NCBI RefSeq assembly: GCF_016127575.1
Contig: NZ_CP066019.1
Coordinates: 60,001-92,000, forward strand
Direction: 5' to 3'
Source: Cupriavidus necator
Lineage (GTDB): Bacteria > Pseudomonadota > Gammaproteobacteria > Burkholderiales > Burkholderiaceae
Length of the DNA: 32,000 nt
In this document: positions 1 to 32,000 of the stretch, in pieces
Numbering within the stretch: the first letter of the stretch is position 1
How the letters are laid out: each line of letters begins with the position of its first letter
Position numbers and translations under genes: made by a program
The notes under the pieces: generated by a model
The model's input: only the letters and a program-made list of their open reading frames with translations
Told to the model about the DNA's origin: nothing
The model's database searches: none

Positions 1-8
1 GGCGGCTG

Positions 9-1652
9 ATGCGGGCAGGTTTCAGGCAGTCGATGGCATGGCTCCATACCTGGAGCGGCCTGCTGGTGTGCTGGGTGTTGCTGCTGATGTTCTGCGGCGG
101 CAGCGCCAGCTATTTCAAGGAAGAGATCTCGCTGTGGATGCGGCCCGAGCTGCATCGCACCGCGCCCGCCGCCGAGGTGCCGGCCACGCAGGTGGCGCAG
201 AACGCGGTGCGCTACCTCAGCCGGCAGGCACCCGATGCCGCGCGCTGGTTCATCACGCTGCCCGACGATCGGCGCCAGGCCGCCACCGTGCGGTGGGTCT
301 ACAAGCCGGGCCAGGCGCCGCGCGATGCCGACGGCAAGCCGCGCCGGTTCGACAGCCGCTTGCTCGACCCGGCCACCGGCGCGCCGCTGCAGGCCGCGCG
401 CGAGACCCGCGGCGGCGAGTTCCTGTACCGGCTGCATTTCGACCTGCACTACATGCCGGCCAGGTGGGCGCGCTGGATCGCCGGCTTCTGCGCCATGTTC
501 ATGCTGGTTGCCATCGTCAGCGGCGTCATCACGCACCGGCGCATCTTTGCCGACTTCTTCACGTTCCGGCGCGGCAAGGGCCAGCGATCCTGGCTCGATG
601 CGCACAATGCGCTGGCGGTGCTGGCGCTGCCATTCCACCTGATGATCACCTACACGGGGCTGGTCACGCTGCTGTTCATGTATATGCCCTGGGGCATCGA
701 GGCCGCCTATCGCGGCGGCGAGCGCGCTTTCCAGGCCGAGGCGATGCTGCGTCCGCGGCCAGCCAGCGCAGCGGGCACGCCCGCCGCGCTGACAAGCGTG
801 GCAGACATGGTGGCGCAGGCGGAGCGCCGCTGGCAGGGGGCCGCGCCGCGGCGCATCACCGTGAACCTGCCGGGCGATGCCAATGCCACCGTGGCGCTGA
901 CCCGTGCCGAGCCGACCACGCTGGCACACGATGCGTCCACGCTTGAATTCTCCGGCACCAGCGGCGCCATGCTGCGCGCGTACGCGGAAGACAAGTCAGC
1001 GGCAGAGCTGACGCGCAGCGTCATGACCGGCCTGCATATCGCCGGCTTTGCTTCACCAGGCCTGCGCGCGCTGTTCTTCCTGTGCGGCCTTGCCGGATCC
1101 GCTATGGTGGCTACCGGGGCGATCCTGTGGGCGGTACGCACGCGCCAGCAGCAGGCCAAGGCGCTGGCTGCAGGTGCTCGGCCCGGCGTTGGCCTGCGCC
1201 TGGTCGAGGCGCTGAACATCGGCGCCATCGCCGGCCTGCCGATTGCCTTTGCCAGCTACTTCTGGGCCAACCGCCTGTTGCCGGTGGAACTGGCGCAGCG
1301 GCCTGAAGCGGAGATCCGCTGGTTCTTCATCGCCTGGGCCGCCTGCGCGCTGCTGGCGCTGCTGCGTCCCGCGCGTGGCATGTGGCGCGCGCAGTTGTGG
1401 GTGGGTGCGGCGCTGTTCGGGGGCGTCCCGGTGCTCAACGCCCTGACCACCGGATCGCACCTGGGCGTGACCTTGCTGCAGGGGCGCGGGCCGGCGGCGG
1501 TGGCTGGCTTCGACCTGGTGACGCTGACGCTCGGTATCGCGCTGGCAGCCGCGGCCTGGATGGTCGGACGCGGGCAGCCGGCACCGCGGCGCACGTCACG
1601 CCAGCCGCAGAAGGTGGCCGAAGTGGCTGCCGTCACACAGGAGCCCGCATGA
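9..1652 (+). CDS. PepSY-associated TM-helix membrane protein (PiuB-like, iron-regulated membrane protein family)
   Basis: 547-aa ORF starting at ATG 9. The N-terminus MRAGFRQSMAWLHTWSGLL is the typical opening helix of PepSY_TM proteins. Several hydrophobic helices are separated by long soluble loops. GC3 bias is strong. Usual upstream partners such as a TonB-dependent receptor would lie off-window. Confidence 0.8.
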   Translation: MRAGFRQSMAWLHTWSGLLVCWVLLLMFCGGSASYFKEEISLWMRPELHRTAPAAEVPATQVAQNAVRYLSRQAPDAARWFITLPDDRRQAATVRWVYKPGQAPRDADGKPRRFDSRLLDPATGAPLQAARETRGGEFLYRLHFDLHYMPARWARWIAGFCAMFMLVAIVSGVITHRRIFADFFTFRRGKGQRSWLDAHNALAVLALPFHLMITYTGLVTLLFMYMPWGIEAAYRGGERAFQAEAMLRPRPASAAGTPAALTSVADMVAQAERRWQGAAPRRITVNLPGDANATVALTRAEPTTLAHDASTLEFSGTSGAMLRAYAEDKSAAELTRSVMTGLHIAGFASPGLRALFFLCGLAGSAMVATGAILWAVRTRQQQAKALAAGARPGVGLRLVEALNIGAIAGLPIAFASYFWANRLLPVELAQRPEAEIRWFFIAWAACALLALLRPARGMWRAQLWVGAALFGGVPVLNALTTGSHLGVTLLQGRGPAAVAGFDLVTLTLGIALAAAAWMVGRGQPAPRRTSRQPQKVAEVAAVTQEPA

Positions 1653-2011
1653 GCATGAATATGCTGGCTGCCTTCGCACTGTCGCTGTCAGGATTCGCCG
1701 CACTGGCGCTGTCGCTTGACCGCCACCATGCCGATATCCATGGCCGCGGCAGCATGCCGTCGCGGCGCGCGGTGGCTGGGCTGCGCGCGGCGGGTGCCGG
1801 CGCGCTCGCGCTAACCTGGTCGCTCCACGTTGCTGCCGACGGCGGGCCGCTGGGAACGGTGTCGTGGCTTGGCACGCTGACCGCCAGCGCGTTTGCCGTG
1901 GCGCTGGGCCTGTCCTATGCGCCACGCGCGGTGCAGCGCCTGCTGCCGGGCGTGGCGGGTATCGGCCTGGCCGCGCTGGCCGCGCGCTGGCTGCTTGCAA
2001 CCTGGATGTAG
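1649..2011 (+). CDS. small hydrophobic membrane protein, DUF3325-like, translationally coupled to the PepSY_TM gene
   Basis: 120-aa product MSMNMLAAFALSLSGFAALALSL... The ATG at 1649 overlaps the upstream stop (ATGA, 1649-1652). It has 3-4 hydrophobic helices. A small membrane protein directly after PepSY_TM matches the DUF3325 arrangement. The 1382 start in the ORF track lies inside the upstream gene and is rejected. Confidence 0.6.
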   Translation: MSMNMLAAFALSLSGFAALALSLDRHHADIHGRGSMPSRRAVAGLRAAGAGALALTWSLHVAADGGPLGTVSWLGTLTASAFAVALGLSYAPRAVQRLLPGVAGIGLAALAARWLLATWM

Positions 2012-2024
2012 CCCCTGCGCAGCC

Positions 2025-2450
2025 TTACAGCGGCGGGGGCACCCAGTACGGATCGCGGCCGTAGTACTCGTGCAGCGACTTGCCCCACTGGGGATCGGCC
2101 ATGCTCGGCCAGCTGTCCTTGTTGAAGCCCGGTGCGGATTTGAGCCGGTCTGCCGTCACCGCAATCCGGAAGCATTTCTCGTCGGTGTCCATGACCAGTG
2201 CATTCCATGGGATGGCGTGCAGCGTGTCGCCAATGCCGAGGAAGCCGCCGGTGGTCAGCACCGCGTAGGCGATGCGGCCGTGCGGCACATCCAGCATGAT
2301 CTCGGAAATCTTGCCGACGTGTTCGCCATCGGATGAATAGGCCTTGGTGCCGTCAAGGCTCGATGCCGCCATCACTTCAGGGCCCGGGCCTTCGCCCACG
2401 CCTGAACCGATGATGGCCGCGCCTTCACTGGTGGGAGGTTGGTTCGGCAT
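2025..2450 (-). CDS. PRC-barrel domain protein
   Basis: 141 aa from ATG 2450, preceded by GGAG (2457-2460). The core GEHVGKISEIMLDVPHGRIAYAVLTTGGFLGIGDTLHAIPWNAL fits the PRC-barrel pattern. The extra 43 N-terminal codons of the 184-aa track ORF look non-coding. Confidence 0.7.
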   Translation of the reverse strand: MPNQPPTSEGAAIIGSGVGEGPGPEVMAASSLDGTKAYSSDGEHVGKISEIMLDVPHGRIAYAVLTTGGFLGIGDTLHAIPWNALVMDTDEKCFRIAVTADRLKSAPGFNKDSWPSMADPQWGKSLHEYYGRDPYWVPPPL

Positions 2451-2581
2451 GCTGTGCTCCTTGTCGCAGGACGTTGGAATGCATGGCATGCGCAATGACC
2501 ATGCCTGCGCCGTTTGTGGCGCCGTACGCATGGGGCTGAAGTTGCCGGCTGCCGCCGTGGTAATTCTTTCGCGCGGCATGG

Positions 2582-2607
2582 AAAAAAAGGCGCGTCAGCA
2601 TGGCGCC
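2582..2607 (-). terminator. candidate intrinsic terminator downstream of the first porin gene
   Basis: On the minus strand, a GGCGC/GCGCC stem (2589-2593 / 2603-2607, 9-nt loop) is followed by a run of 7 T (A7 at 2582-2588 on the plus strand). It lies about 45 nt after the porin stop. The stem is short. Confidence 0.45.
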
Positions 2608-2650
2608 GCGTGCCTTCCTGCAGCGGCACCCGGTGGTGCCGCCGCGATCC

Positions 2651-3754
2651 TCAGAAGTGATGCCGCATGCCGAGCATGACGCCCACGCGCGTGGTCCTGT
2701 CCACGCCCGCGGCGGGCGCGCCGGCCCAGTATTCGGTCTCGCGTCCGACCGCGCCGCCGCGCGCGTGCACGGCATCGGCTTCCAGGTATACGCTGGTGCG
2801 CTTGGACAACGCATAGTCGGCCACCACGGCGATGCTGTCGGCGTTGCCGCTGCCCAGCAGCGCCGGCACGTCCTGGAACTGCGTGGTCACGTTGCCGCCC
2901 TGCCAGTAGCGGTAGTAGGCGCCCGAGACGTGCAGCGCCGGCGTGAGCTGGTAGCCGAGGCCGGCAAAGGCAATATTGAAGCGAGCGTCGCCCGCCGATT
3001 CGCGCCGGCCCATGTGCCCGAGGTAGGCCGTGGCCTTGCCGAAAGCGTAGGAGCCGCCCACCGAGTAGTTGCGCACGGTGTTGCCGCCGTCGGCGCTCTT
3101 GCGCTGGTCATAGGCCGCGCCCAGCGCCAGTGCGCCCTGCTGGAACATCAGCCCACCCCCCAGCGTGATGCCGCGCGCCAGGCTGCCGGGCTGCTCGCCG
3201 GTGCCATAGTCCAACTGCAGCGTGAACGGTCCTGCGGTCTTCTTGTAGACCATGCTGTTGTTGATGCGGTAGTCCTGGAAGAAGATGTCGCCGCCGATAT
3301 ACAGCGGGTCGGACCAGAAATTGCCCCAGCCCTGGTCCAGCGGATTGAAGGCCCAGCCAATATTGTTCAGCGCGTTGTACTGGCGCCCGAAGGTCAGGCT
3401 GCCCCAGTCGCCGGAAAGTCCCGCATAGGCCTGGCGCCCGAACAGCATGTTGTAGCTGGAGCGGCCGTCGTCGCTGCCGATGCCGGCCTCGAGCCGGAAG
3501 ATGACGTGGTTGCCGCCGCCCAGGTCTTCATCGCCCTTCAGGCCGAAGCGGCTGCCGACCATGCCGCCGGAGACCAGTGCGGCCTGGCCGTTGTGGTGGC
3601 CATCCAGGTTGGAGGTGTAGCGCACGGCGGAGCTGGCGATGCCGTACAGGGTCACGCCTGGCTCGGCGTGGGCGTTGGTGCCGGCGAGGGCGGCAAGGGC
3701 GACGAAAGGCAAAAGCCCGGCCGCCAGCAGCCGGTGGCTGGCTGTCTGGTTCAT
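2651..3754 (-). CDS. outer-membrane porin (Burkholderiales OmpC-like / Porin_4 type)
   Basis: 367 aa. Signal peptide ends ...LAGTNAHA/EPG. Motifs present: GVTLYGI, SRFGLKG.EDLGGG and FGRQAY..L...G.L.FGRQYN. The C-terminus is ...GMRHHF with a terminal Phe. SD GGAGGA lies upstream of ATG 3754. Confidence 0.9.
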   Translation of the reverse strand: MNQTASHRLLAAGLLPFVALAALAGTNAHAEPGVTLYGIASSAVRYTSNLDGHHNGQAALVSGGMVGSRFGLKGDEDLGGGNHVIFRLEAGIGSDDGRSSYNMLFGRQAYAGLSGDWGSLTFGRQYNALNNIGWAFNPLDQGWGNFWSDPLYIGGDIFFQDYRINNSMVYKKTAGPFTLQLDYGTGEQPGSLARGITLGGGLMFQQGALALGAAYDQRKSADGGNTVRNYSVGGSYAFGKATAYLGHMGRRESAGDARFNIAFAGLGYQLTPALHVSGAYYRYWQGGNVTTQFQDVPALLGSGNADSIAVVADYALSKRTSVYLEADAVHARGGAVGRETEYWAGAPAAGVDRTTRVGVMLGMRHHF

Positions 3755-3860
3755 GGATTTCCTCCGGAAGTCCGACCCGCCCCGGTGCTTGCAGCGCGCC
3801 GGCGCGGATCCGTCAGGCCGATGGCCTGCGGGTTCCAGTCCCGCGCGGGGGCGCGCGGGT

Positions 3861-3877
3861 CGTCATCGGGCGCAGCG
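3861..3877 (+). repeat. 17-bp exact direct repeat, copy A (CGTCATCGGGCGCAGCG)
   Basis: Identical 17-mer recurs at 4150-4166. Both copies lie in the unusually GC-rich 423-bp spacer between the LysR stop and the porin start. Confidence 0.6.
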
Positions 3878-4149
3878 CAACGGATGCGCAGGGCCCGGGC
3901 GAAGGTCGAAGTGGGCGGCGATGCCTGGTTGGCGGCGAATGCCGGCAGTGTTGCCGGGCAAGCCTTGGGCAGCGCCGGTTGCCGGCGCCACGGGAGCGGC
4001 CCGAAGGCCATTGAGCGGGTTCGCCGGCGCCCACTTCGGCAGTCATGGCGGCCTGGGCCGATATGACTGGGGAGGCATGTTCCGGGTCGTCCCGGGTGCG
4101 GCGAACAGGCGCTAGTTTACCTGCATTGCGCAAATGCCCCCGGAAAGTG

Positions 4150-4166
4150 CGTCATCGGGCGCAGCG
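4150..4166 (+). repeat. 17-bp exact direct repeat, copy B (CGTCATCGGGCGCAGCG)
   Basis: Identical to 3861-3877. It sits 12 nt beyond the LysR stop codon (4178-4180). Confidence 0.6.
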
Positions 4167-4177
4167 AGGCGGCGCGA

Positions 4178-5095
4178 TCAGTTGCCGGCAGCGGTGGCCG
4201 GCGCATCGCGCGACAGGCCCAGGATCCAGTTGCGGAAGGCCGCCAGCGCTTCGGATTCGGGCCGGCCCTCCGGATAGGCGAAGTAGTAGCCCTGCTGTTC
4301 GTCCAGCATGCCCGCCAGCGGAATTACCAGCTGGCCGGTCCGCAGCTCGCGCTCGATCAGCAGGCGCGGCGCCAGGCCGATGCCAAGCCCGGCCGTAGCG
4401 GCGGCCGTCATCATCGTGAACAGCTCGTAGCGCGGCCCGCGCGAGGCGGCCAGGTCATAGGCCCAGCCCTGTGCCGCGTACCAGTCGCGCCAGGCGTTGG
4501 CGCGCGTGCTCAGGTGCAGGTGGCGGCAGCGCGCCAGGCTGGCGGCGTCGGTCACGGGATGCCCGGCCAGGAAGGCGGGGCTGCACACCGGCACCATGCC
4601 GCCTTCGCGGAAGATCACGCCGCCGCGCGTGCCGGGCCAGAACTGGTCGCCGAAATAAATCGCCGCGTCATAGGCGCATTCCTGGAACGAGAACGGCTGC
4701 GAGCGCGCCGCCAGGTTGACCGTCACATTGGGATGGCGCCGCGCAAAGTCCGGCAGGCGCGGGATCAGCCATTGGGTGGCAAAGGTGGGCACCACCGCCA
4801 GCTCCAGCGTGTAGCCCATGGCCCGGCCGGTGGTGATTTCCAGCGTGTCGCGCTGCAGGTGGTCCAGGTGCCGGCGAATGCGCGCGGCGTATTCGCGCCC
4901 GGTATCGGTCAGCTCCAGGCGCCGGCGCACGCGTGTGAACAGCGCCACGCCCAGGCGCTGCTCCAGCTGCGCCACCTGCCGCCCCACCGCGCTGTGCGTC
5001 AGCGCCAGCTCTGCCGCGGCGCGGGTAAAGCTGCCCAGCCGCGCCGAGGCCTCGAAGGCCTGCAGCGCGCCCAGGTTGGGGATGTCGTTTCTCAT
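4178..5095 (-). CDS. LysR-family transcriptional regulator (GcvA-like HTH)
   Basis: 305 aa from ATG 5095. The N-terminal wHTH is LGALQAFEASARLGSFTRAAAELALTHSAVGRQVAQLEQRLGVALF, followed by a C-terminal LysR substrate-binding-type region. It is divergent from the DUF1338 gene. The 5176 start is rejected because its 27-aa extension is Arg/Cys-rich. Confidence 0.85.
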   Translation of the reverse strand: MRNDIPNLGALQAFEASARLGSFTRAAAELALTHSAVGRQVAQLEQRLGVALFTRVRRRLELTDTGREYAARIRRHLDHLQRDTLEITTGRAMGYTLELAVVPTFATQWLIPRLPDFARRHPNVTVNLAARSQPFSFQECAYDAAIYFGDQFWPGTRGGVIFREGGMVPVCSPAFLAGHPVTDAASLARCRHLHLSTRANAWRDWYAAQGWAYDLAASRGPRYELFTMMTAAATAGLGIGLAPRLLIERELRTGQLVIPLAGMLDEQQGYYFAYPEGRPESEALAAFRNWILGLSRDAPATAAGN

Positions 5096-5172
5096 GGGAC
5101 TGCGAGGGAAGGAAGGCTGACAGTATAAACAGCGGCGCCAGGCCGCACCGCTACCGCGGTCGTGCGCCGCAC

Positions 5173-5186
5173 GCACAACGTTGTGC
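5173..5186. promoter_or_regulatory. perfect 14-bp palindrome GCACAACGTTGTGC in the LysR/DUF1338 divergent promoter (candidate LysR operator)
   Basis: The sequence is self-complementary over 14 bp. It lies 78 bp upstream of the LysR ATG and 98 bp upstream of the DUF1338 ATG. TGCGC-containing partial repeats follow at 5184-5206. Confidence 0.4.
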
Positions 5187-5283
5187 GCAATGCGCGCTTG
5201 TGCGCGCCATGGGGGTGCCCCTATCCTGCCCCGCGTATCGTCGCCAGCCCGGCTGCCATCCCAGTGCTCACCTGTTTGTGCCC

Positions 5284-6306
5284 ATGACCTCCAATCTCTC
5301 CACGCTTCTCACCGCCAACGTCGGCGCCGCCCGCGCCGCGCAACTGCTCGCGCTGGTCACCTTGCCCGCGGATTTGCCGCAGGCCCCGCAGGGCCGTGCC
5401 AGCCGCGCGGAAATCGCCCAGGCCCTGAACATGGTGCTGTTCGGCGGCATCCTCGAGCGCGTGCCGAGCGGCCGCGCCTACACCGACGACGTTGCCTCCG
5501 CCGGCGGCAAGGTCACTTTCGACCACGGCGCGCTGCGCACGGTCAAGTGGCGCGACAACGGCGCGCTGCCCGAAGGCGAGGCCGCCTTCACCCGCATCCT
5601 GCGCCCGCTCGGCTACGTGCTCAACGGCACCTATCCGCTGGACCGCATCGGCATGACCGGTCGCTCATACGCGCATGCCGACGCGCCCGAGGGCATCGCC
5701 CAGTTCTTCCTCAGCGAATTCCATCCGGAACGCTTCAGCGACGCCTTCCGCGCCGCCGTCAGCCGCGTCACCGGCACCTCCGCCGACCCGCTCACGCCGC
5801 GCGCGCAGACCCTGCTGTGGCAACTGGAGCGCGACGGCGCGCTGGACCTGGCCGACGGCGCCGAGCTGGTCGGCCTGCTGGTGCCATGCTTCGAGCGCCA
5901 GCACGCCACCCCGAGCCTGGCCGACTATGAAACGCTGCTCAGTGAATCGGCCGAGATGGCCTGGGTCGCCACCGAAGGCAACGCCTTCAACCACGCCACC
6001 GACCGCGTCGACGACGTGTTCGCGCTCGCCGAGCAGCAGAAGCAGCTGGGCCGGCCGATGAAGGACAAGGTCGAAGTCTCGCGCAGCGGCCGCGTCAAGC
6101 AGACCGCGTTCCGCGCGGATACGGTGCGCCGCGCCTTCGTCGGCGCGCACGGCGAGACGGTGGAGCGGGACGTGCCGGGATCGTTCTACGAGTTCATCAC
6201 GCGCGATCGCTTTGCCGATGAAGCGGCAGCGCCGCAGCGTTATGACCTGGGGTTTGATGCCGGGAATGCGCAGGGGATCTTCAAGATGACGGCGGCGGCC
6301 TGCTGA
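5284..6306 (+). CDS. DUF1338-family protein (VOC fold; HglS/YdcJ-like 2-oxoadipate dioxygenase/decarboxylase family, short subfamily)
   Basis: 340 aa from ATG 5284. The blocks GKVTFDHGALRTVKW and WVATEGNAFNHATDRV resemble DUF1338 proteins. GC3 bias is good. The family call is from memory only. Confidence 0.6.
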   Translation: MTSNLSTLLTANVGAARAAQLLALVTLPADLPQAPQGRASRAEIAQALNMVLFGGILERVPSGRAYTDDVASAGGKVTFDHGALRTVKWRDNGALPEGEAAFTRILRPLGYVLNGTYPLDRIGMTGRSYAHADAPEGIAQFFLSEFHPERFSDAFRAAVSRVTGTSADPLTPRAQTLLWQLERDGALDLADGAELVGLLVPCFERQHATPSLADYETLLSESAEMAWVATEGNAFNHATDRVDDVFALAEQQKQLGRPMKDKVEVSRSGRVKQTAFRADTVRRAFVGAHGETVERDVPGSFYEFITRDRFADEAAAPQRYDLGFDAGNAQGIFKMTAAAC

Positions 6307-6360
6307 TTGCGATGAAGGAGGAGGGCGCGGGCGCGTGGATGCGCCGGCCCTTTCCCTCGG

Positions 6361-6386
6361 CCCCTCTCCCGCACGCGGGGGAGGGG
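6361..6386. other. GC-rich stem-loop between convergent genes (REP-like or bidirectional terminator candidate)
   Basis: CCCCTCTCCCG-cacg-CGGGGGAGGGG forms an 11-bp stem with one G.U pair and a 4-nt loop. It sits in the 92-bp spacer between the DUF1338 stop and the fusA stop. No flanking T-tract on either strand. Confidence 0.4.
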
Positions 6387-6398
6387 AGCAAACCATTG

Positions 6399-8504
<2,106 letters not shown>

Positions 8505-8560
8505 AGTGTTCTCCATGGATGAAACACGCTTGAATAGAGTAGCACCACTGGCTGTTTGCC

Positions 8561-8587
8561 GTTGTCCCTGCCGTGCGCAGGGGCAAC
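8561..8587 (-). other. stem-loop in the putative fusA 5' leader
   Basis: GTTGTCCCTGC-cgtgc-GCAGGGGCAAC pairs at 10 of 11 positions. It lies 57-83 nt upstream of the fusA start. Confidence 0.3.
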
Positions 8588-8797
8588 ACCGCCACGGCCC
8601 CGTGCCCCGGCATGAGCGCGTGTCTGAGGCGGGCCTAGGATTCGGCCTCATGCGAAACCGATTTCTCCCATCCTGCCAGCGTCCGCGGCTCCCTATACTG
8701 GCGCAGCATCGCGCCCCGCGTGTTAATCGCCCTGCCATCCCATGCCCGGGCAGAATGCGCGCCGTCGCCGATGCGTTCCCGGACTACGAAGCCACGC

Positions 8798-9427
8798 ATG
8801 ACAACCATCCTGATCGTTGACGACCATCCGGCGATGCGGCTGGTGCTCAGGCACCATCTGCTGCAGCTGCTTGGCGTAGACGAGGTGATCGAAGCAGACA
8901 ACGGACAGTGCGCCATCGAGCTGGTGCGCGCGCGCACGCCGGACCTCGTGCTGCTCGACCTGGACATCCCGCGCTCCAGCGGGCTGGATGTGGCGCCGCG
9001 CCTGCGCGCGATCCATCCGCAGGTGCGCATTCTGGTGGTGACGGCGCTGGACCCGGCGGTGTTCATCAGCCGGTCATGGCAGGCCGGTGCGCAGGGCTTC
9101 GTCAGCAAGACCCAGGACATCAAGGAAATCCTGCGTGCGGTCGAGGCGGTGCTGGCGGGCTATACCGTGTTCCCGGTGCTCAGCCGCGGCGGCGCGCCGC
9201 GCCAGGCCATGTCGGCGGATGAGGAGATCCTGCGGCGCCTTTCCGACAAGGAACTGGTGGTGCTGCAGATGCTGGCGCGCGGCATGTCCTACAAGGCCAT
9301 CAGCGCCAGCCTCTTTATCAGCAACAAGACCGTGAGCAGCTACAAGGCACGCATCATGGGTAAGCTGCAGGTCTCGTCCCTGGTGGAGCTGGTGGACTTT
9401 GCGCGGCGTTGCCGGCTGACCCCCTGA
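8798..9427 (+). CDS. LuxR/FixJ (NarL/BvgA-type) response regulator, no adjacent kinase
   Basis: 209 aa from ATG 8798. Receiver domain: ILIVDDHPAMR...DLVLLDLDIP...VVTAL. LuxR HTH: ELVVLQMLARGMSYKAISASLFISNKTVSSYKARIMGKL. Confidence 0.85.
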   Translation: MTTILIVDDHPAMRLVLRHHLLQLLGVDEVIEADNGQCAIELVRARTPDLVLLDLDIPRSSGLDVAPRLRAIHPQVRILVVTALDPAVFISRSWQAGAQGFVSKTQDIKEILRAVEAVLAGYTVFPVLSRGGAPRQAMSADEEILRRLSDKELVVLQMLARGMSYKAISASLFISNKTVSSYKARIMGKLQVSSLVELVDFARRCRLTP

Positions 9428-9493
9428 TCTCGGTCCATATCATTAGACATCGTATGACTTGGCGGCCGCACCCATCCAGTGCGCGCGCGTCGC

Positions 9494-10258
9494 TCAGCCT
9501 TGGGCGCCGGCCGGCGCCGAGGCCTTGCGCAGCCGTTCGCGGCTGTTGGTCAGGTGCATGCGCATGGCGGCCTTGGCCCCGTCCGGGTCGCGGCGCTCGA
9601 TCGCGTCGTAGATGTTCTCGTGCTCGATGCTGACGCGGTCCAGGTACTGCTCGCGCTCGGGCGTGCTGACCTGCAGGCGGCTGCGCGGGATCACCATGGT
9701 GCCCAGGTGGCCCATGATGTCGGTGAAATAGCGGTTGCCGGTGGCGCGTGCAATCGCCAGGTGGAAGGCAAAATCGCTCTCCACGGCGTCGTTGCCGGCG
9801 CCGGCACTGCGCTTGAGCTCGTCCAGCGCCTGGCGCATCGCGGCCAGCTGCGCGTCGGTGCGGCGCGACGCGGCCAGGCCCGCGGCCTCGGCCTCAAGGC
9901 TGACGCGGAATTCCAGCATCGCCATCACATCCATGGCCGTGCCCAGCGCGTCCGGCCCGATGCGGAAGGGCGAGGGCGCCTCGGCCGCGCGCGCCAGCAC
10001 GAAGGTGCCGATGCCGTGGCGCGTCTCGACCAGGCCGCTGGCCTGCAGCCGCGACAGTGCCTCGCGCACCACGGTGCGGCTGACCCCCATCGACGCCATG
10101 ATCTCCGACTCGGTCGGCAGCTTGTTGCCGGGCTTGAGCTGGCCCTGGCGGATTTCTTCGCCAAGGGCTTGCACCACTTCTTCGGCAAGCGTGCGGCCGC
10201 GGCGGCGCAGCGGCGCAGAAACGGGCGGAACGGACTGGGCGGAGGTGGAGTTCGGCAT
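9494..10258 (-). CDS. GntR-family (FadR/FCD subfamily) transcriptional regulator of the glucarate module
   Basis: 254 aa from ATG 10258. wHTH KLPTESEIMASMGVSRTVVREALSRLQASGLVETRHGIGTFV plus a helical C-terminal FCD-like domain. It is divergent from gudD. The alternative ATG 10309 would abut the gudD -10 box. Confidence 0.85.
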   Translation of the reverse strand: MPNSTSAQSVPPVSAPLRRRGRTLAEEVVQALGEEIRQGQLKPGNKLPTESEIMASMGVSRTVVREALSRLQASGLVETRHGIGTFVLARAAEAPSPFRIGPDALGTAMDVMAMLEFRVSLEAEAAGLAASRRTDAQLAAMRQALDELKRSAGAGNDAVESDFAFHLAIARATGNRYFTDIMGHLGTMVIPRSRLQVSTPEREQYLDRVSIEHENIYDAIERRDPDGAKAAMRMHLTNSRERLRKASAPAGAQG

Positions 10259-10285
10259 GGTGGATACGGGCGGGGTTTCCCGGAC

Positions 10286-10315
10286 TTGACCGGTTCGAGA
10301 TGGCCTCATTATACT
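10286..10315 (+). promoter_or_regulatory. sigma70-type promoter candidate for gudD (TTGACC-18 nt-TATACT)
   Basis: -35 TTGACC at 10286-10291 and -10 TATACT at 10310-10315, with an 18-nt spacer. The palindromic operator follows immediately. Confidence 0.45.
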
Positions 10316-10318
10316 GGG

Positions 10319-10343
10319 TTATCAGTCATACGATGACAGATAA
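10319..10343. promoter_or_regulatory. 25-bp palindromic operator TTATCaGTCATacgATGACaGATAA (candidate GntR/FadR-type site)
   Basis: Both arms TTATC-n-GTCAT are perfectly mirrored around a 3-nt centre. The site lies just downstream of the -10 box. The 11-mer TTATCAGTCAT plus ATGACA recur upstream of kdgD (16758-16777). Confidence 0.6.
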
Positions 10344-10412
10344 CATACGCGAAGTGATGGTCCAGTGAACAATACTGCGCCCGCCATCGGAAATGCCGGA
10401 GACAACCCTGAG

Positions 10413-11768
10413 ATGACCCCAACCGCCGCCCCCATGGCGTCCGCCCACACCCCGGTCGTGACCGAACTGACCGTGGTGCCCGTGGCCGGGCATGACAGCA
10501 TGCTGATGAACCTGTCCGGCGCCCATGGCCCGTACTTCACTCGCAATATCGTGATCGTGCGCGACAGCGCCGGCCACACCGGCGTGGGCGAGGTCCCGGG
10601 CGGCGAGGGCATCCGCCAGACGCTGGAAGACGCGCGGCCGCTGCTGGTGGGCCAGCCCATCGGCCAGTACCAGTCCATCCTGAACCGCGTGCGCGCGGCA
10701 TTCGCCAGCCGCGATGCCGGCGGCCGCGGCCTGCAGACCTTTGACCTGCGCATCACCATCCATGCGGTGACGGCGCTCGAGGCGGCGCTGCTCGACCTGC
10801 TCGGCCAGCACCTCGAGGTGCCGGTGGCCGCACTGCTCGGCGAAGGCCAGCAGCGCGACGCCGTGGAGATGCTCGGCTACCTGTTCTATATCGGCGATCG
10901 CCAGCGCACCACGCTGGACTACCGCACCGAGCCCGATGCCGACAACGCGTGGTTCCGCCTGCGCAATGAAGGGGCGATGACGCCCGAGGGCGTGGTGCGC
11001 CTGGCCGAAGCCGCTTACGAGCGCTATGGATTCAACGACTTCAAGCTCAAGGGCGGCGTGCTGAGCGGCAACGAAGAGATGGAAGCGATCCTGGCGCTGG
11101 CCGAACGCTTCCCGAAGGCGCGCATAACGCTGGATCCCAACGGCGCCTGGTCGCTGGCAGAGGCCGTGCGCCTGTGCCGCGACAAGCGCGGCGTGCTGGC
11201 CTATGCCGAAGACCCGTGCGGCGCCGAAGACGGCTATTCCGGGCGCGAGATCATGGCCGAATTCCGCACTGCCACCGGCCTGCCCACCGCCACCAACATG
11301 ATCGCCACCGACTGGCGCCAGATGGGGCACGCCGTGCGGCTGCAGTCGGTCGACATCCCGCTGGCCGACCCGCACTTCTGGACCATGCAGGGCTCGGTGC
11401 GCGTGGCGCAGATGTGCGCCGAATGGGGCCTGACCTGGGGCTCGCACTCGAACAACCACTTCGATATTTCGCTGGCGATGTTCACCCACGTGGCCGCCGC
11501 CGCGCCGGGGCGCGTCACTGCCATCGACACGCACTGGATCTGGCAGGACGGCGAAAACCTGACCCGCAACCCGCTGCGGATCGAAGGCGGCCTGGTGCAG
11601 GTGCCCAAGACCCCGGGCCTGGGCGTGGAGCTCGACATGGATGCCCTGGCGCGCGCGCACGAGCTGTACCAGCGCAAGGGCCTGGGCGCACGCGACGATG
11701 CCGCGGCGATGCAATTCCTGATCCCCGGCTGGAAGTTCAACAACAAGGCGCCCTGCATGGTGCGCTGA
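10413..11768 (+). CDS. gudD: D-glucarate dehydratase
   Basis: Long blocks are shared with E. coli GudD: [128 protein letters not shown] and LIPGW.F.NK.PCMVR. ATG 10413 has GGAGA 10 nt upstream. GTG 10365 and ATG 10434 are alternative starts. Confidence 0.95.
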
Positions 11769-11850
11769 CGCAGTACCGGCAACGCCCAACCGGCCGCTGC
11801 CGTGATCGGCACGGCTGGCTGATCTGATAAAGACACTGCAGGAGACAACG

Positions 11851-12873
11851 ATGTACACGTTCCAACGCCAGCGCGCCCTGCGCCTGCCTCACTGGCTGCG
11901 CGCCTTTGCGCTCGGCTCTGTCGTCACGGTGGCGGCCCTGACCGTGAGCGCCGCCGCATACGCCGCGCCACAGGAGTGGCCGCAACGCCCGGTATCGGTG
12001 GTGGTGCCGTTCCCGCCGGGTGGCTCCAGCGACGCCATCGCGCGCATGCTGACCGTGCCGCTCAATGAAAAGCTGGGCCAGCCCTTCGTCATCGACAACC
12101 GCCCCGGCGCGACCGGCGCCATCGGCGCCACCTTCGTCAAGCGCGCGCCGGCGGACGGCTACACCATGATGGTGGCGTCGATCGGCGTGTATGCTGTGAA
12201 CCCGTTCCTGCAGAAGAACCTGGCCTATGACCCGGCCAAGGACTTCGACCTGCTGACCGTGGCGGTGCGCGCGCCCAACGTGCTGGTGGCCAATCCACAG
12301 TTCCCGGCCAATACGCTGCAGGAACTGGTGGCCTACATGAAGAAGAATCCGGGCAAGGTCAGCTTTGCCTCGTCCGGCGCGGGCTCGTCCGACCACCTGA
12401 CTGCTGCGCTGTTCTGGCAGAAGAGCGCCACCGACGGCCTGCACGTGCCCTACAAGGGCGGCGGCCCGGCCATCTCCGACCTGCTTGCCGGCCAGGTCGA
12501 CGTGTCGTTCCAGAACGTCAACGCCGTGCTGCAGCACATCCGCACCGGCAAGCTCAAGGCCATGGCGGTGACCTCCGACAAGCGCTCGCCGGTGCTGCCC
12601 AATGTGCCGACCATGGCCGAGGCCGGCGTTAAGGACGTCGAGGTGTACTCGTGGCAGGGCGTTGCTGCGCCGCGCGGCCTGCCGCCCGAGGTGAAGAGCC
12701 GCCTGCACGGCGCGCTGGTGTCGTCGCTGAACGACCCGAAGATGCGCCAGAAGCTGTCCGAGAGCGGCTTCGAGGTGGTGGCCAACACGCCCGAGCAGTT
12801 CAACCAGTTCGAGGCGCAGGAACTGCTGCGCTGGAAGACCGTGATCGAGAAGGGCAAGATCGCGCTGGACTGA
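11851..12873 (+). CDS. Bug-family (TctC-like) tripartite tricarboxylate transporter substrate-binding protein
   Basis: 340 aa. Sec signal ends ...SAAAYA/AP. Motifs present: PVSVVVPFPPGGSSDAIARML, VIDNRPGATGAIG and YKGGGPAISDLLAGQVDV. SD AGGAGA is present. Confidence 0.9.
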   Translation: MYTFQRQRALRLPHWLRAFALGSVVTVAALTVSAAAYAAPQEWPQRPVSVVVPFPPGGSSDAIARMLTVPLNEKLGQPFVIDNRPGATGAIGATFVKRAPADGYTMMVASIGVYAVNPFLQKNLAYDPAKDFDLLTVAVRAPNVLVANPQFPANTLQELVAYMKKNPGKVSFASSGAGSSDHLTAALFWQKSATDGLHVPYKGGGPAISDLLAGQVDVSFQNVNAVLQHIRTGKLKAMAVTSDKRSPVLPNVPTMAEAGVKDVEVYSWQGVAAPRGLPPEVKSRLHGALVSSLNDPKMRQKLSESGFEVVANTPEQFNQFEAQELLRWKTVIEKGKIALD

Positions 12874-12974
12874 AGCCATCGCACTGAACCCCAGACACTG
12901 CAGCACAGAACGCGCCGGGCATGCACGCATAGCGTGCCGCGCCGGCGCTCGCGTCATCGACAGGAGACAACAGC

Positions 12975-13973
12975 ATGACCCAGGGACGCCGCACCTTCCT
13001 CAAGCAATCCTCCGCACTGGCCGCCGGCCTGGCAGCCGGTCCGCTCGCGGGCCTGTCCTCGGCGGCGCACGCCGGACCGGACTGGCCCACCCGCCCGATC
13101 CGCCTGGTGGTGCCGTACACCGCCGGCGGCTCGTCAGACATCATCGCGCGCCTGATCAGCAAGCAGCTGGGCGAGGCGCTGGGCCAGTCAGTGGTGGTGG
13201 ACAACCGCCCCGGTGCCAACGGCAACGTCGGCGCGGCACTGGTCGCGCAGGCCACCGACAACCACACGCTGATGCTGTGCGATATCGGCGCGCTGGCGAT
13301 CAGCCCGTCGGTCTATACCAAGCTGACCTTCAATATCGCCAAGGACCTCAAGCCGGTGTCGATGCTGGCCTACTCGCCGCACCTGCTGGTGGTGCATCCG
13401 TCGGTGCAGGCGGCCAGCGTGAAGGAACTGGTGGCGCTGTCGCAGCGCAGCCAGCTCAACTTCGCCGTGACCGCCATCGGCAGCGCGCCGCACCTGGCCG
13501 GCGTGGCGGTGGAGCAGGCCACCGGCGCCAAGTGGCAATACGTACCCTACAAGGGCGGCTCGCAGGCCATTGCCGATACCGTGGGCGGCAGCGCCCAGGT
13601 GCTGATGAACGGCATGCTGGCCACGCTGCCGCACGTGCAGTCGGGCAAGCTCAAGCTGATCGCCCAGTCCAAGCGCACGCGCATGCCGCTGCTGCAGAAC
13701 GTGCCGACCATCGCCGAGCAGGGCGTGCCGAATTTTGAATCCGGAACGTGGCAGGGCGTGATGGCTCCGGCCAGCATGCCCGATGCGATGGTGGCGCGCC
13801 TCAGCGGCGAGCTGATCCGCATCATCCGCGCGCCGGATCTGCGCGCGCAGCTGGTGGCCCAGGGGGCGGAGGTGGTGACGATGACGCCCGGGGAGACCGG
13901 GAAGTTCTTTGTTGCCGAGCAGGCGCGATGGGCGGGGGTGGTGAAGCAGGCGGGGATCAAGCTGGAGGCTTGA
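12975..13973 (+). CDS. Bug-family (TctC-like) substrate-binding protein with Tat-type signal
   Basis: 332 aa. Twin-arginine signal is GRRTFLK...SAAHA/GP. Motifs present: PIRLVVPYTAGGSSDIIARL, VVDNRPGANGNVG and YKGGSQAIADTVGG. SD AGGAGA is present. Confidence 0.9.
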   Translation: MTQGRRTFLKQSSALAAGLAAGPLAGLSSAAHAGPDWPTRPIRLVVPYTAGGSSDIIARLISKQLGEALGQSVVVDNRPGANGNVGAALVAQATDNHTLMLCDIGALAISPSVYTKLTFNIAKDLKPVSMLAYSPHLLVVHPSVQAASVKELVALSQRSQLNFAVTAIGSAPHLAGVAVEQATGAKWQYVPYKGGSQAIADTVGGSAQVLMNGMLATLPHVQSGKLKLIAQSKRTRMPLLQNVPTIAEQGVPNFESGTWQGVMAPASMPDAMVARLSGELIRIIRAPDLRAQLVAQGAEVVTMTPGETGKFFVAEQARWAGVVKQAGIKLEA

Positions 13974-14106
13974 TCTGGGCTCGCGGGCCGTAGCTGGTTC
14001 TTCGCAGATTTGCGGGGTGTTTTTGTTGTTGCCAAGGGCGACAACCGACCGCATGGCAACAAGCCAAAGCAGGGCTTCCCAAATCTAGCGAAGACCCCCC
14101 AATAAG

Positions 14107-14131
14107 AAAAAAGCCCCGCGCACTGCGGGGC
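14107..14131 (-). terminator. rho-independent terminator downstream of the aldehyde dehydrogenase gene
   Basis: The minus strand reads GCCCCGC-agtgc-GCGGGGC followed by TTTTTT. The stem is 14113-14119 / 14125-14131 and the A6 run on the plus strand is 14107-14112. It starts 9 nt after the stop. Confidence 0.75.
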
Positions 14132-14139
14132 CTGCGCGA

Positions 14140-15666
14140 TCAACCCTTCACCGCTTCCGGCAACAACGCCTGCGGCAGGTTCTGATAACAAACCGGCCGC
14201 AAGAACCGGTCAATCGCCGTCGCTCCGACTGAAGTCGAACGCGCATCCGAAGTCGCCGGGAACGGCCCGCCATGCACCATCGCATAGGCAACCTCGACCC
14301 CAGTCGGGTAGCCATTGCACAGCACCCGCCCGGCCTTGCGTTCCAGCACCGGCAGCAGGCGCCGCGCGGCCGCGTGGTCGGCATCGTCGAGCTGCATCGT
14401 CGCCGTCAGCTGGCCTTCAAGCTGTCGCGCCACCGCCAGCATCTCTTCGAGATCGCGGCATACCACCAGCACCGTCGACGGCCCGAACACCTCGGCCTGC
14501 ATCCGGTGATCCGCCATGAACTGCGCCGCGGTGGTCTCGAACATTACTGGCCGCGCCTGGTTGGCCCCGTTGCCGTCGACGCCATCGCCAATGCGTTGCA
14601 GGCCGTCGAGCGACGACAGCTGCGCCACGCCTTGCTCAAAGGCGGCATGGATTCCGGGCGTCAGCATGGTCGCCGCCGGCTTGCCTTGCAGCGCGCCGAG
14701 CGCCGCGGCGCGGAACTTGTCGAGCGCGGGGCCTTCAATGCCGATCACCAGCCCGGGGTTGGTACAGAACTGGCCGACGCCCATCACCAGCGAATCCACC
14801 AGCTGGCGGCCGATGTCCTCGCCGCGCGCATCGAGCGCCGCGGGCAGCAGGAACACCGGATTGATGCTGCTCATCTCCGCATACACCGGGATCGGCTGCG
14901 GGCGGCGCTGGGCGGCCTGCATCAGCGCCAGGCCGCCGGCGCGCGAGCCGGTGAAGCCCACCGCCTGGATTGCCGGATGCGTGACCAGTGCCGTGCCGAT
15001 GGCATTGCCCGCCCCGACCAGCAGCGAGAACACGCCTTCGGGCAGGCCCGCGTCCTGCACGGCCTGCTGGATCACGCGCCCCACCAGTTCCGACGTGCCC
15101 AGGTGCGCCGGGTGCGCCTTGACCACGACCGGGCAGCCCGCGGCCAGCGCCGAGGCAGTGTCGCCGCCGGCCACGGAGAACGCCAGCGGGAAGTTGCTGG
15201 CGCCGAACACTGCTACCGGACCGATGGCGATGCGCTGCATGCGCAGGTCCGGGCGCGGCGGGTTGCGCTCGGGCAGTGCGGGGTCGAAGGTGGCCTGCTG
15301 CCAGCGGCCTTCGCGCAGCACGGTGGCGAACAGGCGCAGCTGGCCGGCGGTGCGGCCGCGCTCGCCCTGCAGGCGCGCGACCGGCAGCGCGCTTTCCAGG
15401 TGGGCGCGTTCGATCAGCGTGTCGCCGAGCGCCTCGATGCCGGTGGCGATGGCTTCGAGCAAGGCCGCGCGCTGCTCTGGCGTGGTGTTGCGGTAGGTGT
15501 CGAAAGCGGCTTCGGCCAGCGCACAGGCGCGCTCGACCTCGGCCTGGCCGCCGCCATGGAAGTCAGGGCCCAGGGCTTCGCCGGTGGCGGGATTGATGGC
15601 CTGCAGCAGGGCTTCGGTGCCGCGCACGGCTTGCGCGCCGATCAGCATGTCGCCGGTGATGTGCAT
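14140..15666 (-). CDS. alpha-ketoglutarate-semialdehyde (2,5-dioxovalerate) dehydrogenase, ALDH superfamily
   Basis: 508 aa. Motifs present: [42 protein letters not shown] (catalytic Glu region) and GQFCTNPG (catalytic Cys). It lies downstream of kdgD, as in D-glucarate/galactarate pathways. SD AAGGA is present. Confidence 0.85.
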
Positions 15667-15700
15667 GGAAGGATTCCTTGTCAGCGTTTGGAACGGGAAC

Positions 15701-15732
15701 GCCGGCCGGAGGGCAAGTGCCCCGCGGCCGGC
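15701..15732 (-). other. intercistronic GC-rich stem-loop between kdgD and the dehydrogenase gene
   Basis: GCCGGCCG...CGGCCGGC is an 8-bp perfect stem, extended by 4 further pairs with bulges. No T-tract follows. It may act as an mRNA processing or stability element. Confidence 0.35.
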
Positions 15733-15769
15733 CTGTCGATATGCAATGCGAGGGCGGCTTGCTTACCGC

Positions 15770-16684
15770 TTACTGCGGGCCGAGCTTGTTGATCAGCGCG
15801 CCCAGCATCTCCATCTCCTCGCCGGTCAGGTCGGTCAGCGGCGCGCGCACCGGGCCGCCGTCGTGGCCGACCAGTCGGGCGCCGGCCTTGACGATGCTCA
15901 CGGCATAGCCGGCCTTGCGGTTGCGGATGGCCAGGTAGGGCAGGAAGAAGTTGTCGAGCAGGCGGCCCACGGTGTCGTGGTCATCCGCGGCGATGGCGCG
16001 GTAGAAGTCCATCGCGGTCTCGGGGATGAAGTTGAACACTGCCGACGAATACACCGGCACGCCCAGCGCCTTGTAGGCCGTGGCATAGACCTCGGCCGTG
16101 GGCAGGCCGCCGAGGTAGGAGAAGCGGTCGCCCAGCTTGCGGCGGATGCTGACCATGGCCTCGATGTCGCCCACGCCGTCCTTGAAGCCGACCAGGTTGG
16201 GGCAGCGCTCGGCCAGGCGCGCGAGTTGCGTCGCATCCAGCTTCGAGTTGGCGCGGTTGTAGACGATCACGCCGATATCGACCGACTTGCAGACCTGCTC
16301 CACGTGGGCGGCGATGCCGTCCTGGCTGGCTTCGGTCAGGTAGTGCGGCAGCAACAGCACGCCGGCCGCGCCCAGGCGCTGGGCTTCCTGCGCGTAGGCG
16401 ATGGCGGTGCGGGTCGGGCCGCCGGCGCCGGCCAGGATCGGCACCTTGCCGGCGCAGGTGCGCACGGCGGTGTCGACCACGGCCGAGTAGTCCTGCGGTG
16501 TCAGTGAGAAGAACTCGCCGGTGCCGCCCGCAGCGAACAGCGCGGTGGCGCCGTAGGGGGCCAGCCACTCCAGCCGCGCGGCGTAGGACTGCGGTGCGAA
16601 GTCGCCCTGGGCGTCGAAGTCGGTGATGGGGAAGGACAGCAGGCCTTCGGAGACGATTTGCTTGAGTTCGTTGGGTGCGAGCAT
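15770..16684 (-). CDS. kdgD: 5-dehydro-4-deoxyglucarate dehydratase
   Basis: 304 aa from ATG 16684 with an [35 protein letters not shown]...[29 protein letters not shown] is the conserved KdgD N-terminus (DapA/NAL fold). The TTG 16795 extension is rejected because it overlaps the promoter and operator. Confidence 0.9.
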
Positions 16685-16757
16685 TGCGGCAATCCTGAGC
16701 GGGCCAGTGGCCCCGGGTGGCAGTGGCGGCTGACTGCGGCGGTGCAGATCATCCGAG

Positions 16758-16777
16758 TTATCAGTCATCGTATGACA
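16758..16777. promoter_or_regulatory. second copy of the GTCAT-N3-ATGAC operator (TTATCaGTCATcgtATGACa) upstream of kdgD
   Basis: It shares TTATCAGTCAT and ATGACA with the gudD site. It lies 74-93 nt upstream of the kdgD ATG and overlaps the candidate -10. Confidence 0.55.
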
Positions 16778-16795
16778 AGGCTCTGGCGAAGGCAA
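16767..16795 (-). promoter_or_regulatory. sigma70-type promoter candidate for kdgD (TTGCCT-17 nt-TACGAT on the minus strand)
   Basis: -35 at 16790-16795 and -10 at 16767-16772, read on the minus strand. The -10 is embedded in the operator palindrome. Confidence 0.35.
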
Positions 16796-17095
16796 TAGGG
16801 CTTGTGATCATTCGGGGTTAACCGGGATGCGGCCGGCGTTTTCGCTGGAAAGCCCTGCCGGCGAGCAAAAAGGGACAGAAACATGCCGTCTGGGGCACTT
16901 CAAGCATGGATGGCGGCCGTCGTACCGTGGGTGAGCTCCGGTGGGGCAGGCATGTAATGTTGTAGGACAACGTAAGTCGGAGTGGTTTCTGCCAGCGCGC
17001 CTGCCACTCAGGAAATTTGAAACACCCATGCAAAGCTGCCGGTGCACGGGCCCCCGGCGACTGGCACACTGGCATCCTGGACTGACGGGGAGAAC

Positions 17096-18076
17096 ATGGT
17101 GGGAGAGTTACAGGCCTTGCTGGAAAACCACGGGCTGATGCTGGTGTTCCTGAACGTGCTGGTCGAGCAGGCCGGGCTGCCGGTGCCGGCCTACCCGATG
17201 CTGTTCGTCGCCGGCGCGCTGGGCATGCAGGAGACCGGGCCGTCGATCGGCGCGGTGCTGGCTGCGGTGATCTTTGCCTGCCTGATTGCCGATACCGGCT
17301 GGTACTTCGCCGGGCGCCGGCTGGGGCAGCCGATGCTGCGCACGATCTGCCGGGTATCGATTTCGCAGGACTCGTGCATCCGCCAGACCCAGTCGCTCTA
17401 CCTGCGCGTGGGGCCGCGCTCGCTGGTGATCGCCAAGCTGCTGCCCGGTGCCGGGGCCTTGTCCACCGCGATGGCGGGCATGACCGGCACGCCGTTGCCG
17501 GTGTTCCTGTTCTATGACGCCATCGGCGCGCTGGTCTGGGCTGGCAGCGCCTTGCTGATCGGCGTGGTGTTCAGTGATTTTATCGATGCCATCCTGGAGG
17601 CGTTCAGCGCCTACGGGCATATGGCCGTGGTGGGGCTGTTGGTGGCGTTCGCGCTGTTCCTGGCGTGGCGCTGGTGGCGCCGCTTCCGGCTGCTGCGCCG
17701 CACGCGGCGCGTGCCGCGCATGACGGTGGATGAGCTGGAAGCGCGCCGGCTCGCCGGCAGCCTGCCGGTGGTGATCGACGTGCGCGCCCACGGGGACACG
17801 CCGATGGAGCGCATCCCCGGCTCGGTGGTGCTCGACATGCAGGGCGCGCTGGACAGCCTGGACGCGTTAGGCGTGCCGCACGCCGGGGCCGACATCGTGG
17901 TCTATTGCGCCTGCCCCAATGAACTGTCCGCCGCGCTGCTGGCCGAGCGCCTGCGCGTGGCCGGCTACCCGAAGACCTGGGCGCTGGCCGGCGGCTTCGA
18001 CGAATGGAAGCGGCGCCACGGCGGCACCGCCCCGACCGAGGCGGCCAACCAGCCAGGGCCGGCCGAAGCCGCCTGA
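17096..18076 (+). CDS. DedA/VTT-family membrane protein fused to a C-terminal rhodanese domain
   Basis: 326 aa from ATG 17096 with SD GGGGAG. The N-terminal part is DedA-like: LVFLNVLVEQAGLPVPAYPMLFVAGAL...ADTGWYFAGRRLG...RSLVIAKLLPG. A TM helix and an RRFRLLRRTRR linker follow. The rhodanese region is VVIDVRAH...ERIPGSV...IVVYCACPNELSAALLAERLRVAGYP.TWALAGGFDEW, with the active-site-loop Cys at TGC 17906-17908. Confidence 0.8.
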   Translation: MVGELQALLENHGLMLVFLNVLVEQAGLPVPAYPMLFVAGALGMQETGPSIGAVLAAVIFACLIADTGWYFAGRRLGQPMLRTICRVSISQDSCIRQTQSLYLRVGPRSLVIAKLLPGAGALSTAMAGMTGTPLPVFLFYDAIGALVWAGSALLIGVVFSDFIDAILEAFSAYGHMAVVGLLVAFALFLAWRWWRRFRLLRRTRRVPRMTVDELEARRLAGSLPVVIDVRAHGDTPMERIPGSVVLDMQGALDSLDALGVPHAGADIVVYCACPNELSAALLAERLRVAGYPKTWALAGGFDEWKRRHGGTAPTEAANQPGPAEAA

Positions 18077-18101
18077 ACCTGCCAGGCCGCCGGCGCTGCG
18101 C

Positions 18102-19058
18102 TCAGCGCTTGCCCGCGGTCTGGAATACCGACAGGTCCGGGTAGACCGCGCGGATCTTCTCCCATTCGGCGGCATTGAAGAACTGACACTTGCCGGCGCC
18201 GAAGCGCTTGGACACCTCCACGCAGAAGCGCACGGCTTCAGCGATGTCGATCTCATGGTTGGCCGAGGTCGCGCTGCCCGACACCACCGACCGCGCCGTC
18301 ACCGCCACGCCGACCACCGGCGCCCGGGTGGCCACGTGCGGCTGCATGATGCTGTTGAAGTGGTACAGGCCGTTGTGGTAAGGCGTGATGTCCTGCTGCG
18401 AGATCGGGAAGGTCACCGCCGGGCAGCCGGTGGTGGACTCCATGGTCGCCACCAGGTCCGGCGCCACGCGCAGGATGTAGCCCTGCATCGCCGTCGGCGA
18501 AATCGCAAAGCCGCGGTGCTTGATGATGCTGTTGCCCTTGGAGGCATCGATCGACAGGATCGCGTCCATCTCCGGCAGCACCTGGTAGTCGTTCATGGTG
18601 TCGGACGAGACCGGCATGCCCATGAACGGCACCGGGTCGTGCGGCTGCATCGAGACATTGGTCGACAGGTGCGTGGTCACGATCACGTCGCCCGCCAGGT
18701 GGTCGTCGCGCGCCTTCATCTGCGCCAGCTTGAGCGCCACCGCCAGGCAGCCGATCGGGCCGTCGGCGTCAGACACCAGCCCCACCAGTTCCGGGCGCGC
18801 GCCAATCGCGCCGTTGCGGCCGATCACGCCCAGCGTCGGCGCACTGCCGCCGCTACGCTTGCCCGTGGTGCCGGGGATCACGATGGTGATGAAGTCGGTG
18901 GTGTTGGCCGTGTTCTCGGGCGGGGCGTTGTGGATCGTGGTCACTTCCACGCTCACGCCGGCGCCGGCATAGGGCGCGAACAGTTCGCTGACGACCGCAC
19001 CGTTGGCGTGCGGGCTGTCCAGGGCTTCATGAATGACCAGCGTCTGCTGCAGGGCCAT
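18102..19058 (-). CDS. conserved protein of unknown function (probably DUF1177 family)
   Basis: 318 aa from ATG 19058, with GGAGA 5 nt upstream. The protein is soluble, with no signal peptide or TM helix, and GC3 bias is good. It resembles the roughly 300-aa DUF1177 proteins that I recall co-occurring with OPT transporters. The family name is unverified. Confidence 0.55.
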   Translation of the reverse strand: MALQQTLVIHEALDSPHANGAVVSELFAPYAGAGVSVEVTTIHNAPPENTANTTDFITIVIPGTTGKRSGGSAPTLGVIGRNGAIGARPELVGLVSDADGPIGCLAVALKLAQMKARDDHLAGDVIVTTHLSTNVSMQPHDPVPFMGMPVSSDTMNDYQVLPEMDAILSIDASKGNSIIKHRGFAISPTAMQGYILRVAPDLVATMESTTGCPAVTFPISQQDITPYHNGLYHFNSIMQPHVATRAPVVGVAVTARSVVSGSATSANHEIDIAEAVRFCVEVSKRFGAGKCQFFNAAEWEKIRAVYPDLSVFQTAGKR

Positions 19059-19077
19059 GGCTTTCTCCAAAGGATGT

Positions 19078-19104
19078 GCCATGCCCGCTCGGCGCGGGCA
19101 TGGC
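19078..19104 (-). other. perfect 11-bp stem-loop between the porin and DUF1177 cistrons
   Basis: GCCATGCCCGC-tcggc-GCGGGCATGGC. It begins 13 nt after the porin stop and ends 20 nt before the DUF1177 ATG. No T-tract follows, so it may be an attenuator or mRNA-stability element. Confidence 0.45.
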
Positions 19105-19116
19105 GTCTACGAAAAG

Positions 19117-20277
19117 TCAGAACTGGTGACGCAGGCCGGCCATGACCGTGGTCTGGTTGTCGCGCCCGTCCAGCGGCTTGCCGCTGCCGCCGGTCCAGTT
19201 GGTGGTGTTGTTGCCGAACAGGCCCGACCAGCCGCCGCGCACCCAGTCATAGGCCACCGCCAGGTAGGCATCGGTGCGCTTGCTGAACGCATAGCCGGCC
19301 ACGCCGTATGCCGTGGTGCGGTTGCCGCTGAAGTTGTCGGCGCGGGTGCGGTTGTGCATCATGCTGGCGGTCAGCGTGACGTTGCCCGGGACGGCGTAGT
19401 TGGCGCCCAGCGTGAAGAAGTCGTCGCGCCGGCTGCTGCCGAAGACCGAGTTGATGGCGGCGCGGTTGGTGGCCGTGGCGGCGGTCGACATGCTGGTGAT
19501 GGTGGCCGTGTCGGTGCCGCCCTTCGATGAATCGAAGGCGGCGTCGCGGTCGCTGTAGATGTAGTTGGCAAACAGGTTGGCGCGTCCGACCGCGGCCTTC
19601 AGGCCGGCCATGTAGATGCGCGCGGCGCGGCTCTGGCTGTCGCGGGTCTGCTGGAAGTCGCCGATGGCGGTGATCGGGCCGGCGGCGTACTTCAGGCCCA
19701 GCGACATCGACGAGGTCGCCTTGCTGTTGCCCGGGGTTTCGCCCAGCGCGTATTCGGCGATGACGGACACCGGGCCGAAGTTGCCGGTATAGCTGACGGC
19801 ATTGTCATAGCGCTGGCCGGTCAGGTAAACCATCCAGGAGTTCGACGGCGCCGCGCCCACGCCGAGCGGATCGACGTAGTACAGCATGGTGTTGGCCGTG
19901 GTGTACTGCCGGCCCAGTGCCAGATCGCCCCACTGGTTGCCGATCTTCACGTAGGCCTGGCGCCCGAACAGCTGGCCCTGCTGGTCCAGCCTGCCGGTGT
20001 CGGCCAGGAAGCCGTTTTCCAGCACGAAGCCGGCTTTCACGCCGCCGCCCAGGTCCTCGGTGCCCTTCAGGCCGAAGCGGCTGCCCGACAGGAAGCCTTC
20101 GCCGCCCTGCTGCAGCCCGATCTGGGCATCGCCCGCCGGGTTCGAATGGGTCTGGTAGGTAAGCGCGGTGTCGATCACGCCGTACAGCGTCACCCCGGAC
20201 CGCGCCATCGCGGCGGCCGGCAGGCCCAGCAGCAACGGCAGTGCCAGGCGGGCGGCGTGGCGAATGGTGTGGCTCAT
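19117..20277 (-). CDS. outer-membrane porin (Burkholderiales OmpC-like / Porin_4 type), embedded in the peptide-utilisation cluster
   Basis: 386 aa from ATG 20277 with SD GGAGGAGA. Signal peptide ends ...LPAAAMA/RSG. Motifs present: GVTLYGVIDT, SRFGLKGTEDLGGG and FGRQAYVKIG..WGDLALGRQYT. The C-terminus is ...AGLRHQF. Confidence 0.9.
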   Translation of the reverse strand: MSHTIRHAARLALPLLLGLPAAAMARSGVTLYGVIDTALTYQTHSNPAGDAQIGLQQGGEGFLSGSRFGLKGTEDLGGGVKAGFVLENGFLADTGRLDQQGQLFGRQAYVKIGNQWGDLALGRQYTTANTMLYYVDPLGVGAAPSNSWMVYLTGQRYDNAVSYTGNFGPVSVIAEYALGETPGNSKATSSMSLGLKYAAGPITAIGDFQQTRDSQSRAARIYMAGLKAAVGRANLFANYIYSDRDAAFDSSKGGTDTATITSMSTAATATNRAAINSVFGSSRRDDFFTLGANYAVPGNVTLTASMMHNRTRADNFSGNRTTAYGVAGYAFSKRTDAYLAVAYDWVRGGWSGLFGNNTTNWTGGSGKPLDGRDNQTTVMAGLRHQF

Positions 20278-20411
20278 GTTGTTTTCTCCTCCAAAAGGCA
20301 AAAGGGGGCCCGCGCGGGCGGCACTGCGCGGCCCGCGGGGCGGTTTTCTCTTTGTTGTGCCCGGGACCGGCCCGGGTCAGTGCGTCAGCGGCTCAGGGCA
20401 GTGCCGCCGGC

Positions 20412-21167
20412 TCAGGCAGCAAATCCCGGCCAGTCCTGCATTCCGGCCGGACCGGTGATCTGCGACAGCGGGAAGATCTCGCCCTCGCGAATCGTTTCGA
20501 CCTTGCCTTCGGCCGGAAACCACAGCGCATGGCGCTCGCCCAGCACGGTGCCGCGGGTGCCGTCCGAGAACAGCGCCGAACCCTCCGGCAGCGCAAACAC
20601 CTGCTCCGGCGCGTTGATGTGCAGGAACTCGGCCAGGCGCTCTTCGCGGCTTTCGCCGTTGTGGCCGGCGGGCTTGCCGCTGATGAAGTGCGGGTTGATC
20701 TGGAACGGCACCAGCCCCAGCGCGCGCAGCGACGGCGGCTGCACGATGGGCATGTCGTTGGTGGTGCGGATGGTCGGGCAGGCGACGTTGCTGCCGGCGC
20801 TCCAGCCCACGTATGGCGTGCCCGCGCGCACCCTGGCGCGGATTGCGTCGACGATGCCGGCGTCGTACATGCGCTTGAGCAGCGCAAAGGTGTTGCCGCC
20901 GCCCACCGCGATGGCCTCGGCCTGCTCCACGGCGCGCAGCGGATCGGCGCTGTGGTGGATCGATTCGAGCGCGTAGCCCAGCGTCTCGAACACCGGCTTG
21001 ACCATGCCTTCATAGGTGTCGAAGCTGAAGGTCACGCCGGCGAACGGCACGAACAGCACCTTGCGCGGCTCGCGCCTGAGCAGCGTGTGGATCTGCTCGC
21101 CGGCGTGCTCGAGGTAGCCGAGGTTGTCCTTGCGCGAGCTGCTCATCAGGAGGATGCGTTGGGTCAT
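20412..21167 (-). CDS. pepE: peptidase S51, dipeptidase E-like (alpha-aspartyl dipeptidase)
   Basis: 251 aa. Motifs: ILLMSSS...LEH, AIAVGGGNTFALL, nucleophile elbow YVGWSAGSNVA and FQINPHF (His), as in enteric PepE. It carries about 25 extra residues at the C-terminus. Confidence 0.8.
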   Translation of the reverse strand: MTQRILLMSSSRKDNLGYLEHAGEQIHTLLRREPRKVLFVPFAGVTFSFDTYEGMVKPVFETLGYALESIHHSADPLRAVEQAEAIAVGGGNTFALLKRMYDAGIVDAIRARVRAGTPYVGWSAGSNVACPTIRTTNDMPIVQPPSLRALGLVPFQINPHFISGKPAGHNGESREERLAEFLHINAPEQVFALPEGSALFSDGTRGTVLGERHALWFPAEGKVETIREGEIFPLSQITGPAGMQDWPGFAA

Positions 21168-21211
21168 GTCTTGGTTTCCGTCAGGAGAGTCTGGTGAAGT
21201 TCAATGCGCGA

Positions 21212-22405
21212 TCAGGCGATCGCGGCGCGGATCAGCGCGGCGACGCGGTCGATCTCTTCATGCGTGTTGAAGTAGTGCAGCGAGACGCGCGCCATGGTGG
21301 ACACGCCATGGCGCGCCAGGATGGCGTCGGCCATGAAGTTGCCGGCCTCGATGATGCATTGCTGCGTTTCCAGCGCGGCGACGATGCGCGCCGGGTCCAC
21401 GCCGCGCACATTGAACGGCACGATGCCGATGCGGTTGGCCACGTCGGCCGGGCCGTACAGCTCGAAGCCGGGGGTCGACGAGAACTTCGCCACCGCGTAC
21501 TCGGTCAGGTCGCGCACACGCGCTTCGATGGCGTCGATGCCGATGGCGGCGGCGTAATCGATGGCGGTGCCCATGCCGAGGATCGCCGGCACGATCGGGC
21601 AGCCAGCCTCGAAGCGCCTGGCGCCAGCGACAAGGGACAGCGCGCCCGTGGCACGGTCATAGGCGCCGTTCCACCAGCCCACCAGCGCGGGCTCGACCTG
21701 CTCGATCAGCGCGCGGCGCACATACAGGAAGCCCGAGCCCTCGGTCGCGCGCAGCGCCTTGCGGCCGCAGCCTGCCAGGAAATCGCAGTCCAGCTCGGCC
21801 ACGTCCGAGCGCAGCATGCCCACGCTCTGTGCCGCATTGACCAGCGACAGCACGCCATGGCGGCGCGCCAGCGCGCAGATCTGCGCGGCCGGCTGCACCG
21901 CACCCGTGGAATTGGGCAGGTGCGAGAAGGTGAGCAGGCGCGTGCGCGAGGTCACGGCGGCCTCGAACGCCGCGGGCGACAGCAGTCCTTCGGCATTGGC
22001 CGCGACCATCTTCACGACGATGCCGTGCGATTGCTCCAGCCGGCGCCAGGGCAGCAGGTTGCTCAGCATCTCGGTGTCAGCCACCAGCACTTCGTCACCG
22101 GCCTTCCAGGCGATGCCGCGCGCGACGATCGAGATGCTCTCGGTGGCGTTCTTGGTGAAGGCGACTTCGTCGGCGGCGCAGTTGAGCAGTCCGGCCAGCT
22201 TGCCGCGCACCGCTTCCACGCGCGCATAGGTCTCTTTGCGGAAGGCCGGCAGGTAGATGCCGACGTGGCCGGTATCGAGCAGGTAGCTGCGCACGGTATC
22301 GAGCACCGCGTCGGGCGGCAACGAGGCCGCGGCGGTGTCGAGATAGATGGTGGAGGCCGTCAGCGGGGTGTCGGCGCGGATCGCCTGGATGGCTTGGATA
22401 TCCAT
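21212..22405 (-). CDS. class V aminotransferase-fold PLP enzyme, cysteine-desulfurase-like but lacking the catalytic Cys
   Basis: 397 aa from ATG 22405. FSHLPNSTGAVQP...LVNAAQSVG...LDCDFLAGCGRKAL aligns to SufS HVSNVLGT...DGAQA...LDCDFYVFSGHKLYG, placing the PLP Lys at K216. The C-terminal IIEAGNFMADAIL...ARVSLHYFNTHEEIDRV aligns to SufS VRTGHHCAMPL...CRASLAMYNTHEEVDRL, with Met in place of the Cys. Confidence 0.8.
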   Translation of the reverse strand: MDIQAIQAIRADTPLTASTIYLDTAAASLPPDAVLDTVRSYLLDTGHVGIYLPAFRKETYARVEAVRGKLAGLLNCAADEVAFTKNATESISIVARGIAWKAGDEVLVADTEMLSNLLPWRRLEQSHGIVVKMVAANAEGLLSPAAFEAAVTSRTRLLTFSHLPNSTGAVQPAAQICALARRHGVLSLVNAAQSVGMLRSDVAELDCDFLAGCGRKALRATEGSGFLYVRRALIEQVEPALVGWWNGAYDRATGALSLVAGARRFEAGCPIVPAILGMGTAIDYAAAIGIDAIEARVRDLTEYAVAKFSSTPGFELYGPADVANRIGIVPFNVRGVDPARIVAALETQQCIIEAGNFMADAILARHGVSTMARVSLHYFNTHEEIDRVAALIRAAIA

Positions 22406-22429
22406 GGAACGTCTCGGGTAATGACAGGC

Positions 22430-22450
22430 GGGACGCGGCGACCGCGCCCC
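22430..22450 (-). other. stem-loop between the OPT and PLP-enzyme cistrons
   Basis: GGGACGCGG-cga-CCGCGCCCC forms a 9-bp stem with one A.C mismatch and a 3-nt loop, in the 67-nt spacer. Confidence 0.3.
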
Positions 22451-22472
22451 GAGGTAAGACTCAGTTGCGCAC

Positions 22473-24080
22473 TTACTTGCGCAGCTTGGTGACGGAGCCG
22501 AAGAAGCTGAACAGGGCGTCGCCGGCAATCACGCCGCCGGCGAAGGCGCTCATCTCGGCCACGTGCTTGTCGCCGCGCAGGCGCTGCAGCACGAAGCGGA
22601 TCGCGAGGCCTGCCAGCACTGCCCAGCCGGCCAGCGGCGAGGCAATCAGCATGCCGGTGGAGAGCAGGATGCCAAGCTGGCGCCTGGAGCCGCCGATCAG
22701 CTGCAGCAGCGCGCCGGGGATGGCCCAGATCACCAGGTTGCGGGCAATCTCCGCCGACGAGCCCGCCTTGATCGAGGCCGCGTAGACGCGGTCCACCGGC
22801 GGGATCATGTTCTGCGCGAAGAAGGTGCCGTGGAACACCAGCACTACCATCGCGGCCACGGCAAAGCCGATCATCGCGGCCAGGAACTGCTGCTTGCGCC
22901 CGGCCAGCTCGGCCTCCATGTCGCGGCCTTCGCCGCGCAGCAGGTAGCCGGTCTTGAGGTCGTAGCCCATGTCGGCAAAGGCCGGGCCGGTGGCGGCGGA
23001 GAAACCCACCAGCACCGCCAGCGCCGTCGGCGGGAAGCCGATCAGGATGCCGATGGTCAGCGTGATCAGCGCTACCGCGAAGGCCGGGAACCAGCCCGAA
23101 TGCATCGCCGCGATGCCGACGATCAGCTCATGCACATAGGCGGCAAAGGCGGCATAGAGCACGAACACCACCAGCATGCCCAGCGACATGTCCGAGACAT
23201 GGCCGGCCAGCACCGAGATCAGCAGCGCAATCGCCAGGTAGATCAGGAAGCCGCCCGACAGGATGCGGCTGGCGCGCGAGGCCGGGACTTCGATGGTGCA
23301 CGTGTCCGCGGCCGGGGCATGGCGCGCGCGGCGGATCTCATTGGCGACCTGGAACAGCGCGACGATGCCCGCGCCGATCATCAGCCCGTGCGGGATATAG
23401 GCCTTGGCGATGTCGATGCCGGTCAGCGCCACCGAATAGCCGCGCACCAGCAGGCCAATGCCGAACATGGTCAGTGCCGCCAGGTTGCCCAGGAAGGCCG
23501 CGCCGAACGCGGACATCGGCACGCCCAGCCAGGCGCCGCCCACGCCCACGGCAATGCCCAGCCCCAGGAACGCGGCCTTGCGCCCGCCGCGGTCGCCAGC
23601 CCAGATGGCCTCGGCCGTGGCGATGCCGGCCGGCCAGGTGCCGGTGGCGGGAAAGATCCTGCTGCCGAAGAGGAAGTACAGCATGGCGCCGTCAACGAAC
23701 ATGGCGATCACCGCGCCGATCAGCATCGGCGTGGCCAGTTCCGGCATGCCCATCGCGTATGGCACGCCGATCGGGATCATCAGCGAGTTGGCGGCGCCGA
23801 AGGTGGCCGACGAGATTGCCGTCTGCACCAGGTTCTGCCGCTCCAGCACGCGGAAGCGCCGCGTGATCTCCAGCGGGATGCGCGAGAACACGATCGCGAT
23901 CAGCGCGCCGATGATCGAGGTGTTGGCCGAGATCCCCAGCGACACGATCAGCTGCATGCCGATCATGGCGCCGAACACCGACAGCCCCACGGAGACCAGC
24001 AGCAGCAAGGGCTCCATGAAGCGTGTCCGTGTTGCAGGCTGCGCCGCCATCGGCGCGTTCAGTTGTGTTGGCATGGTCAT
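22473..24080 (-). CDS. OPT-superfamily oligopeptide transporter (inner membrane)
   Basis: 535 aa. The protein is Gly-rich and polytopic, with roughly 14 hydrophobic helices spanning its whole length. It resembles bacterial OPT/YSL-type transporters, a call made from memory. SD GGGGAG lies upstream of ATG 24080. Confidence 0.65.
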   Translation of the reverse strand: MTMPTQLNAPMAAQPATRTRFMEPLLLLVSVGLSVFGAMIGMQLIVSLGISANTSIIGALIAIVFSRIPLEITRRFRVLERQNLVQTAISSATFGAANSLMIPIGVPYAMGMPELATPMLIGAVIAMFVDGAMLYFLFGSRIFPATGTWPAGIATAEAIWAGDRGGRKAAFLGLGIAVGVGGAWLGVPMSAFGAAFLGNLAALTMFGIGLLVRGYSVALTGIDIAKAYIPHGLMIGAGIVALFQVANEIRRARHAPAADTCTIEVPASRASRILSGGFLIYLAIALLISVLAGHVSDMSLGMLVVFVLYAAFAAYVHELIVGIAAMHSGWFPAFAVALITLTIGILIGFPPTALAVLVGFSAATGPAFADMGYDLKTGYLLRGEGRDMEAELAGRKQQFLAAMIGFAVAAMVVLVFHGTFFAQNMIPPVDRVYAASIKAGSSAEIARNLVIWAIPGALLQLIGGSRRQLGILLSTGMLIASPLAGWAVLAGLAIRFVLQRLRGDKHVAEMSAFAGGVIAGDALFSFFGSVTKLRK

Positions 24081-24143
24081 TTGTCCACTGCTCCCCGTAG
24101 TGTTGTCTGGTTTTGTCTGTTGTATGTGATGCCTTGCGCGCGC

Positions 24144-24857
24144 TCAGCGCATGAAACCCGCCACCGGGCCGATGGTGTTGCGCGCGGTGCGCAGCGCCTC
24201 CAGCAAGCGCGGCACAGCTTCAGGCGTCAGGCGCTGCAGCGGGCCGGCGATGGCCAGCGATCCCACCACCGCCCGGGTGTCGCGGTGGCGCAGCGGCAGC
24301 GCCAGCCCGGCCACCGTGGCGGCGGATTCCTCGCAGGTGTAGGCCCAGCCGTCGGCGCGGATCTGCGCCAGCCGTGCTTCCGGCTCGGGCGCGTCGCCCG
24401 TTACCTGGCGCCGGAACGCTTCCGGCTGGAATGCCAGGATGGCCTTGGCGTGCGCGCCCGCGTCCAGCGAGAAGCGCTGGCCCACTTCGATCGAAAAGCG
24501 CAGCTGGTGCTGGCTCTGGGCGATATCCGTGCACAAGCCCTCGCCACCGTCCAGCCACGACAGGAACACGGTCTCGCCGCATTCGCGCGCCAGCGCTTCC
24601 AGCGCCGGTTGCACCACCTCGGCCGGCGAAAACGTCTTGCGCATCACTTGTCCCAGCTCGAACCAGCGCAACCCCAGGCCGTAGCGGCCAAGCGCGTCCT
24701 GCACCAGGAAGCCGTTGGCGGCAAAGGTCGCCAGCGCGCGGTGCACCACGGCGTGGTGCACGCCGCTGTAGCGCGCCAGTTCGCGCACGCCCCAGCTGGG
24801 CTGGCGGGCGGTGAAGTGGGTCAACAGCGCCAGGGCGCCGTCCAGGGTCTTGAGCAT
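24144..24857 (-). CDS. IclR-family transcriptional regulator (copy 1)
   Basis: 237 aa. N-terminal wHTH LKTLDGALALLTHFTARQPSWGVRELARYSGVHHAVVHRALATFAANGFLVQD plus an IclR effector domain (GETVFLSWLDG...RFSIEVGQRFSLDAGAHAKAILAF...VAGLALPL...SLAIAGP). It is about 75% identical in protein sequence to copy 2. Confidence 0.9.
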   Translation of the reverse strand: MLKTLDGALALLTHFTARQPSWGVRELARYSGVHHAVVHRALATFAANGFLVQDALGRYGLGLRWFELGQVMRKTFSPAEVVQPALEALARECGETVFLSWLDGGEGLCTDIAQSQHQLRFSIEVGQRFSLDAGAHAKAILAFQPEAFRRQVTGDAPEPEARLAQIRADGWAYTCEESAATVAGLALPLRHRDTRAVVGSLAIAGPLQRLTPEAVPRLLEALRTARNTIGPVAGFMR

Positions 24858-24882
24858 GGCGGGTGGTTGCGTCGACTGTTTG

Positions 24883-24919
24883 TGTCTCTATATAAGAGAC
24901 AGCGTCTCTGATACAGAGA
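24883..24919. promoter_or_regulatory. two adjacent inverted repeats sharing GTCTCT/AGAGAC half-sites (candidate IclR operator)
   Basis: IR1 is TGTCTCT-atata-AGAGACA (24883-24901). IR2 is TCTCTG-ata-CAGAGA (24905-24919). They sit in an AT-rich patch 26-62 bp upstream of the IclR-1 ATG, in the spacer shared with the divergent patatin-like gene. Confidence 0.45.
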
Positions 24920-25060
24920 AATGCTAGGCTTGGTCCCGGCTCTCAACAATCAGGGTTAACGTGGGGCCGGCTGGCCGCGCCGGGCGAATGCCGGCGGCGG
25001 CAACGGCGGAGCGCCGCCGCCTATACTTGGCGCAGACCGACTGTTACCGGGAGGACGCGC

Positions 25061-27838
25061 ATGGCCGCGGAACACCACGGAACCGGCGGATCCGGCGACG
25101 AGGCCACCCGCATCGCCCAGCGCCGCCGCCAGCTCGGCATTGCGCCGCGCGCCGGCGATGGCCAGCGCAACTGGGCCCTGGCACTGTCCGGCGGCGGCAT
25201 CCGCAGCGCCACCTTCTGCCTGGGCGTGATGCAGGCGATGGCGGGCACCGCGATGCCCGCCAAGGCGGCAGCGCCGGCCCCCGCGCCGGAAGCCGCGACG
25301 CCGGCGGCCGCCGCCGCGGCGCAGACCGTGCCGGGCCTGGCCTCGCTGCTGGCGCAGTTCGACTACCTCTCCACCGTCAGCGGCGGCGGCTACCTCGGCG
25401 CCTTCTTCGTCAGCCTGTTCGTGCCCGGCCGCCTGCGTCGGGGCGCGGGCCCGGTCCAGGCCGCCACCGACGCCTATCACACGCTGCAATGCGAGCCGCC
25501 GGGGCGCATCCATACCTCGGTGTCCTATGCCGCGGACCCCGGCCGCGGCGCGGTCGCATGGCTGCGCGAGAACGGCCGCTACCTGTCGCCCACCGGTGCC
25601 GGCGACAACCTCTATGCCGCCGCGCTGGTGGTGCGCAACTGGCTGGCCATGCATTTCGTGATCGGCAGCGCGCTGCTGGTGCTGCTGGCTGTGCTGGCGC
25701 TCGGGCAACACATCGCGGTGGGGGTTTCCTACGGATTGGGGCGCTATGAGATGGACCTGCTGCACGACGCGCGCCAGGCCTTCAACCAGGGCGAATGCGC
25801 GATCTGGTGGAGCACGCTGCTGTGGCTGCCGCTGGCCACCGCGCTGGCTGGCGCGGTGCCGCCCGGGCTGGCCTACTGGCTGATCTACCCGCGCGCCAAC
25901 GATCCGCAGGCGACGGCCCGCTTCCTGAGCCCCGCGCCGCTGCTCGCCACGCTGCTGGGCCTGATGCTGCTGGCCGCGGCGCGCTGGTCGGAATGGCTCG
26001 GTCCGGGGCTGGTCATCGGCAAGCTCTTTGCCGCGCTGGGCGTGCTGACGCTGCTAGGTGTGCTGTGGTGCCTGGCGCTGCTGCAGGGCGAGCCGCGCAC
26101 CGTGGCCGCCTACCGCGTGCGCGCCACGCGCGCACTGCGTGGCGCGCTGACGCTGACCCTGTGGCTGGCGGCGCTGGGCATTGCCGACACCATCGCACGC
26201 ACCGCTTACCTGTTTGCCCACCAGGCCCACCACCAGTGGGGCGCGGCGCTGCCCGCAACCGTGCTGGGCGTGCTGGTCTGGCTGGTGCGCTACGGTTCGC
26301 GCTGGCGCGACGCCGGCCGCCAGGGCAGCACCGACACGCCATGGCGCGCGCTGTGTGCCCGGCTGCCGGTATCGCTGCTGGCGGGCGCGGTGGCGGCGGT
26401 GCTGGCCCTGCTGCTGTTCGTGCTGTGGTCGTGGCTGGTGCTGTGGGTGCGCTGGGACGGGCGCGAGCCGGTCGACTGGCTGGTGTTCGGCAACGCCTAT
26501 ACCGGCCCGGCGCTGGCCACGTTCACTGTGGTGAGCCTGGTGCTGGCGCTGGTGGCGGGGCGCTTCTCCGGCTTCCTGAACCTGTCGACGCTGCAGCCGT
26601 TCTACGCGGCGCGGCTCACGCGCGCGTTCCTGGGCGCATCCAACGGGGAGCGCTTCGCGGCTCCCGACCCGAGTGCCGGCCGCGACGGCAGCCAGCGCGC
26701 CCGCTTCAGCGTGGCCGAGCCCGTGCCCGGCGACCAGCTCAGCCTGAACACCTACTACGATCCGCGCGTGCTGGCGCCGCTGCACCTGATCAACGTCACG
26801 CTGAATCTCACCGTCGACCCGGCCGAGCAACTGGTGCAGCGCGACCGCAAGGGCAAGCCGCTGTGCCTGGCGCCCGGCCCCTGCGTGGTGCTGTCCGGCG
26901 TGGCGGCGGCGATCCCGCCGGACGCCTACGCGCGCTTTACCATCGACGGCCGGGGTTGCTGCCCCGACGTTTCATGGCCGTCTTCGGGCAAACTGGCCGA
27001 ATCGCGCACGGTGGGAGATTGGATGGCGATCTCGGGCGCGGCCGTCTCCACCAGGCTGGGGCGCGCGACCACGCTGGGCACATCCATGCTGCTTGGCCTG
27101 GCGAACCTGCGTCTGGGCATATGGTGGCCGTCGTATCCGGCCAGCCACGCGCGCGAAGGCGGGCGCCGGGGCCGCGCGCGGCGCCATCCGGAACGCGCCG
27201 CGCATCCATGGCTGGCCGCGGGCATCGCGCTTTTCCGCACGCAGTACTACCTGGGCTGCGAACTGAGCGCGCGCTTCCACGGCACGCGGCGCGGCTGGCA
27301 GTACCTGTCCGATGGCGGGCATTTCGACAACACCGGCGTGTACGAGCTGCTGCGCCCGGGCCGCGATGTCTCGCTGATCGTGCTGTGTGATTGCGGGGGC
27401 GACCCCGACTACCGCTTCGGCGACCTGGCCAACCTGATCCGGCTGGCGCGCATCGACCATGGGCTGGAGATCGTGGTCGATACCGAGGCTGCCACCACGC
27501 ACCCGGTGCTGAGCCGTGTCTTCGGCGTGCCGGATGATTTCCTGCCGGGCGCGCCGACCGGCGACAAATGCGCGGTGCTGCTCAATGTCTTTCGCACCGG
27601 CCCGGAGTGCGGGGCGCCACGCGCACGCACCTGCCGCATCGTGCTGCTCAAGCCGCGGCTGGTGTCATGGGCGCCGGCCGACGTGCGCCACTACGGCGCG
27701 ACCCATCCCGCGTTTCCGCAGGAGGCCACCGGCGACCAGTTCTTCGATGAGGCGCAATGGGAGAGCTATCGCGCGCTGGGCCATGCGATCGGCCAGCGCG
27801 TGCTGGGCGGGGCCGTGGGCAAGGCGCTGCTGGTGTGA
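25061..27838 (+). CDS. patatin/cPLA2-like phospholipase with a polytopic membrane domain inserted between the catalytic Ser and Asp
   Basis: 925 aa, with SD GGGAGG 6 nt upstream of the ATG. Oxyanion motif SGGGIRS at aa 43-49. Nucleophile elbow TVSGG with Ser107 (AGC 25379-25381). About 8 hydrophobic helices at aa ~186-500. Catalytic Asp motif LSDGGHFDNTG with Asp751 (GAT 27311-27313), then LLRPGRDVSLIVLCDCGGD. The C-terminus carries FPQEATGDQFFDEAQWESYRALG. Confidence 0.8.
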   Translation: MAAEHHGTGGSGDEATRIAQRRRQLGIAPRAGDGQRNWALALSGGGIRSATFCLGVMQAMAGTAMPAKAAAPAPAPEAATPAAAAAAQTVPGLASLLAQFDYLSTVSGGGYLGAFFVSLFVPGRLRRGAGPVQAATDAYHTLQCEPPGRIHTSVSYAADPGRGAVAWLRENGRYLSPTGAGDNLYAAALVVRNWLAMHFVIGSALLVLLAVLALGQHIAVGVSYGLGRYEMDLLHDARQAFNQGECAIWWSTLLWLPLATALAGAVPPGLAYWLIYPRANDPQATARFLSPAPLLATLLGLMLLAAARWSEWLGPGLVIGKLFAALGVLTLLGVLWCLALLQGEPRTVAAYRVRATRALRGALTLTLWLAALGIADTIARTAYLFAHQAHHQWGAALPATVLGVLVWLVRYGSRWRDAGRQGSTDTPWRALCARLPVSLLAGAVAAVLALLLFVLWSWLVLWVRWDGREPVDWLVFGNAYTGPALATFTVVSLVLALVAGRFSGFLNLSTLQPFYAARLTRAFLGASNGERFAAPDPSAGRDGSQRARFSVAEPVPGDQLSLNTYYDPRVLAPLHLINVTLNLTVDPAEQLVQRDRKGKPLCLAPGPCVVLSGVAAAIPPDAYARFTIDGRGCCPDVSWPSSGKLAESRTVGDWMAISGAAVSTRLGRATTLGTSMLLGLANLRLGIWWPSYPASHAREGGRRGRARRHPERAAHPWLAAGIALFRTQYYLGCELSARFHGTRRGWQYLSDGGHFDNTGVYELLRPGRDVSLIVLCDCGGDPDYRFGDLANLIRLARIDHGLEIVVDTEAATTHPVLSRVFGVPDDFLPGAPTGDKCAVLLNVFRTGPECGAPRARTCRIVLLKPRLVSWAPADVRHYGATHPAFPQEATGDQFFDEAQWESYRALGHAIGQRVLGGAVGKALLV

Positions 27839-27850
27839 AGAGACAGCGCG

Positions 27851-28606
27851 TCAGCGCACGAAGCCGATGACGTCTTCCAGCCGGCCGCTGGCATCGCGCA
27901 GCGCCTCCAGCAGGCGCGGTACCGCGGCTTGGTCCAGCCGCTGCTGCGGCCCGGCGATGGCGACCGAGCCCACCACCGCGCTGCGGTCGCGCGACCACAG
28001 CGGCAACGCCAGGCCGGCCACGCTGGCGGCGGCTTCCTCGCGCGTATGGGCCCAGCCGCGCTCGCGCACCTCGGCCAGCTGCTGCTCGATGCGCTCGCGG
28101 TCCAGCGTCGTGTGTGGGGCGATGCGCGCCAGCCCCTGGCGGTAGACCTCATCGCGGAAGGCATCGTCCTGGAAGGCCAGCATCGCCTTGGCATGCGCGC
28201 CCGCATAGAGCGGGAAGCGCTCGCCCAGCTCGATCGAAAAGCGCAGCTGGTGCTGGCTCTGCACCAGTCCCACGCACAGGCCCTCATGGCCATCGAGCCA
28301 CGACAGGAACACGGTCTCGCCGCTTTGCGCGGCGAGCTTTTCCAGCACCGGGCGCACGATCTCGTCGGGCGAGAAGCTCTTGCGCACCACCTGTCCCAGC
28401 TCGAACAACCGCAGTCCCAGCGAATACTTGCCGGTGGCCGCGTCCTGCACCAGGAAGCCATTGGCGGCAAACGTCGCCAGCACGCGGTGCACCACGGCGT
28501 AGTGCACGCCGCTGTGCTTGGCCAGCTCGCGCACGCCCCAGGTCGGCTGGCGCACGGTGAAGTGCGTCAGCAGGGCCAGCGCACCGTCCAGTGTCTTGAG
28601 TGTCAT
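27851..28606 (-). CDS. IclR-family transcriptional regulator (copy 2)
   Basis: 251 aa from ATG 28606 with an AAGGA SD. MTLKTLDGALALLTHFTVRQPTWGVRELAKHSGVHYAVVHRVLATFAANGFLVQD... It shares exact 32-nt and 28-nt DNA runs with copy 1. It is divergent from the LLM oxidoreductase gene. Confidence 0.9.
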   Translation of the reverse strand: MTLKTLDGALALLTHFTVRQPTWGVRELAKHSGVHYAVVHRVLATFAANGFLVQDAATGKYSLGLRLFELGQVVRKSFSPDEIVRPVLEKLAAQSGETVFLSWLDGHEGLCVGLVQSQHQLRFSIELGERFPLYAGAHAKAMLAFQDDAFRDEVYRQGLARIAPHTTLDRERIEQQLAEVRERGWAHTREEAAASVAGLALPLWSRDRSAVVGSVAIAGPQQRLDQAAVPRLLEALRDASGRLEDVIGFVR

Positions 28607-28797
28607 CGCTTGTTCCTTGGCATCGGGCTGCATGGTACGGGCAAGCGCGGCGCGACTCAATCCTTCCCGCGCCCCCGTGATACCCACGCCGCCCGAAGGG
28701 CCGCGATCAGGCCGCCAGCACGATCGCGCCATGGTCTCTAAGATAGCGGGCCATACGCATTGCCCGCGTGCGGCATCGGTCGCCCGCCATCCACCAC

Positions 28798-29838
28798 ATG
28801 AATCACGACTCTATTCCCAACGGCGCAGGCGTGGCCTGGTCCGTGCTGGACCTGGCCCCCATCCCTGAAGGCAGCGATGCCGGCCAGGCCATGCGCAACT
28901 CGCTCGACCTGGCCCGCCATGCCGAGCGGCTGGGCTACCACCGCTACTGGCTGGCCGAGCATCACAACATGCCCGGCATTGCCAGCGCCGCCACCGCCGT
29001 GCTGATCGGCTATGTCGCCAACGGCACCAGGACCATCCGCGTGGGCTCGGGCGGCGTGATGCTGCCCAACCATTCGCCGCTGGTGATCGCCGAGCAGTTC
29101 GGCACGCTGGCCTCGCTCTACCCGGGCCGCATCGACCTGGGCCTGGGCCGCGCGCCCGGCACCGACCAGGCCACCGCGCGCGCCTTGCGCCGCCACCTGT
29201 CGGCCGACAGCGCCGATACCTTCCCGCAGGACGTGGAAGAGCTGCAGGCCTATTTCGACGACGTGCGCCCCGGCCAGCGCCTGCGCGCGGTGCCCGGCGC
29301 CGGGCTCAAGGTGCCCATCTGGCTGCTGGGTTCGAGCCTGTTCAGCGCGCAGCTGGCGGCGGCGATGGGCCTGCCGTTCGCCTTTGCCTCGCACTTTGCG
29401 CCGGGCTTCATGCGCCAGGCGGTGGACCTGTACCGGCGCACCTTCCGGCCCTCCGAAGCGCTGGACCGGCCCTATGTGATGCTGGGCCTGAACGTGTTCG
29501 CGGCCGAGACCGGCGACCAGGCGCGCCGCCTGTTCAGCTCGCTGCAGCAGCAGTTCCTGGCGCTGGTGCGAGGCACTCCGGGGCAGCTGCGCGCACCGGT
29601 GGACGATATCGAAGCGCTGTGGACCGAGAGCGAGGCCGACCATATCCGCCGCTCGCTGGCGTGCTCGGTAGTGGGCGATCCCGACGCCGTGCGTGCCGGC
29701 ATGCAGCGCTTTGTCGATGACCTGCGCCCGGATGAGCTGATGCTGACCGGGCAGATCCATGACCACCAGGCACGCCTGCGCTCGTTCGCCATCGCTGCCG
29801 ATGCGGCGCGTAGCCTGAAGACCTCATCAGCGCTCTGA
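28798..29838 (+). CDS. LLM-class (luciferase-like) flavin-dependent oxidoreductase, group 1 / YhbW-like
   Basis: Motifs: [89 protein letters not shown]. Start is ATG 28798 or GTG 28768, and neither has a clear SD. Confidence 0.85.
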
Positions 29839-30054
29839 GCGCCTGCGATGCTCCGGTATGGCGTGCGCCGCACTTGCGGCGTGTGCCCGCCGGCGCGCCG
29901 CGAATCCTGTTTGCGCCCGGCCGATCCGCTCGGATACATTAGAAGGCCCGAGACCGAGAGAGGCGCGGCTCCCGCAGCACGCGCCCGACAGTTCGCACGA
30001 TCCACCGCCCCATCCGAAACATGGGGCCGACGGCAGCGACGACAGGAGACAGCG

Positions 30055-32000
30055 ATGGACCTGCGGCAACGCGAGCACATCGAGACGGTGGTCCAGGTCA
30101 CCACATACCTTGCCCCGCCGGCCGTGCTTGCGGACCGGATCGCGCACGACGCCATCATCCAGAACTCATGGCGCCGCTGCGTGCACCAGTACGGCCTGGA
30201 TCCGTCGCGCATGCAGGAGGCGCGCATCCTGCCGCAGCCGCGCCTGCGCGAACACCAGGAACGCATCGACGACTTCGCGCGCATCGCGCGCCACGGCCTG
30301 CAGAGCCTGTATGGGCAAGTGGCGGGCCTGGGCTATGTGGTGCTGCTGACCGATGCGCAGGGCGTGACCGTCGACTATATCGGCGAGGCCCGCAGCGATG
30401 CCGCGCTGCGCCACGCGGGCCTGTACCTGGGCGCCGAGTGGAGCGAGAGCGGCGCCGGCACCTGCGCGGTCGGCACCGCCCTGGCCACGGGCCAGGCGCT
30501 GACGGTGCACCAGGCCGACCATTTCGACGCCACCCATATCCCACTGACCTGCACCGCCGCGCCGCTGTTCGACACGCACGGCAACCTGCACGCCATCCTC
30601 GACATCTCCGCGCTGACCTCGCCGCAGGCCAAGGACAGCCAGGGGCTGGCGCTGCAGATGGTGCGCATCTACGCCGCGCATATCGAGAACGCCAACTTCC
30701 TGCGCGCGCACCGCCGCGACTGGATCCTGAAGCTGAACGTGGCGCCGGAGTTCGTCGACGTCAATCCCGAATACCTGCTGGCGCTGGACGAGGCGGGCCG
30801 CATCGTCGGCCATAACCACCGCGCCAGGCTGATGCTGGAAGGCGAGCTGGGTGGCGCACCGGGCGCCACCGTGCTGGGCCAGCGGTTCGAGACGCTGTTC
30901 GACGCGCGCCTGGAGGACCTGGGCCACTATGTCTATTCGCGCCCGAGCGAGCAGCGCCTGGTGGCGCTGACCCGCAGTGGCGGCCTGCTGTACCTGAGCG
31001 TGCTGCCGCCCGCGCTGCGCTGGCAGGCGCCGCCCGCCGAAACGCAGGTGGCGATGCCGGATGCCCTGGCGGCGCTGACCGGCGGCGATGCCGCGCTGCA
31101 GCTGCAGTTGCAGCGCGCGGCGCGCCTGGTCGATTCGCCGATCAACCTGCTGATCCACGGCGAGACCGGCAGCGGCAAGGAGTTCCTGGCCAAGGCGCTG
31201 CATCTTGCCAGCGCGCGCCGCGGCGGGCCGTTCGTAGCGGTGAACTGCGCGGCGATCCCTGAAACACTGATTGAAAGCGAATTGTTCGGGCACCTGCCCA
31301 ACAGCTTCTCCGGCGCAGGCCCGCGCGGCAAGCGCGGCCTGATCCAGGAGGCCGACGGCGGCACGCTGTTCCTGGACGAGATCGGCGACATGCCGCGCGA
31401 GCTGCAGTCGCGGCTGCTGCGCGTGCTGGCCGAGGGCGAAGTGCTGCCTGTTGGCGCCGCGCGGCCGGTGCCGGTGCGGCTGCGGGTCATTTCCGCCACG
31501 CACCACAGCCTGGAGCAACTGGTGGCCGACGGGCGCTTCCGCGAGGACCTGTACTACCGCCTCAACGGCGCGCGCTTTACGCTGCCGCCGCTGCGTGCGC
31601 GTACCGACCTGGACTGGCTGGTCCGCAAGCTGCTGCAGGAAGGGAGCGCAGAGGGCAGCGAGATCACGCTGTCGCCCGCGGCACGCGAGCGGCTGCACCG
31701 CCACCGCTGGCCTGGCAACCTGCGCGAACTGCGCAACGTGCTGGAGTACGCGCGCGCGGTCTGCGCCGACGGCTATATCGATGTGCCGGACCTGCCTGAC
31801 AGCCTGGCGGGACCCGCACCGTCCGCCGCCCTGCCGCAGCCAGGGCCCGCCCAGTCACCCGCTGCCGCACCGTTCGACCCGCACCAGTTGCCGCCGGAAG
31901 GCATGCTGCTGATGCAATACCTGCGCGCGTCCGGCTGGAACCTGAGCGCCGTGGCGCGGCAGATCGGCGTCAGCCGCATGACGCTGTACCGGCGCATGGA
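30055..32000 (+). CDS. acoR: sigma54-dependent transcriptional activator, AcoR-type (GAF-like sensor + AAA+ + Fis HTH); 3' end off-window
   Basis: The ORF is open from ATG 30055 (SD AGGAGA, 5-nt spacer) to the window end. It has no in-window stop, which is why it is absent from the ORF track. Motifs: Walker A GETGSGKE, ESELFGH, Walker B GGTLFLDEIGD, RFREDLYYRL, WPGNLRELRN, and C-terminal HTH SAVARQIGVSRMTLYRRM. Confidence 0.9.
   Translation, partial: MDLRQREHIETVVQVTTYLAPPAVLADRIAHDAIIQNSWRRCVHQYGLDPSRMQEARILPQPRLREHQERIDDFARIARHGLQSLYGQVAGLGYVVLLTDAQGVTVDYIGEARSDAALRHAGLYLGAEWSESGAGTCAVGTALATGQALTVHQADHFDATHIPLTCTAAPLFDTHGNLHAILDISALTSPQAKDSQGLALQMVRIYAAHIENANFLRAHRRDWILKLNVAPEFVDVNPEYLLALDEAGRIVGHNHRARLMLEGELGGAPGATVLGQRFETLFDARLEDLGHYVYSRPSEQRLVALTRSGGLLYLSVLPPALRWQAPPAETQVAMPDALAALTGGDAALQLQLQRAARLVDSPINLLIHGETGSGKEFLAKALHLASARRGGPFVAVNCAAIPETLIESELFGHLPNSFSGAGPRGKRGLIQEADGGTLFLDEIGDMPRELQSRLLRVLAEGEVLPVGAARPVPVRLRVISATHHSLEQLVADGRFREDLYYRLNGARFTLPPLRARTDLDWLVRKLLQEGSAEGSEITLSPAARERLHRHRWPGNLRELRNVLEYARAVCADGYIDVPDLPDSLAGPAPSAALPQPGPAQSPAAAPFDPHQLPPEGMLLMQYLRASGWNLSAVARQIGVSRMTLYRRM

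Follow-up and report, generated by a model that had tools for sequence, protein, structure and literature searches.

Which compounds does Cupriavidus necator handle with a gene cluster that places a regulator, a transporter, a pyridoxal phosphate (PLP)-fold protein, a dipeptidase, and a porin beside DUF1177, a protein for which our literature search found no published function? In the analyzed window, a stretch of 32,000 nucleotides, the six genes iclR, OPT, PLP, S51/pepE, porin, and DUF1177 were co-directional on the minus strand (24857 to 18102) and, with the starts adopted, were separated by gaps of 63, 67, 44, 134, and 58 nt, exactly the lengths given by an earlier sequence-only reading of this DNA. 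All six ORFs had GC3 values of 0.87-0.91 and a distribution of GC over the codon positions that is typical of real genes. Profile searches agreed with every family call of that reading (IclR, OPT, a desulfurase-like PLP enzyme lacking Cys, S51, porin, and DUF1177), including the models it had named, PF03169, PF03575, PF06675, and PF00266 (Table 1). We put at about 0.6 the probability that the cluster serves as a catabolic operon under IclR control, with small peptides or peptide-like compounds as its substrates. Its most likely role is the import and cytoplasmic hydrolysis of small peptides, probably Asp-containing or otherwise unusual ones; the presence of PepE is the sole basis for proposing Asp peptides.

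Table 1. Features of the cluster and its upstream region, with positions in the window
Feature	Position	Strand	Size	Evidence or remark
Third GAGAC half-site	24883-24894
Palindrome core GAGAC-N3-GTCTC	24896-24908
Operator-like palindrome TCTCTGTATCAGAGAC-GCT-GTCTCTTATATAGAGA	24885-24919	-		14/16 arm positions match
Promoter-like hexamers 5' of iclR	24921-24949	-		TTGTTG 24944-24949, 17-nt spacer, TAGCAT 24921-24926; read from sequence
IclR-family transcriptional regulator, first in cluster	24144-24857	-	237 aa	PF09339 E 2.7e-10, PF01614 E 5e-22
OPT/YSL-family inner-membrane transporter	22473-24080	-	535 aa	PF03169, 88.8 bits vs 25.8 cutoff
SufS-like class V PLP-fold protein, remodelled active site	21212-22405	-	397 aa	PF00266 E 6e-82
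PepE, alpha-aspartyl dipeptidase (peptidase S51)	20412-21167	-	251 aa	PF03575 E 6e-62
GC-rich hairpin, then T-rich CTTTTGCCTTTTGG (20291-20304)	20305-20342	-		Fold; directly before porin RBS GGAGGAG
Outer-membrane trimeric-type porin (Porin_4)	19117-20277	-	386 aa	PF13609 E 9e-44
Perfect stem between porin and DUF1177	19078-19104	-	11-bp stem, 5-nt loop	Fold, z -2.4
DUF1177 protein, cytoplasmic	18102-19058	-	318 aa	PF06675 E 2e-123

Whether these genes belong together was judged from 80 loci that a search with the DUF1177 profile had yielded. OPT adjoined DUF1177 in 53 of them, distributed over Beta-, Gamma-, and Alphaproteobacteria, Bacillota, and Acidobacteria, and in the reverse test starting from OPT, all three clade members of other genera (3/3) adjoined DUF1177; the neighborhood that the sequence-only reading had named for proteobacteria is real and much wider. 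A peptide transporter, either OPT or an Opp/Dpp-type ABC system, was found in 71/80 loci, and the counts for the other partners were 55 for AroM (the commonest), 29 for PepE, 13 for the porin, and 11 for the PLP protein; a gene for AroM, an Asp/Glu racemase, a LarA-like protein, or the PLP protein was present in 69/80. The gene order, whose conservation the earlier reading had left to be checked, recurred as IclR-OPT-PLP-S51-DUF1177 in Paracoccus and Zobellella. Because the linkage recurs across phyla, it is far beyond chance. Further neighbors of DUF1177 included M29-like, M20, M24, S66 LD-carboxypeptidase, C15, and amidohydrolase genes, and the OPT genes of Thermoanaerobacterium, Desulfosporosinus, and Kroppenstedtia were accompanied by DUF917-DUF1177-AroM-NicX/M29-like genes. 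The view that this is a substrate-specific utilization locus under one regulator was thus supported by the gene order in distant genera, by the palindrome upstream of iclR (see below), and by the neighbors in other genomes, nearly all of which encode peptide transporters, peptidases, or racemase-like enzymes. The linkage of the porin gene to DUF1177 was limited to Burkholderiales (13/80 loci), where it occupied two different positions.

The match of DUF1177 to PF06675 (411 bits) covered profile positions 5-272 of 272. Its start was set at ATG 19058, which is preceded by GGAGA and at which 32/32 aligned homologues begin. ATG 19082 was rejected as the start, as it lies inside a hairpin and the homologues all start at the 19058 Met. 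Two DUF1177 AlphaFold2 models (pLDDT 83, pTM 0.88) were compared with known structures in Foldseek, a search suggested by the sequence-only reading, and both matched the zinc-exopeptidase fold of M17 and M28 aminopeptidases (E ~1e-8; probability, 1.0; TM, 0.47-0.56). The two independent models matched the M17 catalytic domain with E 6e-9 to 1e-7 and a query-normalized TM of 0.49-0.55, and the fold match to M28 (SGAP, AAP; TM, 0.47-0.56) was just as good. DUF1177 resembles M17 PepA/PepB and M28 SGAP/AAP in predicted fold (TM ~0.5) but consists of a single domain of ~315 aa and lacks the N-terminal domain of M17 enzymes. At the sequence level, no link to any peptidase family was found: the comparison of DUF1177 with E. 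coli PepA in hhalign gave a probability of 0.2, a PDB profile search returned nothing, and a Pfam search that admitted E values up to 10 returned the DUF1177 model only, with no Peptidase_M17. The M17 signature NTDAEGRL and the K-D-K-D-D-E-R site were not recognizable in DUF1177; manual comparison suggested only partial look-alikes (VSDADG vs YDMCGA; SIDASKGN vs NTDAEGR), and there appears to be no counterpart of K270 and D275, which are canonical ligands in M17. Aligned DUF1177 homologues shared invariant acidic and His residues, and we infer that the invariant Asp, His, and Glu lie at strand ends, like the metal ligands of this fold. DUF1177 is proposed to be the core hydrolase of the system. 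Salmonella PepB, an M17 enzyme, cleaves N-terminal Asp peptides, as does PepE.

PepE exceeded the cutoff of the NCBIfam equivalog model NF003642 (319 vs 156 bits) and matched two aspartyl dipeptidases of solved structure, 7c9b and 1fy2 (E 5e-56). Its GWSAGSN, INPHF, and LPEGS motifs aligned with those of 7c9b, with Ser, His, and Glu in place; we take the GxSAG Ser, NPH His, and EG Glu to be the catalytic triad, following the assignment in Salmonella PepE. The protein is a PepE orthologue with an intact triad and a predicted specificity for dipeptides with N-terminal alpha-Asp. It resembles Salmonella/E. coli PepE in its equivalog-level match and aligned catalytic residues; in contrast to enterobacterial pepE, a gene for which a stand-alone housekeeping role is the usual description, pepE sits inside the OPT-DUF1177 cluster here and in 29/80 loci. 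In the OPT protein, the PF03169 match fell in two stretches, and a crude Kyte-Doolittle scan gave 17 partly overlapping hydrophobic windows, or ~12 or more distinct segments. The NCBIfam OPT model did not match it at E up to 0.01, and no solved structure related to it by sequence was found. Identity within its clade was 56-66% between Cupriavidus and Firmicutes. Proton-coupled oligopeptide uptake is a trait of the family and putative for this member. The porin matched the solved porins 8wv0 and Omp32 (1e54) with E 4e-20 to 5e-15, and had a signal-peptide-like N-terminus (...LGLPAAAMA) and a C-terminus ending in Phe (...RHQF).

The PLP protein scored below every NCBIfam cutoff (SufS, 257 vs 475 bits; CsdA, 178 vs 494). 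Its closest solved relatives were SufS and CsdA, with C-DES also matched (E 4e-24). It shares with these the class V fold, the PLP Lys (CGRKALR; aligned with SufS K226), and the carboxylate-binding C-terminal Arg (MARVS); compared with E. coli SufS, it is ~31% identical. The sequence-only reading had noted the missing catalytic Cys, and the alignment bore this out: RTGHHCA of SufS is EAGNFMA here, with Met at the Cys position in all orthologues examined. In addition, MEHHAN is replaced by TEMLSN (HH to ML), LVDGAQ by LVNAAQ, and Arg359 by Glu; at the position of the ring-nitrogen Asp (SufS D200), this protein has Asn, some orthologues have Cys or Ser, and Paracoccus has Asp. A cysteine desulfurase identity was rejected given the loss of Cys, both His, Arg359, and mostly Asp200, together with the sub-cutoff scores. 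As Asp200 is mostly gone, the chemistry of the protein is uncertain. Its gene never adjoined sufE or sufBCD and lay within a DUF1177 cluster in every context examined.

The IclR protein contains both HTH_IclR and IclR_C domains, no NCBIfam equivalog matched it above cutoff, and many related loci have an IclR-family gene upstream of OPT. The promoter-like region 5' of iclR is part of a block (GTTAACCCTGATTGTT...GCCTAGCATTT) kept in Cupriavidus loci; since a consensus promoter scan did not flag its hexamers, the iclR promoter is a putative assignment. The adjacent palindrome is a candidate IclR operator that would overlap this promoter. Its core occurred a single time in the window and was found once per locus, in each case at a distance of 30-50 nt upstream of iclR, in 9/9 orthologous Cupriavidus, Burkholderia, and Caballeronia loci retaining iclR; elsewhere, it occurred in 0 of the other 80 loci. 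A sequence scan found no terminator-like sites in the intergenic gaps, and no Rfam elements were found within the window. The two hairpins on either side of the porin gene mean that transcription may be segmented rather than yield one uniform transcript. The evidence for the upstream hairpin is weak, with a whole-gap z-score of only -1.1; this element may act as a partial terminator or an attenuator, or it may affect mRNA stability. The downstream stem lacks a good T-tract and is followed by the DUF1177 RBS, GGAGA. Directly downstream of the cluster lies a convergent DedA-rhodanese gene, a neighbor kept only in Cupriavidus.

Other functions were weighed against peptide catabolism. Sulfur or cysteine scavenging from glutathione-like or Cys-containing peptides would use OPT as the importer, DUF1177 in the manner of the M17 Cys-Gly dipeptidases, and the SufS-like protein as a C-S lyase like C-DES. 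Yeast OPT/Hgt1 imports glutathione, C-DES is a Cys-less cystine lyase, and M17 Cys-Gly dipeptidases exist; the relationship of the PLP protein to SufS, CsdA, and C-DES, the M17-like fold of DUF1177, and the rhodanese-encoding neighbor are consistent with such a role. We nevertheless regard it as improbable, as the PLP protein has lost both SufS His, Arg359, and mostly Asp200 besides the Cys, the Asp-specific PepE would have no role, the rhodanese neighbor is restricted to Cupriavidus, and no sulfur-metabolism genes recurred in the 80 loci. Also very unlikely in our estimate is that the genes do not form one functional unit, or that they make and export a peptide-like metabolite such as a metallophore instead of degrading one: the gene order is kept across classes and phyla, PepE is a catabolic enzyme, the neighbors that recur encode hydrolases and ABC systems of the uptake type, which have SBP_bac_5 binding proteins, and no ligase, NRPS, or synthetase genes recur nearby. 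What speaks for it are the hairpins around the porin gene, the IucA/IucC siderophore genes adjoining the Paracoccus cluster, and the metal-chelate transport known for plant OPT/YSL proteins, which carry metal-nicotianamine complexes.

A closer competitor keeps the same architecture and changes the substrate to D-amino-acid-containing or cyclized peptide-like compounds instead of ordinary Asp-X peptides, with DUF1177 acting beside a stereo-inverting enzyme (mostly AroM; here, the PLP protein as a racemase/epimerase). Candidate substrates would be fragments of peptidoglycan stem peptides, rings resembling hydantoin or diketopiperazine, and Asp peptides in the iso or cyclic-imide form. AroM, which belongs to the Asp/Glu/hydantoin-racemase superfamily, is the commonest DUF1177 partner and is fused to it in one protein (P0364); PF01177 racemase-type genes occurred in 20 loci and LarA-like genes in 3, and DUF917 (S-Me-THD-like) and S66 LD-carboxypeptidase genes lie nearby. 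The Asn, Ser, or Cys found for the ring-nitrogen Asp in the PLP protein also fits, as loss of this Asp disfavors transamination-type chemistry. Furthermore, the loci with the PLP gene (11) and with AroM (55) never overlapped among the 80; however, this pattern comes from only about five independent lineages, and Brevibacillus marinus carries both genes in one cluster, so AroM and the PLP protein are not strict alternatives. The window contains no AroM, DUF917, or racemase gene, and PepE is the orthologue of an L-alpha-Asp dipeptidase; given the absence of AroM, the Cupriavidus form possibly acts on another substrate than the majority form. A preprint on cyclodipeptide oxidase, which we count in favor of this substrate class, describes the same gene guild with hydantoin racemase, DUF917, AroM, OPT and ABC transporters, and peptidases (bioRxiv 10.1101/2023.09.25.559410). 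On balance, we consider a D- or cyclized substrate possible but doubtful.

Under the preferred reading, import and hydrolysis of small peptides, the porin would let the substrate through the outer membrane (in Burkholderiales only), and OPT would move it into the cytoplasm. There, DUF1177, with its dinuclear-metal exopeptidase fold (M17/M28-like), would hydrolyze a peptide or amide bond as the core enzyme, and PepE would cut dipeptides with N-terminal Asp, whether they result from this step or are co-imported. The SufS-derived PLP protein may convert a released or unusual amino acid by racemization/epimerization, beta-elimination, or transamination. IclR would act as a repressor, sitting on the GAGAC-N3-GTCTC palindrome over its own promoter until released by the substrate or a product. 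Such a regulated cluster with a dedicated peptide importer and peptidases resembles E. coli iaaA-gsiABCD, which encodes an isoAsp peptidase and a peptide/glutathione ABC importer, and B. subtilis ykfABCD, which serves murein-peptide recycling with an LD-carboxypeptidase, an L-Ala-D/L-Glu epimerase, an endopeptidase, and an Opp ATPase. The wider DUF1177 guild also carries a stereo-inverting enzyme, as in such peptide operons. In contrast to both, the importer here is an OPT secondary carrier rather than an ABC system, and the cluster has an uncharacterized DUF1177 core, an internal porin gene, and a Cys-less SufS-like PLP accessory enzyme.

More tentatively, DUF1177 could found an unrecognized metallo-exopeptidase family. 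Its members, a dedicated OPT clade, and a stereo-inverting partner would then make up a widespread pathway that salvages unusual peptides (for example, with D-, iso-Asp-, or cyclized residues) beyond the reach of ordinary peptidases. Most bacteria would use AroM as the partner; Cupriavidus and its relatives would use the Cys-less SufS-like PLP protein. If this were true, the long-unassigned aroM of E. coli would be a leftover of that module.

The six minus-strand genes at 24857-18102, judged to be real from their GC content by codon position (window GC, ~69%), are best explained as a system, under IclR control, that imports small peptides or peptide-like compounds and breaks them down in the cytoplasm (probability of about 0.6). 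In the proposed scheme, IclR would control the system, the porin and the OPT transporter would bring the substrate in, the DUF1177 protein would act as the core metallohydrolase in the cytoplasm, PepE would finish Asp-X dipeptides, and the pyridoxal phosphate (PLP) protein would convert one of the products. The family that the sequence-only reading had named for each gene was borne out by both Pfam and NCBIfam, and its intergenic gaps (63, 67, 44, 134 and 58 nt) were reproduced using the tabulated starts. The DUF1177 start is the Met that opens all aligned homologues, and an alternative ATG at 19082 falls within a hairpin. All six proteins share 88-98% identity with their counterparts on Cupriavidus sp. 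TMH.W2 chromosome 2 (locus L001). The genes flanking the cluster lie on the opposite strand or belong to other themes.

Features of the six-gene cluster and of the surrounding window (single coordinates are gene starts)
Feature	Position	Strand	Family evidence or description
IclR regulator	24857	-	both IclR domains matched (Pfam)
OPT transporter	24080	-	PF03169, 88.8 bits
Class V PLP protein	22405	-	PF00266, E 6e-82
PepE/S51	21167	-	NCBIfam PepE equivalog, 319 bits vs cutoff 156
Porin_4 porin	20277	-	E 9e-44
DUF1177	19058	-	PF06675, E 2e-123
Second Porin_4 paralogue	2654-3658		31% identity
Separate catabolic cluster	10344-16795		enolase-superfamily (MR/MLE) enzyme, two TctC-type binding proteins, aldehyde dehydrogenase, DHDPS-family enzyme
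DedA/VTT-rhodanese fusion	17042-18076	+	DedA/VTT membrane domain, C-terminal rhodanese
925-aa gene	25061-27838	+	no Pfam or NCBIfam match
Second IclR gene	27851-28732	-	~68% identity to the IclR at 24144-24857 (-)

To follow the cluster across genomes, a profile built from the DUF1177 alignment (A1) was searched against one-genome-per-species contigs, and the best 80 of at least 595 matching stretches were used; eight of these 80 loci are from Cupriavidus, so the counts do not represent independent events. Neighbors on the same strand and within 7 kb were counted by tblastn with the window proteins and representatives of recurrent neighbor families. Among these best 80 loci, OPT was found in 53, mostly directly upstream of DUF1177, and 71 had either OPT or an ABC peptide transporter of the Opp/Dpp type; two of the nine loci with neither are contig ends. 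The remaining neighbors in the same 80 loci were the racemase-like AroM (PF07302; 55), PepE (29), a PF01177 racemase (20), a NicX/M29-like gene (13), porin (13), DUF917 with S-Me-THD N and C domains (11), the PLP protein (11) and M20 (5). OPT stands beside DUF1177 in Beta-, Gamma- and Alphaproteobacteria, in Bacillota and in one Acidobacteria MAG. In the reverse test, three of three members of the OPT clade picked from genera not in the 80-locus set (Thermoanaerobacterium, Desulfosporosinus and Kroppenstedtia) sit among DUF917-DUF1177-AroM-NicX/M29-like genes, indicating, with the forward linkage, that the OPT clade and DUF1177 are reciprocally linked. The sequence-only reading had staked the cluster on a gene order shared with other genomes, and the order IclR-OPT-PLP-S51-DUF1177 clearly recurs in Paracoccus fistulariae and Zobellella maritima, both found via distant PLP homologues. 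Elsewhere in the window, tblastn revealed no AroM, DUF917, racemase, M29-like or ABC peptide-transporter genes. In some Bacillota MAGs (loci L037, L059, L076 and L013), DUF1177 is accompanied by a LarA-like racemase, an S66 LD-carboxypeptidase and amidohydrolases in place of OPT, hinting at D-residue or cell-wall peptide substrates in those neighborhoods.

DUF1177 is a large and strikingly conserved family, with at least 7,495 matches in 90%-identity protein clusters; an exhaustive profile search at 50% identity yielded only 519 clusters, many of them fragments. The Cupriavidus and Paenibacillus proteins share 55-57% identity, about 70 alignment columns are invariant, and no signal peptide is present. 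No match in the PDB was obtained by phmmer or profile search, hhalign gave no link to E. coli PepA, and no other known family was linked in Pfam at E values of up to 10. AlphaFold2 models of the window protein and its Paenibacillus homologue (both pLDDT 83 and pTM 0.88) were matched in Foldseek, the former to M17 leucyl aminopeptidases and the latter equally well to M17 and M28 aminopeptidases, including the Streptomyces griseus and Vibrio/Aeromonas enzymes (E ~1e-8; probability, 1.0; TM, 0.47-0.56). Identity in these matches is only 8-12%. The models indicate that DUF1177 has the general Zn-dependent exopeptidase fold, but membership of M17 or M28 could not be demonstrated. In the alignment and the model, the invariant residues D105, D107, H138, D179, E215, H241 and E277 (numbered on the 326-aa ORF) lie at strand ends or helix starts. 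From motif inspection, we infer that these Asp, His and Glu residues form a metal site, being where ligands sit in the Zn-exopeptidase fold. One database protein (P0364, 532 aa) is a natural DUF1177-AroM fusion; two apparent PucR-DUF1177 fusions (P0391 and P0395, 733 aa) may be gene-calling artefacts and were not used as evidence. No publication on what DUF1177 does emerged from a full-text search.

The PLP protein was aligned end to end with SufS (~31% identity to the E. coli enzyme) and retains both the Lys that forms the Schiff base and the C-terminal, substrate carboxylate-binding Arg. The catalytic Cys is gone (RTGHHCA to EAGNFMA), every orthologue having Met at this position; MEHHAN has lost both its His residues (TEMLSN instead), and SufS Arg359 is replaced by Glu. 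The Asp pairing with the PLP ring nitrogen is also gone in most members (LVDGAQ to LVNAAQ), with Cys in Zobellella, Ser in Buttiauxella and Asp kept in Paracoccus. The protein scored below every NCBIfam cutoff and is thus not a cysteine desulfurase. In the proteobacterial clusters examined, its gene immediately precedes pepE; in Brevibacillus marinus, it is placed between M24 and NicX-like genes. In Cupriavidus basilensis OR16 (locus L007, 6509-7117), only the first ~200 residues were matched; the gene there may be truncated, a pseudogene or an assembly problem, and the remaining five genes are intact.

PepE matched solved alpha-aspartyl dipeptidases (E 5e-56), and its Ser, His and Glu motifs line up with theirs. 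The porin is similar to those of the Omp32 type and carries a signal-peptide-like N-terminus and a C-terminal Phe. Among the best 80 of at least 595 loci, its linkage to the cluster is confined to Burkholderiales, where it either separates pepE from DUF1177 or lies 3' of the latter, the porins in this second position showing identity of only 30-37%; the two arrangements suggest repeated recruitment. Hairpins flank the porin gene: 5' of its ribosome-binding site is a GC-rich one with a T-rich tail, and 3' of the gene is one with a perfect 11-bp stem. The gene looks to have been inserted at an ancestral pepE-DUF1177 junction, and its expression level may differ from that of the rest of the cluster.

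A 35-nt palindrome upstream of iclR, comprising the core GAGAC-N3-GTCTC and a third GAGAC half-site, is immediately preceded by promoter-like hexamers (TTGTTG-17 nt-TAGCAT). The core occurs once in the window. Nine orthologous loci from Cupriavidus, Burkholderia and Caballeronia likewise have a single copy each, placed 30-50 nt ahead of iclR in every case, and the other loci retrieved have none. This phylogenetic footprint makes the palindrome a good candidate for the IclR operator and iclR the first gene of a putative autoregulated unit, with IclR presumably binding the site and repressing transcription. Between 17800 and 25200, a sigma-70 scan found no promoter, and an intrinsic terminator scan found no terminator-like site in the five gaps between the six genes; of the two terminator-like sites that it reported, one is internal to the OPT gene and the other is at the iclR start on the opposite strand. 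No Rfam family matched anywhere in the window, and hence no riboswitch or leader is indicated.

Several features around the cluster were also observed. The DedA-rhodanese gene is convergent with DUF1177 at a distance of 25 nt and is conserved beside the cluster in Cupriavidus only. The 925-aa gene, likewise conserved only in Cupriavidus, is divergent from iclR across a 203-nt region that holds the palindrome; its product has the motifs GGGIRS, VSGGG and DGG, as is typical of Ser-Asp lipases of the patatin-like type, with a long hydrophobic and possibly membrane-spanning insert interrupting them. This gene stands between the two IclR paralogues, the second of which adjoins a luciferase-like monooxygenase and a sigma-54 activator.

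The main rival to the favoured reading keeps the architecture and takes the substrate to be a peptide that is cyclised or contains a D-residue; the PLP protein would then serve as a racemase or epimerase instead of AroM. We regard this as possible, at well below even odds, given that AroM, PF01177, LarA-like and S66 LD-carboxypeptidase genes make up a racemase-rich guild, the altered ring-nitrogen residue of the PLP protein, and the zero overlap of PLP and AroM genes in the best 80 of at least 595 loci. However, the role of the PLP protein as a strict AroM substitute is weakened by Brevibacillus marinus, which has both genes in the order IclR-OPT-DUF917-DUF1177-AroM-M24-PLP-NicX. Also in favour of the rival, the same guild, mentioned as AroM/DUF917/OPT, has been noted around non-CDPS cyclodipeptide-oxidase genes (bioRxiv 10.1101/2023.09.25.559410), and this preprint was the only relevant source in a literature search covering DUF1177, PF06675, AroM, DUF917, OPT with dipeptidase E, and OPT with peptidoglycan recycling. 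A sulfur-scavenging role for the cluster is improbable, and a system for export, or six genes forming no unit, is slightly more improbable still.

The peptide import and breakdown module may also have left a trace in E. coli. The order aroL-yaiA-[IclR-like]-OPT-DUF1177-aroM-ppnP-rdgC-mak in Pantoea, Erwinia, Ewingella, Rahnella, Serratia and Hafnia (loci L025, L045, L050, L061, L068, L075 and L078) was compared with aroL-yaiA-aroM-ppnP-...-rdgC-mak in E. coli K-12 (L085, 405000-412000). As the flanks are shared and OPT-DUF1177 is missing in K-12, E. coli aroM, a gene long without an assigned role, looks, from gene order, like an orphaned remnant of an OPT-DUF1177-AroM module and not an aromatic-pathway gene.

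A transporter-plus-peptidase utilisation operon is a known kind of system; its components here, namely, the OPT carrier, DUF1177, the Cys-less SufS derivative and the in-cluster porin, are uncharacterised, as is their combination. To our knowledge, a substrate has yet to be assigned to any bacterial OPT transporter of this clade. Although unlikely to astonish a specialist, the locus opens four unknown families to test at once and offers a testable model, in which a transporter is combined with an enzyme of peptidase fold, accessory enzymes and a candidate operator, in the genetically tractable Cupriavidus necator and its relatives. Its solution would give joint functions to DUF1177, AroM, the SufS-derived PLP clade and the bacterial OPT clade and could expose a route by which bacteria of soil and gut feed on or recycle unusual peptides.

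Follow-up and report, generated by a model that had tools for sequence, protein, structure and literature searches.

The plus-strand gene at 25061..27838 of the window (the whole stretch of 32,000 nucleotides of Cupriavidus necator DNA that we analyzed) encodes an integral-membrane lipase of the patatin/cPLA2 superfamily, a class assignment that is supported but remote. Two soluble lobes, aa ~36-185 and 506-925, hold all three catalytic signatures and lie on either side of a membrane domain. On balance, the protein is probably a self-contained inner-membrane acyl hydrolase of the phospholipase A/lysophospholipase type, acting in turnover or remodeling of the glycerolipids of the cell's own membrane. 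The architecture is new, although the kind of enzyme is already known. As the earlier note on this DNA had supposed, no characterized member of the family was found in a full-text literature search.

The open reading frame, its translation, its homologues and an AlphaFold2 model all identify a complete coding sequence of 925 aa plus stop, the single gene of the earlier description. GC content by codon position was 0.73/0.55/0.90, and third-position GC in neighboring real genes was 0.86-0.92, in keeping with the native codon usage noted there. A Shine-Dalgarno sequence, GGGAGGA (25049..25055, plus strand), stands before the ATG, which follows 5 nt further on, and is kept in four Cupriavidus species. 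An alignment of upstream regions from four Cupriavidus species also contained an invariant block, CCTATACTTGGC (25020..25031, plus strand), even though their upstream genes differ. The TATACT within CCTATACTTGGC is a possible -10 element of the lipase gene's own promoter, and a consensus scan returned no full sigma-70 site. The divergent intergenic region at 24883..24919 holds two palindromes, TGTCTCT-ATATA-AGAGACA (24883-24901) and TCTCTG-ATA-CAGAGA (24905-24919). Both are retained in C. lacunae and missing upstream in the compared C. necator and C. metallidurans, and they are probable operators of the adjacent IclR regulator.

The motifs on which the lipase assignment was first based (SGGGIRS, TVSGG with Ser107, LSDGGH with Asp751 and the C-terminal signature) all lay where the earlier note had put them. 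The chain starts with a helix at aa 11-25 (25091..25135; pLDDT ~91) in which the residues of the pattern E14-x2-R17-x3-R21-R22 are at least 90% conserved, and which may have a regulatory or head-group-binding role. The first catalytic motif, S43-G-G-G-I-R48-S (25187..25207), supplies the predicted oxyanion-hole glycines and phosphate-binding Arg, according to both alignment and model. It comes directly after strand 37-43 and before helix 46-62 in the AlphaFold2 model, and it aligns with S195-GGG-F-R200 of cPLA2 and with positions 1-47 of the Pfam Patatin profile. Across an alignment of 248 sequences, G44, G46 and R48 were each present in 245. The Ala/Pro low-complexity linker described earlier is indeed part of the N-lobe, at aa 64-92 (25250..25336) between helix A and the nucleophile strand, with a pLDDT of ~62 and a column conservation of 0.19. 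Deleting this linker gave the query back its Patatin HMM match (E 1.3e-4) as well as cPLA2-like spacing. The nucleophile elbow, T105-V-S107-G-G (25373..25387), is formed by strand 102-105 followed by helix 108-118, and Thr takes the place of the leading Gly of GxSxG. Position 107, whose Ser is probably the nucleophile, is Ser in 237/248 sequences and Gly in 10/248, and five members have Ser at position 108. The nearby S104 is more conserved than S107 itself (247/248).

The C-lobe contributes the predicted catalytic Asp block at aa 748-781 (27302..27403), with the consensus Y-L-S-D751-G-G-H754-F-x-N ... LLRPxRxVxLIVxCDxGxD as assigned by alignment and model. Translation of the query gives L-S-D751-G-G-H-F-D-N-T-G followed by LLRPGRDVSLIVLCDCGGD. 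The D751-G-G triplet sits right after strand 746-750, and profile alignment puts the block in register with cPLA2 D549 ...ILRPQRGVDLIISFD. G752 and G753 occurred in all 248 aligned sequences, D751 in 247 and H754 in 245. Further upstream, a basic loop, Q593-R-D-R-K-G-K-P600 (26837..26860), is at least 90% conserved, and we infer that it would bind anionic head groups. The C-terminal signature at aa 885-907 (27713..27781), FPQExTxDQFFDEAQWESYRxLG in the homologue alignment and FPQEATGDQFFDEAQWESYRALG in the query, includes invariant E901, R904, L906 and G907 and was found even in Rhizobium and Azospirillum relatives with only 28-30% identity.

AlphaFold2 modeled the query with a pLDDT of 88.1 and a pTM of 0.88, with high pLDDT in both lobes, and its secondary structure runs in patatin order (strand-GGG-helix, strand-Ser-helix, strand-DGG). 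The motif pattern is far beyond chance, given at least 2887 homologues and near-invariant G44, G46, R48, S107, D751, G752 and G753. A catalytically dead scaffold or an artefactual reading frame might be suspected from the query's failure to match Pfam and from a few homologues with degenerate motifs, such as P0040 with SGKGVRG and TVGSGG. However, the catalytic motifs barely vary among 248 sequences, the coding signal is strong and full-length homologues number in the thousands. These conservation data effectively refute that reading, to which we assign almost no probability.

Profile searches placed the family at the edge of recognized models. The intact query had no Pfam match, and with its linker and transmembrane (TM) domain removed it scored 22.7 bits against Patatin (PF01734), below the gathering threshold of 27.7 bits. 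Three of four homologues scored 25.9-27.0 bits against the same profile, and only P0113 passed, with 28.0 bits. When six proteins were scanned one at a time, the match covered profile positions 1 to ~50 in five of them and about 1-92 in the sixth, P0061. Once their TM domains were deleted, 17 of 18 family members matched the Patatin N-terminal block at E ≤ 1 (best E 3.6e-7). PLA2_B (PF01735) gave no significant match, with a best E of 0.039 and weak matches in 5 of the 18 TM-deleted members, and the family profile matched nothing among all PDB sequences. Of the two Pfam families proposed earlier, therefore, Patatin does match the N-terminal motifs near threshold, but the query itself matches neither and PLA2_B was never significant.

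Comparison with individual structures pointed more specifically to cPLA2. Using hhalign with a cPLA2-alpha sequence checked against 1cjy, we recovered two short co-linear blocks, one pairing R48/S107 with R200/S228 (P 0.0096) and the other D751 with D549 (P 0.021). The best Foldseek match to the full model was human cPLA2 (1cjy_A, prob 1.00, E 3.9e-3), which again came first when the C-terminal half was modeled alone (prob 0.92, E 1.8e-2), and the cPLA2 score dropped once the N-lobe was omitted. Patatin and CapV structures ranked far behind, at E ~1-3, in agreement with the earlier view that the protein is cPLA2-like rather than a short patatin. The resemblance is distant throughout, with TM-scores of 0.20-0.36, RMSD of ~11 Å and every E above 1e-3. 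Assignment of the C-lobe, drawn from one short sequence block and the Foldseek ranking, is likewise supported but remote.

Between Ser107 and Asp751 lies the membrane domain, an insert at aa 186-505 (25616..26575) with eight TM helices. The earlier note had counted about eight hydrophobic helices here, and Kyte-Doolittle hydropathy and AlphaFold2 agreed on segments at ~196-216, 252-274, 291-313, 318-341, 361-385, 392-415, 437-464 and 481-501. With their flanks, the model helices span 180-222, 252-274, 291-313, 318-341, 348-388, 392-419, 437-464 and 481-501, and an extra non-hydrophobic helix occupies 224-242. All eight TM segments were free of gaps in 87/87 aligned homologues. The density of K+R was 0.13-0.20 in loops 2-3, 4-5 and 6-7, versus 0.04-0.07 in loops 1-2, 3-4, 5-6 and 7-8. 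This family-wide, positive-inside bias implies an N-in/C-in topology, and the topology so predicted places both catalytic lobes on the cytoplasmic face. The membrane domain had no structural relative in the PDB by Foldseek.

The spacing of the insert bears on its relation to the cPLA2 cap. The insert begins 79 residues past Ser107 and stops 245 residues ahead of Asp751, such that the Ser-to-Asp interval without it is 324 residues, as compared with 321 in cPLA2-alpha. Hence, the insert seems to come on top of an interval of cPLA2 length rather than to take the place of the cap, and the earlier idea that the membrane module occupies the position of the cPLA2 cap is probably wrong. The soluble cap, or lid, of cPLA2 is reported to lie between the core halves at about residues 370-548 (Dessen et al. 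1999). In our protein aa 601-745 form a variable, partly helical stretch; a cap-like region may therefore persist, and the TM domain would then be an extra insertion.

Conservation peaks in both lobes and along the rim of the TM bundle that faces the cytoplasm, where R192/N193/W194 and R352/V353/T356/R357 are conserved. The highest mean conservation of all segments (0.83) belongs to aa 502-530, which include the junction and interfacial helix at aa 506-530 (26576..26650; NLSTLQxxYxARLTRAYLGASNG; AlphaFold2 helix 512-527) leading from TM8 into the catalytic domain. R518 and R521 were each found in 247/248 sequences. We asked whether the TM domain might itself be an active lipid handler, a flippase or scramblase for outer-leaflet lysolipids coupled to the cytoplasmic lipase by analogy with LplT-Aas. 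Eight helices exceed the requirements of an anchor, the hydrophobicity of TM5 and TM6 is only moderate, the rim carries conserved Arg, Asn and Trp, and a DedA/VTT protein is the ancestral upstream neighbor in Cupriavidus. The DedA/VTT family has been implicated in lipid translocation. However, conservation is lowest in the TM core (0.43) and the periplasmic loops, analysis of the family revealed no conserved polar residues within the membrane part of the bundle, transporter and scramblase structures matched at prob ≤ 0.41 in Foldseek, and adjacency to DedA is limited to the genus. We therefore regard active lipid handling as quite improbable. Somewhat less doubtful, though still unlikely, is that the nested eight-helix bundle is more than an anchor and acts as a functional gate or conduit, which would bring lipids of the bilayer, perhaps those of the opposite leaflet, to the cytoplasmic Ser-Asp site.

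The family is large and patchily distributed. At least 2887 homologues of the lipase were found, the best in Cupriavidus sp. KK10 (97%), and the family comprises 10,823 clusters at 50% identity. Scanning with the C-terminal motif as a pattern recovered 592 loci, representing at least 592 species. Full-length members occur in thousands of bacteria over several Gram-negative phyla, with carriers that include C. necator, C. metallidurans and P. protegens. Most homologues are named "hypothetical" in their sources, and others "patatin-like phospholipase family protein" or "PNPLA domain-containing protein"; Pfam, NCBIfam and PADLOC have no dedicated family model.

Within Cupriavidus, identity of the lipase falls from 97% to 63% across species. 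Its conserved flanks on the chromid are a DedA-rhodanese gene upstream and a luciferase-like monooxygenase gene downstream. With this synteny throughout the genus, the conserved block close upstream and no conserved neighbor in the wider family, the lipase looks vertically inherited rather than like cargo of a defense island. The DedA-rhodanese gene, coding for a membrane protein with a DedA/VTT domain and a rhodanese domain, is directly upstream in three Cupriavidus assemblies, including C. metallidurans, and in 4/84 loci overall, all within the genus. In our window it lies 7 kb from the lipase (17042..18076, plus strand), and it is 87.5% identical to the gene located 123 bp upstream of the lipase orthologue in the compared C. 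necator. The two genes are separated here by a minus-strand block of ~7 kb (18102..24857) in which Pfam identified DUF1177, a porin, peptidase S51, a class-V aminotransferase, an OPT transporter and an IclR regulator. This block is missing there in the compared C. necator and C. metallidurans, and pieces of it reappear upstream of the lipase in 3-5 loci, including C. lacunae; it is context, separate from the lipase. Neighbors within the window are metabolic genes and regulators. At some loci, we observed anecdotal lipid-metabolism neighbors (DedA, a CDP-alcohol phosphatidyltransferase, a PlsC-like acyltransferase and other lipases).

These surroundings also bear on the proposal in the earlier note that the gene is an effector of abortive infection or stress suicide. 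Such a single-gene effector would stay inactive until phage or envelope damage and then degrade the cell's own inner membrane, as patatin-type lipases often do, for example CapV in CBASS (PMC12480259). The patchy distribution over phyla would also fit an accessory or conflict function, and a lipase docked permanently in the membrane would require gating. Moreover, the Accumulibacter homologue adjoins an EAD8-NACHT protein and a DUF4160/DUF2442 pair, and that of Metapseudomonas otitidis adjoins a bpMoxR ATPase. Against this, PADLOC returned zero matches on the window, and no recurrent neighbor, partner or defense gene emerged from 84 loci. The protein has no recognizable sensor domain, its periplasmic loops are unconserved, and no relative was found in viral structure space. 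Across Cupriavidus species the gene also keeps its synteny and is apparently core, and its codon usage is native. Hence, the suicide proposal fared poorly: a phage-triggered role is less likely than lipid turnover, and we consider it improbable.

In the favored hydrolase, the two lobes would fold into a single alpha/beta domain and bring Ser107 next to Asp751, for which the pTM of 0.88, the high pLDDT of both lobes and the stronger cPLA2 match of the full model than of the C-lobe alone give indirect support. Ser107, activated by Asp751, would attack the sn-acyl ester, with the G44-G46 backbone steadying the oxyanion and Arg48 gripping the phosphate. The TM bundle would keep the active site permanently docked at the inner leaflet, where R192/N193/W194 and R352/T356/R357 of the rim, together with helix 506-530, may form a portal from membrane to catalytic center. 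The enzyme's role could be, for example, the removal of lysophospholipids or damaged lipids. Since an unregulated inner-leaflet phospholipase would be toxic, narrow specificity or regulation must exist.

The same chemistry and fold would serve a membrane-bound acyltransferase or transacylase, whose acyl-enzyme, formed by the Ser-Asp dyad, hands the chain from one lipid to another. Some members of the superfamily are transacylases, such as cPLA2-epsilon and several PNPLAs, and an enzyme seated in the bilayer has donor and acceptor both close at hand. Two lineages have a PlsC-like acyltransferase and a CDP-alcohol phosphatidyltransferase as neighbors, but these lipid enzymes are not conserved, we found no acceptor-binding feature, and sequence does not separate transfer from hydrolysis. 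Transfer thus has a low probability in our judgment.

Relative to known enzymes, the family combines familiar catalytic parts with a nested membrane domain. Patatin/cPLA2 phospholipases are normally soluble, and recruitment to the membrane is their means of control. With cPLA2 (PLA2G4A, PDB 1CJY; PF01735) the family shares the Ser-Asp dyad, the SGGGxR motif, the xSGx elbow and the D-x-G...N...LRPxRxVxLI..D block. However, cPLA2 has a C2 domain and Ca2+ recruitment, whereas this bacterial protein is permanently membrane-integrated and adds eight TM helices and the Ala/Pro linker. Patatin/PNPLA proteins (PF01734; Pat17, ExoU, CapV, RssA) likewise have GGGxR, the Ser elbow and DGG, but the query is two to three times longer and has a polytopic membrane domain interrupting its catalytic domain. 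CBASS CapV-type and other anti-phage lipase effectors differ further, as the query lacks a defense-model match and a signal or sensor partner.

A patatin-type lipase joined physically to a membrane-spanning module has precedents. PNPLA6/NTE carries an N-terminal TM helix. The type Vd proteins PlpD (PMC11116518) and FplA (PMC5724010) have a C-terminal beta-barrel. In these proteins the catalytic domain is intact and carries the module at one end, whereas here the module is nested within the catalytic domain, alpha-helical and polytopic, with the lipase predicted to face the cytoplasm. Apolipoprotein N-acyltransferase Lnt (PMC5500890), an integral inner-membrane lipid-acyl enzyme with 8 TM helices and a nitrilase-like domain, draws its substrate laterally from the bilayer. 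It resembles our protein by analogy only, in joining about eight TM helices to a soluble catalytic fold; its fold and chemistry are unrelated, its nesting is reversed (the soluble domain within the TM domain) and its catalytic domain is periplasmic.

These results describe a very large bacterial family in which the catalytic domain encloses a polytopic membrane domain and the active site is predicted to face the inner leaflet of the cell itself. An active enzyme of this kind would raise the questions of how it is kept harmless and which lipid is its substrate. Should the bundle act as a gate or conduit, the family would be a class of integral-membrane cPLA2-like enzymes not recognized before, and the protein a switchable, self-contained machine for inner-membrane lipid degradation or remodeling, used in envelope-stress repair or controlled self-lysis. 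The family offers a structural target, a catalytic alpha/beta fold with a nested TM bundle, and a tractable entry to inner-membrane lipid turnover in non-enteric bacteria.

The lipase is a single 925-aa protein, the full translation of the plus-strand ORF at 25061-27838, with GGGAGGA lying 5 nt before the ATG. An earlier note, made from the sequence alone, had described one such gene with a strong Shine-Dalgarno sequence, and both this description and the motifs it quoted hold in the translated ORF, residue for residue. These are SGGGIRS (aa 43-49, nt 25187-25207), TVSGG including Ser107, LSDGGHFDNTG including Asp751 and continuing into LLRPGRDVSLIVLCDCGGD, and FPQEATGDQFFDEAQWESYRALG near the C-terminus. 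An Ala/Pro stretch occupies aa 64-92. Key catalytic residues were near-invariant across the 248 sequences of the family alignment: G752 and G753 were present in all, D751 in 247, G44, G46, R48, and H754 in 245 each, and S107 in 237. Ser107 is the presumed nucleophile, as it fits both the elbow geometry and the cPLA2 register, with the caveat that Ser104 (nt 25370-25381 encode aa 104-107) is more strictly conserved (247/248). Position 107 is Gly in ten of the 248 members, and position 108 is Ser in five. We assign next to no probability to an artefactual ORF or a catalytically dead protein.

The family is very large. Searching 1.84 billion representatives with phmmer returned 10,823 clusters at E ≤ 1e-3, of which 1,749 reached E ≤ 1e-30, and the best 150 clusters were nearly all 860-1090 aa, fragments aside. 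A scan of one genome per species found at least 592 loci, with those listed belonging to Burkholderiales, Pseudomonas, Sphingomonadaceae, Verrucomicrobiota, Acidobacteriota, Planctomycetota, and one Enterobacteriaceae. Relatives on Rhizobium and Azospirillum replicons (28-30% identity; 837 and 1020 aa) kept the full plan of SGGGIRSA, STVSGGGY, 7-9 hydrophobic segments, DGGHxEN, and FPHExTxDQxF.EEQFE.YR.LG. A second copy, about 50% identical, is present in some Cupriavidus (P0041, P0043, and H4 in our searches). Another homologue, P0040 (864 aa, 52% identical), has SGKGVRG in place of SGGGIRS, TVGSGG in place of TVSGGG, and ARRGRRGKP in place of QRDRKGKP, while LSDGGHFDNT is intact despite the other degraded motifs; it could represent a paralogue that was inactivated or took on another role.

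The full-length lipase matched nothing in Pfam, NCBIfam, or PADLOC, even at E ≤ 1, and PDB sequences yielded only noise when searched with the lipase (phmmer) or with an 87-sequence family profile (hmmsearch). A Patatin signal became visible once the variable linker and membrane insert were set aside. Trimmed in this way, the query matched positions 1-47 of Pfam Patatin (E 1.3e-4; 22.7 bits against a cut-off of 27.7), and homologues at full length scored 26-28 bits, in most cases for that same N-terminal region. Of the two Pfam models that the earlier note had named for a check, PF01734 (Patatin) was matched in its N-terminal part by 17 of 18 trimmed family members (best E 3.6e-7), but the untrimmed query was silent and PF01735 (PLA2_B) was matched weakly by five of the 18 (best E 0.039).

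Structural comparison pointed towards cPLA2. We modelled the protein with AlphaFold2 from an alignment of 87 homologues (mean pLDDT 88.1, pTM 0.88). Human cPLA2-alpha (1cjy_A) was the top Foldseek match of the full model in the PDB (probability 1.00, E 3.9e-3, 426 columns) and cPLA2-delta ranked second, whereas patatin and CapV structures appeared only at E of about 1-3, in agreement with the earlier proposal of a cPLA2-type enzyme rather than a short patatin. Foldseek against viral structures (BFVD) gave no match. When the C-terminal half was modelled separately (pLDDT 80.6), 1cjy_A was again top but weaker (probability 0.92, E 1.8e-2), indicating that both lobes contribute to the match. We also aligned a family profile of 248 sequences, with the TM region and linker removed, to cPLA2-alpha, whose sequence had been checked against 1cjy (749/749 aligned, one mismatch). 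This gave two co-linear local matches. The first aligned SGGGIR...YLSTVSG on SGGGFR...YVAGLSG, pairing Arg48 with Arg200 and Ser107 with Ser228 (P 0.0096), and the second aligned DGGHFxN..LLRPxRxVxLIVxCD on DSGLTFN..ILRPQRGVDLIISFD, pairing Asp751 with Asp549 (P 0.021); this second match also emerged from a separate alignment. DSSP assignments in the model follow the canonical order: strand 37-43 leads into GGG and a helix, strand 102-105 into Ser107 and helix 108-118, and strand 746-750 into Asp751. Sequence and model together suggest that the lipase belongs to the patatin/cPLA2 Ser-Asp acyl-hydrolase superfamily, nearer its cPLA2/PLB branch, although the relationship is remote: the query falls below curated HMM thresholds, TM-scores are 0.2-0.36, and every Foldseek E-value is ≥ 1e-3.

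The two catalytic lobes are separated by a membrane insert. Hydropathy placed seven segments above threshold within aa 196-502, and the model has eight long helices within aa 180-501, with an additional non-hydrophobic helix at 224-242. The eight hydrophobic segments aligned without gaps in 87 of 87 homologues, as expected from the roughly eight hydrophobic helices that the earlier note had read between the Ser and Asp motifs. The start of the insert is 79 residues past Ser107 and its end 245 residues short of Asp751. Without it the Ser-Asp interval is 324 residues, as compared to 321 in cPLA2-alpha, so, judged by spacing, the insert seems to come on top of an interval already as long as that of cPLA2. 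This runs against the earlier suggestion that the membrane module occupies the position of the cPLA2 cap.

Across the 87 homologues, K+R density alternated between loops, with 0.13, 0.20, and 0.20 in loops 2-3, 4-5, and 6-7 and 0.04-0.07 in loops 1-2, 3-4, 5-6, and 7-8. The region before TM1, averaging about 193 residues and free of a signal peptide, had a density of 0.11. This pattern predicts an N-in/C-in topology that leaves both catalytic lobes on the cytoplasmic side. We measured conservation as the frequency of the top residue in 75 sequences sharing under 60% identity with the query. It was 0.62-0.79 in the catalytic lobes (conserved segments aa 36-64, 96-185, 506-600, and 651-925), 0.83 at the junction after TM8 (aa 502-530), 0.43 in the TM region, and 0.18-0.33 in the periplasmic loops. 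The well-conserved insert residues lie at the cytoplasmic rim, namely R192-N193-W194 before TM1 and R352/V353/T356/R357 before TM5. We infer that the bundle is an anchor and scaffold whose cytoplasmic rim, with helix 512-527, shapes lipid entry to the active site. A lipase coupled to transport through the bundle is quite improbable given the poorly conserved TM core. Foldseek found no membrane protein in the PDB matching the bundle (best probability 0.41), and a known transporter fold was rejected on the same ground (all ≤ 0.41).

In the window the lipase gene is monocistronic. An IclR regulator (24144-24857, minus strand) is divergent from it and heads a minus-strand block of ~7 kb (18102-24857) that also encodes DUF1177, a porin, a peptidase S51, a class-V aminotransferase, and an OPT oligopeptide transporter. 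In C. necator and C. metallidurans, a same-strand DedA/VTT and rhodanese gene lies directly 5' of the orthologue and a luciferase-like monooxygenase, also encoded downstream in the window, lies 3'. As the DedA-rhodanese gene of the window is at 17042-18076, the block is interposed before the lipase. It does not occupy this position in those two species, portions are found again upstream at 3-5 loci, C. lacunae among them, and it looks like an inserted peptide-utilisation cassette. Also not at its position in C. necator and C. metallidurans is a second IclR-family regulator (27851-28732, minus strand), convergent with the lipase and preceding the monooxygenase. Further downstream, a sigma-54 activator with GAF, sigma-54-interaction, and HTH_8 domains (30055-32000, plus strand) extends past the window end, in synteny with C. 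necator (92% identity).

Four Cupriavidus species share a conserved 45-bp stretch immediately 5' of the ATG, CCTATACTTGGC included, whatever gene lies upstream, which suggests that the lipase has its own promoter. The CCTATACTTGGC block itself (25020-25031, about 30-40 nt 5' of the ATG) is invariant in the four species and contains TATACT, a candidate -10 element without a recognisable -35. A sigma-70 promoter scan found no site, and Rfam searches of the whole window and of the 5' region returned no match and hence no riboswitch clue. Near-perfect palindromes at 24883-24919 (TGTCTCT-ATATA-AGAGACA and TCTCTG-ATA-CAGAGA) adjoin the start of the divergent IclR gene and are likely IclR operators in a promoter region shared with the lipase. 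A terminator-like hairpin (stem 27846-27859) has the word TGTCTCTT once more in its tail.

Lipase identity grades from 97% (the closest homologue, in Cupriavidus KK10) to 63% across Cupriavidus species. The window is GC-rich (about 0.68-0.74), and codon-position GC of the ORF (0.73/0.55/0.90) is in line with its other real genes. The identity gradient, chromid location, and native GC3 argue for vertical inheritance, and the native codon usage noted earlier is upheld. On GC3, synteny, and the gradient, we rejected both a recent horizontal acquisition and a defence island.

Clustering ORFs from 84 loci revealed no neighbour common beyond the genus Cupriavidus; the monooxygenase occurred in 13 loci and DedA-rhodanese in 4. 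Other neighbours were heterogeneous, including MFS and EamA transporters, NAD synthase, CusB, an EAD8-NACHT protein, a bpMoxR ATPase, and, at some loci, a lipid-related PlsC-like acyltransferase or CDP-alcohol phosphatidyltransferase. The neighbourhood is conflict-system-like in Candidatus Accumulibacter (L004, 11576-15360), where an EAD8-NACHT-FGE-sulfatase protein and a DUF4160/DUF2442 pair adjoin the homologue. In Metapseudomonas otitidis (L023), the bpMoxR ATPase is directly downstream. An Acidobacteria MAG (L041, 4196-9560) has three consecutive lipase-type genes on the same strand. Upstream of the TM-split homologue is a soluble patatin of 573 aa that matches the full Patatin HMM (E 4.6e-10) and has N-terminal motifs resembling the lipase family (hhalign E 2.7e-5), and downstream is a protein with a Tle1-like phospholipase domain. 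A gated suicide or defence effector is unlikely: lipases of the patatin type often serve as defence effectors and conflict-type genes neighbour the homologue at two loci, but PADLOC returned no defence-model hit for the full protein, no recurrent partner gene and no recognisable sensor were found, and the lipase gene behaves as core.

On balance we favour a stand-alone integral inner-membrane phospholipase A or lysophospholipase. Both lobes would reassemble into one catalytic domain, lipid would enter through a portal at the cytoplasmic rim of the TM bundle, and the putative cytoplasmic Ser107-Asp751 site may act on inner-leaflet glycerolipids, presumably for lipid turnover or remodelling. Transacylation instead of hydrolysis, which sequence cannot tell apart, is not likely. 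Patatin-like proteins reportedly occur on PHB granules of Ralstonia eutropha; identity with these was judged unlikely because an 8-TM inner-membrane protein is an improbable granule protein.

Homologues are already named "patatin-like phospholipase family protein", "PNPLA domain-containing protein", or "hypothetical protein" in databases, so the enzyme class is not new. A full-text literature search of limited coverage found no study of this family and no patatin/cPLA2 enzyme whose catalytic domain contains a nested polytopic domain. NTE and PlpD/FplA have a membrane module appended to one end, whereas that of the lipase is nested inside the catalytic domain, making it an architectural novelty within a known enzyme class. 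The evidence for homology is consistent but remote and the function putative, in a family that is widespread, structurally unusual, and experimentally tractable.
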